The notes below the pieces were generated by a model, which was given only the letters and a program-made list of their open reading frames with translations, was not told the DNA's origin and made no database searches. 64,000 nt of DNA. Origin: an uncultured Nitrospiraceae bacterium. Its GTDB lineage: Bacteria > Nitrospirota > UBA9217. The stretch is from contig CAYUSP010000009.1 in assembly GCA_964447405.1 (NCBI GenBank), positions 5,815-69,814 on the forward strand, written 5' to 3'. Below, in pieces: positions 1-64,000 of this stretch (the first letter of the stretch is position 1; each line of letters opens with the position of its first letter). Made by a program: the position numbers and the translations under genes.

Positions 1-1
1 G

Positions 2-940
2 GTGCATGAGGTGCTGCTGCCCGCGCTCAGGCACCTCCATGCAACGCTGAAAAACCGGGAGACCGAGTTTGCCGGGATCGTCAAGACCGGACGGACCCAT
101 CTCATGGATGCCATGCCAATAACTCTTGGACAGGAGATCAGCGGCTGGGCCTATCAAGTATTTCAGGGCATCGAGCGGATCGAGTCCACTCTGCCCCGCC
201 TGGCAGCACTTGCCATCGGCGGGACGGCTGTCGGGACCGGGGTAAACGCACCAAAGGAATTCGGTGCAATCGTCGCAAAAAAGCTTGCCGGCCGCACCGG
301 CCTGCCCTTCTTCGAAGCTGACAATCATTTCGCGGCCCAGGCGACCATGGACACGGCGGTCGAACTTTCCGGCCAGTTGAAGGCCACAGCCTCGTCATTC
401 ATAAAAATGGCCAACGACTTACGCTGGATGAACAGCGGGCCGATCGCAGGACTTGGTGAGATCGCACTGCCCTCACTCCAACCGGGATCAAGCATCATGC
501 CGGGCAAGGTGAATCCTGTGATGTGCGAAATGATGATGATGGTCTCGGCCCAGGTCACCGGCAATGATGCCGCTATCACCCTGAGCAACTCGCACGGCAA
601 TTTCGAGCTGAATGTGATGCTTCCGGTGATTGCGCATAACCTTATCCAGTCGATCACCATCCTCGGGAACGCATCAACATTATTCGCGGACCAGGCGATT
701 GCGGGTTTTACCGTGAACAGCGGACGCATCTCGTCCCTGCTGAACAAGAATCCGATATTGGTGACCGCATTGAATCCGGTCATTGGCTACGATAAAGCAG
801 CCCAGATCGCTAAAAAGGCATATGCGGAAGGCCGCGCACTCCAGGATGTGGCAGCAGAGATGACAGATTTATCAAAAGAAGAACTGGACCGCCTGCTTGA
901 CCCCCGTCCTATGACCAGAGGCGGGATCGCGGCAACATAG
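2..940 (+). CDS. fumC: class II fumarate hydratase, C-terminal ~310 aa (5' end lies outside the window)
   Basis: The ORF is open to the window edge. It carries the lyase-1 signature GSSIMPGKVNPVMCE (PGK...CE as in FumC rather than AspA). It sits directly upstream of sdhCAB. Confidence 0.8.
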   Translation: MHEVLLPALRHLHATLKNRETEFAGIVKTGRTHLMDAMPITLGQEISGWAYQVFQGIERIESTLPRLAALAIGGTAVGTGVNAPKEFGAIVAKKLAGRTGLPFFEADNHFAAQATMDTAVELSGQLKATASSFIKMANDLRWMNSGPIAGLGEIALPSLQPGSSIMPGKVNPVMCEMMMMVSAQVTGNDAAITLSNSHGNFELNVMLPVIAHNLIQSITILGNASTLFADQAIAGFTVNSGRISSLLNKNPILVTALNPVIGYDKAAQIAKKAYAEGRALQDVAAEMTDLSKEELDRLLDPRPMTRGGIAAT

Positions 941-969
941 CAGCGCATCATCGCCAGAGGAAGATAATC

Positions 970-1647
970 ATGGTGCTCCCCACCTCAACAGTCGGCAAAA
1001 AGATCATGATGGCGATCACGGGCCAGGTGCTCGTGTTCTTTATCCTCTTCCACATCGTTGGGAATTCCACGATCTTTTTCCACAGACTCAATGCCTATGT
1101 TGTCGCGCTGCATACCCTCCCCATCATCGTCTGGGGCGGGCGAGCCGCGCTCATCGCTGCTTTCCTTCTCCATATCTGGTACGGGACCGTGCTCAAGCTG
1201 GAGAACTATTCAGCGAAACCTGATGCGTATGCAATCTCACACTTCCGCAGCGCTACGCTAGCGGGTCGATATCAGATCTGGAGCGGAGCAATCATCGGCG
1301 GATTTCTGATCTATCATCTGCTCCAGTTCACGATCCGGGTCACGAATCCCGCCATCTCCGCGGACACGCATCTGGACTCGCTGAACAGGCCCGATGTGGC
1401 GATGATGGTGGTGCGGACGCTTCAAGAAGCGGGCATTGCCGGGATATACCTGCTGGCGCTCTCGGCCCTGGGCCTGCATCTTTCGCACGGTATTCAGAGT
1501 TCCTTCCAGAGCTGGGGCTTGAACAATGACCGGATGCTGCCCATCATTAAAAGAACAGGAACGGTAATATCCATCATTTTGTTTTTGTGGTACATCGCGA
1601 TACCGGCAGCGATTTTGACGGGGTTACTGCGAAAATCAGGCCATTAA
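970..1647 (+). CDS. sdhC: succinate dehydrogenase/fumarate reductase cytochrome b subunit (type B, about 5 TM helices)
   Basis: Hydrophobic 225-aa ORF with several conserved His in predicted helices. GAGGAAG lies upstream of the ATG. Its position before sdhA/sdhB matches Bacillus/Wolinella-type operons. Confidence 0.75.
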   Translation: MVLPTSTVGKKIMMAITGQVLVFFILFHIVGNSTIFFHRLNAYVVALHTLPIIVWGGRAALIAAFLLHIWYGTVLKLENYSAKPDAYAISHFRSATLAGRYQIWSGAIIGGFLIYHLLQFTIRVTNPAISADTHLDSLNRPDVAMMVVRTLQEAGIAGIYLLALSALGLHLSHGIQSSFQSWGLNNDRMLPIIKRTGTVISIILFLWYIAIPAAILTGLLRKSGH

Positions 1648-1696
1648 CCATTACCGCACCCTTGCGGTTCAAGCCTTATGGCTTTAGGTGAATTTC

Positions 1697-3610
1697 ATGA
1701 TCCTCAACAGTAACATACCCTCAGGCCCCCTGCATGAGAAGTGGGACAAGCGCAAGCAGGAAATGAAGCTCGTCAGCCCCGCGAACAAGCGCAAGTACCG
1801 CATCCTCGTGGTCGGCACCGGCCTCGCGGGCGCGTCCGCCGCGGCAACGCTGGGCGAACTCGGCTACCAGGTTGACGCTTTCTGCTTCCAGGACACGCCC
1901 CGCCGCGGCCACAGCATCGCGGCGCAGGGCGGCATCAACGCGGCAAAGAACTATCCCAGCGATGGGGACAGCATTTACCGCCTCTTTTATGATACGATCA
2001 AAGGCGGGGATTTCAGGGCGCGCGAAGCGAACGTATACCGACTCGCGCAGGTGAGCTGCAACATCATCGACCAGGCAGTGGCCCAGGGCGTTCCTTTTGC
2101 CCGTGACTATGCCGGATATCTGGACAACCGCTCGTTCGGCGGCGCCCAGGTCTCCCGGACCTTTTATGCACGGGGCCAGACCGGACAGCAGCTGCTGCTC
2201 GGCGCGTACGGTGCGTTGATGCGCCAGGTCAAGATCGGCACGGTCACGCTCCATCCGCGGACCGAGATGCTTGATCTCGTTGTCGTAGATGGCGCAGCAA
2301 AAGGGATCACCATCCGCGACCTCGTGAGCGGCAGGATCACCTCCTTTGCAGGAGACGCGGTCTGTCTCGCAACAGGCGGCTACGCCAATGTCTTTTACCT
2401 CTCCACGAACGCGGTCAACTCCAACGTGACTGCCGCATACCGGGCGTATAAGAAAGGCGCCTTGTTCGCGAATCCCTGCTTCACCCAGATCCATCCCACC
2501 TGCATACCCGTGTCCGGCGATCATCAGTCCAAACTCACGCTCATGTCCGAGTCCCTCAGGAACGACGGCAGAGTGTGGGTGCCGAAGGACAAGAGCGACA
2601 AGCGGTCGCCAAAGGACATCCCCGAATCCGAACGCGATTATTTCCTCGAACGGAAGTACCCGGCTTTCGGCAACCTGGCGCCGCGCGACATCGCCTCCCG
2701 CGCTGCGAAAGAGGTCTGCGATGACAACAGGGGCGTGGGGCCCGGAGGCCGCGGCGTGTACCTGGACTTCGCGGATGCCATCAAGCGACTAGGCGAGGAC
2801 ACGATCCGGGAGCGCTACGGCAACCTCTTCGAGATGTACGAGCAGATCACCGCGGAGGACGCCTACAAACAGCCCATGCGCATCTATCCCGCCCCTCACT
2901 ACGCCATGGGTGGCTTGTGGGTGGACTACAACCTCGAAAGCACGATCCCGGGCCTGTTTGTCCTGGGAGAAGCGAATTTTTCAGACCATGGCGGAAACCG
3001 TCTCGGCGCCAGCGCGCTGATGCAGGGGCTTGCGGACGGGTACTTTATCATTTCCCATACCATTGCGAACTATCTCGCCCGGATCAGCCCCGGGCTGGTG
3101 TCAACGGCGCATCCCGAGTTCAAAGCATCGATGGAAAACGTCACGACAACCACGGAAAAACTGCTAGCCGTCAAGGGGAACAAGACGGTGAACGAATTCC
3201 ACCGGGAGCTGGGAAGGATCATGTGGGAGCAGGTCGGCATGTCGCGAAGCGAGGCTGGCCTCAAGAAAGCATTGTCGCTCATACCCGGGCTACGCGGAGA
3301 ATTCTGGCAAAATGTGAAAATCCCCGGAAGCGGGCATGACCTGAACCAGGAGCTGGAAAAAGCGGGCCGTGTCGCTGACTTCCTTGAGTTCGGTGAGCTC
3401 ATGGCGCGCGATGCACTGCTTCGCAAAGAATCCAGCGGCGGTCATTTCCGCGTCGAGTACCAGATGCCTGACGGCGAAGCGAAGCGGGACGACGATAATT
3501 ACCGCTATGTGGCGGCCTGGGAGTATCAGGGATTGGGCAAGGATCCGGTTCTGCACAAGGAGCCGCTCGAATTCGAAAATGTGCAGCTGGCTGTGAGAAG
3601 CTATAAATAA
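1697..3610 (+). CDS. sdhA: succinate dehydrogenase/fumarate reductase flavoprotein subunit
   Basis: FAD fold [24 protein letters not shown] and a conserved C-terminal domain. ATG 1697 with AGGTGA 6 nt upstream is preferred over the track GTG at 1688. Confidence 0.95.
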
Positions 3611-3620
3611 ATCTTTTTAA

Positions 3621-3716
3621 CCGCAGATGAACACGGATTAACACCGATAACGACAAAAGAACCGTTCTTCATTGCGAATCGTTTATCACTGTGTCCATCT
3701 GTGTTCATCTGTGGTT
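3621..3716. repeat. inverted pair of GTGTTCATC-type repeat units inside the sdhA-sdhB spacer
   Basis: The left unit CCGCAGATGAACACGGATTAACAC is the reverse complement of the motif. The right unit is GTGTCCATCTGTGTTCATCTGTGGTT. Related units occur near 23014-23038 and 59520-59545. Confidence 0.7.
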
Positions 3717-3746
3717 GAAAACTCTGTTGATCTTCAGGAGTTTTAC

Positions 3747-4487
3747 ATGCATCTTACTCTCTACATCTGGCGCCAGAAAGGGCCGAAGGAAAAAGGAACG
3801 CTGCAGCGCTATGAGGCGAAGGACATCTCCTCCGACATGTCATTCCTCGAAATGCTCGACACGGTCAACGAGTCCCTGATCAAAGACAACCGCGAGCCCA
3901 TCGCCTTTGACAGCGACTGCAGGGAAGGAATCTGCGGAGCATGTGCACAGGTGGTGAACGGCATTCCCCAGGGCCCCCAGAAGAAGACCACCATCTGCCA
4001 ACTCCACATGCGCCACTTCAGGGATGGCGACAGCATCTATGTGGAACCTCTTCGCGCCAGGGCTTTTCCGGTGATCAAAGACCTTGTGGTGGATCGCGGG
4101 GCTTTTGACCGCATCATCCAGTCCGGAGGCTATATCTCCGTGCATACCGGCGGTGTGCCTGATGGAAACACGATCCTGGTCCCGAAAAAAGACGCGGACA
4201 CTGCCATGGATGCCTCGGAGTGCATCGGGTGCGGGGCCTGCGTCGCGGCCTGCCCGAATGGTTCCGCCATGCTCTTCACCGCGGCCAAGGTAACACACCT
4301 TGCCGTGCTGCCCCAGGGAAAGACCGAAGCAGCCCGCCGTGTCTGCGTCATGACCGAGGAGATGCTGAACCAGGGTTTCGGCAACTGCAGCAACCATTAT
4401 GAGTGCCAGGCAGTCTGCCCCAAAGGGATTAAGGCGCAGTTCATCGCGAAGTTGAACCGGGAGTTCATCAAAGCGCGGATATCGTGA
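3747..4487 (+). CDS. sdhB: succinate dehydrogenase/fumarate reductase iron-sulfur subunit
   Basis: Cys clusters [21 protein letters not shown] and CQAVCP. ATG 3747 is preceded by CAGGAG. The track start 3672 runs through the repeat element and is rejected. Confidence 0.95.
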
Positions 4488-4555
4488 TTGGTTTACGGGC
4501 ATTTGCTAGTGCACCTTAAAAGCAATGCAACATCGAATACGGGAGGAATTGAGAC

Positions 4556-5389
4556 ATGAAAAAAGGCCTTCTTTTGACTATGGTGCTTATGGTTACCGCG
4601 CTGTCAGGCATCTGCCAGGCAGAAGATACGATCCGCATAAATGGTTCAGGCAGCGCGCTCGACATGATGAAGCCGCTCATTGAGGCTTACAAGAAGACAA
4701 ACCAGAACATCCGTATTGACATGGAAAAACCGCTGGGTAGCTCCGGTGCCATCAGGGCCCTAGTTGCCGGTGCACTGGACATCGCGGTAAGCAGCAAGCA
4801 GCTCAAACCGGATGAAGCCGCGCTCGGGGCTCAGCAGAAGGAGTACGGCAAGACCCCCCTTGCCATAATCACAGAGAAAACAGTGCCACATTCCAACATT
4901 ACCACAAAAGAGCTTGAAGACATCTACGCCAACAGGATGACTCAGTGGAAAAACGGCGAGAAGATCCGTCTGATCCTGCGTCCCGATGAAGATATAGACA
5001 CCAAAATACTGCGCTCACTTTCCCCCGTCTTGAGCGATGCCTTGACCGCGAATAAATCTCATCCAGGCATGATCGTCGCCATAACCGATCCCGAATCGTA
5101 TTCACTCATCTCCAAGACTCCGGGTGGCATAGGAGCTACGGGACTGACTAGTATTATCGTGGAAAAACTTCCGCTGAATATCCTCAGCCTGAATGGCGTC
5201 AAGCCGACGCCAAAGGCGTTGGCTGACAAAACCTACCCCCTTGCAAAAGAGATCAGCTTTATCACCACTGCCAAGACATCGCCCGCGGCAATGAAGTTTA
5301 TTAGATTTATTTATTCTTCGCAGGGTCGCGCCATCGCCGAAAAGACAGGCGTTCTGGTTACTGCCAAACCTGAAGCGGGCAGCAGGTAG
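4556..5389 (+). CDS. periplasmic PstS-family (PBP-like) substrate-binding protein with no adjacent permease
   Basis: Signal peptide MKKGLLLTMVLMVTALSGICQA, an INGSGS motif typical of PstS-like PBP domains, and a strong RBS GGGAGGA. Confidence 0.65.
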   Translation: MKKGLLLTMVLMVTALSGICQAEDTIRINGSGSALDMMKPLIEAYKKTNQNIRIDMEKPLGSSGAIRALVAGALDIAVSSKQLKPDEAALGAQQKEYGKTPLAIITEKTVPHSNITTKELEDIYANRMTQWKNGEKIRLILRPDEDIDTKILRSLSPVLSDALTANKSHPGMIVAITDPESYSLISKTPGGIGATGLTSIIVEKLPLNILSLNGVKPTPKALADKTYPLAKEISFITTAKTSPAAMKFIRFIYSSQGRAIAEKTGVLVTAKPEAGSR

Positions 5390-5415
5390 TCAGCTCCGGC
5401 GCTTGCAGTAATAGC

Positions 5416-5452
5416 CATAAAAAGGCCGGATCAAATATCTTGACCCGGCCTT
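5416..5452 (-). terminator. rho-independent terminator (possibly bidirectional) between the convergent genes
   Basis: 8-bp GC-rich stem AAGGCCGG/CCGGCCTT. An A-run on the plus strand gives a T-run after the stem on the minus strand. Confidence 0.5.
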
Positions 5453-5497
5453 ATACCCTTCGTTGCATCCAACTATCTGCGATTTGAACGCTTCAGC

Positions 5498-6403
5498 TCA
5501 CACCTGGCTGATGGCAGTAAGCTTCCAGCTGTTGCTCCCGACAGCTCCGGTGAATGTCCAGTACTCTTCAAACTTCACGGGCTCTGTCTTGCTGCCCGCC
5601 ACAACCTCTCCCGTCGCATCATCAATGGTATAGTCCAGAAGGTTGGCCGTAAAAAGGGCCTTAACGTAGTCCATCCCGGATTCCTGCCACGCTTCCACGA
5701 TCTCGACCTTGCGCACCGCGATGTTCTCAAGCTTGTTGCTCTTTTTGTCCTTCAGCAGTTTGTCGATATCTTCCTGGAATATGTTTTTCATCTCATTAGT
5801 CAGAAGGCTGGTGCCCGCAGACAAATTTCTATTTGTCCAGCAACCCTGAATCTTGAAAAAGACATCCATGGCTGTTTCCTTGAAGCGGTTCTCCTCAATT
5901 AAAGGGACAGTGCGGCTCTGATCCACCCCGCTGTCCACGCCAACCGGGAAACTTCCCCGTTCCTGATAGGTTCCCTGCTGCGCTTGTCCTGCGTATGCGA
6001 GGGCTGCATCGCGCCGTTTTTTAGTTACCATGTAATAGATCAGGTAGGCGATGCCCCCGAGCATGATGATCTCGAACATGCCGAATCCGCTTCCCCCTAA
6101 ACCGCCTCCTGCTCCAGCAAAGCCCAGGCTGCTGAAAAGCATGCCGCCCAACAGTCCGCCGAGGATGCCTCCACCCATGCTCCTGAGAAAGCCGCCACCC
6201 GCGGGCTGGGCCGGTGCCTGCGCAGTTTGCTGGCTTGGAGCGCTGGAATAGGACCGGCTCGGAGCACCGGAACTTCTTGAACCGCTGCCGCCGAACGACC
6301 TTCCTCCGCCCGCACGTGCATCAGCATCCTGAACAAATGCGGCTGCGCCGGCGAACAGCATTACCAATATCAACGATAGTACCCAACGATCAGTTCTCTT
6401 CAT
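5498..6403 (-). CDS. Tim44-like domain membrane protein with a Gly/Ser-rich linker
   Basis: N-terminal signal/TM segment, G/S-rich low-complexity region, TM helix FEIIMLGGIAYLIYYMV and a C-terminal Tim44-type fold-like sequence. RBS AAGGAGA. Confidence 0.7.
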   Translation of the reverse strand: MKRTDRWVLSLILVMLFAGAAAFVQDADARAGGGRSFGGSGSRSSGAPSRSYSSAPSQQTAQAPAQPAGGGFLRSMGGGILGGLLGGMLFSSLGFAGAGGGLGGSGFGMFEIIMLGGIAYLIYYMVTKKRRDAALAYAGQAQQGTYQERGSFPVGVDSGVDQSRTVPLIEENRFKETAMDVFFKIQGCWTNRNLSAGTSLLTNEMKNIFQEDIDKLLKDKKSNKLENIAVRKVEIVEAWQESGMDYVKALFTANLLDYTIDDATGEVVAGSKTEPVKFEEYWTFTGAVGSNSWKLTAISQV

Positions 6404-6650
6404 TAGTGTGAATCTCCTTTGCGCATGTTAAAACAACATTAAAGTGCTTTACCTGTTAGTGCACTATACAGTATAAATCCGGACAATGATAGGACAAACC
6501 ACCATATCATGAGCCTCCTATTCAACTCCCCGGAGCTGCAAACGTGGAATCCCATCTAATTTGACAGGGTCCATATATTCGCACAATTTTGTGATAAACT
6601 TGTGTTTGCGCTTCCTGTTAACGACAAACAGTATATTGCATGGGTGCATT

Positions 6651-9600
6651 ATGGAAAATGAAAACCGACCGGGATTTGTGTCCTTGATCAGAAAGAGCGG
6701 CATCGTGCTGGCAATCTGGGCTGTATTCATCGTTCTCATGTTCGCCTATGAAGCAAAGGATCACTGGAAAGATGCCGAGGAAAATGCTCTCATCTCAGCG
6801 CGTTCCCTCATAGAAAAAGATATCATGTACCGCAAATGGAATGCTTTGCATGGTGGAGTATACGCCCCTGTCACCGAGAGTACTCCGCCGAATCCCTATC
6901 TCACCCAGATGCCCGAAAGGGACATTACAACACCGTCCGGCAGGAAGCTTACCCTGATCAATCCTGCCTATATGACCCGTCAAGTGCATGAACTCGAAAA
7001 TACAACGCGCAGCACACGAGGCCATATAACAAGCCTCAAGCTTCTGCGTCCTGAGAATAAACCTGATGACTGGGAAGTCAAAGCGCTCAACACATTTGAG
7101 CAGGGAGCGTCCGAGGCGGCATCTGTTGAGGTCTTGGAAGGGAAAAGCTATATGAGAGTCATGCGCCCCCTCAATGCGGACAAGGCCTGCCTCAAATGTC
7201 ATGCATTTCAGGGATACAAGGAAGGTGAAATACGGGGTGCGATTAGCGCCTCGATTCCCATGCAGCCCTTTAATGTCAGCCTGTATAAGTCCATGCGCAC
7301 AGAGGGCCTGTTGTATCTTTTCTACCTGGTTATTGGTTCCGGGTTGATCATCTCGCGAACACAAAGTGAGGAAAGAAAGAAGCTTGTTTTGAGCCAAAGC
7401 GAAGAGCGCCACCGTATGATGTACAACAATACGCCTGCCATGCTCCACTCGATAGACCGGGACGGGCGATTAGTTAGCGTCAGCGACTACTGGCTGGCAG
7501 TAATGGGTTATGAACGCGAAGAAGTACTCGGACGGCGGTCCTCTGAATTTCTGACAGAAGCTTCTCGCCGCCATGCCATTGAGGTTGTTCTGCCCGAGTT
7601 CATGAAAAGCGGGTCCTGCAAGGACGTGGAATATCAGTTTGTAAAGAAAAACGGGGAAGTCATGGATGTGCTGCTGTCCGCGATATCCGAACGGGATGCC
7701 GGGGGAACGGTGGTACGATCGCTGGCCGTCATTCAGGACATTACAAAACGCAAGCTGATGGAAAAAGCGCGGCTGGAAAGCGAGGAGCGCTACAAGACGT
7801 TGTTCACGCGGGCGGGAGACGGCATTTTCACAATGACGGTGGACGGCAGCCTGGTCGAGGTCAACGATTCCCTGGCCCGGATGCACGGGTACAGCCAACA
7901 GGAAATGCTGCGCATGAATTTGAAGGATCTCGATACGCCCGAAACCACCCGGCAGGTTGCGGATCGGATGCGCCGGCTCCTTGCCGGAGAATCCCTGACC
8001 TTCGAAGTGGAACACTACCACAAGGACGGCCATATCTTCCCGCTCGAAGTGTCAGCCAGCCTTATTAGGTATGGCGACAGATCCTATATTCAGTCTTTTC
8101 ACCGAGACATCACCGAGCGCAAACGGGCCGAGGACGCACTGCGAAAGAGCGAGGAGCGCTTGCATGTCATTCTTGAGTCGACCGCGGACGGCATTCTCGC
8201 TGTCAACGCTGCAGGCAAAACGATTATGACCAACAAGCGATTTGCGGAGCTTTGGCGAATTCCCCAGCCGCTCATTGATGCAGGTGATGACAAGGGCATG
8301 CTGGACTGTGTTCTTGCGCAGCTGACCCACCCCGAGGCATTCATCAATAAGGTGAAGGCTCTGTATAACTCAGCGGAAATCGACCGGGACATTATAGTAT
8401 TTAAGGATGGCCGCACCTTTGAACGATACTCAGCTCCCCTGCGGTATGAGGGTGCCGCAATCGGCAGATTATGGTCCTTCCGGGACGTCACGGAAAAACT
8501 GAAACTCGAAGACCAGCTTCGCCAATCCCAGAAGATGGAATCCGTGGGGACCCTTGCTGGCGGCATCGCGCACGACTTCAACAATATTCTGACCGCTATC
8601 ATCGGTTACGGGCATATCGCACTTATGAAACTGGAGCACGATAATCCCCAGAGGCAGAACATAAAAAACATACTTACCGCCGCGGACCGGGCCACGTATC
8701 TTACCCAGGGACTGCTTGCCTTCAGCAGAAAGCAGATGAGCAACAAGAAGCAGATTGATCTGAACGATGTCATGAAAAAGACCGAGAATTTCCTCAGCCG
8801 CATAATCGGCGAGGATATCGAGTTCAGAACCAACCTGCATGACGCTCCCTTGATGGTTTTTGCCGATCCGAATCAAATCGAGCAGGTGCTGATGAATCTT
8901 GCAACCAACGCACGGGATGCAATGTCCAAAGGCGGGGTCCTGACCGTAGCCATAGAAAGTGCCCGGCTTGGTGAAGAGTTCTCAACCCAGCATGGATTCG
9001 GGAAGCCCGGCTTATATGGAATGATAACCGTGTCCGACACCGGCATCGGCATGTCAGAAGAAATCCAACAGAGAATGTTCGAACCGTTCTTTACGACCAA
9101 GGAAGTCGGAAGGGGCACCGGTCTCGGTCTGGCGATCATCTACGGCATCATGAAACAGCATGAGGGATTCATTACGGTGGACAGCGGACCCGACAAGGGC
9201 ACCACCTTCCGGATGTATCTGCCGATCATTGAATCCGCTGTTTCTGAGACCGTGAAGTCGGAAGAAACAGCATCTCCCGTACGGGGAAAAGAGACGATCC
9301 TCCTGGCGGAAGATGAGGAGACCTTGCGTGAATTGTGGAGATCGGTGTTCGAAGAATTCGGGTATGAAGTGATCGTTGCTGTTGACGGAGAAGATGCGGT
9401 GAAAAAGTTCTCTGAGAATAAAGACCGGATCCATCTTTTCGTGTCGGATCTCATCATGCCGAAAAAGAACGGCAAAGAGGCATATGATGAGATCATACAG
9501 ATGCGGCCTGACATCAAGGCTGTCTTCGCGAGCGGATATTCACCGGATATCGTCAGAAACAGGACAGCCTTGAGAATTACCGCCAGCATCATCTATAAAC

Positions 9601-9665
9601 CGATATCTCCGATGGATCTTCTGAAAAAGGTGCGTTCAGTTCTGGATGAGGGCACGACAAAGTAA
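6651..9665 (+). CDS. hybrid sensor histidine kinase: DUF3365-like haem-c sensor, multiple PAS domains, HisKA, HATPase and a C-terminal receiver
   Basis: A CLKCH motif follows the first TM helix. Repeated PAS S-box segments are present, along with H-box GGIAHDFNN, an N/G1/G2 ATPase motif DTGIGM...GTGLGL and a receiver domain ILLAEDEE...[12 protein letters not shown] 6651 (MENENRPG) is preferred to the track start. Confidence 0.9.
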
Positions 9666-9873
9666 TACTTTCGGGAGAATTACGCGTTAGCGGCTCACTG
9701 CCTCTTTATCCGCGTTACCCTCTGACAGCATGATAGTAAGATGCGGCTGCGCTACTGTTCTCAGTTAAAATCGTAATTTGACATTGCTATTCGTCCGCTC
9801 CTGTGATATTTATGTCTCTAATCACCCCATAAGCTGTTCCAATAGCGTTGCAAACCACTTTAAGGAGGGTCTC

Positions 9874-11064
9874 ATGAAGCGTCTTGCATTGTTTCTGGTT
9901 CTTTCGTTCCTGTTCGGCCTCACCACAACCACCCTTCACGCAGCTGACACCTTTGACCTCGTCATCCCGCTCCCGCTCACCGGCAAACCGGCCAAATTCG
10001 GCGAGATCATGAAGCGCTCCTACGAGATGGCTGTTGAAGAGATCAACGCCAAAGGCGGCGTGAAGGGCAAGAAGATAGCCCTTTCTTTCGAGGATTCCAA
10101 TGGCAAGCCTGAGACAGCCCGGGCCATCGTCGAAAAGCTGATAGACTCGAAGAAGCAGCCGATTATCGTTGGCGAGTACACCTCGTCCTGCGCCAAGGCC
10201 GTGGCCGCGGTGGCCGAGGAGCGCAAGACCCCCTACCTCATCGTGGCAAGCGCCGACGATGCCATCACGCAGCAGAACTACAAGTACGTGTTCCGTCAGA
10301 ATCAGGTGAACGCGCATTATGCCGATGCCTTTGTAGCCTTTTTGAAAGAGGTGGTGAAACCAAAGACCATGGCCATCCTCTATGAAAGCTCCGCCTTCGG
10401 CACCTCGGGCGCGGACGCCATGGAAACTGACGCCAAGGCGCTCAACATCCAGATCGTAAAAAAGGAAAAGTTTGAGACCGGCGCGATTGACTTCAAACCT
10501 CTTTTGTCCACGGTGAAGGCAGCCCAGCCGGACGTCATCTACACCGTGTCCTATGCCAATGAGGCCCAGCTGATCATGAAGCAGGCCAAGGAGCTCAGGA
10601 TCGACGCCAAGCTTTATGCCGGCGGCGCGGCCGGCTTCGCCATCCCTGAGTTTATATTTGGCGCGGCGGACGCAGCCGAGTACGTTGTCAGCGCGACCCT
10701 CTGGTCACCGCAAGTATCGTACCCCGGCGCAAAGGAGTTTGCCGAGAAGTATAAAGCGAAACACAAAGATTATCCTTCCTACCATGGCGCTTCTGCTTAT
10801 GCTGCAATGTATGTCACCGCCGATGCCCTGACCAGGGCCAAGGATTGGACAGCAGACGGCATTCGCGACGCGCTAAAAGCCACGAATCTCAAGACCGCAT
10901 ACGGCACGGTGAAGTTCGAGGACAAGGAAGGTTATCAGAACCAGAACTTCTCCGAGACATTAGCGATCCAGGTCCAGAAAGGCGAATTTGCGACCATCTG
11001 GCCCAAAGCACAGGCAAGCAAGGCCCCCATCTTCCCGGTCCCGGCGTGGAGAGAAAGGAAGTAA
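9874..11064 (+). CDS. livK: ABC transporter substrate-binding protein, Leu/Ile/Val-binding (LivK/LivJ) family
   Basis: Signal peptide MKRLALFLVLSFLFGL, family-typical GEYTSS and AGGAAGF segments, and RBS AAGGAGGG. It is followed by the permease and ATPase genes. Confidence 0.9.
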   Translation: MKRLALFLVLSFLFGLTTTTLHAADTFDLVIPLPLTGKPAKFGEIMKRSYEMAVEEINAKGGVKGKKIALSFEDSNGKPETARAIVEKLIDSKKQPIIVGEYTSSCAKAVAAVAEERKTPYLIVASADDAITQQNYKYVFRQNQVNAHYADAFVAFLKEVVKPKTMAILYESSAFGTSGADAMETDAKALNIQIVKKEKFETGAIDFKPLLSTVKAAQPDVIYTVSYANEAQLIMKQAKELRIDAKLYAGGAAGFAIPEFIFGAADAAEYVVSATLWSPQVSYPGAKEFAEKYKAKHKDYPSYHGASAYAAMYVTADALTRAKDWTADGIRDALKATNLKTAYGTVKFEDKEGYQNQNFSETLAIQVQKGEFATIWPKAQASKAPIFPVPAWRERK

Positions 11065-11151
11065 CGAGTTCGGAGCAGGGAGTTCGGAGTATAAAGACTA
11101 AACGGCTAGTCGTGCCTTTCACTCCGAACTCCGAACTCAACACTCCGAACT
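11065..11151. repeat. compound inverted repeat built from the tandem word GAGTTCGGAG and its complement
   Basis: GAGTTCGGAGCAGGGAGTTCGGAGT faces ACTCCGAACTCCGAACTCAACACTCCGAACT across a ~30-nt loop in the livK-livH spacer. Confidence 0.8.
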
Positions 11152-11165
11152 ATCACTGGTGATCC

Positions 11166-12095
11166 ATGAACGCAGTCCAGACCGAAGTCCTGCTTCAGAC
11201 ACTCATCTCCGGCATCCTGCTCGGCGGCCTCTACGCGTTGATCGCACTCGGCATGACCATCATCATGGGCGTCATGAAGATCATCAACCTCGCGCACGGC
11301 GAGCTGATGATGGTCGGCATGTACATAGCCTATGTCCTGTTCGCGTGGCTCCATATCGACCCCTATCTCTCGATCCTCATCGCGGCGCCGGCGCTTTTCC
11401 TGCTGGGCGTTGCAATTCAGAAATACCTTATCAACCCGGTCCTTCGCGTCGAGGCCATCATTCCCGAGAACCAGGTGATCCTGACCGTAGGCATCGGCAT
11501 GGTGCTCGCGAACCTGGCGACTATCATTTTTCAGTCCGATTACCGCCAGACGCCTGTTTCCTACGGCACCAAGGCCTGGTATTTGCGAGACTATTGGAAG
11601 GACGCACCTGTGGATATTTCCCTGTCTCTACCCTGGACCGTATCCTTTACCGTGGCCCTGCTGATCACCGGCGGGCTCTGGTTCTTCCTTACCAAGACCG
11701 ATATGGGGAAGTCTATCCGTGCCACAGCGCAGGACCTGGACGCTGCACAGCTCATGGGCGTGAATGTTGAACGCATGCGTGTCATCACTTTCGGCCTGGG
11801 ATCGTCCCTCGTCGGAGCAGCCGGATGCCTCTTCATCCCGATCTACTATATCTACCCTGATATCGGTGGCCAGTTCACCCTGATCTCGTTCGTCATCACA
11901 ATCCTGGGGGGCCTGGGCTCGACAGTCGGCGCAATCCTCGGCGGCCTGATCCTGGGGCTCTTCGAGTCACTCACAGCCACCTACATCGGCATGGGCTGGG
12001 CGCCCGTCGGTCGGTTCGTCATCTTCGTCGCGGTGCTCATCTTCATTCCCGGCGGCGTGGCGTCGCTCATTAGGAGCAGAAAGTTGGGGAAGTGA
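11166..12095 (+). CDS. livH: branched-chain amino acid ABC transporter permease
   Basis: 309-aa polytopic membrane ORF with LivH-type motifs (LAHGELMMVGMY). Confidence 0.9.
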   Translation: MNAVQTEVLLQTLISGILLGGLYALIALGMTIIMGVMKIINLAHGELMMVGMYIAYVLFAWLHIDPYLSILIAAPALFLLGVAIQKYLINPVLRVEAIIPENQVILTVGIGMVLANLATIIFQSDYRQTPVSYGTKAWYLRDYWKDAPVDISLSLPWTVSFTVALLITGGLWFFLTKTDMGKSIRATAQDLDAAQLMGVNVERMRVITFGLGSSLVGAAGCLFIPIYYIYPDIGGQFTLISFVITILGGLGSTVGAILGGLILGLFESLTATYIGMGWAPVGRFVIFVAVLIFIPGGVASLIRSRKLGK

Positions 12096-12100
12096 AAGAA

Positions 12101-12218
12101 GTGTCGGAGTGTCAGAGTATCATGGTGTCAGAATAACGGAATGAAACTTCAATCAAGTGCTCCTTTACTCCTTTACTCCTTGACACTTTGACACGCTGAC
12201 ACTCTGATTCTTTGACGC
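12101..12218. repeat. compound inverted repeat built from GTGTCAGA-type words, plus a CTCCTTTA tandem
   Basis: GTGTCGGAGTGTCAGAGTATCATGGTGTCAGAA faces TTGACACTTTGACACGCTGACACTCTGA in the livH-livM spacer. CTCCTTTACTCCTTTACTCC lies in between. Confidence 0.8.
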
Positions 12219-12226
12219 ACTAAAGC

Positions 12227-13168
12227 ATGAAAAAATATCTCACCTACATAATTCTCACACTCCTCGCCCTCCTGCCTCTCCTGGGCCTGAGCAGCTACAT
12301 GATGCACATTTTGATCCTCGTCATCATGTGGTCCGTCATCGGCATGGCCTGGAATCTCCTCTCCGGCTACTGCGGCCAGGTATCGTTCGGCCACGCCGCC
12401 TTCTTCGGTGTCGGGGCCTACACTGCCGGCATGCTCTACACAAAACTCGGTATCTCAGCCTGGTGGGGCTTCCCGGCCAGCGTATTCGTAGTATCCCTCT
12501 TCGCCCTGGGAATCGGCTACATCTGCCTCAGGCTTCGTGGCCCCTACTTCGCCCTGGCCACGCTTTCCATGGGCGTGATCTTCCGCATTGTTGCGGAGAA
12601 CCTTGTCGGCGTCACCGGCGGCGACCTCGGCATCATGCTGCGGGAACGCACCTGGGTTGACAAGACCTGGTATTTCTATATCATCCTGGTCATTGCAGCG
12701 GCGACCTATTATCTGGTTCGCAAGGTCATCGAATCCAAACTCGGCTACTACTTCGTCGCCATCCGGGAGGACCAGGACGCGGCCGAATCCCTCGGGATCA
12801 ACACCACAAAATACAAGACCATCGCGCTCATCCTGAGCGCAGGTATTACCGGTTTTGCCGGGGTCTTTTACACCAACTATATGGGCTACATCGACCCCAA
12901 GGTCGTTTTCGCCCTCCATGACATCTCGATCATCGCCATCATGGTCGTGATGGTCGGCGGCGCGGCAACGTACTGGGGCCCGGTCGTAGGCGCCGGCATC
13001 ATGGTGCTCCTGGCTGAGATGATCCGCTCCATCCCCAAGCTCGGCACAGCGCACCACACCTTCTTCGGCATCCTGTTGATCGTCATCATCATCTTCCTGC
13101 CCAACGGCATCGTCGGAGATTTCGCGAAGATCCGGAAGCTCTTCGGTCCGCGGAGGGCTAAAGCATGA
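12227..13168 (+). CDS. livM: branched-chain amino acid ABC transporter permease
   Basis: 313-aa polytopic membrane ORF with [16 protein letters not shown] typical of LivM. Confidence 0.9.
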
Positions 13169-13887
13169 GCCTCCTCGAGGTCAAGAAGGTCTCCCGCTTC
13201 TTCGGCGGCCTCGTGGCGGTTAAGGACGTCTCTTTCGAGGTCAAGAAGGGAGAGATCCTTGCCCTCATCGGCCCGAACGGCGCCGGCAAAACAACTCTTT
13301 TCAATGTGGTAAATGGCTTCTACGCGCCGTCGCGCGGCGAGGTCCTGTTCCGGGGTGAACGCATCTCCGGCCTCAAGCCTCACCAGATCTGCCAGCGCGG
13401 CATGGCGCGGACATTTCAGGTCGTGAAGCCCCTTCAGCGCATGTCAGTGCTCGACAATGTCATTGCTTCGGCGTTCCTGCGGGCGAAGAACAAATCGGAA
13501 GCGGAAGAGATCGCGGGCGAAGTGCTGGACTTTTCCGGCCTCTCCCCGGACCGCGACGTGATCTCGAAAGGCTTGCCCCTGGGAAAACGCAAGCGGCTTG
13601 AGATCGCGCGGGCGCTGGCTACGCAGCCCGAGCTGCTGCTCCTGGACGAGTCCTTCGCGGGGTTGAATCCCTCTGAGTTGGAAGAGTCCATCGGCATCAT
13701 CAGGAAGATCAAAGACCGCGGAATCACCATTATGATCATTGAGCATCATATCAAAGTCATTATGTCAATCTCGGACCGCATTGTAGTTCTGAACTACGGA
13801 GAAAAGATCGCGGAAGGCACTCCCGCTGAGACAGGGAGAAATCCCCTCGTGATAGAGGCCTATTTGGGAGAAGCGCCAGGTGCTTGA
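13165..13887 (+). CDS. livG: branched-chain amino acid ABC transporter ATP-binding protein
   Basis: Walker [10 protein letters not shown], Walker B LLLLDE and a 4-nt overlap with livM. Confidence 0.9.
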
Positions 13888-14584
13888 GGTACGGAACATA
13901 GACGTGTCCTACGGTGATGTGCAGGTGATCTGGGACATTTCCTTTGATGTGCAGCAGGGCGAGGTGGTCGCGCTCATCGGGGCGAATGGCGCGGGAAAAT
14001 CCACGACGCTTAAGACCGTGTCAGGCCTTCTGCGGCCGCGGAAGGGATCGGTTTTATTCAATGGAGAGGACCTCGTACGTGTGGAAGCTTATCACCGGAT
14101 TGACCGCGGTATGGCACTCTGCCCCGAGGCTCGGCGGCTCTTCGTGGAAATGACCATTGAGGAGAACCTGGACATGGGTTCGATTCGCGGAGAGGCGAAG
14201 CAAAAGCGCGCTCAGACGAAGGAAATGGTCTTCGGGCTCTTCCCCCGCCTGAAAGAACGGCGGCGCCAGCTCGCCGGCACTCTGTCCGGCGGCGAGCAGC
14301 AGATGGTGGCCATCGGCCGAGGGCTCATGTCGCTCCCCAAACTTATGATGTTCGATGAACCGTCGCTGGGCCTTGCGCCCATCCTGGTGCGAGAGATCTT
14401 CGATGTGATCAAAAAGATCCGCCAGGAAGGCGCCACGGTTTTGATCGTGGAGCAGAATGTGAAGCAGACCCTCGCCATCGCGGACCGGGCCTATGTCCTC
14501 GAGCACGGGCAGGTGTCCATGCAGGGGAAAGGACAGGACCTGCTGAACGATCCGCATGTGCAGGCTGCGTATCTGGGAATGTAA
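13880..14584 (+). CDS. livF: branched-chain amino acid ABC transporter ATP-binding protein
   Basis: Walker A GANGAGKST, signature LSGGEQQM and Walker B MMFDEPS. GTG start overlaps the livG end. Confidence 0.9.
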   Translation: MLEVRNIDVSYGDVQVIWDISFDVQQGEVVALIGANGAGKSTTLKTVSGLLRPRKGSVLFNGEDLVRVEAYHRIDRGMALCPEARRLFVEMTIEENLDMGSIRGEAKQKRAQTKEMVFGLFPRLKERRRQLAGTLSGGEQQMVAIGRGLMSLPKLMMFDEPSLGLAPILVREIFDVIKKIRQEGATVLIVEQNVKQTLAIADRAYVLEHGQVSMQGKGQDLLNDPHVQAAYLGM

Positions 14585-14597
14585 TGAATCAGGCACA

Positions 14598-14660
14598 GGG
14601 GTCAAGCAGCATGGCTTGATGAATTCCTTGCCCCATGCTACTTGCTCCATGCTACATGCT
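14598..14660. repeat. compound inverted repeat of the CATGCTAC word family
   Basis: CAAGCAGCATGG faces CCATGCTACTTG and is followed by CCATGCTACATGC. The same words recur in the hemE-hemH spacer (61261-61365). Confidence 0.65.
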
Positions 14661-14680
14661 TCTTCACCGGAGGTTACGCC

Positions 14681-15325
14681 ATGTTCGTATCAGACTGGAT
14701 GACCAAAAAGGTATATACCGAGGATGCGGATAACTATCTGTCGGATGCCATTGCTGTGATGAAGGAAAAGAACATCAAGCACCTGCCTATTGTCAAAGGC
14801 GACAGGGTGAAAGGGATCCTATCCGACCGCGACATCAAGGAGTACAGCCCGTCCAAGGCTTCGGCCCTCGACATCTATGAATTGCACTACCTGCTTGCCA
14901 AAACGAAAATCAAGGACGTGATGAGAACAAAGGTGATCACGACCTCGTCCGATACACCCATTGAAGAAGCTGCCATGGTCATGCTGGACAAAAGCCTCGG
15001 ATGCCTCCCGGTGCTGGATGATAATTGTCTCTGCGGCATCATCTCGGATAAGGACATCTTCCGCGCGCTGGTGGACATCACGGGTGCACGGCACGGCGGT
15101 AATCGCATCTGTGTCACGATCGAGGACCGACCTGGATCCATCCGGGAGGTAGCCGACATCATCCGGAAACATGACTACCGGCTTCAGGGAGTGCTTACGT
15201 CGTATGAAGGCATGAAACAGGGATACCGCAGGGTGGTTATCCGGACTTCGGGAAAAGGCAATTTCACTGGATTGAAGTCCGATATCGAGAAAACATATCG
15301 AGTTTGCAGCATCATTAAGGGTTAA
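14681..15325 (+). CDS. CBS-pair plus ACT domain protein (AcuB-like)
   Basis: Two CBS motifs and a C-terminal ACT-like segment. ATG 14681 has GGAGG 8 nt upstream. Confidence 0.75.
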   Translation: MFVSDWMTKKVYTEDADNYLSDAIAVMKEKNIKHLPIVKGDRVKGILSDRDIKEYSPSKASALDIYELHYLLAKTKIKDVMRTKVITTSSDTPIEEAAMVMLDKSLGCLPVLDDNCLCGIISDKDIFRALVDITGARHGGNRICVTIEDRPGSIREVADIIRKHDYRLQGVLTSYEGMKQGYRRVVIRTSGKGNFTGLKSDIEKTYRVCSIIKG

Positions 15326-15361
15326 CAGGGTTTCGTTCTCAGCGGAACATCCTGCCCTGCC

Positions 15362-15889
15362 GATCAAGGGGAGGGTCTTTCACCACAGGTTGCCCTTGTT
15401 GCATGGTTTCTCTCTTCCTGATCACTTCGAAGTTGCAAATGATCACATCAGGTTCGCCCGCGTTGTCCCGCATGAGCCCTTCCTTTGAATCAACTGCCAG
15501 AAGAGCGTCACTCAGCTTGAGCAGCGATCCGTCATATCCCGCAACCGCGCGATCGTGTTTCCCGGATGCCTGGCGGCCTGTGCCTCATCCATGATGTCTT
15601 ACACTCTGCCTTTGCCAGTTCCTTTGGCGTGTAGAGAGCGTCCTCAGACTGCGACACCCGCTCATCAGGACCGTTGTAAAAGTCGCGAATCGATAGGTAG
15701 TTGTGGTCCTTCCTCTCCCGGGACCAGGTTGCCGTCATTGTCCACCGAATGGCCAAGCAAAGGTGTCTTCAGCCAGCGCTCGGGAAGAAAATAATCGATC
15801 ATACGCGCGTTGATGGTCGCGACTGTCAGTTTGGCACGAGTTCGCAATGCTCGTGAGAAAACTCATTCAGATAATCGGCCAGGATAGGA
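15362..15889 (-). pseudogene. possible decayed gene of unknown family, with coding-like fragments in several frames
   Basis: The minus strand gives consecutive fragments: PILADYLNEFSHEH, KLTVATINARMIDYFLPERWLKTPLLGH, RKDHNYLSIRDFYNGPDERVSQSEDALYTPKELAKAE and LSDALLAVDSKEGLMRDNAGEPDVIICNFEV. They are separated by frame changes and stops. I could not recognise a family. Confidence 0.3.
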
Positions 15890-15890
15890 T

Positions 15891-17678
15891 CTACCCCAGC
15901 CTCTTCCGCATTTCCGCGAACTGACTCCTGAGTCGGTTCGGCAGACGATTGCCGAAGATGGCGAAGTGCTTTTCGATATCCGGCATCTCCGCCTTCCATT
16001 CCGCAAGATCAACCTTAATCAGCGCCTTCACATTCGCTGATGGGATGTCGAGGCCGGAGAGGTCGAGGTCACCATCTTTCGGCATGAGGCCGATGGGCGT
16101 TTCTTGTGCTCCCTTTTTGCCGTCCACACGCTCACACATCCATTTGAGCACGCGGCTGTTGTCGCTGAATCCGGGCCACAGAAACCTGCCTTCCGCACTC
16201 TTTCGGAACCAGTTCACATAAAAGATCCTCGGTGCTTGTGAGCCCAACCGGTCGCCCATGGCGAGCCAGTGCTGAAAGTAGTCACCCATGTGATAGCCGC
16301 AGAACGGCTTCATGGCAAAAGGATCGCGCCTGAGATTTCCGACTGCGCCGATATTTGCGGACGTGGTCTCCGATGCTGCGGTTGCACCGAGGAACACACC
16401 ATGGTCCCAGGAATAGGCCTCGTACACGAGCGGAACCACGCTGCTCCGGCGGCCGCCGAAGATGAATATGTCGATGGGCACTCCTTCCGGATTCTCCCAA
16501 TCCGGGCAGATGACCGGGCACTGCCTTGCTGGTACGGTGAAGCGCGCGTTCGGATGGGCGGCATCATCCTTGCTCGCCGGCAGCCAGTCGCGGCCCTTCC
16601 AATCGATGACATGCGCGGGTGCGTCTTCGGTCATCCCCTCCCACCAGATATCGCCGTCGTCTGTCAGTGCGCAGTTCGTGAATATGACGTTCTCCCTCAG
16701 CGTATCCATGGCCATGGGATTGGTATCATACGACGTGCCGGGAGCAACGCCGAAAAAACCCGCCTCGGGATTGATGGCATGGAGCCTGCCGTCGCTGTGG
16801 ATCTTCATCCAGGCGATGTCGTCACCGATGCACTCGCATTTCCAACCTTGCAGGGATGGCCGCATCATGGCAAGGTTCGTCTTTCCGCATGCGGAAGGAA
16901 ATGCGGCGGCCAGGTGATAGCGCCTGCCTTCCGGATTGGTCAGACGCAGGATCAGCATATGCTCCGCCATCCAGCCTTCTTTCCGGGCCATGTTCGATGC
17001 AATGCGCAGGGCCAGGCATTTCTTGCCAAGCAGGGCGTTTCCTCCATACCCCGATCCATAGGACCATATGAGGTTTTCTTCGGGGAAATGACTGATGTAT
17101 TTTTCCTCAATGGGCGCGCTGGGCCATGGGACGTCCTTCTGCCCCGGTGCCAGGGGAGCGCCGATGGAATGCAGGCAGGGGATGAACTCGCCTTTTGCAC
17201 CGAGTACGTCGAGCACCCTGGACCCGATACGGGTCATGATGTGCATATTGCAGACAACATAGGGGCTGTCGGTCAGCTCGACCCCGATCTTCGAAATGGA
17301 CGATCCGATCGGCCCCATGGAGAAGGGGATGACGTACATCGTGCGGCCCTTCATGCAGCCCTGGTACATTCCCCGCATGGCCTTTTTAAGTTCATCCGCC
17401 TGCATCCAGTTGTTCGTGGGACCCGCCTCTTCCGGCAACGTTGTGCTGATATAAGTGCGATCCTCCACACGTGCTACGTCGCTGGGATCGGTTCGAAACA
17501 GATAGCTGTTCGCGCGTTTTGCAAGCCGGATCGCCATACCGCGCTCCCGCATACGCTCCATCAATGCATCGTATTCCTTTTTCGACCCATCGCACCAGGT
17601 TATGGCGTCAGGCCTGCACAGTTCAGCGACTTCACGCACCCAGCTGTTCAGCCTTTCATTATTCGAACCACTCTGCAT
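15891..17678 (-). CDS. pckG: phosphoenolpyruvate carboxykinase (GTP)
   Basis: Full-length similarity to GTP-PEPCK (FPSACGKTN kinase-1a motif, WMKIH...). ATG 17678 with GGAGAA upstream is preferred to the track start 17723. Confidence 0.95.
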
Positions 17679-17736
17679 GATTGATTCTCCCCCCCCGCTT
17701 CTCTGGTCGCATTCACGGGACACATGGTGAGCCCGG

Positions 17737-17772
17737 CAAAAGAAAAGCCCCGTGCGTTTGCGCGGGGCTTTC
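17737..17772 (-). terminator. rho-independent terminator after the secreted-protein gene
   Basis: On the minus strand the stem GCCCCG/CGGGGC is followed by TTTTCTTTTG. Confidence 0.6.
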
Positions 17773-17797
17773 GTAACTCGTCCACAAAAGGCTGCGG

Positions 17798-18577
17798 TTA
17801 AGGCATGATGCTTGCTTTTTCCATAATCACCTCGTATTTATATCCCGCCCCGAAATCCTTGTCCTTTGATATAATCCCCTTCATGGTTACCACTTCACCC
17901 ACCACAGGCAGGTCATCGGTCGTCACCACGAGGTTGTGCGTGTTCTTCTTCTGATCTCCGGTGCCGTCCTGGAGATGGACCCAGTTTGCTTTCATGATCC
18001 CTTCAGATACCTTGACAACTTTGCCTTTCACAATCACGATCTTTTTGTTCAAAGCGGACCGCTTGGCATATACATCGCCCACGGTATAGGCGTCAATTCC
18101 GGCAGCCTTTTCCACCTTGATGTCCTTCTGTCCGGCAGTGGCTGCCGCCTTGCTGCCGGTGGCCTTCTTGCCGGTGTCCGAATGCCCGGAAGGGAGTCCA
18201 CTCGCACTTTTTGGCGTTGCCGGTCCACCCGAGAAAATGATCGATTCAAAGGTCTTGTTCAACGATTTGCTCTTGAAGTTCGGCATCTCCTGACCGGGCA
18301 TGAATGAAATCTCCTGCCCAACCGCCACCTTCATCTCTGGAACCGCCACCCAGGTTTTTTTCCCTGCTTTCTCAATTTGAACGTAGGTGTAGCCCCCCGC
18401 GTCCATTGTTTCCACTACTTTACCCGACAGAGAGGAGTCCTGCGCGGCCTTGCTCTTTTCCGGTGGTGATGCCAGGGCGGATTTTTCTTTTTGCTGCGCT
18501 GCCAAGGCATTATGGCCGGACGCTGCCGGCATACAGAAGAATGCGCAGACTGTTGCAAACAGAACAATTCGTTTCAT
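17798..18577 (-). CDS. secreted protein with two related beta-rich modules, function unknown
   Basis: Signal peptide [21 protein letters not shown] after ATG 18577 (RBS AGGAG). The modules are [18 protein letters not shown]... and [21 protein letters not shown].... Confidence 0.6.
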
Positions 18578-18689
18578 ATGTGAACTCCTGAATGGATTAT
18601 TTGGATCAAGCCGATACGGCTGAACCATGCGCTGCCTGTTGTTGAACGTACGGAGTTTACTGCTTTTCTGGCAAATAATCAAGCGGGTT

Positions 18690-19823
18690 TTAGGCTGATT
18701 TGTAGAAAAGCTGGTGCGCTATGCCGCGGCTTACCAGGTAACCGACGACCTCCGCGGGTTTGAAAAACAAGCGGAGCTTCCAGGCGTTCTTCCGGGTTTT
18801 GCCGAACACCCGAGCATCGAGGCTTTCGATCAAATGCAGGATCTCATCCCGTTCCTCATCGGTAAAGTCGAACTGTTTCGCTTTTCTCGCCTCTGCCGGC
18901 GTCATGTTCCCGATCAGACGGTTTACGATGCGCTCAGCAGCGGCATAGTACGGCCGTCCGGCCGGCATATCGAAAAAGCGCGTAACGTTCAGCAGGTGGT
19001 TCGAAATCTCCCTGACGTCAGGCAGGTCGCCGACATGCTCAAGGTTTATGCCCAGCTTTTCCGTACAAAGCGCAATGAGGTTTTTGACCAGAATATTTGT
19101 TTGACCTTCCGGCGCGCGATTGATAATAAGCGCAGGCGTGAAGGACGCCTCGATCTCGTCGATGAGCGGCAGCAGGTCAGGCGCGGTGTCCTTGAGGCGA
19201 TCCGAGAACCACTCCAGAGTAAAGCGTTTTTCGTTTTCCGGGTACTTCGACTCGGATTCGATCATTGCGGCGATTTCATCGTGCTGCTTGAAGATGTGCT
19301 GCATTTTCCTGAACAGGGCGCCTTTGATGAAGCTGTAGGCGTTCATTACCGCGCCGGGTTCGGGTGCGGTGATGACGATACCATGGTCGGATATACCGAA
19401 AAAATCCAGGGTGTTGAACTGGACACCGGCTCCCAGATCGATGATTACATAATCCGCGGGAAGGGAGCGCAGATGCCTCATCAGTTTGAGCTTCATCCAG
19501 TGCGTCGGGTTGGTCACGCCGGGGGAAAATTCCGCACCGCTGATCAACCCCAGGTTCGGCACCGGGGTTTCGATGAGAACGTTTTCGAGCGAGGGGACCT
19601 TTCCGAGAATGAAGTCGGTGATGCCGGGAGTACGGCCGAGAATCCCGAGATAGGTATGCAGGTTTGCTGCGCCGAGGTCGAGGTCCGCAAGCACGACGCT
19701 GCTTCCGCTCCTTGCAAGGACCGTCCCAAGGGCGATGGACAGGATGCTCTTGCCCACCCCCCCCTTGCCGCCGCCGACAGCGATGATGGTGCCTGCTTTC
19801 TGTTTTGATTGCATACGCATCAC
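18690..19823 (-). CDS. MinD/ParA-family P-loop ATPase with a C-terminal extension
   Basis: Deviant Walker A GGGKGGVGKS and ParA-type DLGAG. Confidence 0.75.
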   Translation of the reverse strand: MMRMQSKQKAGTIIAVGGGKGGVGKSILSIALGTVLARSGSSVVLADLDLGAANLHTYLGILGRTPGITDFILGKVPSLENVLIETPVPNLGLISGAEFSPGVTNPTHWMKLKLMRHLRSLPADYVIIDLGAGVQFNTLDFFGISDHGIVITAPEPGAVMNAYSFIKGALFRKMQHIFKQHDEIAAMIESESKYPENEKRFTLEWFSDRLKDTAPDLLPLIDEIEASFTPALIINRAPEGQTNILVKNLIALCTEKLGINLEHVGDLPDVREISNHLLNVTRFFDMPAGRPYYAAAERIVNRLIGNMTPAEARKAKQFDFTDEERDEILHLIESLDARVFGKTRKNAWKLRLFFKPAEVVGYLVSRGIAHQLFYKSA

Positions 19824-19881
19824 TGTAACAGTTTTTCAGGCGGGTGTAAAGGATATGCTTTTTGCCGAATGCCGCTGCATG

Positions 19882-21186
19882 TCATTTGACCGCAGTTCTA
19901 ATCCTGGAGTCTCCTGTTATGAAGTACTTATTCAGCATCGTGTCCAGCGTCTTCTCCAGATACTGCTCATCCATCGCAAAAATGTCCTGGTACAAATCGG
20001 GCGCAATTCGCAAAAAAACGTCGAGCACATCGGGATCGAACTTCTTGCCCCGGTCCTCCAGCATCATGTGCTGAGCTATTGCAAGTGAAGATGGCTCTTT
20101 ATACGGTCGTTTTGCCGTCAATGCATCAAAAACATCCACGATGGCAAAGACCCGGGCCGCCACGGGAATGCTCTTGCCCGCAAGCCCCGACGGATAGCCG
20201 GTGCCGTCAAATTTCTCATGATGGTAACGAACAACATCCAGCGCATCCGTGAGCCAGGCATAGCGGGCAATGATATCGATGCCGTGCTGCACGTGGGTAG
20301 CCATGACTCTCGTCTCCTCATCATCAAGCCCCGAAGGTTTCAAGAGGATAGCATCGGTAATGCCGATTTTGCCGACATCGTGCAGGAATGCTCCCTTGAT
20401 GAGGCCGCTGATGCGCTCCTTTTTCATGCCTACCGCTTCGGCCAGCCGTATCGCATAGAGGGTTACTCTGAATATATGCAAATTCGTGTCCTGGTCGCGT
20501 TTCGATACCGCTCTGCCGAGGACCTCCAGCATGCCGATGTTCGCCTCGGTAAGGTCATCCGATAGTTTGATTGCATCCCGGTTCAAGGCAATGATGACGG
20601 GATACAGCGCGCCGGTCGTAATGAAAACGATCAGGATCACCTGCAGGACGGTCCAGAGGAGGCGATATTTCAAATTGCCGATGGTCTTGGGATCAACGCG
20701 GTAGATGCCTTCGAAATACGCGGCAGTTTCGTCTGTGGCCACTTTGAGGGGCGTGAAAATCTGCACATAGAGCGTTCCACCGACAAAGAATTTTTTGTGG
20801 ACCACTTGCTCCGTCAGCATGAAGTCGTGTTTTTGTCTGTCTATATGCTTCTCGATGTGTTCGAATTCCGGGTCGGACACCTCCAGCACTTTTTTTCTGG
20901 CCCTGTCGTACATTTCGATAACCACGAAATGCCCCCTGATCACATGCTCCGCGAGAATATGATGTTTTACCTGCTCGATCAGCCGTACGCTTTCTTCCTT
21001 GTCCTTGACAGAGAAAAAACCGATATGCTCCATCAAGCCATGAGCCTCCTCCAGCGCAAGGGAAACGACTTGATCATCGACCTCCTTCAACTCGAACAGC
21101 AAAACCGTGATGCCGGTCAACACTGCCGTCAAGAAGGAGGCCAGCAGAAGGCGTTGGATCATTTTTTTACGCAATACGATATTCAT
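19882..21186 (-). CDS. membrane-anchored HD-GYP domain protein (putative c-di-GMP phosphodiesterase)
   Basis: Two TM segments flank a periplasmic region. The C-terminal domain carries HDVGKIGI and HHEKFDGTGYP. Confidence 0.85.
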   Translation of the reverse strand: MNIVLRKKMIQRLLLASFLTAVLTGITVLLFELKEVDDQVVSLALEEAHGLMEHIGFFSVKDKEESVRLIEQVKHHILAEHVIRGHFVVIEMYDRARKKVLEVSDPEFEHIEKHIDRQKHDFMLTEQVVHKKFFVGGTLYVQIFTPLKVATDETAAYFEGIYRVDPKTIGNLKYRLLWTVLQVILIVFITTGALYPVIIALNRDAIKLSDDLTEANIGMLEVLGRAVSKRDQDTNLHIFRVTLYAIRLAEAVGMKKERISGLIKGAFLHDVGKIGITDAILLKPSGLDDEETRVMATHVQHGIDIIARYAWLTDALDVVRYHHEKFDGTGYPSGLAGKSIPVAARVFAIVDVFDALTAKRPYKEPSSLAIAQHMMLEDRGKKFDPDVLDVFLRIAPDLYQDIFAMDEQYLEKTLDTMLNKYFITGDSRIRTAVK

Positions 21187-21284
21187 ATGATGAACGCAAT
21201 CCTCTTCAGAATGACGCGCGCCAGCGAATGATGGAATGGATCAGGCCAGAACAGAAAGGCTGCAGCGGGGTCATGCTAAAAAAC

Positions 21285-21313
21285 ACTTTAGCAGGTTTAC
21301 TGAATACTGTAAA
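21285..21313 (-). promoter_or_regulatory. candidate sigma-70 promoter for the HD-GYP gene
   Basis: The minus strand reads TTTACA, 17 nt, then TGcTAAAGT (an extended -10). Confidence 0.4.
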
Positions 21314-21334
21314 GCTCCGCCGCGTGCAGCATGA

Positions 21335-21742
21335 TCACTGCACGCCACGGCTGTTTAGATAGGGACCGAACTTTTTATCTTCCTCGAGGATGTGCTCACT
21401 CAGCCAATTGCTCAGGAATTTCAGAACATCGATGGTGAGCATCCAATTCCCGCCTTCAAACTCCTCTTTCAGCTTTTTTGCCCGGGCTGTAAGGTCGTCA
21501 TGCTGCCTTTTGTGCTCCTCATAACCGGAATACGCATGCTGCTGGAACAGTTGTTCCTCAGTGGCAAAATGGTATACCGTGTAGTCGACAAGAGCCGTCA
21601 GCACCTTGCCCAGTACATCCGACCCTTTCCCCATGCTCATTGCATCCGCCAGCTCGTTCAGGATGTTGATCAGCTTCTTATGCTGTCCATCGACTTCGGC
21701 TATATTGACGGAATACCGCTCGCTCCACTGAATCAGATCCAT
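21335..21742 (-). CDS. bacteriohemerythrin
   Basis: The N-terminus WSERYSVNIAEVDGQHKKLI and the His/Glu ligand pattern are typical of hemerythrin-like metal-binding proteins. Confidence 0.9.
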   Translation of the reverse strand: MDLIQWSERYSVNIAEVDGQHKKLINILNELADAMSMGKGSDVLGKVLTALVDYTVYHFATEEQLFQQHAYSGYEEHKRQHDDLTARAKKLKEEFEGGNWMLTIDVLKFLSNWLSEHILEEDKKFGPYLNSRGVQ

Positions 21743-21865
21743 GGGTATGCCTCCTTACCTTGCGCGGGAACCGCTGATTGTCGCTTATCAATGCTACTAC
21801 TATAGCAGGTTTCTGGCGGGGGGCGGATGGTTTGGCTTTAGGTGCGTGCGGCAGTTAGCCGGAGC

Positions 21866-22552
21866 TTAGAGGGGGTTTTTCTGCAGCACAATCGAGTCAG
21901 TGCCCTTCTGAAGGAGGTCAAGCATGCGTGCAATGGACTCTTCGTGAAGCTCATGAATGAGCTCTCTGTCAACTCCGCGGCGCCGTTTTTTGTTCAGGAA
22001 CGAAAGGAACACCATGCTTTTGTAAATCCGCTTGTTGGTCTTAAAGGAGAAGATGAAGCTGTCAAGGGCGTTTTCCAGCAAAAGATCGCTCCGTTTGCGC
22101 ACCTGCCTGCTGATCATGACCGTCTGCAGCCAGTAGGTCTTGTTGATGATGCTGTCCGCCTTGAGCTCGACCCAGGTATGCCCCATATTCCCCAGGTCGT
22201 CCGTGAGCGTTTCATGGGCCACCGTATCCGCTGCAAGATGGGCAAGATACCCATAGGCGAAAGCCCTCTCCGGCCAGGTCCCCGCCTGTTCGAGGAGCTT
22301 TAAACCCACATCCCAGGAGTGGGAACTCTTGTCATCCGGCATATATTTCTTGCCCAGAATCATGTCGGCCATGATATTGCCGTAAAGAAAGTCTTGTTTG
22401 TGTTTTTTCAACAGCGCGAAAATTCCGGCGGGCAGGAGCGTTGCACAGGATAAGAGTTCATTGCCAAGGTACATGTGGGTCATGGGACCCCATGCAAATA
22501 CGCATGATGGAAGCAGAATGAAACCTAATGACAGAAGGGTAATCATGGTCAA
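21866..22552 (-). CDS. zinc-dependent phospholipase C-like family protein
   Basis: Signal/TM segment followed by WGPMTHMYLG and AHLAADTVAH metal-ligand-like motifs. Confidence 0.65.
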   Translation of the reverse strand: MTMITLLSLGFILLPSCVFAWGPMTHMYLGNELLSCATLLPAGIFALLKKHKQDFLYGNIMADMILGKKYMPDDKSSHSWDVGLKLLEQAGTWPERAFAYGYLAHLAADTVAHETLTDDLGNMGHTWVELKADSIINKTYWLQTVMISRQVRKRSDLLLENALDSFIFSFKTNKRIYKSMVFLSFLNKKRRRGVDRELIHELHEESIARMLDLLQKGTDSIVLQKNPL

Positions 22553-22722
22553 ATCAAATTAATTGATGTATAGCGCACGAAATATTAGATATCAAAACAC
22601 TATTTTCATAATAACTCTTCCCCTTTTCCGCGTCAATATAAATATGCCAAACCAGCAAGTCCTTTCCGCTGCGTGGCATCAAAAAGCTGGATATACTTTC
22701 GTACACAGATCGGACACGATGT

Positions 22723-22950
22723 TCACTTGCACCCGGCGCAGGAGGAAGAAGTGCATCCTCCGCAGCCAGAGCCGCTGTCTGAAGAGGATAATGCCGATCC
22801 GCTCGATGACCGGCCCATGCCAAACCGTGACATACGTTTCTCGGTCTTTTCCGAGCCGCATTTTTCGCAGGTTACGATAGGAGCGGTTCCGAAAACCAGC
22901 TTTTCGAAATCAGCGTCACACACAGTGCAATGATATTCATAGATCGGCAT
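22723..22950 (-). CDS. FmdB-family zinc-ribbon regulatory protein
   Basis: MPIYEYHCTVCDADFE...CEKCGSEK plus a Cys/Gly/Ser-rich tail. ATG 22950 is preferred. Confidence 0.85.
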   Translation of the reverse strand: MPIYEYHCTVCDADFEKLVFGTAPIVTCEKCGSEKTEKRMSRFGMGRSSSGSALSSSDSGSGCGGCTSSSCAGCK

Positions 22951-23004
22951 GGCAAGCCTTTTTAACCATGGATACACACTGTTAACGATACATCAAAAGA
23001 GCTG

Positions 23005-23040
23005 AGGTTCCGCTGTTAACCGTGTTCATCCGTGGTTACA
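23005..23040. repeat. single unit of the GTGTTCATC repeat family
   Basis: CTGTTAACCGTGTTCATCCGTGGTTA lies in the spacer between tal and the FmdB-like gene. Confidence 0.6.
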
Positions 23041-23046
23041 CCGCGT

Positions 23047-23694
23047 TTATTTTTTTTCCAGTTTCTTCCAGTCCGCAAGAAATTTCTCGATGCCGATGTC
23101 CGTAAGCGGGTGCTTGACGAGCTGGTCAATGACGCTGAAGGGTATCGTGGCAATGTGTGCGCCGGCCAGTGCCGCGTCCACCACGTGCAGCGGGTTCCGC
23201 ACGCTCGCCACGATCACTTCGGTGCCAAAACCGTAATTATCGTAGATCGCAATGATCTGCCGCACCAGATCCATGCCATAGTGGCTGATGTCGTCAAGCC
23301 TGCCGACAAAAGGGCTGACATAGGCCGCGCCCACTTTGGCCGCAAGCAGCGCCTGGGAAGGAGAAAAAACCAGTGTCATATTCACCTTGATCCCCTTTCC
23401 GGCAAGCACCTTGGTCGCCTTGAGGCCGTCTTTGGTCATGGGAAGTTTCACGACAATATTCTGGTGGATCTTCGCGAGCTCAATGCCCTCGGCAGTCATC
23501 TCCTCGGCTTTCAGGCTAATTGCCTCGGCGCTGATCGGACCATCAATAATGGCACAAATCTCAGCGATCACCTGTTTGAAATCCCTGCCTTCCTTTGCGA
23601 TAAGCGACGGATTGGTCGTTACTCCGTCGACGATTCCAAAACTCGCTGCTTCGGCAATCTCTTTCACATTCGCGGTATCAATAAAAAATTTCAT
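23047..23694 (-). CDS. tal: transaldolase/fructose-6-phosphate aldolase (short type 3B)
   Basis: [13 protein letters not shown]..., the [13 protein letters not shown] motif and a length of 215 aa. Confidence 0.9.
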
Positions 23695-23716
23695 GGTCGT
23701 CCTTTCCTGTGTATGG

Positions 23717-24976
23717 TTATGTGAGTCTTTTGCGGGTCTTCAATGCATCCGCAAGTATCTGTACTGTATGCACGACCGCTGCGGGGGATCCTTTTCTACG
23801 AAGCACGGATGCTATCTGCATGCAACAGCCAGGGCAGCCGGTCACCACAATGGAGGCCTCGGTTTTCAATATGTCCGCGGCCTTCCGGTCCGCAATACCG
23901 TCCGAGAGACCGCGATGGGTCATGCGCATGACCCCACCGAATCCGCAGCATTGGTCGGGACGGTCCATCTCGGCGATTTCCATACCAGGGACGGATTGCA
24001 GCAGTTCACGCACCCTGTGGGACAAACCCTGCCCCCGCCCCAGATGGCAGGGATCATGGATCGTCATGCGCTTGCGAACCGCATTGAACATCGCCGGTTC
24101 GATCTGTCCGGCAAGGAACTCATGGATATCGAGCACAACCGGAGGCTGTACGCCGGGCCCAAGCAGTTCTGGATATTCCTTCTTGAACGTCAATCCGCAG
24201 GATGCGCATGCCGTAATGAGCGCAACAGCGTCATAGCTGGCAAACAGTGCGGCGTTTCGCGCAGCCAGGTCTGCTGCGGCGGTGCGTTCGCCGAGCGACA
24301 GGAGCGGCCTGCCGCAGCACCACCAGCGCTCCGGGATAATCACCTCATACCCAAGCGTGGACAAGACAGCTGTTGCCGCCCGGCCTATGTCGGGTTGGAA
24401 GTGTTCGATTGCGCATCCCGGAAAAAAAACGACCCTCCCCCGGTTGTTTCCAATCCAGCGTCCTTTACCGGATTCACGCCGGCCCGCGCGGTGTGCTTTT
24501 GGATCCCGAGTGTAGTGCAGAAGGGCGGGAGCCAGCCATGCAGAAGCTTTGAACAGGAACGGGTTCTTGAGCACCGCGGCGATAACGACGGGTATCATTC
24601 CGCGGCCGGCGGCCCCGCCCATGCATTCCCTGGCAGCCTGGATGATCCGGGTGACCTTCACGCCGCTCGGGCATGCGGCCTCGCAGGCGAGACAACCCGT
24701 ACACGTGGCAAGGCTGTCCTGAAGAACCCGTGAGGGGAGAAGCCTGTTGTCCATCAGCGCCTGGACCAGCGCCATCCTGCCTCGCGCCGAATAGGTTTCC
24801 TCGCGTGCGAGCAGATAGGACGGGCACACGGAACTGCAGGTGCCGCATTTTACACACCGCGATATGTCCGCGCGGAACTGCTCCAAAGACGGATACGCTG
24901 CCGCTCGTTCGATCTCACCGCTCTGCGCTGATCGTACTGGTTGTACATCTCCCGCATGGGGCATCCGATGGCTCAC
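23717..24976 (-). CDS. (Fe-S)-binding protein of the GlcF/HdrD-like family, with 2x[4Fe-4S] and two CCG domains
   Basis: [12 protein letters not shown] and [12 protein letters not shown] ferredoxin motifs, followed by two Cys-rich CCG-type repeats. The track start is a GTG overlapping the upstream stop; an alternative ATG lies at 24964. Confidence 0.8.
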
Positions 24977-25608
24977 GGCAGGATCGTCACCGGCGTCCCG
25001 AGCGCCACTACCGCATAAATTTCATCAACATCGGCATTATCCAGGGCGATGCAGCCATCGGTCCAGTTGGCGCCCGGCTCATCGAGAGGCGGCACTGCGC
25101 TCCTGCTTCGGATTCTGCCGTGGATGCCTACTGCCCCTCCCAGGCGCGTTTCCCAGGGCGGCGGTTGACGGTCAGCGATCGCCTTTTTGATTTTCTGGTA
25201 TTCAGTTGATGAGATAAGGTTGGATTGGAGGCCGGACTCGGCATGCTTGATGCCGGGATAGCTCAAACCCAGGAATTTGTAAAATCTTTTGCTTTGGTTC
25301 ATCGTGCAAATATAGAAATCGCCTTCCGGCGTGCGCTTGTCGCCCATCATCCGTTTGTCGCCGTCCTGGTGGCTCTTGCCGAATACCGCCCGGTATGTTT
25401 TTAAGGGGGTCTCGCCCTTGAACAGGGTAAGGGCATACTGCGATTTTGTGATGACGATCCTGAGGTCGCCGGCTATGGAGGAAAGCTGCGCCGGGACGAC
25501 GGCAGCTCTGCGCGAGGATGTGTCAGGCACCGGAGAGATGCAGCTGAGGGCCAGAAGTATGGCCAGCAGCCTGACCGCAAATAAGATATTTTCCCGATAT
25601 TCCGCCAT
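24973..25608 (-). CDS. L,D-transpeptidase (YkuD) family protein
   Basis: Catalytic motif GIHGRI...TDGCIAL. ATG 25608 precedes a signal-anchor segment. Confidence 0.8.
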   Translation of the reverse strand: MAEYRENILFAVRLLAILLALSCISPVPDTSSRRAAVVPAQLSSIAGDLRIVITKSQYALTLFKGETPLKTYRAVFGKSHQDGDKRMMGDKRTPEGDFYICTMNQSKRFYKFLGLSYPGIKHAESGLQSNLISSTEYQKIKKAIADRQPPPWETRLGGAVGIHGRIRSRSAVPPLDEPGANWTDGCIALDNADVDEIYAVVALGTPVTILP

Positions 25609-25621
25609 GAGCAATCCTTCT

Positions 25622-25885
25622 TCAGGCGCGGTTCTTGTCCGTATATTTCCCGGCACAGTCGTCGCTGCAGAAGTAGAATCTTTTCCCCCCAACCATGCGC
25701 GTCAGTGCCCGCTCCTTCACCACATAGGTGCGGCATTCGGGATCCTGCACCATTTCCTCACCCAGAACACGCCTGTCACCTTTTCGCGCATCAGTGCGAT
25801 ATGCCCCTACGGCTGATCGAATCAGCGTCCTGACAACATGGTACAGCAGGACCAGGCCAAGAAAAACAATGAGGCCGCGAATCAT
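25622..25885 (-). CDS. small membrane protein with a C-terminal TRASH/YHS-like Cys motif
   Basis: N-terminal TM helix IVFLGLVLLYHVV and C...FCSDDC near the C-terminus. The start is in an ATGA overlap with the upstream TPR gene. Confidence 0.6.
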   Translation of the reverse strand: MIRGLIVFLGLVLLYHVVRTLIRSAVGAYRTDARKGDRRVLGEEMVQDPECRTYVVKERALTRMVGGKRFYFCSDDCAGKYTDKNRA

Positions 25886-26457
25886 TGGCCCGTCCGGCCT
25901 GTGGAGCGTTTGAACGTCTCCATGGCGGCTCTCATGTCGCGGGCATGGGAATACGTCGGTGAGATGCGCAGAAGCTCCTCCCAAATTCGGATGGCGGTCC
26001 GAACGTCCTTTTTGTCATAGGCATAGACTACTCCCATGTTGTAGCGGGCGTTCAGATGACTGTCATCGTGTTCAAGTGCGTGGCGGTACTCGGTCAATGC
26101 CCGGTCCGCCTTCCCCATGTTGCGATAACAGGTGCCCATGTCCGTCCGCACATCGGCGTTCCGCGGGTCGAGTAAAAGCGCATGTTCATACATGATGGCC
26201 GCCTGCGGCCAATTGGCGCTGTCGAAGTAGGCATTGCCCAGCGCTACGAGTGCGGCAAGGTTGTTCGGATCACCTGCCAGGATCGTTCGATACTCTTCGA
26301 TCAGTCCGTGGAAATAGGGGTGCTGGACCGCATCCGCCTGTGCTTTATGCTCAGTGACGGTGGGGATGCCTGTTGTTGTGGTGGTCTCCGTCTTTCTGCA
26401 TCCTGACAGGAAGAGAAGAATGGACAGTACCATTAGGATAGTGTTTTTCATGATCAC
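25882..26457 (-). CDS. TPR-repeat lipoprotein
   Basis: Lipobox LLFLSGC and several TPR-like repeats. Confidence 0.75.
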   Translation of the reverse strand: MIMKNTILMVLSILLFLSGCRKTETTTTTGIPTVTEHKAQADAVQHPYFHGLIEEYRTILAGDPNNLAALVALGNAYFDSANWPQAAIMYEHALLLDPRNADVRTDMGTCYRNMGKADRALTEYRHALEHDDSHLNARYNMGVVYAYDKKDVRTAIRIWEELLRISPTYSHARDMRAAMETFKRSTGRTGQ

Positions 26458-26463
26458 GCGGAA

Positions 26464-28023
26464 TTAATGCCGGAAATGCCGCATCCCCGTCATCACCATG
26501 GCGATGTTGTGTTCATCAGCGGCCCTGATCACTTCGTCGTCCTTTACTGAACCTCCCGGCTGAATCACTGCCGTAACACCGGTCCGGGCAGCTTCGTCGA
26601 GCCCGTCGCGGAACGGGAAAAAAGCGTCTGATGCAAGCACGGATCCCGTAAGCGGCGACCGGGCCTTCATTACAGCGATGCGCACAGAATCGAGGCGGCT
26701 CATCTGGCCCGCGCCGATGCCGATGGTCCGGTCCTTCCCGGTGAAGACGATGGCATTCGACTTCACATGCTTGCATACCTTCCAAGCGAAGCCAAGCGCA
26801 TCATATTCCTCATCCGTGGGCTTGCGTTTCGTTGCCACATTGAGCGACCTGAAATCCGGTATCCTTCCCAGGTCTCTGTCCTGATAGATGAGTCCGCCAG
26901 TCAGTTTTTTCAGGTCCATTCCCCGTGCATTGCCGAAAATGCTCGGTCCAACATCGAGCAAGCGCATGTCCTTTTTCTTTTTCAGCTCCTCAAGAGCATC
27001 CGGCGCGAACTCCGGGGCCACCACAACCTCGACAAAGGTGCTGGCCAGTTCCCGTGCGGTATCCAGGTCGACCAGGTGGCTAAAGGCGATGACGCCGCCA
27101 AAGGCAGACACGGGATCGCAATCACGCGCCTTGCGGTATGCATCCACAAGAGTATCGGCTGTTGCCACGCCGCAGGGATTGTTATGCTTCACAATGACGG
27201 CGGTGATACCACCGCATTCCTTTGCCAATTCCAGCGCGCTGTTCGCGTCCAGAAAGTTGTTAAAGGACATTTCCTTGCCCTGGAGTTGACGGGCATGGCC
27301 CACACCGGGCTCCGTGGTGCCGAACTCACGGTAGAAAGCACCCTGCTGGTGAGGATTTTCTCCGTACCGCAGGTTCTGCACTTTCTCAAACTGGAGGGTG
27401 AGGATATTGGGGAAACGGGTTTTCTCGTCGTCGGGGACCTGATTGCTCAGCCAGGCAAAGATGGCGCTGTCGTAACGCGCTGTTTGCAGAAACACCGTGC
27501 GGCAAAGCTCAAAACGTGTCTTGATCGATACCTCGCCGGTCTTCTTGATCTCGCTGAGCACTCTCGTGTAATCACGGGGCGAGCAGACAACGGCGACATC
27601 GGTATAGTTCTTGGCAGCCGACCGCAGCATGGCCGGACCACCAATGTCGATATTCTCGATGGCGTCATCGAGGGTGCAGTCTTTTTTTGCCACCGTCTGC
27701 TCAAAGGGGTAGAGGTTCACGACAACGAGGTCAATGGGTTCGATTCCGTGCTGCTGCATCTGCTTTACGTGGTCGGTATTTCCCCGCCGTCCGAGAATGC
27801 CGCCATGCACTTTCGGATGCAGGGTCTTGACCCTGCCGTCGAGCATTTCAGGAAAACCCGTGAATTGCGATACATCTTTCACGGGTACGCCGGCGTCGCG
27901 AAGCATTTTTGCAGTCCCGCCCGTTGACAGGATCTCGATCTTGAGCTTCGACAGCTCCCGGGCAAAATCGAGGACGCCTTCCTTGTTCGATACACTGATA
28001 AGTGCGCGCTTCACGTTAGCCAC
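26464..28023 (-). CDS. purH: bifunctional AICAR transformylase / IMP cyclohydrolase
   Basis: Full-length PurH similarity (MGS-like N-domain [12 protein letters not shown]-terminal AICARFT). GTG start with GGAGGA RBS. Confidence 0.95.
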
Positions 28024-28070
28024 GGGATAATCCTCCGAAAAAACGCTGAAAACTGCGAGGAACGAGTGAA

Positions 28071-28099
28071 ATTGTAACCGAACGAGGGAATGATGTCAA
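28071..28099 (-). promoter_or_regulatory. candidate sigma-70 promoter of purH
   Basis: The minus strand reads TTGACA, 17 nt, then TACAAT, about 45 nt upstream of the start codon. Confidence 0.55.
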
Positions 28100-28182
28100 A
28101 TCAATACGGCCTCAGCATCAATGATCCCGCATATGCCACAGCTCCGGCATCATCGCATTTCCGGCCATACGGCACGGCTTCG

Positions 28183-29064
28183 CTAGACACCTCCAAGAAC
28201 AGTCAATGCCCGGGGGACCACGTCGATCTCAACAGAAGTACCCGCATACGGATAGATGTCTCCGTCCACATGGATCGGCATTGGCGTTGAACTTTCCACC
28301 GTCAATTTGCGTGTACTCATGAGTCTGGCCGACCTGACCCGGCCAATGGTGCCCTGAAACACCTTGGGGAGATGCCAGAGCAGTTTTCCCACACTCATCG
28401 GCCCTACTATAGTTACCGCAAGCAACTGATCGTCGACCTTCGCATGGGGCGTCAGCTTGAATCCGCCGCCACAGGTGGTCCCATTGCCGATCGTCAAAAA
28501 AAATATTTTCTGATGGATCACCTCACCATTGATCCTGAGAGTTGCGGCAACAGGCAGGTATTTGCCCAGTGTTTTCGCCAAGGCGAATAGATACAAATGC
28601 AGGCCGCTGCTGGACTGCTTCATGGTATGACTGGCGCGGTTCACCGCGGCATCGAACCCGATCCCCACGCCATTGACAAAATAAGTACTGTTGATCCTGC
28701 CCACATCGATTGTGCGAGTTGCGCCGCGAAGCACGACATCCACTGCGCCGGAAATGGTATTGGGGATGTTCAGGGACTTGATAAAATCATTTCCGGTGCC
28801 CGCGGGAATGATCCCCAAAGGTTTTGACGAGAACAGCATGCCGGGAATAATGCTGTTCACCGAACCGTCTCCACCCATGATAACGATCACATCAAACTCG
28901 GAACAGGCCTTTCGCGCAACTTCCTGCGCCGCATCCGGACCGCTGGTCTGTTCCAGGTCAAACAGGACGCCCCGTGCCCGTAAAATTCCGGCCACCGTAG
29001 GGACCATGTCCTTCGATCTACCGCGTCCAGCAGCAGGATTGACAATGATTTTGTATTTTTTCAT
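28183..29064 (-). CDS. diacylglycerol-kinase-family lipid kinase (YegS/BmrU-like)
   Basis: KIIVNPAAGRGRS and GGDGSVN motifs. Confidence 0.85.
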   Translation of the reverse strand: MKKYKIIVNPAAGRGRSKDMVPTVAGILRARGVLFDLEQTSGPDAAQEVARKACSEFDVIVIMGGDGSVNSIIPGMLFSSKPLGIIPAGTGNDFIKSLNIPNTISGAVDVVLRGATRTIDVGRINSTYFVNGVGIGFDAAVNRASHTMKQSSSGLHLYLFALAKTLGKYLPVAATLRINGEVIHQKIFFLTIGNGTTCGGGFKLTPHAKVDDQLLAVTIVGPMSVGKLLWHLPKVFQGTIGRVRSARLMSTRKLTVESSTPMPIHVDGDIYPYAGTSVEIDVVPRALTVLGGV

Positions 29065-29175
29065 GAGACTCGGGAAAGGCAGGTGAAATGCTATGGAACA
29101 GCAAAGAATATCCGGTTAAAAATCCGATGGTCCCTCATGCGCGCGGATGCCGGTAAGCATCCTGGCCGAAACAGG

Positions 29176-30333
29176 TCATTCTCGCCGAGACCTTCCCGCT
29201 CTCCGGTCTTTCGCAGTTCTCCGTTCAGGCCCCTGGTACCCGGCATCGCTGAATTTCCTGCGGTCCCGCGAGGCTCTACGATCGCTGCGGGCCCTGCGGT
29301 CTTTCTGAACGAGTTCAAAGAGCTCGTCAAGCATTTCCCGTCTTTTTTCCTCGATCATTTGCCGGTGCGACGCCTCAGCGTGCACTTGCGATGATCTGAG
29401 TTCGAAGCGATAGGCTGAAACGAGCCTGGACAGCGAAGCGCCTATCTGTTCAAAAGGCTCCGGCCGGTCGATGGAAACACCGCCTTTGCCGGGTCCGCCG
29501 CTTGAAAGCAGGAACGAAATCTCCACAGCTGCTTTGCTGACATGGTCGTGAATGGATTCATACAGTGTGGTGAGCGTGTTCACATCTTCCCTGATCACGG
29601 TCAGCAGCACCTCGCTGATCACATCCACCTGTTCCCTGGCCTTCTGCAGGTCCTCCTTGGTTACCTGCTTGTGGTGCAGGGCATCCCGGAGTTGTTCCTT
29701 GAAAAATGACTTAATATCCTCGATTTGTTTATTTTCTAATTTCCCGCGAGCGTTGCGGTCCGACAGGACAGCGATCGAGACTTCGCACCGTTTTTCGATC
29801 CTGACCAGATTATCTTTGATGTACTGCGCGATATGGCGCAGTTCAGAGGTAATTTCCGCTCCGCGCACCTGGAGCTTCGCGATCACTTTTTTTCGTTCGG
29901 ACACCATCTCCTGCAAACGAGCCATCCTGACAACGTCGTCGACCCTTTTCATGTTGAGCCGACCCATCTCCTCCTCGGCTGATCTTACGAACGAGGTGGG
30001 TTTTTTAAAATCCAGTTCGAGAAATACATGTAGATGAAACTTGTACTGTTCGACAGCCGACAGGAGCCCCGGATTCACGAATCCCGAGTGGCCGAGAACC
30101 CTGTAAAACATGAGCTCCCGCATGTCCTGCCGGCCACTGCCCTGAAGCGTACGATGCTCAAAATCGGTCAGATCCTTGATCAGCTGCCGGAAAGCGGCCA
30201 AGTCGCCGGCTGACCGCTGCTTGCCATCCGCGGCATTTGCGCCATCAAGCAGCGCGTTCAATTCCTCGGGCATCGGCTGAATTTTTTCATTCGACCCGAA
30301 ACGGAGTCCAAATATGGCTTTATCGATAGACAT
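29176..30333 (-). CDS. hypothetical coiled-coil protein with an Arg-rich (D/E)RR-repeat C-terminus
   Basis: Long ORF with a coding-like helical composition. The tail reads RRARSDRRASRDRRKFSDAGYQGPERRTAKDRRAGRSRRE. No family recognised. Confidence 0.55.
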   Translation of the reverse strand: MSIDKAIFGLRFGSNEKIQPMPEELNALLDGANAADGKQRSAGDLAAFRQLIKDLTDFEHRTLQGSGRQDMRELMFYRVLGHSGFVNPGLLSAVEQYKFHLHVFLELDFKKPTSFVRSAEEEMGRLNMKRVDDVVRMARLQEMVSERKKVIAKLQVRGAEITSELRHIAQYIKDNLVRIEKRCEVSIAVLSDRNARGKLENKQIEDIKSFFKEQLRDALHHKQVTKEDLQKAREQVDVISEVLLTVIREDVNTLTTLYESIHDHVSKAAVEISFLLSSGGPGKGGVSIDRPEPFEQIGASLSRLVSAYRFELRSSQVHAEASHRQMIEEKRREMLDELFELVQKDRRARSDRRASRDRRKFSDAGYQGPERRTAKDRRAGRSRRE

Positions 30334-30428
30334 GGGTTTCCCGGCAAATACTGCTACTACGCTCAAATCATACAAAAACAATGCCGCGAGGTCAAGAGTG
30401 AAAGAATGACACCCGTGAAACCGGGCAC

Positions 30429-31799
30429 TTATCCGACGACATTGTATTCCCGTACGCGGAATAGTGCGCCGAGTTCCCCGGCAATACTTCGGCAGGTTTC
30501 CAGATCAACACCGGGTGCGGAGACCACGGTTGCAGTCACCTCAGGGATGTATTTACCCGCCTCCCGGATAAACGTTTTGACTGCCTCATAGGTTGGCCGG
30601 CCAAAGACAGGCTGCGTCAATTGTTCATAGAGCTCCGCACTCTGCGCGTTGAGGCTCACGCTCACCGCGTCCACGATGCCCGCGAGCTCCGGCAGCACGT
30701 TTCTTTTGTGGATCAGGTTTGCGTGGCCATTGGTATCGATGCGCACCCTGCCGCCGCGGCGCTTCACCTCTGCGGCAACTGCCTTGACTACGTCAAGCCT
30801 CAGAAGCGGTTCTCCGTAGCCGCAGAACACGATCTCGGTATAGCGCATGGGATCGCCGATCTCCCTTATCAGCTCTTCCGAAGACGGTTCTTCGCCCAGC
30901 CGGAGGTTGTGCCCCTTCACAAAATCGGTATGGTAGCGCACGCAGAACGTGCAGGCTGCGGTGCAGCGGTTCGTTATGTTGAGATAGAGCGAATTGCGGA
31001 TCTGGTAGGCTATCTGCCCGCCCTCCGGAATTTTCCCGATCCCGAACAGCTGCATGGCATTAAAACTCGTTATCCGGCCCACATCGTCGGTCGTAAGCCC
31101 CTTGATGCGCGCGATCTCTTCCGCGGTATGACGCACGAACGCAGGTTCGTTCCTTCTCCCCCGCATTGGCTGCGGAGCAAGGTAGGGAGCATCGGTCTCG
31201 ATGAGCATATGTTCGATCGGTATCCGGCGAACGACCTCGCGCAGCGACTCCGCCTTGGGAAACGTGACAGGGCCTGCAATGGAGATAAGAAAACCCATTT
31301 CAATGAATTTACCGGCCAAGGCCGCGTCTCCGGAAAAACAGTGCATGATGCCGCCCAGGCCTGGCGACCATTCCTCGGAGAGGATCTGCAGCGTGTCCTC
31401 GTGGGCGTCGCGGTCATGGACGATGATCGGCAGCTCAAGCTCGCGTGCCTCTCGCAGCATGTCCCTGAACTTCCTTTTCTGGTCAGACCGGGGCGAATGT
31501 TCGTAGTGATAATCGAGCCCTATCTCGCCGTAGGCAACTACTTTTTCATGCTTCGCGAAATGCCTGAGGATCTCGTACGTGGGGTGGAGGATGTCCTTGA
31601 CCTCATGCGGATGGATGCCGATAGCTGCATAGATGAAGTCGTAGCGCTCCGCGAGCATGACCGCATCGCGGCTGGATTCGATGGTCGTACCGACCGTGAT
31701 GATATATTCAACGCCGGCGTCGCGTGCCCGCTGGATCACTTCGTCCCGGTCATCGTTGAACTCGCGCATCTCGAGATGCGCATGGGTGTCGATCAGCAT
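30429..31799 (-). CDS. TatD/YcfH-family hydrolase fused to a C-terminal radical SAM domain
   Basis: N-terminal MLIDTHAHL...HCFSG...ETDAPY (TatD). C-terminal LNITNRCTAACTFC (CX3CX2C) radical-SAM core. ATG 31799 is preferred over the track start 31979, which overlaps metG. Confidence 0.85.
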   Translation of the reverse strand: MLIDTHAHLEMREFNDDRDEVIQRARDAGVEYIITVGTTIESSRDAVMLAERYDFIYAAIGIHPHEVKDILHPTYEILRHFAKHEKVVAYGEIGLDYHYEHSPRSDQKRKFRDMLREARELELPIIVHDRDAHEDTLQILSEEWSPGLGGIMHCFSGDAALAGKFIEMGFLISIAGPVTFPKAESLREVVRRIPIEHMLIETDAPYLAPQPMRGRRNEPAFVRHTAEEIARIKGLTTDDVGRITSFNAMQLFGIGKIPEGGQIAYQIRNSLYLNITNRCTAACTFCVRYHTDFVKGHNLRLGEEPSSEELIREIGDPMRYTEIVFCGYGEPLLRLDVVKAVAAEVKRRGGRVRIDTNGHANLIHKRNVLPELAGIVDAVSVSLNAQSAELYEQLTQPVFGRPTYEAVKTFIREAGKYIPEVTATVVSAPGVDLETCRSIAGELGALFRVREYNVVG

Positions 31800-31902
31800 A
31801 ATGAAACCGTCAGGGGTGAGTCGGCAGGCGCAAGGCGTAATTCCGTCCGGACCACCGTTGGCTCCACTTCCCCTTACGTCTCCCGCCTTCCGCCTTACGG
31901 CT

Positions 31903-33879
31903 TTACTTGACCCTCGCTCCGGGCTTCGTTTCGCGGTCAAAGGTCGCCACAGCAAGCAGATCTCCACTGCTCCCGGCAAGCAGCATGCCCTGGGACTCTA
32001 TGCCCATAAGCTTTGCCGGCTTCAGGTTCGCCACGATCACCACAGACTTACCCAGCAGTTCTTCCGGGGTGTAACTCTTGCCGATACCTGCAACAACCTG
32101 ACGCACTTCAGTGCCGATGTCCACTTTGAGTTTTATCAGCTTTTCGGATTTCTCGACACGCACCGCTTCGATGATCTTGCCGATCCTGAGATCGACCTTC
32201 ATGAAGTCCTCGATCCCGATCAACTCGGGAATGGCTGCGGGCTGCGGTGCGGTTTTTTGAGCATCTATTGCACTGTTCTCCACCATTTTCTCCTTGTGCT
32301 TACTTTTATCCATCTTTATCGCATCCGATCCGTGGGCGCTGTCCTGCATTGTTATGATTCTCGGGAATAGTTGCGTACCGGATTGAATTGCGGTGCCTAC
32401 GGTCATCCCCCCCCAGGACTGTTCATCCTTCAGCGTACAAGATGCAATCTGTTTTTGCAGTCCGAGTGCGTCCCATATTTTCTGCGAGGTTACGGGCATC
32501 ACCGGATAGAGGTACAGTCCAATCAAACGGAGCGACTCAGAGAGATTGTACAACACGCTCCCAAGGCGGCCCAAGTCGTTTTGCTTCGCGAGGGTCCAGG
32601 GTGCATTTTCCTCAACATACCGATTGGCTCGTGTCACGAGGGACCATGCGTCCTGCAAATACTTGGTAAACGAGAGAGCTGCCAGGTCTGCATCGATCTT
32701 CAACGAAATCGCCGTAGAGATCTCTCGTAAATCCTGATCCAGCGGTTGATCTGAGCTTGCCCCCGGTATGTTCCCTTCAAAATATTTACCGACCATCGTG
32801 AGCACGCGAGACAGCAGGTTACCCAGGTCGTTCGCGAGTTCGGTATTGAACCGTGTGACAAAGGTAACGGTCGAAAAATCACCGTCCAGACCGAACGGCA
32901 CTTCACGCAGCACAAAATACCTGAACGCATCGGCGCCGTACTGGTCCACGACCGCATGCGGATCGATCACATTGCCGAGCGATTTCGACATCTTCTTGCC
33001 GTCCTGTGTCCACCACCCGTGCGCGAAGATGTTCCCCGGCAGCGGAAGACCAAGCGCCATCAACATGGTAGACCAGTACACACTGTGCGTGGTCAGGATG
33101 TCCTTGCCTACCAGATGATGGTCCGCAGGCCACCAGAGCGTTCCCTGGGGAGCAAGATATCTCGTCGCTGAATAGTAATTCACCAGCGCATCGAACCAGA
33201 CGTATGTTACGAAATCCCGGTCGAATGGCAGTTCGATTCCCCACGAAAGCCGCTTCTTCGGACGGGAGATGCAGAGGTCACCGAGTGTTTGCGACTTCAG
33301 GAATCCGAGGACCTCATTGCGCCTGCTGTCCGGCCGGATATAAAGGGGATCGTCTTCAATGTGTTTGATCAGGCGATCCTGATACCTGCTCATCAGAAAA
33401 AAGTAGTTGTCCTCGGTAATACGCTCCACTATCCTTCCGCAGTCCGGGCACTTGCCCTCCACGATCTCTTTTTCCGTCCAGAACCGCTCGTCCGGCGTGC
33501 AATACCAGCCCTCATACGTTCGGCGCTCGATCAAATCCTTGTCAAACAGCTCCTGCAGGAGCTCCTGAACCACTGCTATATGCTGCGGGTCCGTTGTGCG
33601 AATAAAGGCATCGTTCGAGATCTCAAGTTTTTTCCAGAGCGACCGAAAGTTCACCGTCATGCTGTCCGCATGCGCTTTGGGCGTCAGCCCCCGGTCTACA
33701 GCCGCCCTCTCGACCTTCTGCCCGTGCTCATCAGTGCCCGTGAGGAAGAACACCGCATCACCCCGCATTCGATGATACCGGGCCATGACGTCCGCGGCGA
33801 TCGTCGTATAGGCATGGCCGATGTGCGGCACATCGTTCACATAATAAATGGGTGTCGTGATATAGAATTTATTCGGCAT
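31903..33879 (-). CDS. metG: methionine--tRNA ligase with a C-terminal tRNA-binding (EMAP-like) domain
   Basis: HIGH motif (HIGHAYT), KMSKS motif and a zinc knuckle CPDCG. Confidence 0.95.
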   Translation of the reverse strand: MPNKFYITTPIYYVNDVPHIGHAYTTIAADVMARYHRMRGDAVFFLTGTDEHGQKVERAAVDRGLTPKAHADSMTVNFRSLWKKLEISNDAFIRTTDPQHIAVVQELLQELFDKDLIERRTYEGWYCTPDERFWTEKEIVEGKCPDCGRIVERITEDNYFFLMSRYQDRLIKHIEDDPLYIRPDSRRNEVLGFLKSQTLGDLCISRPKKRLSWGIELPFDRDFVTYVWFDALVNYYSATRYLAPQGTLWWPADHHLVGKDILTTHSVYWSTMLMALGLPLPGNIFAHGWWTQDGKKMSKSLGNVIDPHAVVDQYGADAFRYFVLREVPFGLDGDFSTVTFVTRFNTELANDLGNLLSRVLTMVGKYFEGNIPGASSDQPLDQDLREISTAISLKIDADLAALSFTKYLQDAWSLVTRANRYVEENAPWTLAKQNDLGRLGSVLYNLSESLRLIGLYLYPVMPVTSQKIWDALGLQKQIASCTLKDEQSWGGMTVGTAIQSGTQLFPRIITMQDSAHGSDAIKMDKSKHKEKMVENSAIDAQKTAPQPAAIPELIGIEDFMKVDLRIGKIIEAVRVEKSEKLIKLKVDIGTEVRQVVAGIGKSYTPEELLGKSVVIVANLKPAKLMGIESQGMLLAGSSGDLLAVATFDRETKPGARVK

Positions 33880-33978
33880 GATCGTACATAAGGGGGTGTC
33901 GCCGTTTCATTGCAAGAACAGGATCCGGATGAATACGCTGCTGTGCTTCATACCAAATGCATCTTTTCAGATTCCGCA

Positions 33979-35187
33979 TTATGCTTTTCCCGGGCCCTGG
34001 GGCTTGTTCTCGCCAGAAGATGATCCCTTCTTTTTTCTTCGCCAGAAGCGTCGCTTCTTTCCGGATTTATCACCTTCCTGGTTTTGCTGCTGCACCCGCT
34101 GGTCCGGCGCTGTTTCCGGGGTTTGCGGTTTTTCAGGTGCAGACTGCGGCAGGCGCTCCTTGGGCAGCGTACTCCGCTGCGGTGACTTCTTTCCCCTCTC
34201 CCGGTCCTCTTTCTTCTCAGACTTGCCCGCGCCTTTCTGCTGGCCTTCTTTCGGCCGGTCCCGGCGCTGCTCCTGCCGACGTTCGTCGACGCGCTTCTTC
34301 TCTTCCGTAAGCTTGCGCTCGTCGGCTTCCTTGCGAGCCTCAACAATGCGCTGCTCTTCCTCTTCCTTCCTTCCCTTCATGGCAGCTTCGCGCATGCCAA
34401 GAAGATCCTTCTTGTTCTCTTCATACATCCCGAACTCATACGAGAGGCAGCATAACAACCTTCCGCACACACCCGATATCTTAGCGGGATTCAGCACCAT
34501 TTCTTGCTTCTTCGCCATGCGTATGGAGACCGGCTCGAAATTTTTCAGGAATGAAGAGCAGCAGAGTTCCCTTCCGCATGGTCCAAACCCGCCGATCATC
34601 CGCGCCACGTCCCGTACACCGATCTGGCGCATCTCAATCCTGCTTTTCAGCTTAGAAGCGAGGTCTTTCACGATTTCCCGGAAATCCACACGGGTCTCGG
34701 AGAAGAAGAAGAATGTGGCCCGCGAGGCATCGAAGGAATATTCCACGCGGATAAGCTTCATGGGCAGTTCCCGCTCGGTCATCATGGTCTGGGCGGCCAT
34801 GAATGCATCGGATTCTCGGGCACGGTTCTTTTCCTCGCGTACGATGTCTTCGTTTGTTGCTTTGCGTATGATTTTCCTGAATCCCCGGGAAACGTTGGGC
34901 GACGGAGAGGTTGCTTCAGGAAAGAGGTCTTCCTCGCCGTCCAGGGAAAGCTCCACTTCAACCTCCTCCTGTTTCCCTTCTTTCTGCACAGGCTCCACAA
35001 TCGGCGGTAGAGCGGTCTTTCGCAGCCGCACGACGACCGCAAAACCGAGGCCGCGGTCGGAATCTACAATGACCTTGTCTCCCACTGAAACTTCGGTGTC
35101 GGTGGCATCGAAATCATACACTTTCCAGTTGACACGGAACCGCACCCCGGCTATTTTCATCATATTTTCTGTCATATCAGTTATCAT
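33979..35187 (-). CDS. PSP1 domain protein (YaaT/RicT-like) with a ~130-aa K/R/E-rich C-terminal extension
   Basis: The PSP1 core contains GRELCCSSFL and GRLLCCLSYE. A long charged low-complexity tail follows. Confidence 0.8.
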   Translation of the reverse strand: MITDMTENMMKIAGVRFRVNWKVYDFDATDTEVSVGDKVIVDSDRGLGFAVVVRLRKTALPPIVEPVQKEGKQEEVEVELSLDGEEDLFPEATSPSPNVSRGFRKIIRKATNEDIVREEKNRARESDAFMAAQTMMTERELPMKLIRVEYSFDASRATFFFFSETRVDFREIVKDLASKLKSRIEMRQIGVRDVARMIGGFGPCGRELCCSSFLKNFEPVSIRMAKKQEMVLNPAKISGVCGRLLCCLSYEFGMYEENKKDLLGMREAAMKGRKEEEEQRIVEARKEADERKLTEEKKRVDERRQEQRRDRPKEGQQKGAGKSEKKEDRERGKKSPQRSTLPKERLPQSAPEKPQTPETAPDQRVQQQNQEGDKSGKKRRFWRRKKKGSSSGENKPQGPGKA

Positions 35188-35221
35188 TCGCCGGCTGCCT
35201 GGTGCTGGCAGCCGGACGTTG

Positions 35222-36310
35222 TCAACTCTCCAATCTTCCGAGATTCAGCAACAGGTTCTCCACCACGAGTTTGGCACTTATCCGCCGTTCGAGTAATTCC
35301 TGCCCCGTGACGAACGAGTCCGCGTCCGTTAATAGTCGTGAGCGTGAATGCATTTCACCAAACTGGCGATATCGCTCCCGCATATTCCCCTGGATGAGCA
35401 GCGGTACTTCACCCGTCTCGCGGAACACCAGGGTGTCGCGAATCCATTCGATACCCTGGGAAAAGAGGCGTTCAAGCTGCTCCCGGTCCCGTTCGAGCAG
35501 TTCTGCCTTCGCAAGCAGTTCGCCGGCGCCCATGGTAGAGAGACCCTCCAGCAGCACCGCAATTTCTTCGCGGGAGGCCTTTTCCTGCTCAATATCCATC
35601 GTGAGTCCGCGGCCCAAACTTCCCTGGGCAAGCGCGGCAAGAAACCATGCGTCCTCTTCCGTCAATCCCCGTTTTTTCATTAGAACCTGCGCCAGCAGGC
35701 GGCGCGGAAGCGGCTGAAACTTTATTTCTTGGCACCGTGACCGAATGGTGGGCAGTAGGCTCTGCGGCAGGGAGGTCACCAGAATGATCATCGCTTCCCC
35801 CGGCGGCTCTTCGAGCGTTTTTAAAAACGCATTTTGCGCTGTATGGTTCAGCGTCTCGGCGCCATCCACGATCAGGACATTCCGGCCGCCAGCGGAGGGC
35901 TTGAGCGATATCCCTTCCTGGGCATGCCGGATCTGGTCTATCTTGATCTCCGTACTGGCCTTCTCAATTTCCTTGCTGCTCCAGGTCGCAAGGAGAGCAA
36001 GATCCTCGCTCTCCGGCATGAGGATGCGCACATCGGGATGCGTACGGGCGCTGATCATGACACAGGACGGACATTGCCCGCATCCGCCCTGCGGTCCTCT
36101 GGATGTGCAGTTCAGCGCTGCGGCAAAAGCCAGTGCCGCCGTCTTTTTTCCTATGCCCACCTGACCTGAGAACAGGTATGCGTGGGCAAGAGTGCTGTTC
36201 GCGATCGCCCGCTGCAGAATGGCAACAGGCTTATCATGTCCTTCAATGTCTTGAAATGCCATAGGTTTGTTAATAAAAGCGTTAAACGATGCCGCATTAC
36301 TGAGCGCCAT
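35222..36310 (-). CDS. holB: DNA polymerase III delta-prime subunit
   Basis: AAA+ clamp-loader fold, HAYLFSGQVGIGK, zinc module CGQCPSC and SRC motif TIRSRCQ. An alternative start lies at 36262. Confidence 0.85.
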   Translation of the reverse strand: MALSNAASFNAFINKPMAFQDIEGHDKPVAILQRAIANSTLAHAYLFSGQVGIGKKTAALAFAAALNCTSRGPQGGCGQCPSCVMISARTHPDVRILMPESEDLALLATWSSKEIEKASTEIKIDQIRHAQEGISLKPSAGGRNVLIVDGAETLNHTAQNAFLKTLEEPPGEAMIILVTSLPQSLLPTIRSRCQEIKFQPLPRRLLAQVLMKKRGLTEEDAWFLAALAQGSLGRGLTMDIEQEKASREEIAVLLEGLSTMGAGELLAKAELLERDREQLERLFSQGIEWIRDTLVFRETGEVPLLIQGNMRERYRQFGEMHSRSRLLTDADSFVTGQELLERRISAKLVVENLLLNLGRLES

Positions 36311-36342
36311 GCCCAGGTGTATCTGGTCCTGTTATCCGGCGG

Positions 36343-36990
36343 TCAGGTCCTGGCCTGCAATACACGCTCAACAATGATGCGAACCTGCTCATGCACAGAT
36401 TCTGCGGACCCCGATGCGTCAATGGTCAGGAATCGATCTTTTTCCCGAGCAGCAAGCGCCTGGTATCCTTGCCGCACCCGATGGTGAAATGCCATCGCTT
36501 CGTTCTCGAACCGGGCTTCCTCATCCAGCCCCTGCAAGCAATTTCTCCCCCGCGCGCGCGCGATCCCCGCAGCAGCCTCTATATCAAAGAGAATTGTCAG
36601 ATCGGGCCGCATCCCGGCGGTCACCATGGTATCAAGCAAACGAATCGTCTCGATATCGAGCCCTCTGCCGTAGCCCTGGTAGGCTAGTGTGGCGTCTGAA
36701 AAACGGTCGCAGAGGACGGTCACACCAGCCTCAAGTGCCGGGGAAATAACCTCCCTGAGATGCTGGGCCCTGCTCGCCGCATACAGGAGAAGCTCCGCAG
36801 TTGGATCGAGATTCACGTTCGCGGGATCGAGCAGAATCTTCCTTATCTGATCGCCGATCGGCGTCCCACCCGGTTCACGGGTGAGTACAAAATGAAATCC
36901 TTTGGACGTAAGATGGTTCGCGAGCAGCGCGATCTGGGTGGACTTGCCGGAGCCTTCGATGCCCTCGAAGGTAATGAAGGTTCCCTTCAT
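36343..36990 (-). CDS. tmk: thymidylate kinase
   Basis: FITFEGIEGSGKST P-loop and DRF motif. Confidence 0.95.
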   Translation of the reverse strand: MKGTFITFEGIEGSGKSTQIALLANHLTSKGFHFVLTREPGGTPIGDQIRKILLDPANVNLDPTAELLLYAASRAQHLREVISPALEAGVTVLCDRFSDATLAYQGYGRGLDIETIRLLDTMVTAGMRPDLTILFDIEAAAGIARARGRNCLQGLDEEARFENEAMAFHHRVRQGYQALAAREKDRFLTIDASGSAESVHEQVRIIVERVLQART

Positions 36991-38901
36991 TTATTTCAGC
37001 TCAGCGGCGGCATCGCCATCTGCCTTCAACGCAGAGTTGGAAGTGAACAGGATCACCTGGGTCTTGGCACCAAGAGCCCGAAGAATCTGGCAGGCAGCTT
37101 TCTGCCGAGCGGGATCGAACCCGGCGAGCGGATCATCGAGGATGAAGGGTATTCTACGTTTTCCAGCGATCGCTTCCACAAGGCCGGTCCGGAGGCAAAA
37201 ATAAATCAGACCCTTTGTTCCATGGCTTAGTTCAGCGTAGTTAACCACCGAATCGTCCTTGGCATGAACAACCGGGTCGCCCTCATGGCCCGCTTCGATC
37301 CTTACATATCTGCCCGCTGTCACCGTGGTAAGATTTCTCTGCGCTGCTGCTTCGACAGCGGGGATGAGCGTATCCATTTCGATGCCGCTGATCCTGCTGG
37401 CAATCTGCATCTCCCCCAGAAAGCCGGTATGACCACCTCCCGCGTTCGGATCTGCGAAATCCGCGGGGAAATCCTGGACACCTGATCCAGGATCCCATGC
37501 CATATCGCCGGAGGAGGCGGAGTTTTCGGAGTCCAGCCGCTCAATTTCCTGCCTGATGCTGTACGTATCCACGTTGTTTTTGGCAAGGGCATGCGCGGCC
37601 TGCTCAAGCGCCACGGCATCCTGCTGCAGTTGTTCGTATTGCTGCCGCAACGCCTCAGGAGAGGTATCCGCGAGAACACGCTGCCGCTGTTCTTTGATCT
37701 CATCCTGCAAAGACAGAAAATACCGGTAATTATCCGCTTTTTCCTTGAGCTCGCCTGTCGTAGCTGCTCCGACAGATCGCATGGCGGATGTAATGATGGA
37801 TCCTTCCTGCTGAAAGCGCTTTTCAATCCCGGTCAGATCCTCCTGCAGGTCCGCAATCTCATTCCCGATCTTCTTCCGCTGTGAACCTTTCCGCGCTCCG
37901 TTATACCATGCTCCTGCCATAAGTATGAGTGAGAGCAGGACACCCAGAGGAAAAATAAACGCAAGTTCCTCGGTCAGCACGAACACACCCGCCAGGATCG
38001 CGAGTACTCCCACAACGGTGCCGCCAATGAAAAGCTTGTCCGTTATGAGATTGACCGTCGGAATACCCTCGAGTTGCATCCGGAGCCCCTCAATCTGCTT
38101 GTGAATCTCATCGACATCAACTGCCTTCTGGTTCTGCCGCCGTTCATGTTCTTCGATCAGCTCCGAATAGTTCTCAGGCAGCTCGGCACACGCCTTGAGC
38201 GATTCAAGCGTGGACTCCATGCCTGATCTTTTTTCCTCTATGTCCTCAACGGCGGCGATCTTTTTCCTGATTTCATCCTGCGCGAGCTTTGCCGACTGGA
38301 ATTTGTAGTCGGCATCGGCGGCTTCCTCGGCCTTGCGAAGGATTTCACGAAGTTCCACAAGCCGGGAGTTGTCTGCCGATGCCAGGCGCGGGGAAGAAAC
38401 CGGCCGGCCCGTCATCATCCTCGGCGCCGCTGCAGGTACGCCGCCTGAAACCTGCGGCGCTCGGTGTGCTGCAAAATGCTCACGATGCAGGATGAATATC
38501 CTGGCGAAATCCTCCTCGGCAATTCCCGCGGTGATCTCAGCCATGAACTGCGTCGAGCTTTCCCAGTCCTTATGCAGCAGGCTGAAATCCTTGTTTACCG
38601 TGTTATATCTTGAAAGATTAACCGCCCGCTTGGAGAAATCCTGAATGATCCGGAAGTAGGCGTTTTCATCGGAATGCACCACAAGCGCTCCGCGCGAAGC
38701 GTCCGGAGTCTGTCTCGATACCAGGGCGTCAAATGCAGCCGATTGATTACGGGGGAACAGCAGGCGACGAATGGAATCAACTGCCGTCGTTTTCCCTGAT
38801 TCGTTCCCGGCGGCAATAAAATTAAACCCGCTTTGAAATCGCAGCCGGGCTAATTCCCGAAAACCACGCACGCCTTGCATGACCAGTTCCACCAGGAACA
38901 T
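36991..38901 (-). CDS. SMC/Rad50-like (YhaN-type) AAA ATPase with two central TM helices
   Basis: N-terminal Walker A AAGNESGKTT and C-terminal signature LSHGTK plus Walker B FILDDP. A coiled-coil middle is interrupted by IGGTVVGVLAILAGVFVL and FIFPLGVLLSLILMAGAWY. Its stop abuts the tmk start. Confidence 0.75.
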   Translation of the reverse strand: MFLVELVMQGVRGFRELARLRFQSGFNFIAAGNESGKTTAVDSIRRLLFPRNQSAAFDALVSRQTPDASRGALVVHSDENAYFRIIQDFSKRAVNLSRYNTVNKDFSLLHKDWESSTQFMAEITAGIAEEDFARIFILHREHFAAHRAPQVSGGVPAAAPRMMTGRPVSSPRLASADNSRLVELREILRKAEEAADADYKFQSAKLAQDEIRKKIAAVEDIEEKRSGMESTLESLKACAELPENYSELIEEHERRQNQKAVDVDEIHKQIEGLRMQLEGIPTVNLITDKLFIGGTVVGVLAILAGVFVLTEELAFIFPLGVLLSLILMAGAWYNGARKGSQRKKIGNEIADLQEDLTGIEKRFQQEGSIITSAMRSVGAATTGELKEKADNYRYFLSLQDEIKEQRQRVLADTSPEALRQQYEQLQQDAVALEQAAHALAKNNVDTYSIRQEIERLDSENSASSGDMAWDPGSGVQDFPADFADPNAGGGHTGFLGEMQIASRISGIEMDTLIPAVEAAAQRNLTTVTAGRYVRIEAGHEGDPVVHAKDDSVVNYAELSHGTKGLIYFCLRTGLVEAIAGKRRIPFILDDPLAGFDPARQKAACQILRALGAKTQVILFTSNSALKADGDAAAELK

Positions 38902-38930
38902 AAAAGGGCTCCTTTCCTCACAGATTTTCT

Positions 38931-38959
38931 ACTATAACGCAAGTGAGTAAAACTTGCAA
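38931..38959 (-). promoter_or_regulatory. candidate sigma-70 promoter for the SMC-like-tmk-holB operon
   Basis: The minus strand reads TTGCAA, 17 nt, then TATAGT, with RBS AAGGAG before ATG 38901. Confidence 0.55.
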
Positions 38960-38975
38960 CAGGGAAAACGCCCTG

Positions 38976-40496
38976 CTACAGCATCTCCAGCGCTCTTTTC
39001 AGGGCTTCAGCCTTCTGAAGGGTCTCCTGATATTCTCGCTCCGGTATTGAATCGGCAACAATACCCGCACCAACCTGAATGTAAGCCGTCCCGTCCTTGA
39101 TGACAAACGTCCGAATGATGATGTTCAGATCCATGTCGCCCGCATTGGAAAGATACCCGATGGATCCGGTATAAGGTCCGCGCGCAACAGGCTCAAGTTC
39201 GTCGATGATCTCCATGCACCGGACCTTGGGCACTCCCGTTATCGTTCCGCCAGGGAACACGGCGCGAACCAGATCAATTGCATCCCTGTCCGGCCTAAGC
39301 ATCCCCCTGACATTGGAAACAATATGAATGACATGCGAATAGTCCTCGATGACCATCATTTCATCAACCGTCACCGACCCGTAGTCACATACTTTTCCGA
39401 GATCGTTTCGCTCGAGGTCCAGCAGCATGATATGCTCCGCGCGCTCTTTTTCGTTTGTTAAAAGTTCGGCGGAGAGCGCTTTCATCTCCACTCCGTCGCC
39501 TCCCCTCCTGCGCGTTCCCGCGATCGGCCTTGTGTCAGCAAGTCCCCGGTACAAGCGGACCAGGCGTTCGGGGGAGGAGCTCACAATCTGCAGATCCCCA
39601 AAATCGAGAAATGCGGCGAAGGGTGAAGGATTGATATCGCGCAGGATGCGGTATAAATGAAGCGGGTCCAGTCCGCCGATCTCCGCTGACAGCCGCTGGG
39701 AAAGGTTCGCCTGATAGATGTCGCCTGCTGCGATGTATTCCTTGCACCGTCCGACCATGGACTCGAACTCTGCTGGGCTCACATTCGATCGCAGCTGACA
39801 AATCTCTGGCGAAGCGGAACCCTTCATATCTCCTGCTGGCTTGCCTGTTTCAATGCGCGCGGAGATCGACGCTACCCGCCCGGCAGCTTCGTCATACAGC
39901 CTTTCCCAATCGCCGGGATCCGGCCTGCGAAAGCCCATTTCCTGCTCCCGGGCTCCGGGATTTACGATAATCCATGTCTTGCCCAGAACATGGTCAAAAG
40001 CCACCACCATGTCCACAAAGACAAAATAAGCCTCGGGAATATCAAGATCGCGGCGAGCCTTGTGTGGAATATCCTCGATCTGGTGAACAAAATCATAAGA
40101 GAAAAATCCGACCGCGCCGCCGGTGAACGGGGGCAAGCCGTCTATCCGCTCGGTCCGGTAATTGGCGAGCAGTTCGCGCAGTTTGACCAGAGGCGGCCGA
40201 TTCATCGCAGCCCGCCTGCCGTATTTCCCCGCCGGAGTCGCGGGAAGGCTGAGCTCGACATCATTGCCGCGGGACCTGAAAATCAGATAGGGATCCGCTG
40301 TCACGAAAGAATACCGCCCGATCCGCTCGCTCATCCTCGCGCTTTCCAGCAGCACTGCGAAGCCATCAGAGCGCAGGGCTTCCAACGCGGTTAGTGGATT
40401 GGCCTCCTGCCCGGAGATCTCCGCGGACAAAGGCAGCAGCCTTCCGGAGCGGACTGCATCAAGAAAATCTTTTTTCCCTGGCTTAATGGTGATCAT
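38976..40496 (-). CDS. chorismate-utilising enzyme, anthranilate synthase component I / aminodeoxychorismate synthase family
   Basis: The C-terminal chorismate-binding domain carries PGGTITGVPK and GAGIVADSIPEREYQE. No glutamine amidotransferase partner is adjacent. ATG 40496 is preferred. Confidence 0.85.
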   Translation of the reverse strand: MITIKPGKKDFLDAVRSGRLLPLSAEISGQEANPLTALEALRSDGFAVLLESARMSERIGRYSFVTADPYLIFRSRGNDVELSLPATPAGKYGRRAAMNRPPLVKLRELLANYRTERIDGLPPFTGGAVGFFSYDFVHQIEDIPHKARRDLDIPEAYFVFVDMVVAFDHVLGKTWIIVNPGAREQEMGFRRPDPGDWERLYDEAAGRVASISARIETGKPAGDMKGSASPEICQLRSNVSPAEFESMVGRCKEYIAAGDIYQANLSQRLSAEIGGLDPLHLYRILRDINPSPFAAFLDFGDLQIVSSSPERLVRLYRGLADTRPIAGTRRRGGDGVEMKALSAELLTNEKERAEHIMLLDLERNDLGKVCDYGSVTVDEMMVIEDYSHVIHIVSNVRGMLRPDRDAIDLVRAVFPGGTITGVPKVRCMEIIDELEPVARGPYTGSIGYLSNAGDMDLNIIIRTFVIKDGTAYIQVGAGIVADSIPEREYQETLQKAEALKRALEML

Positions 40497-40516
40497 GGTT
40501 TTTGGGGAGTGATGAA

Positions 40517-40545
40517 ATAGTAAAGACAATGTAGCGCATGGTCAA
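40517..40545 (-). promoter_or_regulatory. candidate promoter of the TrpE/PabB-family gene
   Basis: The minus strand reads TTGACC, 17 nt, then TACTAT. This leaves a very short leader without an obvious SD, hence the low confidence. Confidence 0.35.
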
Positions 40546-40559
40546 GATAATTCTAATAT

Positions 40560-40591
40560 TTGTCTGCATAATCTTAAAAATATGCTATACT
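40560..40591 (+). promoter_or_regulatory. candidate extended -10 promoter driving the ORF-free region on the plus strand
   Basis: TGcTATACT at 40583-40591. The only -35-like hexamer, TTGTCT, is 20 nt upstream. Confidence 0.4.
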
Positions 40592-40660
40592 AAAATCAGA
40601 AAAAGAAAGAGTAGCCCTTGATACGGAATAATTGATCTTTATCATAACAACGTCTTTTAA

Positions 40661-40977
40661 GGGGGCGTTGCCGGACCATCACCGCTTGGTGCAGAGTTGA
40701 TAACCCGTTCCGAGGGGAATCAGGCACCGGGTTTGTATGGGGACCGAATTCGGACAGAACGCAGCAAGTTGAGCGGCGAATCTACCGGATGATTCACAGG
40801 TTTCCAGCAGATACGGAAGAGCCGAATGCCCCGATGCCGAAGGAGAACGCGGGAGTAGAGGAACAATGAGCTTCACTGGGTCTGCAAGTCAGAGCCGCAG
40901 AAGCAACCATTGAGATCCCCGAATAGACTTCCCGGCTAAACGGACTATCACATCGGTCCACTGGCAGCGCCTTTTTT
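40661..40977 (+). ncRNA. candidate structured non-coding RNA of unknown class (~315 nt)
   Basis: No plausible ORF on either strand. The ends pair (GGCGTTGCCGGACC at 40664-40677 with GGTCCACTGGCAGCGCC at 40955-40971) and are followed by TTTTTT. Many local hairpins are present (CACC-GCTT-GGTG, AACCCG...CGGGTT, CCGAATTCGG, TCTGC...GCAGA). It has its own promoter-like element and a downstream canonical terminator. Confidence 0.4.
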
Positions 40978-40986
40978 ATTATTAAG

Positions 40987-41021
40987 AAACCCCTCATTCG
41001 CGAAATGAGGGGTTTTTGTTT
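40987..41021. terminator. rho-independent terminator, usable from both directions
   Basis: 11-bp stem AAACCCCTCAT/ATGAGGGGTTT followed by TTGTTT on the plus strand. It lies ~80 nt downstream of the minus-strand radical-SAM gene. Confidence 0.7.
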
Positions 41022-41098
41022 AGCCGCCAGGAACCTCCCGGTCGCTATCCGGCTCCGATCCAGATCGCCCCGGCTTTCAGGAGTCCGGGGTCGGATGA

Positions 41099-42961
41099 TT
41101 ACTTCTTCATGATAGCCTCGTTCACATAATTCTTCTTTATTGATGCCGCGGGAACGCGAAAATCGAACCAATCCTTGATCCGATAATCCGTCCCGATGCC
41201 GTGCATGAAATTGTAAACCGCTTTGTTCAGCCCCGATGCAAAGGACACATGGTCGCAGCCGGTGCGGTCCTCATGAACAAGGTCATTCCTGGCGAATCCT
41301 CCTACAGGCTGCTTTAAGATAGTGCATTTAAATTTCGCAGGGTTCCTTCCCACTTCACTGTGAACTGTTGCTGTAAACAAATGCCAGAATGCTGACTGAA
41401 TAAGCCCTTCCTTGAAAAATTGCCGAACAACCTCCAGGCTATCAATGGTCTCTTGTGCGGTCTGGGTCGGGAAACCGTACATCAGATAGGCATGTACCAT
41501 GATACCGGCCTTGTTGAAATTATCGCATGCTTGTGCAGCCTGACGAACAGTCACCCCCTTGTTCATTAATTTCAAAAGCCTGTCAGCGGCTGTTTCCAGT
41601 CCACCGGTCACGGCAATGCACCCTGACGCTGCCAGAAGCCTGCAGAGGTCTTTGGTGAACGCTCGTTCGAACCGGATATTCGTCCACCAGGAGATGTTGA
41701 TCTTTCTCCGGAGAAGCTCCAGGGCAAGCTCCTTCAGGACCGCCGGCGGCGCGGCTTCGTCTACGAAATGAAAACCTGATTGCCCGGTCCGGGCAATGAT
41801 CTGCTCGATCCTGTCTACCAGGACGGCGACAGGAGCAGTTTCATAGCGATTGATGTAGTCGAGAGAGGTGTCGCAGAAAGAACACTTGTGCCAGTAGCAG
41901 CCATGGGCCAGCGTCATCTTGTTCCAGCGGCCATCGCTCCATAGACGGTGCATGGGATTGGCGATCTCGATAAGGGAAAGGTACTTTTCCAGGGGAAGGC
42001 CTGAATAATCAGGGCATCCAATCTCGGCAAAAGAAGGATCGGCCCCTTTGCCATCGACATACTTCACCACTCCCGCTTCCCGCACCAATGTCCGCTTGAG
42101 ATCCCCGGCCTTCAGCTCATTCTTGAGATGCCTCAGGATATTCAAAAAGGGAAGCTCTCCGTCATCAAGGGTGATGTAATCAAAGAAATCGAAGACCGCG
42201 GGATCTGAAAGCTCGCGGAGTTCCGTATTAACGAATCCGCCGCCGGCTATGACCTTTATACGGCCATGATGTTTTTTAAGGTACTGGCCGCATTTCAATG
42301 CACCAAAAAGGTTCCCCGGGAACGGGATGGTTATGCCCACTACATCAGGAGCATGTTCCTTGATATGCGCTTCAAGCAATTCAAGCAGCCAGGTCTCGAT
42401 AATATTTTCTGTTTGCTGCAAGGTCTGTTGGATGGGAGCAAAGGAATGGGCAGACAGACCCAGCTTTTCCGCATACCGGCTGAAACCGAAATTCGGCGTC
42501 ACCGCGTCCTTGATCAGATCGCCCACATCCTCGATATAGAGCGTAGCGAAATACCGCGCCTTGTCGGTCACGCCGATGTTCCCAAAGGACCACTCCAGAT
42601 CAGGCATTTGATCGAACTTCGACGCTCTCGGAAGAAAATGCTCGGCACAGATTCGCTGAGCAAGCGTGTCGTCGCGGTACTGTAAAAAATCCATGACCCG
42701 ATCCACGGTCTGCAGGTAGCCTTGCTTATTGCGCATGATTCGCCGCGAATTCGGGGACAGCTGCTTATTGCTCTTCATCACATTCTCGAAAAGCTCCAGC
42801 AAGCCTTCACGGGTAAATATCCTGTTAATCAGCTCAATTCCGAGATCAGCCTGCAATACCTCGTAGCCGTGCAGTGTTAAGAAACCTTTCAGGTACGGTG
42901 TCGCGGGATAGGGTGTATTGAGCTGGGTGAAGGGCGGCGTAATGAGCAGTGTCTTCAGCAT
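41099..42961 (-). CDS. B12-binding-domain radical SAM protein (class B-like)
   Basis: An N-terminal region with a Rossmann-like B12-binding segment (DVVGITIPF...IKVIAGGGF) is followed by a radical-SAM core with cluster motif GCYWHKCSFC. Confidence 0.8.
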   Translation of the reverse strand: MLKTLLITPPFTQLNTPYPATPYLKGFLTLHGYEVLQADLGIELINRIFTREGLLELFENVMKSNKQLSPNSRRIMRNKQGYLQTVDRVMDFLQYRDDTLAQRICAEHFLPRASKFDQMPDLEWSFGNIGVTDKARYFATLYIEDVGDLIKDAVTPNFGFSRYAEKLGLSAHSFAPIQQTLQQTENIIETWLLELLEAHIKEHAPDVVGITIPFPGNLFGALKCGQYLKKHHGRIKVIAGGGFVNTELRELSDPAVFDFFDYITLDDGELPFLNILRHLKNELKAGDLKRTLVREAGVVKYVDGKGADPSFAEIGCPDYSGLPLEKYLSLIEIANPMHRLWSDGRWNKMTLAHGCYWHKCSFCDTSLDYINRYETAPVAVLVDRIEQIIARTGQSGFHFVDEAAPPAVLKELALELLRRKINISWWTNIRFERAFTKDLCRLLAASGCIAVTGGLETAADRLLKLMNKGVTVRQAAQACDNFNKAGIMVHAYLMYGFPTQTAQETIDSLEVVRQFFKEGLIQSAFWHLFTATVHSEVGRNPAKFKCTILKQPVGGFARNDLVHEDRTGCDHVSFASGLNKAVYNFMHGIGTDYRIKDWFDFRVPAASIKKNYVNEAIMKK

Positions 42962-43068
42962 GGCATTTACCTTTATTCCTGTCCTGGCCGCGCAGTGTGG
43001 ATTGGCATAATCTTACCGGAGTCTGCGGCCTTTAGCAAGTACCACGGAACGCCACCTTTACCCTGATC

Positions 43069-43317
43069 ATGTACGATTTTGCTAAAGCGGAACGGGCACT
43101 GGAACAGATCGGCGCGGAAGATATTCATGAATCATCGGTGTTTCTGGTCGAAACGCCAAACAAGGTGGGAGCGCTCGAACGGGTTGCGAAGCTCATATCC
43201 GATGCATGCATCAATATATATTATTTTTACGGAACAACTAGTACAAGGAAAACGGCGACCTCGGTGATCAAGACGGCTGATGACAAGAAAGCGATCAAGG
43301 TTTTGCAGAAGGCTTAA
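43069..43317 (+). CDS. short ACT-domain protein (82 aa), possibly a truncated gene
   Basis: VFLVETPNKVGALERVAKLISDACINIYYFYG is ACT-like. The ORF begins where tandem-ACT proteins usually have an inter-domain linker, and only ~107 bp lie upstream. Confidence 0.5.
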   Translation: MYDFAKAERALEQIGAEDIHESSVFLVETPNKVGALERVAKLISDACINIYYFYGTTSTRKTATSVIKTADDKKAIKVLQKA

Positions 43318-43378
43318 GAGAAGTGCGGGAGTCCGCTCCCTCCCTGCGCAACAGAGTATAGACCTTCAAATACCTGTT

Positions 43379-43466
43379 TCACACGAAGCCGCAGAGCCCA
43401 CGAAGAAAAGCTTGAATCTGGAATTTTGGATTCTGTCTCTCTTCGTGTCTTCGCGGCTTCGTGTGA
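43379..43466. repeat. compound inverted repeat built from CACGAAG words
   Basis: TCACACGAAGCCGCAGAGCCCACGAAGAAAAG faces CTCTCTTCGTGTCTTCGCGGCTTCGTGTGA, including a 13-bp perfect match CACACGAAGCCGC/GCGGCTTCGTGTG. A small inner hairpin GAATC...GATTC is also present. Confidence 0.8.
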
Positions 43467-43600
43467 TAAAAATGGTTCTGCTTTTATATCCGTCCATGAA
43501 CCGGCCAAGCGAATGAAAATATGGGCAACAAAGCAGACCGGACCCCTACGAGTTCCGGGCGCCACTATGCCGCTGCGCTTCCCTTCCCCGGCATTCCCGA

Positions 43601-44002
43601 CTACGCCTCAACATGGCGCGCGAAGTTGTTGAGAATAGCCTGCCACCCTCCCCGCTGCACTTCGATGGGATTGGTTTCTTCACTATCAAACGTTACGCGG
43701 ACCCTGACGCCATCCGGACTGTCGGCAAACTCGACTCGTGCTGCACGGTCGCCGAAGGAATACTCGATCAGTTCGTGATTTACAATCTTTGTATAGGTCC
43801 CAGCGAAATCAAACCCCATGCTTCCGTCCTTTGCCTCCATACGTGAGGAGAAAGCGCCGCCCACGCGCAGATCCACTGCAGCCTTGGTCGTATGCCAATC
43901 AGCGGACGCAGCATTCCACTGCTTAATGTCCTCTGGTGTCGTGTACGCGCGCCAGACCTCTTCGATAGGCGCCTTGACAAACGTTTCAACGGTGATCTTC
44001 AT
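43601..44002 (-). CDS. SRPBCC / Aha1-like (activator of Hsp90 ATPase homologue 1-like) protein
   Basis: The opening MKITVETFVKAPIEEVWRAYTTPEDIKQW is typical of the family. Confidence 0.8.
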   Translation of the reverse strand: MKITVETFVKAPIEEVWRAYTTPEDIKQWNAASADWHTTKAAVDLRVGGAFSSRMEAKDGSMGFDFAGTYTKIVNHELIEYSFGDRAARVEFADSPDGVRVRVTFDSEETNPIEVQRGGWQAILNNFARHVEA

Positions 44003-44044
44003 AGTGCGCCACCTTTTGAGTTACAACTGCTTTATCGCACCGGA

Positions 44045-44527
44045 TCAGCCCTTATATGCCCGCTCGAGCGTCTTGATGTCGAACTTCTTCATCTTGAGGA
44101 ACGCCTCGGTCACCCGGGCAAGCCGCTCCATGTTCTTGTCCTTCATCATTTTGTCCATGACCGCTGGAACGATCTGCCACGACAAACCGAACTTGTCCTT
44201 GAGCCAGCCGCACTGCTCAGCTTCCGGTACAGCCGAGAGCCTCTCCCAGTAGTAGTCGATCTCCTTCTGGGTCTTGCAGCGGACGATGAATGAGATCGAT
44301 TCGTTGAATTTGAAAAGCGGCCCGGCTGAGAGCAGCATGAACTCCTGCCCCATGAGGTCGATGGTGACGCTCTCCACCGTACCGGACGGCGTGTTAGTGA
44401 GTATCGTCGAGCTCTTGATCTTGGACTTGGGGAACACGGACGTGTAGAACTTCGCAGCCTCCCTGGCCTCCTTGTCGAACCAGAGATGGGGGGTGATTTT
44501 ATGGGTCATTGCGGGTTTCTTCGTCAT
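44045..44527 (-). CDS. VOC-superfamily protein (PhnB / 3-demethylubiquinone-9 methyltransferase-like domain)
   Basis: KITPHLWFDKEAREAAKFYTSVF. ATG 44527 has a strong AAGGAGG RBS. Confidence 0.8.
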   Translation of the reverse strand: MTKKPAMTHKITPHLWFDKEAREAAKFYTSVFPKSKIKSSTILTNTPSGTVESVTIDLMGQEFMLLSAGPLFKFNESISFIVRCKTQKEIDYYWERLSAVPEAEQCGWLKDKFGLSWQIVPAVMDKMMKDKNMERLARVTEAFLKMKKFDIKTLERAYKG

Positions 44528-44752
44528 GTTAGTTCGCCTCCTTCTTTCTGCCACCTTCCCTACTACAAAGCTACGCTTGCTGCAGGGGTCTAATACACAT
44601 TATACCACTGAAGGACCGGCTTAAAATTGCTCTCCCGGCGAGGGACAGGGGGGAGTATGCATCCGCTGGAATGTTTGAGAAGTCGATGTCGTGAGACGGG
44701 CGGAAGGAGCAACTATGAGAAAATGTCAGGGAATCATGTCCGACCCTCTACG

Positions 44753-45274
44753 TTACTTGCCGGGATGTTCGCGCCGAACCATCTGGATAACCTGGTCCAG
44801 TTTCTGCAAAAAGTTTGACCTGTCGCGTTGGGAGAAGGGTGCCGGCCCCCCCGTGATCTCGCCGTTCCCGCGCAGTTCTGCAAGCAGGTTACGGGTTGCG
44901 ACAGCATCTCCGATGTTGTCCTCTGTGAAGGCCTTCCCTGTATAGCCGATCGCGTACGCACCAGCCTTGATGCATCGGCTCGCGAGTAGAACATCAGCCG
45001 TGATCACGATGTCAAGGGGAGTGACATTGGCAACAATCCAGTTGTCGGCCTCATCGACCCCATCGCCGACAACGTGAAGTACGATCCCATCCTCGGCGGG
45101 CACGCGCATCCAGGAGTTGGCCACTAGGGTGACATTGATATGATACCTGGCTGCAACCCGATAGACCTCTTGCTTCACCGGGCATGCGTCAGCATCTACG
45201 AAAATATTCAGCAATCGATATCCTTGATTAACAAACTCAAAAGGATCCCGTGAGGTTGTCTCCAGCCGATCCAT
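44753..45274 (-). CDS. YaiI/YqxD family protein (UPF0178)
   Basis: IFVDADACPVK motif. Confidence 0.8.
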   Translation of the reverse strand: MDRLETTSRDPFEFVNQGYRLLNIFVDADACPVKQEVYRVAARYHINVTLVANSWMRVPAEDGIVLHVVGDGVDEADNWIVANVTPLDIVITADVLLASRCIKAGAYAIGYTGKAFTEDNIGDAVATRNLLAELRGNGEITGGPAPFSQRDRSNFLQKLDQVIQMVRREHPGK

Positions 45275-45431
45275 CGTTGAAGCTCCCTGCAGCAAGCTGC
45301 AGGGAATCTTCGATCCTCAGGGTAGCAATAATTTATTCTAATCGCTCGCTAACCCCGCAGCAAGACTTCGGCGAGCGCAGTCGAGCCGCTACGTGGAAAG
45401 CGCTCGCTCCTGGATTCAAATTCGCTCCCGC

Positions 45432-45980
45432 TCATCGGACTTCCAACTGAGGCTGGATCTTCCGCGGCTTGCGGAAAGCGCGGATGATCATGGGAACGAC
45501 AAGCATCGCAGCAAGAACGATCCACACTGTTGTGTCGGGATCGCGGATGTACTGGTTCAGATTCAACGTCACGATTGCAATGACCGCGTAATACAGCATG
45601 TCCCCGGCGATTGCAAAGACCCAGCCCATAAGGAATCCATGCCCCGCAGCCATCGCCGAGGCCCGTCCGGTCATCGGGTCCACGCCAAAGGAGATCATGA
45701 CGAGGGAAATGGGGCCTGCACCGGTGCCGCTCATGTGTTCCGCGCTCCTGGCCATTGCAATCTTCATCCGCGCGCTGAGGCGGCTGAGGAACGGGACCAG
45801 ACCTACACCCCATGCGACAAGCCGAAGGATTGGTTCAAACGCGAGAGCGAGCAGGATGTCGGAGATCAGATAGAGACCCGCGGTCACGGGCCAGATCAGC
45901 CCCTTATCACGAGCGAGCAGAACACCGGCCGGAATCCCGCCACCGACAGGGATGAGGAAGAGCATCAATACGGAGAGCAT
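45432..45980 (-). CDS. small multidrug-export-like membrane protein (COG2426-type)
   Basis: Polytopic ~180-aa ORF with IPVGGGIPAGVLLA. ATG 45980 is preferred to the track TTG at 45995. Confidence 0.65.
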   Translation of the reverse strand: MLSVLMLFLIPVGGGIPAGVLLARDKGLIWPVTAGLYLISDILLALAFEPILRLVAWGVGLVPFLSRLSARMKIAMARSAEHMSGTGAGPISLVMISFGVDPMTGRASAMAAGHGFLMGWVFAIAGDMLYYAVIAIVTLNLNQYIRDPDTTVWIVLAAMLVVPMIIRAFRKPRKIQPQLEVR

Positions 45981-46071
45981 GGGGGATACTAACAAAAGAG
46001 ACAGGCAAAAGCAATCGGCGAGAGAGTATCGGCGGGGTAGTAGTGTGTGATCGAACGACTACGGATCCAAG
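45935..46071. repeat. direct repeat copy 1 (~135 bp), covering the 5' codons and upstream region of the export-protein gene
   Basis: About 88 percent identical by hand alignment to 48766-48901, in the same orientation. Confidence 0.85.
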
Positions 46072-46190
46072 TGTAACCCCAAAAGCTTTATTAACCACGA
46101 GGCAGATCGATACGTCAGCAAGTCCCACACATAATGTCCCATAATGTCCTAATGTCCCAATAATGACCGTCCTTTAAGGCTCGCGCCGGG

Positions 46191-47423
46191 TTAATGCGTC
46201 AGGCCGCAGCACCGTTTAAACTTTCTGCTGCTTCCGCAGGGACAGGGCTCGTTCCTGCCGACTTTGCTGCTTTGCACAGGCATCGGCGACGGCGCTGTAT
46301 TGGGACGGGCGCTACGAAGCCCTCTGTGCACCCGTCCGATGCAGTCGGCGGCTATCGGTTCAAGTCCGCTGATCAGCACCATGCCTTCTTGCAGCGCTTT
46401 TTCTGGTACGTTGTCAGCCTTCTCCAATTGTTCGACGTACAGCCCGACGCCACCCGTGAGATCCGCAAGATCTCCAAGCGCAGCGGTCACTTCCGAAGAG
46501 AATTTTCTATCATCCATTCCGCCCACGTCGAGCCCCTTGATGAAGTAGTGCACAAAGGCAACCAGGTCCTCGCTTCGTGTCAGCAAGCCGCGGACGCTCA
46601 TCGGGTATTTCGTAGGAGGAAAAAGGAAGTCCTTGCCATGCGGGTCCCATCCGGCGATCTTATTCCAGAGCGTTATGAGCTTATCAAGAAGTGCCCGGGC
46701 TTCCTGCTCGGAATCGAAGACGGCATCCTTCGGATCGAAGATCAGGGGAAGAAAGCGGGACGGCATGACCATCGTTGGCGCGGCTGCGCAGCCATAAAAC
46801 AGGCCGTAGATCTCGTGCAGCGTATGGTCCACGCCGATCTTCCGAAGGGACCTCGTGATCACCCCGAGATCGTCCGGCTCGCGCCGCGGCAATTCGTCTC
46901 CTGTCCGGTTTTTGTCCCTGAACAGACGCGCCAGTGCTTCTTCCGAATGAAGCCACTCAAGGTTTCGCTGCGGCGTTTCATTCGCCTTCCGGACGTCCCT
47001 TGCCAGGTGGAGAGACTTGACGCCGCCTGCCTCGGGGACGTAGTACTCGTACTGTTTCGCAAGATCGTTCATGTTCCCGATCAGACGTTTGCTCACGGTC
47101 ACGGTGAATTCGATCTGCTCATACTCTTGCAGAACCCGTACGATGTCGGCCGGCTCGACCCATTCCGATTCGAGGGCTTGCCGCAGGCCGTCGATGAAAG
47201 CCTGGCGGAATATCCCGGAATTGCCTCTAAACGACCAGGGCAGGATAAAGGAATAGAGCGTCTTTTCGTTCATCACGAGCACGCATTTCTCCCGCTCGAT
47301 CCTGAGAATATTGGCATACCAGTTGCCCAGGAGCGTGTCAGCAGGCCGGATCTCGGCGATCATCGCTTCGCTCAGGCCAAGTTCATCGAGCAATTTTCGT
47401 GTGCAGCGGATCTGAAGCGCCAT
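46191..47423 (-). CDS. SEC-C motif protein with a YecA/UPF0149-like middle domain and an uncharacterised N-domain
   Basis: C-terminal NEPCPCGSSRKFKRCCG, central IYGLFYGCAAAP (YecA-like) and an N-terminal region with LLGNWYANIL. Confidence 0.8.
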   Translation of the reverse strand: MALQIRCTRKLLDELGLSEAMIAEIRPADTLLGNWYANILRIEREKCVLVMNEKTLYSFILPWSFRGNSGIFRQAFIDGLRQALESEWVEPADIVRVLQEYEQIEFTVTVSKRLIGNMNDLAKQYEYYVPEAGGVKSLHLARDVRKANETPQRNLEWLHSEEALARLFRDKNRTGDELPRREPDDLGVITRSLRKIGVDHTLHEIYGLFYGCAAAPTMVMPSRFLPLIFDPKDAVFDSEQEARALLDKLITLWNKIAGWDPHGKDFLFPPTKYPMSVRGLLTRSEDLVAFVHYFIKGLDVGGMDDRKFSSEVTAALGDLADLTGGVGLYVEQLEKADNVPEKALQEGMVLISGLEPIAADCIGRVHRGLRSARPNTAPSPMPVQSSKVGRNEPCPCGSSRKFKRCCGLTH

Positions 47424-47436
47424 GTGGACACAATCC

Positions 47437-47694
47437 TTATTCGGGAAGCTTCGGCAGGCTGTTCAACGTCTTAACGAAACGGTCTTGATTAAAATGCTCG
47501 CCCCTCTTCAAAATATAATAGGTCTCCGCGGCGATCGCGGCCCCTAGCAAGTCTTTCGCCTCTGCTTCCGGATGCCCCTCCCGAAGCAGCCGTTCATAGG
47601 TCTGACGTGTCTCCGGCGGCTCATTGTCGCGGAGCTGCTTCTCCACCGCTTCAAGGAAAGCAGCACGAAGGCGGGGATTGAACTTTTCAGGCAT
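47437..47694 (-). CDS. small helical hypothetical protein (85 aa)
   Basis: Coding-like composition. It lies 14 nt upstream of the SEC-C gene on the same strand. No family recognised. Confidence 0.5.
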   Translation of the reverse strand: MPEKFNPRLRAAFLEAVEKQLRDNEPPETRQTYERLLREGHPEAEAKDLLGAAIAAETYYILKRGEHFNQDRFVKTLNSLPKLPE

Positions 47695-47803
47695 GGCATC
47701 CTCCGGAACTTCCTGGCCCCATACAAGCTTTGATCAATGTGTTGCCGATGGTAACGGTCAAGAAGGTGATAGTAACCCTGGTAAGAATGGTAAATCGTAA
47801 AGA

Positions 47804-47986
47804 TTAAGCAGCGTTTGCGTTGTTATCCCTATCAATACTATAGACAAAGAATCCGCAGAAATCGCAATAATATGTCCCAATGATTATCGTCTGTATCTTG
47901 TCGTCTTTGCTAGCAATTGTCCGCAATGTGACAGTTTCGCTCAAATTTGCAACCCTTCTGCAGAGGGGACAATATTCTCCTGGCAT
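47804..47986 (-). CDS. small zinc-ribbon protein (60 aa)
   Basis: CPLC...CDFC pairs. GGAGG lies 7 nt upstream of the ATG, and the gene starts 20 nt after the vapC stop. Confidence 0.5.
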   Translation of the reverse strand: MPGEYCPLCRRVANLSETVTLRTIASKDDKIQTIIIGTYYCDFCGFFVYSIDRDNNANAA

Positions 47987-48005
47987 ACCCGACCTCCGAA
48001 TCCGA

Positions 48006-48407
48006 TCAAACGCTCCAGTCCACGAGCTTTAGATTCTTTATCTGCTTAAACTCTTTGGTGTTATTCGTAACGAGGGTCACGCCAAGCGCGTGAGCGTGAG
48101 CGCCTATCAGCATGTCCATGGATCCGATGGGCCTCCCTGCTCTTTCAAGATCTGCACGGATCGCTCCGTACTCCTGTGCCGCTTTTTCATCGAAGTCCGC
48201 GACTTCAAGAGGGAGAATGAACTCATCAAGGGCTTGCTGGTTCTTTTCGATGTGCAGGCTTTTGGACACACCATAACGAAGTTCCGCAAGGGTGATGGAA
48301 GAAATACCGATATCGCCGATAGCATGAGATTTAAAATGTTTAAGCACTTTGGCGGGATTTTGCTTGATAAGGTAAATGCAGATATTCGTATCCAGCATAT
48401 ACTTCAT
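48006..48407 (-). CDS. vapC: type II toxin, PIN-domain ribonuclease
   Basis: MKYMLDTNICIYLIK and conserved acidic residues. It overlaps vapB by 1 nt. Confidence 0.9.
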   Translation of the reverse strand: MKYMLDTNICIYLIKQNPAKVLKHFKSHAIGDIGISSITLAELRYGVSKSLHIEKNQQALDEFILPLEVADFDEKAAQEYGAIRADLERAGRPIGSMDMLIGAHAHALGVTLVTNNTKEFKQIKNLKLVDWSV

Positions 48408-48634
48408 CAGAAGTCCTCCCGCTTTTGCATCTTTGGCTGTTTCCGCTCAACCATGAAGTCATCGGAGAATTTATCGAGGCTGTGAATCAGAGTATCCCAT
48501 GAGTTCTTTGTCGGGATCAGCACCACGACGTTCCCCGATTTTTTAACAAACACGTGGTCATCCTCGAAACGGAATTCCTTGGGCAGACGAACAGCCTGGC
48601 TTTGTCCGTTTTGAAATAGCTTTGCGGTCTTCAT
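48407..48634 (-). CDS. vapB: type II antitoxin, AbrB/SpoVT-type
   Basis: AKLFQNGQSQAVRLPKEFRF swapped-hairpin motif. Confidence 0.9.
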   Translation of the reverse strand: MKTAKLFQNGQSQAVRLPKEFRFEDDHVFVKKSGNVVVLIPTKNSWDTLIHSLDKFSDDFMVERKQPKMQKREDF

Positions 48635-48645
48635 TACACACCTCC

Positions 48646-48691
48646 GTATAGTCTATACCGGTAATATATACTATTTAACACTGGATTGCAA
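48646..48691 (-). promoter_or_regulatory. vapBC promoter with a palindromic operator
   Basis: The minus strand reads TTGCAA, 17 nt, then TATATT. The perfect palindrome GTATAG-T-CTATAC (48646-48658) sits over the predicted start site. GGAGG lies before the ATG. Confidence 0.55.
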
Positions 48692-48765
48692 AAGGTTTTT
48701 AGGTGATTGCAGCAAGATCGGCGGGGAATGTACAAAGTCTAACATTATAGACCTGACCCTATCGC

Positions 48766-48901
48766 CTCCGCCGCCGACAGGGATGAGGAAGAGAATTAAT
48801 ACGGAGAGCATGGGGGATACTAACAAAAGAAACCGGCAAATGCAATCGGCGAGAGACTATCGATAGGGAGTAGCGTGTGATCGAACAACTACAGGTTCAA
48901 G
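48766..48901. repeat. direct repeat copy 2, containing a 5' fragment of an export-protein gene (MLSVLILFLIPVGGG...)
   Basis: See copy 1. The reading frame loses similarity after about 16 codons. Confidence 0.85.
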
Positions 48902-49009
48902 CTTGCTCCTCTACCGTCCTTAACTAGTTATGCAACATAGGAAACAACGTCCCTAAGTTTCTGTTGCTGCAGGTGGCACCATCAGATAACTGGAAGGTTC
49001 GTCGCGTAT

Positions 49010-49033
49010 CAACGTCCCCTATGTTCCCCTATC
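49010..49033 (+). repeat. left inverted repeat at the edge of the AT-richer island
   Basis: CAACGTCCCCTATGTTCCCCTATC matches the reverse complement of 53481-53505 at 18 of the first 20 positions. Confidence 0.55.
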
Positions 49034-49421
49034 TCATATTTCGCGGATCAACGGTATCTGGTAAGCAAAGGAATTCTTCCAATATTGTATTATTCATTTT
49101 CCCTTGTTCATCTAATAGCGTAACAATCGTGGCACCTGATGTGTTTTTAATATTTACTTCATGGCGTGCTATTTTGCGGCCATCTTTCACAAGGAATCTC
49201 CATGGTTCGGTAGCTTTATTAGCTTCAGCTTCAAGTTCCTCAACACAATGCTTTTTGTCATCGAATGCTGATTTTATTTGCCATGCTTCTCTATCTTTAA
49301 ATAGTTCAGGTATTGTTGATCTTGCCTTATTCCAGAGAATCCAGGTATCGGCAGCTTCAACGTAACTAAAGAGCGACAGTACAAGTGATGCAATTAATAA
49401 AAAATAGCTTGCGCAGCTCAT
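49029..49421 (-). CDS. small secreted protein (130 aa), unknown function
   Basis: Signal peptide MSCASYFLLIASLVLSLFSYVEA. The mature part has a normal globular composition with 2 Cys. Confidence 0.6.
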   Translation of the reverse strand: MSCASYFLLIASLVLSLFSYVEAADTWILWNKARSTIPELFKDREAWQIKSAFDDKKHCVEELEAEANKATEPWRFLVKDGRKIARHEVNIKNTSGATIVTLLDEQGKMNNTILEEFLCLPDTVDPRNMR

Positions 49422-49426
49422 TACAG

Positions 49427-49543
49427 TTACCCCCTCCAAGATGTCATTGTTCCGTCAAGGTTATCGATGGGAGTCGCGCTCACTGCCCCGCTCATCCCGA
49501 TCAGCATCCAAGCGGTCGTCAGTCCAATCAATATGATTCTCAT
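49427..49543 (-). CDS. unlisted 38-aa ORF with a signal peptide and a ~15-aa mature peptide
   Basis: AGGAGA lies 7 nt upstream of the ATG. The product is MRIILIGLTTAWMLIGMSGAVSA/TPIDNLDGTMTSWRG. The stop is 5 nt before the next gene's ATG. It is below the 60-aa cutoff of the ORF track. Confidence 0.4.
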   Translation of the reverse strand: MRIILIGLTTAWMLIGMSGAVSATPIDNLDGTMTSWRG

Positions 49544-49611
49544 TTTACGTTTCTCCTATTTGCCACGGCCATAAAAAGCTTCTCATGTATTGCTGATGTA
49601 TCTCACATTAT

Positions 49612-49995
49612 TTATAATTCTTTCATACACTGCAATGCCAACATATGAAGGTCTTTGCCTTTCCTTATCGTCAAGGCACTTCTTTTTAAATTTGATTTAG
49701 TACAGGTCACGCTGGTCGATATAGCGACATCTTCACTTGTCATGCACGAAAGCGTTTTGGTTTCATAAATAGTGCGATCTTTATCCCCTTGGCTAGTTAT
49801 AGTTTCTGAAACTTGACACCATATTTGCGTATTCTTTAAGTAGAAATCATGTGCCTTTTTTTGCAAGGATATTGGTGTGTCAATAATATCCTTACCCGGA
49901 GGAGGAGAATAATATAAATACCATTCTGCATTGGCAGTTGAAAATGAAAATACATTTGCCATGACTATGATACTTATAAATATTGTGAATCGCAC
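49612..49995 (-). CDS. small secreted protein (127 aa, 4 Cys), unknown function
   Basis: Signal peptide MRFTIFISIIVMANVFSFSTANA. GTG start. Confidence 0.55.
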   Translation of the reverse strand: MRFTIFISIIVMANVFSFSTANAEWYLYYSPPPGKDIIDTPISLQKKAHDFYLKNTQIWCQVSETITSQGDKDRTIYETKTLSCMTSEDVAISTSVTCTKSNLKRSALTIRKGKDLHMLALQCMKEL

Positions 49996-50040
49996 TTAAC
50001 CGCACCATCCTTTCATCTCACTATAGTAGAATCAGGCATT

Positions 50041-50073
50041 AATTATTAAAGGCTCTATAATAAATAGAGCCTT
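50041..50073 (-). terminator. hairpin terminator after the 99-aa gene
   Basis: Perfect 10-bp stem AAGGCTCTAT/ATAGAGCCTT with a 5-nt loop, followed on the minus strand by TTAATAATT. Confidence 0.5.
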
Positions 50074-50101
50074 CTGTAATGGTCTGCATGTCAATGCTCT
50101 A

Positions 50102-50401
50102 CTAATAGCGTTTGCGAGTTGATTTATTATTACTGTAAGGATTGTCATAAATACTATTGTTATTTGCGGGTGGCTTATCATCCCAAGTTGAAGATCTTCT
50201 CCCCTGTTCGCCAGTGAAGGGATTCGTATTGGGACTCACAGACCAGTTGTTATTGTAGCTATTATCGGGCGATGATCTAAAGTGTGGCTCAACATATGTG
50301 CCATCACTTTTATAATATCCTCTAACGTATTCGCCTGCTAAAGCGTTATTGATTATTACAAACAAGAACAATAACGATAGAACTACTAGTTTTCTAATCA
50401 T
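50102..50401 (-). CDS. small secreted protein with a YxxDGTYVxPHxRSxPD motif
   Basis: Signal peptide MIRKLVVLSLLFLFVIINNALA, followed by GYYKSDGTYVEPHFRSSPDNSYNNNWS...NTNPFTGEQG. This motif recurs in many small bacterial proteins of unknown function. Confidence 0.65.
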   Translation of the reverse strand: MIRKLVVLSLLFLFVIINNALAGEYVRGYYKSDGTYVEPHFRSSPDNSYNNNWSVSPNTNPFTGEQGRRSSTWDDKPPANNNSIYDNPYSNNKSTRKRY

Positions 50402-50733
50402 AGTCGCATTCCTTTCTTACTTTCGGATTTAGTTCCTGATGTGCGGAGTCTATAGGTAACCATATCTCTATGTCAAGTTGTTGCATGGACGCTTGACTGT
50501 GGTAATCACACATAAAATGCTACTTTATGCAAATGCCACAATCACGGAGTTCCAGAGGGAGTTTCAGAGGGTCACGTCTACTTTCTTGCCATTCCCTCTT
50601 TCCGCTTGTCCGATAAGAACTTTCGGGTACCTTTCCGAGACGTTGTGACCGAAGTGAACTTAATCTATTCTCCATTTGGGTCACTACGTCCCCATAGATG
50701 TCCCCTACGTCCTGACCTTAAACGGTCCATAGA

Positions 50734-51507
50734 TCACGATAGACGCTGATCGCGTCGCATTTCCAAATAGCCTTCCAACTCATCAATAGCTACCTCCATT
50801 GTACGGTTACCTTGACGTCGATAGAGATGCAAGCCATTATTTTGATTTAAAAACGCCAATTTTTTTCTATCCAAGACTTGAATTCGCGCGATATAGAGGC
50901 CGTCAACCTCAATAAATACTACGTCCACATAATCATTAATTGGAGAACCATCCTTGAACTTGCCAGTAATCTGATTTCTCAACTCAAGCTGCCATCTATC
51001 GGCGTTAAAGTCAGCGCAGCCCAGCAGAATACAATCGTCGCGAAGACCAATAGGTTGTGCGTCATCAGACACACCCGCAAATAGCACACCGCCTCCACTA
51101 TTCAGAAACGCTGCTATTGTCTTTAATGCGGAGAAGAGTACCACATCGGATTTTAACTGCTGATGTGGCGTTCCAGGTACCGCAGCCGCACGTTTATGAT
51201 CATATAGGAGTGATGATTTATATTCTCTCGCGGATGTTTCGCCTTGACGCAACTCAAGCGTTACAGTCAAGGCAGAGTGCTGACCGCGTTCAGAGGAACG
51301 CATAATGCGCGGGGTAGTAAAGTCTCCCGTGGATAGCGGAGGTATAAGATCGAAGGACCAATCTGATGTAAATTTTCTGACAGAATCTAATTGATCAAGC
51401 GCCATGCCTTTAGCATCAAGGGCGGATATGAGAGCATTCAACGTTACCTCACAACCAGAGGCAAGGGCAGATGCTACTATTTTTTGAAGCTCAGGTGTAA
51501 TACTCAT
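50734..51507 (-). CDS. AlbA_2 (Schlafen-type, divergent AAA-4) domain protein with an unknown ~90-aa N-domain
   Basis: EYKSSL...LKTIAAFLNSGGGVLFAGVSDDAQPIGL matches the AlbA_2 core. The start is either ATG 51507 or TTG 51522, which abuts the upstream stop. Confidence 0.7.
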   Translation of the reverse strand: MSITPELQKIVASALASGCEVTLNALISALDAKGMALDQLDSVRKFTSDWSFDLIPPLSTGDFTTPRIMRSSERGQHSALTVTLELRQGETSAREYKSSLLYDHKRAAAVPGTPHQQLKSDVVLFSALKTIAAFLNSGGGVLFAGVSDDAQPIGLRDDCILLGCADFNADRWQLELRNQITGKFKDGSPINDYVDVVFIEVDGLYIARIQVLDRKKLAFLNQNNGLHLYRRQGNRTMEVAIDELEGYLEMRRDQRLS

Positions 51508-51522
51508 AGAGTAAGCTGCCAA

Positions 51523-53451
51523 TTATATTGTAATTGTCATCCGTCCGAGGAGGTCCTCAACCATAAGCTCCGCTCGGTGACTCCAAAACTCTCGCAATCC
51601 ATCGGCGCCATTTCGCAAGGAATTGAAGCATGTTTCATCTATGTAGGCTCTCTGCAAAATCGCCGAAGAATGAGCGAACTCAATCTGCCGCTCAATTAAA
51701 ACTTGGCCAGGATTCTTTGCTTTCCATATATTGTTAGATTGCCGACTAAGCGGCATAAGATTACAGACTGCATTGGCCCAATCACGCCCGGCACGCCGCT
51801 CATCAAGCAATTCAGCAAGTCCACCAGCACGGTTATTTCTGCACCAGTCTCTCGGATAAATATGGTGGAGTTGCACTGCAGATTCCTGCTGAGGAAATCT
51901 GAGACTTATGTTGTCATCCAGCAAATCTTTATCTGCCGCAGCAAGCATGGGAAGGTATAAAGCCTTCTGCATCGCACCGCCTGGTCGTCCATCAGTTATG
52001 TACTCTGCTAGATCTTCTCGTGATGGAAGCGGTTTCCCGATGAGCTGCCCAAGCTCTTGATCAATAGCTGCAGCCCATTGCGCACCAGTGTTATAGTTAC
52101 GTCGCTTGTTGAGTAGACGCTTGAGGTCCTTAATATCAACGCCGAGTTGAGTTAGGAAGCCCTGGTCGTATCTATTGGTGAGAGCATTTCTCCAAAAGAA
52201 TGCCTTAAATAACGATGCGAGGTCATCAAGACTCCACCTATGAGTGTCAGGTGCATCAAAGTGGACATGCGCCCGAAGTGCAACGTAAATTGATGAGCTA
52301 ACAGGATATGGACACCACTTCCATGGGAAAAGCCCGCCTGCGACAGTAATTTGAAAATCACGTAAATAGCCCGCAAGCAGTTGATCTGATGACATGAAGA
52401 GCTTCCAATGTTCAGTCGGTGTTGCAAGGAGATCACCAGCCTTGACTGATGTAATTGGAGTAATCGTAGCTCGCCCGACTCTCCGCGCAGGTGTCTTTAT
52501 TTCGAGTGCCACATGACAAGCTGTCGCCATCTGAACCACCAGCTCTGGGCGATCATGTGTATCAGACCAGCCGATTGCGCCCTCCTTTTGCCCGAAGTCA
52601 TCAATCCATTCTCGAAGTCTTACAGGACCTGTAGCCTCGCGTGCGGTGTCCGCATATAGCCAAGAATGAATAAGGTCAACGGTGGATACCTTTGTACCCG
52701 TTGTATTCAGCTTCTCAAATATTTCACAAATGTCCGACAGGGAGTACGTATCTGGAACAATATATACTGCAAGTTTAGTGCGGCTAATTCCTTCGAACGC
52801 ACGCTTTAGAACCGTATTGCGCCGCTCAAGTTCATCCAATTGGGGCATTTGACCATTTGTATAAAAAGCGGGGTCTCGTATCGCTTGAATGTAGCGAAGC
52901 CATTGACCAAGAAATGCTTCACCTGCAATATTGCTTGACAAGGGAAAGCAACCCTGAGATATACATGTGGCATCATTATCAAAATGCCTTGCAGTAACTT
53001 CTGCCTCTTTGAGAAATATAATTTGCTCAAGAGGATCGGACGCAGCGACGTTCAAATAGTATCTTCCTGATGTTCGATAGTCACCATGCGCAGTTCGAAA
53101 CCCCCCGAATGCTAATGCGACCGCTGTGCAACGCTGCAATCCATCCAACACTGCAAATACTTTGCGCGGGTTATCCGGCCCATTACAAAAACTACGGCGT
53201 ATTTCCTCCGCTCCATGGTGTTCACGGTCAGCAAGCGAGAGTGGGCCAAGTTCCAGTGATGTATCATCTGCCTGTTCCCAAATTGTTGCCATACCGATAG
53301 GGCGGGCGCACAGAATCGAATGGATTAATTCAATTACATCCCCGACCGACCATACAAATTCGCGCTGAAATTGAGGAATTAACCATTCGCGCGATTTCAG
53401 CTTTCTAAGCAGCTCTTCAATTGTTAAACTTGTTACCGATAAATCTGCCAT
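51523..53451 (-). CDS. GmrSD-like DUF262 (ParB-like NTPase) plus DUF1524 (His-Me/HNH-like nuclease) protein
   Basis: N-terminal IPQFQREFVW and LDGLQR motifs. C-terminal LHHIYPRDW ... NLMPLSRQSNNIWKAKNP. Confidence 0.8.
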   Translation of the reverse strand: MADLSVTSLTIEELLRKLKSREWLIPQFQREFVWSVGDVIELIHSILCARPIGMATIWEQADDTSLELGPLSLADREHHGAEEIRRSFCNGPDNPRKVFAVLDGLQRCTAVALAFGGFRTAHGDYRTSGRYYLNVAASDPLEQIIFLKEAEVTARHFDNDATCISQGCFPLSSNIAGEAFLGQWLRYIQAIRDPAFYTNGQMPQLDELERRNTVLKRAFEGISRTKLAVYIVPDTYSLSDICEIFEKLNTTGTKVSTVDLIHSWLYADTAREATGPVRLREWIDDFGQKEGAIGWSDTHDRPELVVQMATACHVALEIKTPARRVGRATITPITSVKAGDLLATPTEHWKLFMSSDQLLAGYLRDFQITVAGGLFPWKWCPYPVSSSIYVALRAHVHFDAPDTHRWSLDDLASLFKAFFWRNALTNRYDQGFLTQLGVDIKDLKRLLNKRRNYNTGAQWAAAIDQELGQLIGKPLPSREDLAEYITDGRPGGAMQKALYLPMLAAADKDLLDDNISLRFPQQESAVQLHHIYPRDWCRNNRAGGLAELLDERRAGRDWANAVCNLMPLSRQSNNIWKAKNPGQVLIERQIEFAHSSAILQRAYIDETCFNSLRNGADGLREFWSHRAELMVEDLLGRMTITI

Positions 53452-53480
53452 AATCTGTCTCCTTCTTCAAATTTAGGGGT

Positions 53481-53505
53481 CTTGGGGGGAACTTTGGGGA
53501 CGTTG
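53481..53505 (-). repeat. right inverted repeat at the edge of the AT-richer island
   Basis: The reverse complement reads CAACGTCCCCAAAGTTCCCCCCAAG. Confidence 0.55.
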
Positions 53506-53509
53506 GTTC

Positions 53510-53878
53510 TCAAAATGCTTTCCTCACGCCCTTCGCTCGACCTCTTCCGTAGTTCGCGGCGGTTTCCGCCACCCGCATGCCCGCCGCTTTCTTCTCCGGC
53601 TCGAACGTCACGCGCACCCGTGCGTGCAGGACCTTCGCCACCCTGCGCAGGGTGCTGAGAGAATGTCCTTCATAGCCAGGTGATTCCAGACGGCTGATCT
53701 GCTGCTGCGAAACCTTAAGGAGCTTTGCCAGGTCGTTCTGGGAAAGGCCCGCCTGCGTGCGAAGGGCCGCGATCTGGAGCGCCACGTCCCATGCCTCCCC
53801 GGCACGTTCGAAACGGGCGGCAAACTCCGGGTCCTTCAGTTGCTCATCGAGATATTTATCGAAATTCGTCTTTTTCAT
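53510..53878 (-). CDS. XRE-family HTH antitoxin (HigA-like)
   Basis: The HTH is LSQNDLAKLLKVSQQQISRLE. It overlaps the upstream toxin gene by 4 nt. Confidence 0.85.
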   Translation of the reverse strand: MKKTNFDKYLDEQLKDPEFAARFERAGEAWDVALQIAALRTQAGLSQNDLAKLLKVSQQQISRLESPGYEGHSLSTLRRVAKVLHARVRVTFEPEKKAAGMRVAETAANYGRGRAKGVRKAF

Positions 53879-54234
53879 CGTTCAACCCTTTTTATCCAGT
53901 CGCGCATCCGTCCTCTCGCGGTTGCCAGGTCCCGGTCCGGTATGGCCCGGCCCTTATTTCGAATGCCATGCACCGCGACGATCCTGCGGTTCTTCACAAA
54001 AAACCAGAGCACCCGAGTGTTGAGCTTGCCCACGTGGCGCAGTTCAAACAAGCCGTCTCCAAGCGCTTTGGACAGCGGCTCCCGGTGATACTGTCGGTTC
54101 CGCAGTTTCGCGAGACCGGCCACCACGGCCGCGAAATCATCCGGATCAGAGCTCCTGAGCTCGTCCAGAAAATACCGCACAGGGCACGCCCCTGTTTCCG
54201 TTTCATAAAATTCTACTATAAAATCCATAATCAT
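53875..54234 (-). CDS. RelE/ParE-superfamily toxin, Gp49/HigB-like
   Basis: The FYETETGACPVRYFLDEL opening is typical of phage Gp49-like (DUF891) toxins. The toxin-first gene order matches higBA. Confidence 0.8.
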   Translation of the reverse strand: MIMDFIVEFYETETGACPVRYFLDELRSSDPDDFAAVVAGLAKLRNRQYHREPLSKALGDGLFELRHVGKLNTRVLWFFVKNRRIVAVHGIRNKGRAIPDRDLATARGRMRDWIKRVER

Positions 54235-54237
54235 TCA

Positions 54238-54253
54238 ACAACAATATTGTTGT
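54238..54253. promoter_or_regulatory. perfect 16-bp palindrome immediately upstream of the HigB-like gene (candidate operator)
   Basis: ACAACAATATTGTTGT lies 4-19 nt from the start codon. Confidence 0.5.
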
Positions 54254-54400
54254 ACTAGCTGAACACCAGCGGGGAGCAAGTCTGAAGCAAGGCTGAAGGC
54301 TGTATCCGCCCGGTGCCCTGAGGGTGCCCTGAAGGTCAGGTCTTGCGGTTTGACATCTTCCTTTCCGCGCCCTTTTCTCTGCCTTCACTTTCAGCCGTCC

Positions 54401-55246
54401 TCACATCCTCCACTCGATCTTCGGCGCATTCCTCGGCACCAGCCGCTGGTACCTATACTTCGGATACCCCGCCATCAGGACGCCATGGACAGCGTTGTCC
54501 GCAGGAACCTTCAGTGCCTCCCGGAGCGGCTGCCACTGAAGCAATCCGATCATGACAAAGCCGGCCCAGCAGGCACCGAGGCCGAACGTTGGCGCTGCGA
54601 GGTCGAAATAGGCGAGCGCGGAGGTGCAGTCAACAACCCCCAGGCCGTAGGCCTTCGGCGCATGGGCAAACACGAGCACCGGTGCCCCGCGCGTCACGCC
54701 GTCGTACCCCTCTTTCCATCCGTCCACAACACGGTCGAGACGGTAGTTCACCGCTATCGGGGCATTTGCCTTTACCAGCTCCTGCATGTGATCCACGACC
54801 ATGTTGGCCAGCTTCTTCACCTCGTCGCGGGAATTGACCACAAGCCAGCTCACAAGCTGGCTATTCCCTCCCGTGGGCGCGTAACGCGTAAGCTCGATCA
54901 GCTTCTGGAGCTTCTCCTGCTCCACCGGTTTGTCCTGGTACGTGCGGATGGCACGGCGGGAGCGGAGGAACTGCTCGGCCTGTGCAGGCGACAGGCTGAG
55001 CGCCCGGTCAATGGCCGGGAAGTCCTCATGCTTCAGCATCGAATGGGTGAACGCGCCGTGCGGACAGACCGCGACGCAGTGGCCGCACCGGATGCACCGC
55101 TCCGCCGCGTCCGGCGTCGGCTCGGGCGTGGAGGTAGCGTCTTTCATAGCGATGATCTTGATGGGGCATTCGGCAACGCAGATGCCGTCGCGTTTGCATT
55201 TCTTGTCGTCGATCGTAAACAAGCTCACGAAGCCTCCAGCATGCAA
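54401..55246 (-). CDS. nitroreductase-family protein with an N-terminal 2x[4Fe-4S] ferredoxin domain
   Basis: CVAECP and CIRCGHCVAVCP motifs, followed by a nitroreductase fold (RRAIRTY...APTGGNSQ). Confidence 0.85.
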   Translation of the reverse strand: MHAGGFVSLFTIDDKKCKRDGICVAECPIKIIAMKDATSTPEPTPDAAERCIRCGHCVAVCPHGAFTHSMLKHEDFPAIDRALSLSPAQAEQFLRSRRAIRTYQDKPVEQEKLQKLIELTRYAPTGGNSQLVSWLVVNSRDEVKKLANMVVDHMQELVKANAPIAVNYRLDRVVDGWKEGYDGVTRGAPVLVFAHAPKAYGLGVVDCTSALAYFDLAAPTFGLGACWAGFVMIGLLQWQPLREALKVPADNAVHGVLMAGYPKYRYQRLVPRNAPKIEWRM

Positions 55247-55360
55247 TAATAATTATGAATGATGAGTTAAAAATTAAGAAGTCACTTCTTACGGAAACAG
55301 ACCCACGTCATTAAGAATTAAGAGCGAACCAATGGTTAGATCGTCGCGGTTTGACATTCC

Positions 55361-55687
55361 CTACGCCGCAGCCTTATGCGCTTCCACGCGGAGTTTCACT
55401 CGCTCATTCGTTTGAAGTATTTTGATGATCTCCAGAATGTTATCCGCACGCGGATTGCCGCGCGGACCCAGCATGCGGTGAATGCTCTTGTCCGTCTTTT
55501 TGAGCTTTTTTGCCAGCTGCTGGAAGGTGATGGTCGCGTTGATATAGTCACGGAGCATGGCTTTGCCCGCATCGAGGTCTCCTGCCAGCAGTTCGTTCAC
55601 GGCCTCGGTCAGCATCTGTCTTCTAAATGCCGGATCACTTACCGCACGGTCCATGATAGTTGTTCTGAATTTTCGCGTAATCGACAT
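55361..55687 (-). CDS. addiction-module antidote protein (HTH, HigA-2-like)
   Basis: DYINATITFQQLAKKLKKTDKSIHRMLGPRGNPRADNILEIIKIL is typical of the putative antidote family that pairs with killer proteins. Confidence 0.8.
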   Translation of the reverse strand: MSITRKFRTTIMDRAVSDPAFRRQMLTEAVNELLAGDLDAGKAMLRDYINATITFQQLAKKLKKTDKSIHRMLGPRGNPRADNILEIIKILQTNERVKLRVEAHKAAA

Positions 55688-55696
55688 GGTGTTACC

Positions 55697-55846
55697 TCAT
55701 TTCTGTCTCCATTTGGCCTGCTTATAATCCGCCCAATGCATCTGGGCCGTTTGGATGTCCTTTTGCAGGGTCTTCTTGGCTCCGCCACCAAGCAGGATGA
55801 CCAACTCGTCTCCCTCCTGACCGAAATTGACCTTCTCCATATCCAT
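55697..55846 (-). pseudogene. N-terminally truncated addiction-module killer (RelE-like) remnant, 49 codons
   Basis: MDMEKVNFGQEGDELVILLGGGAKKTLQKDIQTAQMHWADYKQAKWRQK matches only the C-terminal half of the killer family (..LLxGGxKxxQxxDIxxA..). The preceding in-frame codon block ends in the stop of the DUF4395-like gene. Confidence 0.6.
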
Positions 55847-55855
55847 CAAGACCCA

Positions 55856-56491
55856 TCAGGGCCAAACATGCGGCTGTACGCTCCACGCCCCTTGGAACAG
55901 GATGGACAAGATCACAACGCCGCCGATAAAGCCGAGAACGATCAATATCTGGGATACCGATGTTTTTTGGATGTCCTGCCGTGCTTTCGGATCGCAGACC
56001 TCGCCGGGGCAGAACTGAGCCTTCTCCTTATAGATCAGCGGATAGACCTTGCATCCCAGGCAGATGCCGAAGGCAGATTCAAAGAACAGGAAGATCATGC
56101 AGATGAGGCAGATAATGCCCGTTATGGGTCCATAGGCATTGACCAGCACGAGATGCACGAACATTGCGGATGCCAGGACCACGCCGATGACCCAGGCGAA
56201 TTTCTTCTGTTTGGCCCCCACATATTCGGGGACCTGGTTTCTCACGATCAGCCGCCCCATGATCAGGGTGGGGGAGTATCGGGGATTCACCAGGACTCGA
56301 ACGAGGAAGTCAGCGAGAAAGAGGGAAACAACGTACTTTATGGGAAGGAAGTCCTGCTTCAGAATAGCGAACCAAAAGGACGAGAACACGGCCAGAAAGA
56401 GCAGCCCTGCTGCTGCCCGAATCTCCCGCTCATTGAGAACAGGAATCGGATAGCCGGCAACATCATCTCCGAATTGTACTATGCCATTCAT
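55856..56491 (-). CDS. DUF4395-like polytopic membrane protein
   Basis: Four to five TM helices and a CLGC motif. The family assignment is from memory of the domain and is tentative. Confidence 0.5.
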   Translation of the reverse strand: MNGIVQFGDDVAGYPIPVLNEREIRAAAGLLFLAVFSSFWFAILKQDFLPIKYVVSLFLADFLVRVLVNPRYSPTLIMGRLIVRNQVPEYVGAKQKKFAWVIGVVLASAMFVHLVLVNAYGPITGIICLICMIFLFFESAFGICLGCKVYPLIYKEKAQFCPGEVCDPKARQDIQKTSVSQILIVLGFIGGVVILSILFQGAWSVQPHVWP

Positions 56492-56539
56492 TGTGCGTCG
56501 CTCCTTTATAAGGGAAACCAGTATTCCTTAGTAATGGAA

Positions 56540-58246
56540 TTACGTTTTTATCCCGTACTTTTTTATCTTGTAGTACAGGTTCCTCACGGCCGTCTCCAAG
56601 AGCTGCGCCGCCTGCTCCCGATTTCCCCTCGTTTCGTGGAGCGCCCTCTCAATAGCCGCCTTCTCCGCCTCGGCAACAACCTGGTCCAAAGGCCGGATCG
56701 GCCCTGCTGAGGAAGCCAGGATGATCTGCCCGATGCTTTCGCATTCGAAGAGCGGCAGGTGTGTCACTTCGATGGTCTTTTCCGCGGGCTTCATATTGAT
56801 CATGGCCCGCCCGATGATGCTCTCCAATTCCCTCACGTTGCCCGGCCACTGGTATTGTCGCAGCGTATCCATAGCCTCGTCGGTGATGCGCTCCACCTGA
56901 CGTCCGTAATCCTGGTTCAGACGCACGAGCAGGTGGTTCGCGATCTGGGAGATATCCTCTTTGATGCTCCGGAGCGGAGGGATCTGTATAGGAAGCACAT
57001 TCAGGCGATAGTAAAGGTCTTCGCGAAAGGAACCTTCCTTGATCTTCTGCTCCAGTTTTGCATTCGTCGCGGCAATGACCCGCACGTCCACGGAAATGGG
57101 CGCAGTACTGCCGACCTTCATGATCTCCTTTTCCTGAAGCACCCGCAGGAGTTTTTTCTGGAGGGGCGCCGTGATATCTCCGATCTCATCAAGAAAGATG
57201 GTGCCCCGGCTCGCTTCTTCAAAGAGGCCCCGCTTGCCGCCCTTGGATGCCCCGGTAAAGGCGCCTTCCTCATACCCGAACAGTTCGCTCTCAAGCAATT
57301 GTTCAGGCAGGGCAGCGCAGTTCACGCGCACGAACTGACCGCGGCTCCTGCGGCTCGCGTTGTGGATCGCGTGGGCAAAAAGCTCTTTGCCCGTTCCGCT
57401 CTCGCCGCGGAGAAGCACCGTCGCGGGCGTCTCGGCAGCGCGCATGGCATGCTCCTTGGCGATATTCAACGCAACGCTCGAGCCGACAATATCATCCCAG
57501 GTATAGCGCGCTTCGAGCCGCCGGATGAGCTTCCTGGCGTGGGCAAGCTCCTCGGTCAGGGCCATAATCTCCGAGATGTCGTGGATCGTTCCCACGCTGC
57601 CGCGGATTGCGCCGTCGATGAAGATCGGCGCCACGCTCACAATGACTTCGCGCTTCGCAGGACCGACCTTCATGCGGACATTCCTGACCGGCTTGCCGGT
57701 CTTCAGTATCTGGAGATGCATGCTGTCGCCCTCTGCGATGTCGACAGTAACCGGCTTGTTCAGCACAGCCTCTCGCGACAGGCCGGTGATCCGCGTATAT
57801 GCCGAGTTGACGATGATCGTGTTGCCCAGCTCGTCAGCAACGGATATGGCATCCTCGGTCGCGTCGATCACGGCCTCCAGCAGGTTGCGCGCCTTCCAGA
57901 GGTCCGACACCCGGTCCGTCAGCGCCTTGAACTCCGTGATGTCGCGAAACACGGCAACAGCGCCGGCAATCGCGCCGCTGTCGTCATGCAGGGGGACCCT
58001 GTTTGTGATGATAGCCGCGCCGCCAATGCTCTGCTGCTGGTTGAGCTCCGGCTTGCCCTGAGCGAGCACGACATGCAGGCGGGTGTTGGGAATTACATCA
58101 ACAGCCTTGTGTCCGAGGACATCAGCCGCTTTAAGCCCGGTGATGCGCTCCGCAGCGCGATTAAAGAGGGTAACGATCCCGACCCCGTCAATGGCGATCA
58201 TGCCATCATAGGTGGAGTCCAATATTTTTTCTATCTCGAGGTTCAT
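56540..58246 (-). CDS. PAS-domain sigma-54-dependent transcriptional activator (Fis-family HTH)
   Basis: Three PAS-like repeats, AAA+ [23 protein letters not shown] and a C-terminal HTH. ATG 58246 is preferred. Confidence 0.9.
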
Positions 58247-58777
58247 GGTCCTGTAGGGGAAATCATGAAGGTCCGGCCAATGCCTTGCCTGGTCAGGCCG
58301 GTACGGCAAAGCATATCATACCGTATGTGCGTGGAAAGTTCAAAAGAGAAATGGAAAAGATTAAAACCCGGAAAGAGCATTTTGGCCGCGGATAAGATCG
58401 GATGAACGCAGATACGTCAATGTACCACAATTCCATTCATCGCTTCATCTCTGGATTTCAGGAACTTTTTCTGCGCGCCAGGCCATGGGATGCAGGGGGA
58501 ACCGAAAAACCGATGGTTTTGAAACGATGTTTATTGCAAGCTTCCCCATGCGAATATTTAGCCTGGCAACCGAGTCCGAGGGTAAAGCACTTCGAACTGT
58601 CTGAGGCCGAAGGCCGAGTTTTCGAAATGAACTGAGGACGACCGAGCCTGGGGTAAAAAATATTCGCCGGGGTGCCCTTTTTGGGTCACCTTTTTGGGCA
58701 TGCAAAAAGGTGATAAAAACGATAGAGTACAGAATTCTTTTTTCTGCACCCCGGTTCACAGGTCCGCACAGGGCAAC

Positions 58778-59377
58778 CTAAGCGCCGAACCCTCCCTCGA
58801 AGATAAACTCTTCAGCCTTTTTGCGCGGAGACGGGAATTCGCGCTCCTGCACGGGAAGGGGTAAATCCTCTTTGTTCCCCGGCCTGCCAACCGCGATCAT
58901 GGCCTCGACGGTGTGGTCATCGGCAACATGGAGCGCCTCTTTTGCCAAATCGTAGTTGAAGCCCTGCATGCCATGTACCACCAGCCCCATAAGCGATCCC
59001 TGAAGAGCAATGCTGACCCATGCAGCGCCTGCGTCGTATGAATGGGTCCGAGCCGGCTTTCCATTGAAGTCAAAGGTGCTCTTCGAAACCACGACGATCA
59101 GCACACCGGCGTTCCTGCACCAGGCTTGATTACCCGGCACGAGGAGATTGAAGAACTTTTCCCAGTGCGGCGTATTCCTCATCGCGTAGAGAAACCGCCA
59201 GGGCTGGTTGTTCATGGACGAAGGCGCCCATCTCGCAGCTTCGAACAGCCGCATGAGATCCTCCCTGCGGATATCCTCCCCGGACATGGCGCGCGGGGAC
59301 CATCGGTTCACAAAGATCGGCGAGATCTCGTGGTCCGGATTGCGGTATGCATGGATGTCGATGTCTGTGGTTATCAT
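58778..59377 (-). CDS. nitroreductase family protein
   Basis: RWSPRAM...AARWAPSSMNNQPWRF motif, 199 aa. Confidence 0.85.
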   Translation of the reverse strand: MITTDIDIHAYRNPDHEISPIFVNRWSPRAMSGEDIRREDLMRLFEAARWAPSSMNNQPWRFLYAMRNTPHWEKFFNLLVPGNQAWCRNAGVLIVVVSKSTFDFNGKPARTHSYDAGAAWVSIALQGSLMGLVVHGMQGFNYDLAKEALHVADDHTVEAMIAVGRPGNKEDLPLPVQEREFPSPRKKAEEFIFEGGFGA

Positions 59378-59423
59378 TGCTTGCTATCCTTTTTTCCCTT
59401 CATCCCGAAAACGGCACTCGGCC

Positions 59424-59555
59424 GCGGATTTACGCAGATTATCGCTGATAAAACTAATTGCAAAAAATTCATGCCCTGATGGGTGAGTCTTTAACCTTTG
59501 CTATCGTTCATTTTTACCTGTCTTCATCTGTGTTCATCGGATCTTATCTGCGTCC
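59424..59555. repeat. composite copy of the GTGTTCATC repeat family
   Basis: GCGGATTTACGCAGATTATCGCTGATAAA ... CTGTCTTCATCTGTGTTCATCGGATCTTATCTGCGTCC. The CGCAGAT/ATCTGCG arms are inverted. Confidence 0.6.
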
Positions 59556-59587
59556 AAAAGCTCATTTCACAAGCCGGTCGACATGAC

Positions 59588-60025
59588 TTACGGAACCATG
59601 ATCGTGATATCCTGGATCGCACTTCCAACGACGAACACCTTGTTGTTATTGCTCTTGCTGTCAACCGGTGTCAGGAAGAATCCCTTCGCATTATGTCCAA
59701 GTTTGGACAGCGAAAAACCCTTGTCCCAGGGTATCTTGCCTTCGATAAATCCGACCAGCCCTTCATTATCACTGAACTTCACATAGACCTTGGTACCCCT
59801 GTTCTTGTCAAGGCCGAACACTTTCTTTTCATCATAAAAGCTGAACCCTTTAAAATTCTTCACAAAAAAAACGCCTTTTAATTCATCAATGGGGATCGCA
59901 TGCTCTCCCTTCGATCGGTGTTCGTAGAGCGCCAGCGTGTCGGCGTCTATCCTGAAGTCCTTAGCATACCCTTTTACCATCCTGCCGTCCCTGAAACGGG
60001 CAATGACCATATCCTTCGTTTCCAT
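59588..60025 (-). CDS. hypothetical protein with two related beta-rich modules
   Basis: ATG 60025 has AAGGAGG 6 nt upstream. The modules are VIARFRDGRMVKGYAKDF and VYVKFSDNEGLVGFIEG. No family recognised. Confidence 0.6.
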   Translation of the reverse strand: METKDMVIARFRDGRMVKGYAKDFRIDADTLALYEHRSKGEHAIPIDELKGVFFVKNFKGFSFYDEKKVFGLDKNRGTKVYVKFSDNEGLVGFIEGKIPWDKGFSLSKLGHNAKGFFLTPVDSKSNNNKVFVVGSAIQDITIMVP

Positions 60026-60230
60026 ACACACCTCCTTGGCCAATCCTTACTGGGAAAGGTAGCATACATTGCATTTTGTTTCAACTCCGGTTTTGGTTCT
60101 TGCCGACATTGCGAATTTGCCTCGAATACTGCGGAAGGAGAAATAAATCTTGAGTTTTACGGCATAAAAGACTAATATGGGAAACTCTTTTGATGGTGGT
60201 TGCCGATTTTTTACACAGGGAGATATCAGA

Positions 60231-61262
60231 ATGTCAAGAGCAGACAGGTTCTTAAAAGCATGCAGGCGTGAGCCCGTTGACTGCACGCCCGTATGGATGA
60301 TGCGCCAGGCAGGGCGGTATCTGCCCGAGTACCGCGAGATCAGGGCAAAGCACACCTTTCTGGAAATGTGCAAAACACCCGAGTTGGCAGCCGAGGTTAC
60401 CATTCAGCCGATTCGGCGCTATGAGATCGATGCTGCGATCATTTTTGCCGACATCCTGCTGCCCCTTGAACCAATGGGCATCGGACTGGAGTTTGCCAAA
60501 GGTGAAGGCCCGGTGATCCATAATCCGGTACGCACCGCAGCTGATGTGCAAAAGCTCAAACCCGTCGACTCAGCCAAACAGATCGATTACCTGATGAAGG
60601 CGATCAAAATCGTGCTCAAGGAACTGAACGGGAAAGTGCCCCTTATCGGATTCTCGGGCGCGCCATTCACGCTTGCCAGCTATATGATCGAAGGCGGCGG
60701 GTCCCGCAACTACGAGCATGCCAAGGCCATGATGTTCGCGGAACCCACAGCCTGGCACAAGCTCATGGAACACCTCACCGGCGTTATTATCAACTACCTG
60801 GACGCGCAGATCGATGCGGGCGTGCAGGTCGTCCAGCTCTTTGATTCCTGGGTTGGAGCTCTCGGGCCAAGCGATTACCGCGAATTTGTCCTGCCCCATC
60901 AGAAGAATGTGATTGCGGGCGTGAAAAAGACCGTGCCGCTCATCCATTTTGCCCACGGCGCAACCCACCTGCTGGAGATGGTGGCTGAAGCAGGCGGCAA
61001 TGTCATCGGCCTTGACTGGCGCTGCCATCTCGACGAAGCATGGAAGCGCGTGGGCCATGACAAGGCAGTGCAGGGGAATATCGATCCCATTTCGCTCTTT
61101 GGCTCCAAGGAGTTTATACGCAAGCGCACTAAAGAAATTCTCGACCGCGCTGCTGGCCGGAACGGCCATATCATGAACCTGGGCCACGGCATCTTGCAGC
61201 AGACGCCGCTCGACCACGCAGCGGAATTCATCAACGCAACACATGAATTGAGCAAAAGATAG
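60231..61262 (+). CDS. hemE: uroporphyrinogen decarboxylase
   Basis: The N-terminus PVWMMRQAGRYLPEY is typical of the family. ATG 60231 is preferred. Confidence 0.95.
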   Translation: MSRADRFLKACRREPVDCTPVWMMRQAGRYLPEYREIRAKHTFLEMCKTPELAAEVTIQPIRRYEIDAAIIFADILLPLEPMGIGLEFAKGEGPVIHNPVRTAADVQKLKPVDSAKQIDYLMKAIKIVLKELNGKVPLIGFSGAPFTLASYMIEGGGSRNYEHAKAMMFAEPTAWHKLMEHLTGVIINYLDAQIDAGVQVVQLFDSWVGALGPSDYREFVLPHQKNVIAGVKKTVPLIHFAHGATHLLEMVAEAGGNVIGLDWRCHLDEAWKRVGHDKAVQGNIDPISLFGSKEFIRKRTKEILDRAAGRNGHIMNLGHGILQQTPLDHAAEFINATHELSKR

Positions 61263-61365
61263 GGTCAAGGGTCATGTAGCGTGGGTCATGGAAAAACTAA
61301 ACCTTGAAACATGCTACATGCCCCTTACCACTTGTCTCTTGCTACTTGACCCTTTACCATGCCCC
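61261..61365. repeat. compound inverted repeat of the CATGCTAC / GGTCAAG word family
   Basis: AGGGTCAAGGGTCATGTAGCGTGGGTCATGG faces CATGCTACATGCCCCTTACCACTTGTCTCTTGCTACTTGACCC. Its right end overlaps the hemH start. Confidence 0.7.
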
Positions 61366-62252
61366 CTACCGCCGTCATACTCATCGCATTGGGTGGGCCC
61401 CGGTCCCTTGACGAGGTCGGACCCTTTATGGCCGCTTTCATGGGCCGGCCCGCTCCTCCCCCTGTGGTCGCCGCGATCATCGAACGCTATAAACTGATTG
61501 GCGGAAAATCCCCTCTTCCGGAGCTTGTCAAGGCACAGGCCGCAGCGCTTGAGAAAGAGCTGGGCATTGGCTATCGCGCCTATGAGGGTTTTCGTTATTC
61601 AAAGCCGACGGTTTCGGAATCATTCGAGCGTGCTCTTGCTGACGGGGCAAAGAGGGTTATCGCTCTTTCCATGTCCCCTTTTTCCACCGAGGTCACAACG
61701 GGCGCCTACCGCACTGCCTGCGAGGGACTGGGCAGCGGTAATACCTGCCCATTCTTTATCGCAAGCTGGCATGACAATCCTTTGTTCATTAGCACCTGGC
61801 AGGAGAAGGTTAAGCAGGGTCTGGAGCGATTTCCCCTTGCCCGACGAAAAGACACAGTTGTTATATTCACGAGCCATAGCATCCCAGTACGTTATATCAC
61901 TGCAGGGGATCCCTACCAGCGCCAGATCGAGGAAACCGTACAGCTTATCACTGCTGATCTCGATATAAGGCACTGGCGCGTCGCATGGCAAAGCAAGGGC
62001 GCCCGTGCAACCGAACCCTGGCTCGAGCCGGCAGTCGAGCAGACGCTCGACCATATCGCGCAGGATGGATACACGTCCGTACTTGAAGTCCCCGTTGGAT
62101 TCACCTGCGACCATATGGAAACGCTGTACGACATAGAGGTCGTGCACAGAGCGCATGCAAAAAAGCTCGGGATCGATTTCGAGCGTGCCGAGTCCCTGAA
62201 TACCGATCCGCTGTTCATCAAGGCGTTGGCGGATGTAGTAAAACATGCATAG
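61359..62252 (+). CDS. hemH: ferrochelatase (short soluble type; could be a coproporphyrin ferrochelatase)
   Basis: AVILIALGGP N-terminus, conserved SHSIP and a C-terminal acidic motif. Confidence 0.85.
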   Translation: MPPTAVILIALGGPRSLDEVGPFMAAFMGRPAPPPVVAAIIERYKLIGGKSPLPELVKAQAAALEKELGIGYRAYEGFRYSKPTVSESFERALADGAKRVIALSMSPFSTEVTTGAYRTACEGLGSGNTCPFFIASWHDNPLFISTWQEKVKQGLERFPLARRKDTVVIFTSHSIPVRYITAGDPYQRQIEETVQLITADLDIRHWRVAWQSKGARATEPWLEPAVEQTLDHIAQDGYTSVLEVPVGFTCDHMETLYDIEVVHRAHAKKLGIDFERAESLNTDPLFIKALADVVKHA

Positions 62253-62275
62253 TTCATCAATATGAGGTTTTTACC

Positions 62276-63700
62276 ATGCCAAAAGTCATTATCATAGGCG
62301 GCGGGATCGCCGGTCTCGCAGCAGCAGTCCATCTCAAGTCAGGGGCCAAGGCCTACGGCAAAACCATGGACGTTCTGCTGCTCGAAAAGAACAACCGTAT
62401 CGGCGGTAAGATTCTAACGGAGAAGCACGACAAGTATCTCGTCGAGGGCGGGCCTGACAGCTTTCTGCCGGAAAAGGTTTGGGCGCTGAACCTCGCGCGC
62501 CATCTTGGGCTGGAACCCGACATTCTACCCTCGAATGATGAGTTCAAGGGGACCTTTATCTATTCCAGGGGAGCGCTGCATTCACTGCCCGAGGGTGTGA
62601 TGCTCATGGTGCCCACATCGTTCTGGCCCATGGCAAAATCAAGCCTCATTTCCTGGCCGGGCAAGCTGCGCATGGGGATGGAAGTGCTTATCCCGAAACG
62701 CAAGATCCCGGGAGATGAGAGCCTTGCATCGTTCGTTACGCGCCGTCTTGGCAGGGAATGCCTCGAAAAGATCGCCGAGCCGCTCGTTGCGGGCATCCAC
62801 ACTTCCAACCCGGACAACATGAGCGTACTTTCCACATTTCCACGCTTCATTCAAATGGAGCAAAAGAGCGGCAGTCTGATCCGCGGTATGATCGCCTCCA
62901 TGAAAACCCGCACCCACGCCACGCACAATGGCCCTCCGCCAAAGACCGGCGCGCCAAAGTTGACATTCTTGATGAGTTTCAAGAACGGCATGCAGACGCT
63001 GTCCCAGGCTTGTGCCGACCATATAGGAAAAGACTCGATCCGCATGAATGCCGCGGTCAAGGCTGTTGCACCGAAAGGGAAAGGGTACTCGGTTGTTCTT
63101 GAAAGCGGCGAAACACTCGATGCGGATCATGTCATGATCGCGTCCGCATCCTATGAAACCTCAAACATGGTTAAGGGATTCGATGAGGCGCTCGCCGAAC
63201 GCCTGAACAAGATCGAATGGTCGTCATCGGGGACGGTTACGGTTGCATTCCGGAAGGAAGACATCAAAGTCCCGCTCAAAGGCTTCGGTTTCATCGTTCC
63301 ACGCGTCGAAGGCAGGAGGGTCAACGCGGCAACCTACAGTTCCACCAAGTGGTCCTTCCGCGCGCCGGATGACATGGTCCAGATTCGCGTCTTTGTCGGA
63401 GGAGGGCATCATGAAGAGCTGGTGCATGAACTTGATGACGCGGGTATGGTCAATACAATACTCGAGGAACTCGACACCATCCTCGGACTCAAGGCAAATC
63501 CACAATTTTCCAAGGTGTATCGCTGGCACAAGGGTATGCCGAAATACACCGTTGGCCACCTTGACCGCATCGCGCTGCTCGATCGGACGCTTGCAGCGCA
63601 TCCGGGATTGCACCTGATCGGATGTTCCTACAAGGGCATCGGGATCGGCGACTGCATTCATGAAGCGCAGATTGCGGCGGAAAAAATCTTGAAAAGCTGA
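62276..63700 (+). CDS. hemY: FAD-dependent protoporphyrinogen/coproporphyrinogen III oxidase (HemY/CgoX type)
   Basis: VIIIGGGIAGLAAA dinucleotide fold, 474 aa and a GIGIGDCI C-terminal motif. Confidence 0.85.
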   Translation: MPKVIIIGGGIAGLAAAVHLKSGAKAYGKTMDVLLLEKNNRIGGKILTEKHDKYLVEGGPDSFLPEKVWALNLARHLGLEPDILPSNDEFKGTFIYSRGALHSLPEGVMLMVPTSFWPMAKSSLISWPGKLRMGMEVLIPKRKIPGDESLASFVTRRLGRECLEKIAEPLVAGIHTSNPDNMSVLSTFPRFIQMEQKSGSLIRGMIASMKTRTHATHNGPPPKTGAPKLTFLMSFKNGMQTLSQACADHIGKDSIRMNAAVKAVAPKGKGYSVVLESGETLDADHVMIASASYETSNMVKGFDEALAERLNKIEWSSSGTVTVAFRKEDIKVPLKGFGFIVPRVEGRRVNAATYSSTKWSFRAPDDMVQIRVFVGGGHHEELVHELDDAGMVNTILEELDTILGLKANPQFSKVYRWHKGMPKYTVGHLDRIALLDRTLAAHPGLHLIGCSYKGIGIGDCIHEAQIAAEKILKS

Positions 63701-63754
63701 GCACCGGAGCAATTCTGCAGTTGCCTGCCGTCCTTCTTCAACAATACGCTTCAA

Positions 63755-64000
63755 TCACCTCGTTGGCAAATAATCCTCCCGCACCGGGGAAAATACTTCT
63801 ATCGCGACCGAGCTTTCCAATGCAGTTGCATGGTGTTCCCTATTCCCAGGGATGCACCAGCTGTCGCCCGGTCCAGCTTGGTGCGTCTCATCGCCGTTCG
63901 TCAGGTCGATGCGGCCGGATACAAGGTAGCCGGTCTGCTCATGGGGGTGTTTGTGGCGCGGCAGCATCGCACCTTTTTCCAGCCTGAATTCGGCCATAAG
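63755..64000 (-). CDS. cupin-domain protein (N-terminus probably beyond the window edge)
   Basis: The cupin motifs are [14 protein letters not shown] and [12 protein letters not shown]. The ORF is open to the window end. Confidence 0.7.

Follow-up and report, generated by a model that had tools for sequence, protein, structure and literature searches.

Enzymes of the GmrSD/BrxU type recognize and cut incoming, typically modified, DNA. Among the Schlafen proteins, SLFN11 is controlled in cis by its own helicase domain. Prokaryotic Schlafens (pSlfns) were established as antiphage tRNases only in 2025 to 2026, in work that described 97% of them as sensor fused; in RorSlfn5, the catalytic Ex4(E/D)xK motif is needed for both tRNA cleavage and defense (PMC13056530). 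Proteins that combine the two families are also on record: in 2017, AlbA_2 domains were noted at the C-terminal end of DUF1524 proteins (PMC5714182), a DUF262 class makes up 1.8% of pSlfns, and EcoSlfn7, a DUF262–Slfn fusion from Escherichia coli UC4224, was reported in 2026 to defend E. coli, with T7 plating reduced about 540-fold (PMC13056530). The statement in the earlier note on this DNA that it knew of no named system with this architecture therefore has to be withdrawn, given the fusions and the validated EcoSlfn7; for the split operon, in which the GmrSD protein belongs to a distinct clade and the Schlafen protein has a winged-helix-like N-domain, we found no description. A further precedent is the pairing of a restriction-type DNase with a latent back-up RNase, as proposed here, in PrrC–EcoprrI and in HEPN RNases linked to ParB(DUF262)+HNH DNases (PMC3710099). 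The RNase folds differ, being Schlafen in our pair and an ABC-ATPase/HEPN-like nuclease (PrrC) or HEPN in those systems, and the likeness is one of analogy, not of homology.

In the window, the whole 64,000-nucleotide stretch of DNA analyzed here, a GmrSD-family gene is followed on the same strand by a gene for a Schlafen/AlbA_2 protein, referred to below as the partner. The features are as follows.

51523..53451, minus strand: GmrSD-family gene, 642 aa, in which a helical middle region links the DUF262/ParB-like NTPase domain to a putative DUF1524 His-Me finger nuclease domain
52657..53421, minus strand: DUF262 (GmrSD_N) domain, residues 11 to 265, containing QFQREFVW and DGLQR
53131..53145, minus strand: DGLQR motif, within the GmrSD_N domain
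51646..51888, minus strand: predicted DUF1524 (GmrSD_C) His-Me finger nuclease core, residues 522 to 602, with HH followed by N564 and N573
51862..51867, minus strand: HH of LHHIYPRDW, within the DUF1524 core
50734..51507, minus strand: partner gene, 257 aa, with a winged-helix-like N-domain and a predicted Schlafen/AlbA_2 nuclease domain
51292..51507, minus strand: partner N-domain, residues 1 to 72, H-E-H-H-E-E, winged-helix-like and specific to the split family
51217..51240, minus strand: Ex4ExK motif, located from the translation (ETSAREYK); predicted active site of the Schlafen RNase
53875..54234, minus strand: Gp49/HigB-like toxin gene (Pfam match), an upstream neighbor outside the conserved unit
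53510..53878, minus strand: HTH antitoxin gene (Pfam match), an upstream neighbor outside the conserved unit
48006..48634: PIN/MazE-type VapBC pair (Pfam matches)

The TAA stop codon of the GmrSD gene is separated by 15 nt from the partner ATG at 51507. A partner ORF had been noticed earlier and exists, but its protein is 257 aa long and does not have the directly abutting start then given to it: the homologues begin MAITPELQ, and the gene callers agree on the ATG at 51507 rather than on the abutting TTG (262 aa). Its N-domain, first put at about 90 aa, is revised to about 72 to 85 aa. The pair does lie, as described earlier, in an AT-richer block (GC content of 0.39 to 0.48 over 48 to 53 kb, against about 0.55 elsewhere), and Pfam matches bear out both the HigBA-like locus that adjoins it and the VapBC pair close by. 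Its neighbors in the window are the HigBA-like genes, small ORFs and a nitroreductase, and neither Pfam nor the gene calls revealed BREX or Hma genes around it. NCBIfam gave no match for the GmrSD protein, the partner or three small adjoining ORFs. A scan for promoters and terminators found nothing beyond shuffled expectation; read-through from the HigBA-like genes into the pair is possible.

The 642-aa ORF carries the motifs first read in it, namely, QFQREFVW, DGLQR, LHHIYPRDW and NLMPLSRQSNNIW. The GmrSD_N family (PF03235) matched it at 75.7 bits (cut-off, 33.2), which identifies the DUF262/ParB-like domain; GmrSD_C (PF07510) scored 17.1 bits, under its cut-off of 23, and in the clade profile HHIYP aligns with the DHIYP nuclease motif of BrxU (7P9K), the only solved relative found by sequence (64.7 bits). 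More than 550 homologues of the protein were found. In all 39 relatives compared, the putative nuclease residues H529, H530, N564 and N573 are unchanged, as are Q29, R30, S45, D103, G104, Q106 and R107 of the ParB-like domain. Position 105, the third of the DGxQR motif, is R in 27 of these proteins, K in 10 and L in 2, and the other four residues are invariant; given this variation across the clade, DGLQR is no defect, and the idea that it marks an inactive enzyme was rejected.

PADLOC placed the GmrSD protein closest to HEC-05 (91 bits), which is BrxU (bioRxiv 10.1101/2024.01.29.577857), although the best stretch covers only residues 7 to 125. The ParB-like domains of the two proteins share the QR, S and DGxQR motifs, and xHIYP is common to their nuclease motifs; the likeness, however, hardly extends beyond the N-terminal domain, the window protein has HH where BrxU has DH in the nuclease motif, and BrxU is a single gene inside BREX or Hma loci, whereas the window pair has no BREX or Hma genes with it. 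The window protein thus shows neither a full-length match to HEC-05 nor embedding in a BREX, Hma or type I restriction-modification locus.

The partner matched SLFN_AlbA_2 (PF04326) at 42.9 bits against a cut-off of 25.3, and its profile also matches the SLFN C-lobe motif. An AlphaFold2 model (mean pLDDT, 96) retrieved SLFN11, -12, -13, -14 and -5 with Foldseek (E values of 6e-5 to 1e-3), together with DIP2311 and the SAMD9 DNA-binding domain, in keeping with a Schlafen fold. The catalytic motif of pSlfns is intact: E90, E95 and K97 of Ex4ExK are unchanged in 48/48 homologues and in 31/31 genomic partners, and a third acidic residue, D148, aligns with D249 of SLFN14 and is D in 26 of the 31 partners. 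Since most prokaryotic Schlafen domains keep Ex4ExK, the motif alone does not prove RNase activity in the partner. Because Ex4ExK is invariant and the third acidic residue is mostly kept, however, the partner is most likely a second nuclease effector, an RNase, rather than a passive sensor or regulator. The RNase target is probably tRNA. RorSlfn5 and other single-gene pSlfns have a Schlafen domain with Ex4(E/D)xK, as does the partner (PMC13056530); the output of the RorSlfn5 type is tRNA cleavage and abortive defense, an output that is only proposed for the window pair, and the sensor of pSlfn5 is an Ig-like domain fused in cis, whereas the candidate sensor in the window is the separately encoded GmrSD enzyme.

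The N-domain has the secondary structure H-E-H-H-E-E both in the model of the whole partner and in a prediction of the isolated domain (pLDDT, 84). A Foldseek search of the PDB with the isolated domain returned no significant match (best E value, 0.37); its top, nonsignificant matches were nearly all winged-helix proteins (MarR, Fur, PadR and forkhead). The topology and the kind of these weak matches suggest a winged-helix-like domain. The partner family comprises some 190 clusters at 50% identity (about 193), and the top 150 relatives are all stand-alone proteins of about 255 aa without a recognized sensor domain. Searches of phage records and viral contigs found no relatives of the partner, and a plasmid search gave distant Schlafen domains only, with no member of the family. 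No PADLOC model matches the partner; the PADLOC models see only the GmrSD half of the pair, and this annotation gap means that the partner would be missed.

The coupling of the two genes, both from defense-associated families, is real and is conserved across phyla. The earlier note had been prepared to drop its proposal if the AlbA_2 neighbor was not co-conserved with this GmrSD clade; in 35 of the 45 genomic loci that encode the clade, drawn from many phyla, the next gene downstream is the partner, on the same strand, and the range of the family takes in Proteobacteria, Acidobacteria, Chloroflexi, Actinobacteria, Planctomycetes and Fibrobacteres. At the 31 loci measured, the spacing between the two genes ranges from −14 to +44 nt, and some pairs overlap, as in TAATG and GTGTGA. 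In Geomonas nitrogeniifigens, the partner gene occupies 11940-12716 of the locus taken from CP077684 (region 714929-736857). Reciprocally, a GmrSD gene lies upstream in 8/8 informative metagenome loci found via the partner. The pairwise identities of the two proteins are correlated (Pearson r = 0.83), and the partner evolves faster (mean pairwise identity of 29%, versus 45% for GmrSD). The two genes form the whole unit, since the flanks differ from locus to locus and contain no conserved third gene; the HigBA-like genes are not kept beside the pair at other loci. A candidate third partner, lepA, was rejected, as it recurs only in a few alphaproteobacteria, where it represents the insertion site.

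The pair had been suggested to form an obligate two-component system, and this holds at most for the Schlafen protein. No partner without GmrSD was seen in the 45 genomic loci or the 8 informative metagenome loci, but the partner is missing from one GmrSD clade of alphaproteobacteria and from one genome besides. Because these partnerless GmrSD lineages keep every catalytic residue, the dependence is probably one-way, of the partner on GmrSD.

The pair looks like a two-gene equivalent of the DUF262(-DUF1524)-Schlafen fusions; both combine a ParB-like DUF262 domain and a putative His-Me nuclease with an Ex4ExK-bearing Schlafen domain. Fusions of about 710 aa with the order GmrSD_N-(GmrSD_C)-AlbA_2 occur on plasmids of S. 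meliloti and H. walsbyi, and in metagenomes about 22 of the 68 nearest Schlafen domains outside the partner family belong to such fusions. They lack the N-domain of about 72 aa that the split partner carries, and their GmrSD part is about 545 aa, compared with 642 aa in the split form. They are also single polypeptides, whereas a stop codon and the short spacing given above separate two polypeptides at every split locus examined (31/31 of those measured), which sets the pair apart from one-polypeptide DUF262–Slfn fusions. When the DUF262 of the fusions was aligned with the window GmrSD, hhalign gave a probability of 97% and 24% identity over the N-terminal domain only. The DUF262 parts are thus only distantly related, which argues that the split form is not simply a recently broken fusion. 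EcoSlfn7 enters this comparison through its published description as a DUF262–Slfn fusion.

On balance, and with moderate confidence, we favor the reading that this locus is a self-contained antiphage module of two genes with two different nucleases, inherited and probably translated together. Gene 1 would encode a GmrSD/BrxU-like enzyme with an NTP-dependent ParB-like domain and a His-Me finger DNase, and the product of gene 2 would be a small Schlafen RNase of prokaryotic type that keeps Ex4ExK intact and has a winged-helix-like N-domain of its own. We infer a physical interaction, an activation logic and an RNA target that would run as follows: the Schlafen protein docks via its N-domain onto GmrSD, which holds it silent; on meeting phage DNA or a phage factor, GmrSD would cut DNA and license the Schlafen RNase; and the licensed RNase would cut tRNA, shutting down translation as a second, abortive layer. 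The split family appears to encode the controlling module of a Schlafen RNase in trans, and that module is itself a predicted restriction nuclease. The pair offers a natural experiment on how a Schlafen RNase is switched on by a DNA-sensing partner, on whether DNase and RNase layers act in sequence, and on why the same DNase–RNase combination recurs both as a fusion and as an operon.

Of the other explanations, the one that survives best, although we think it unlikely, is a guard circuit like that of PrrC/EcoprrI, in which GmrSD is a type IV barrier that holds the RNase latent. The winged-helix-like docking domain would monitor the type IV enzyme, and an anti-restriction protein (IPI*-like) that inhibited or displaced GmrSD would free the RNase, so that phage proteins neutralizing GmrSD would trigger tRNA cleavage and abort the infection. 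The asymmetric dependence described above is consistent with such a guard, as are the tight coupling and probable cotranslation of the genes and the faster evolution of the partner, and PrrC and PARIS, to which the discussion in PMC13056530 refers, are precedents for restriction functions under the guard of a tRNase. On the present data, the RNase could be activated either when GmrSD is lost or when GmrSD senses its target. The domains of the fused proteins cannot come apart, a point that allosteric activation fits better than release. If it were true, the guard circuit, as the Schlafen version of PrrC/EcoprrI, would show that a DNA-sensing enzyme encoded by another gene can control a Schlafen RNase in trans, much as the helicase domain of SLFN11 does in cis.

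It is less probable still that the AlbA_2 protein targets or controls the GmrSD nuclease as a noncatalytic nucleic acid-binding sensor or as a transcriptional regulator. This role, which the earlier note had assigned to it, would suit the binding of DNA and RNA by AlbA-superfamily domains (PMC5714182), the winged-helix-like topology of the N-domain and the SAMD9 DNA-binding domain among the structural matches. The winged-helix assignment is statistically nonsignificant, however, and BrxU and the partnerless GmrSD lineages work without any such partner. Moreover, the invariance of Ex4ExK in all 48 homologues and all 31 genomic partners, with the third acidic residue mostly kept, points instead to an RNase effector, as these residues are needed for Schlafen RNase activity (PMC13056530).

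We give little credence to a selfish, toxin-antitoxin-like addiction cassette, with the Schlafen RNase as the toxin and GmrSD as its neutralizer, kept by postsegregational killing and not for phage defense. A compact cassette of two overlapping genes in highly variable, mostly nondefense contexts would fit it, as would the position of the window pair beside HigBA-like and VapBC modules and the pseudogenized copies at four loci (L028, L030, L039 and L045). Type II toxin-antitoxin loci, however, place a small labile antitoxin beside a small toxin and are autoregulated, whereas the first gene of this pair codes for an enzyme of 642 aa and two domains, with both active sites fully conserved, an atypical antitoxin. 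Both families are tied experimentally to phage defense (PMC13056530; bioRxiv 10.1101/2024.01.29.577857), and in the mobile-element searches no copy turned up in phage records or viral contigs, while plasmids gave distant matches only. Two independent single-gene defenses lying merely side by side, an arrangement for which the single-gene action of GmrSD-like proteins and many pSlfns could be cited (bioRxiv 10.1101/2024.01.29.577857; PMC13056530), are very improbable and already disfavored by the order, strand and near-zero spacing kept in 35/45 loci across phyla, the 8/8 reciprocal result, the correlated divergence of the two proteins and the uniformly stand-alone partner family of about 255 aa without a recognized sensor domain.

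The surroundings of the pair give a weak defense-island signal, because the flanks are mostly housekeeping and few loci have recognizable defense genes. The 119 flanking ORFs of the 31 loci fall into 133 Pfam families, none of them present in more than three loci, and the defense genes among them are scattered methyltransferase, TIR-TM or PDC matches in a few loci. In Geomonas, the pair adjoins a Dcm/HATPase_c_3/Z1/DUF4420/Vsr cluster.

The gene pair is real and well conserved, and it is a split-gene variant of the recently validated GmrSD–Schlafen theme, known from fused proteins (PMC5714182, PMC13056530), rather than the unclassified new kind of system that the earlier note had proposed. The two ORFs read there on one strand, the 642-aa ORF followed by a second ending at position 50734, were both found in the ORF listing, and every motif cited for them is present in the window sequence.

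51523..53451, minus strand: GmrSD gene, 642 aa (ORF listing); GmrSD_N domain (PF03235) at residues 11-265 (Pfam, 75.7 bits) and GmrSD_C region (PF07510) at residues 522-602, a weak Pfam match (17.1 bits against a cut-off of 23)
50734..51507, minus strand: partner gene, 257 aa (ORF listing, homologue starts and gene callers); SLFN_AlbA_2 domain (PF04326; Pfam, 42.9 bits)

The second ORF had been described as approximately 260 aa long and abutting the GmrSD stop; the coupling stands, and the start moves. At the junction (...ATA TAA TTG GCA GCT TAC TCT ATG AGT...), the ATG chosen by the gene callers lies 15 nt from the GmrSD stop, and because homologues opening with MAITPELQ or MPVTPELQ place the start at the same codon, the partner is a 257-aa protein.

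BrxU (7P9K) was the sole solved relative of the GmrSD protein by sequence (64.7 bits); the N-terminal domains match, and HHIYP falls opposite the BrxU nuclease motif DHIYP. The top PADLOC model was HEC-05, which its authors equate with BrxU (bioRxiv 10.1101/2024.01.29.577857). Residues Q29, R30, S45, D103, G104, Q106, R107, H529, H530, N564 and N573 are invariant in 39/39 relatives; the position of the leucine in DGLQR varies (R, K or L). By sequence, this protein is a bona fide and probably active member of the GmrSD family, in a clade separate from that of BrxU.

The AlphaFold2 model of the partner (alignment of 48 homologues) had a mean pLDDT of 96 and a pTM of 0.92, and Foldseek matched it in the PDB to SLFN11, 12, 13, 14 and 5, bacterial DIP2311 and the DNA-binding domain of SAMD9. 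Its sequence profile matches the AFxNxxGGxLxIGVxD core within the catalytic C-lobe of human Schlafens. The motif Ex4(E/D)xK is catalytic according to Perez Taboada et al. (PMC13056530), who found that its mutation in RorSlfn5 abolishes tRNA cleavage and defence. In the partner, Ex4ExK is invariant (E90, E95 and K97) and is found near residue 90 at all 31 loci compared, and D148, which aligns with the third catalytic acid of SLFN14, is D in 26/31 partners. Given the fold, these residues and the RorSlfn5 result, the partner is best read as a predicted RNase effector rather than a passive binder. Its N-domain (residues 1-72) has H-E-H-H-E-E topology and a pLDDT of 84 when predicted alone; it had no significant PDB match (best E, 0.37), the top matches being nearly all winged-helix domains. 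When 1.84 billion representatives were searched exhaustively with the family profile, 193 clusters were returned at E <= 1e-30, essentially all approximately 255 aa long and spanning both domains, and fusion to other domains was absent in the top 150 relatives. One 2337-aa protein, P0299, matched the short AFxNxGG core (profile positions 133-156) at 20 separate places and may be a repeat protein or low-complexity artefact. Two Schlafen-domain ORFs lie in tandem on some metagenome contigs (L104, 1-1836; L075).

By longest-contig size, database hits of the two proteins pair up in approximately 19 cases, one of them the Geomonas nitrogeniifigens chromosome. A genome scan with the GmrSD clade alignment (one genome per species) gave 45 loci across Proteobacteria, Acidobacteriota, Chloroflexota, Actinomycetota, Planctomycetota, Fibrobacteres and others. 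The earlier claim of a coupled unit was borne out: a partner profile search found the partner directly downstream on the same strand in 35/45 loci (2 of the other 10 end at a contig edge), a reverse metagenome scan with the partner profile placed a GmrSD gene upstream in 8/8 informative family members, and pairwise identities of the two proteins correlate (Pearson r = 0.83; 29 loci). Mean pairwise identity at these 29 loci is 29% for the partner versus 45% for GmrSD; thus, the partner evolves faster. Intergenic distances run from -14 to +44 nt in the 31 loci with assignable starts, with TAATG and GTGTGA overlaps among them.

All-against-all clustering of flanking ORFs revealed no third conserved gene, the sole recurrent neighbour being lepA in a few alphaproteobacteria. 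The two nearest ORFs per side at 31 loci contained 133 Pfam families, none in more than 3 loci; they were mostly housekeeping, with few methyltransferase or TIR-TM/PDC candidates. What is conserved is thus these two genes and nothing more, and the unit has been inserted at many separate sites. In Geomonas nitrogeniifigens (CP077684), a restriction-like island of clustered DNA_methylase (Dcm), HATPase_c_3, Z1, DUF4420 and Vsr genes (positions 2473-9872 of locus L047) sits directly upstream of the pair, beside a predicted modification-dependent enzyme.

GmrSD genes lacking the partner occur in one alphaproteobacterial clade (loci L021, L022, L025 and L044), in a distant outgroup (L037, L040 and L043) and singly in L007, whose nearest relatives (~70% identity) do carry it. 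Since DGxQR, HH, N and N are kept in all such proteins tested (L043 left out), GmrSD can stand alone; the partner was seen solely with GmrSD and never without it. In L021, L022, L044, L015 and L042, the GmrSD gene comes directly after lepA (elongation factor 4), suggesting a site of repeated insertion; these loci are mostly alphaproteobacterial, L042 being an acidobacterial Pyrinomonadaceae MAG. The first three lack the Schlafen partner, and L042 ends at a contig edge and is uninformative. Several pairs are decaying jointly: an insertion of ~1.2 kb interrupts GmrSD in L028 (7224-8431), GmrSD is frameshifted in L030 and L045, and L039 has frameshifts, with both genes in fragments.

Jablonska et al. 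(PMC5714182) noted DUF1524 proteins with AlbA_2 added at the C-terminus, and DUF262 fusions make up 1.8% of 5,930 prokaryotic Schlafens, one of which, EcoSlfn7, cuts T7 plating ~540-fold (PMC13056530). Our plasmid tblastn with the partner matched Schlafen domains within ~710-aa "DUF262 domain-containing proteins" of S. meliloti pSymA and H. walsbyi PL100, ordered GmrSD_N, weak GmrSD_C, AlbA_2. This fused family is large and accounts for ~22/68 of the nearest non-family Schlafen domains in metagenomes. The same predicted DNase-RNase combination thus recurs as fusion and as operon, and the two forms probably arose independently, because the DUF262 of the fusions is distant from that of the window protein (hhalign probability 97%, 24% identity) and the fusions lack the partner N-domain. 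An analogous link, of ParB(DUF262)+HNH DNases with HEPN RNases, was noted earlier (PMC3710099). Our literature search found no published description of the split form.

A mechanism can build on these observations: two active sites are conserved, the genes are coupled tightly in a co-translation style, they are inherited together, and the dependence between them is asymmetric. We postulate that the GmrSD protein controls the Schlafen protein in trans and that the N-domain serves in docking or in nucleic-acid binding; in the model that we prefer, engagement of phage DNA by GmrSD would cause the Schlafen RNase to fire as a second, abortive layer. Alternatively, in a guard model, GmrSD might hold the RNase latent until a phage inhibitor neutralises GmrSD. 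A purely regulatory AlbA_2 protein, akin to the sensor or regulator of the earlier note, is less likely with Ex4ExK invariant and D148 mostly kept. A toxin–antitoxin-like addiction module is also less likely beside two conserved active sites in the GmrSD protein, as is mere adjacency beside such co-inheritance. The main value of the split pair is as a handle on the proposed trans regulation of Schlafen RNases.

The AT-richer block described around the pair was confirmed (GC, 0.39-0.48 over 48-53 kb versus ~0.55 elsewhere in the window), and Pfam detected both the adjoining HigBA-like locus and the nearby VapBC.

Immediately upstream of the pair: Gp49/HigB-like gene and HTH gene (Pfam)
49029-50401, minus strand: three small ORFs (136, 127 and 99 aa), hydrophobic at their N-termini, where GC is lowest (0.39-0.41)
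48006..48634: PIN/MazE-type pair (VapBC; Pfam)
46191-47423, minus strand: 410-aa protein carrying DUF6933 and UPF0149, with a SEC-C motif at its C-terminus (matches PDC-S63 and PDC-S12, both PADLOC candidate models)

For the three small ORFs, Pfam gave no more than one sub-threshold match, and NCBIfam and PADLOC gave no significant match; their products are probably secreted or membrane proteins of unassigned function, acquired by horizontal transfer. A direct repeat of ~135 nt (45937-46071 and 48768-48901; copies 83-93% identical, 2831 nt apart) duplicates the 5' end of a membrane-protein gene (45432..45995) along with the region upstream; a truncated second copy of the gene start lies at 48671..48826. 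The 2.8-kb segment between the repeats resembles an insertion whose target or att site was duplicated; it contains the VapBC pair together with the gene for the SEC-C protein, which may be another defence candidate.
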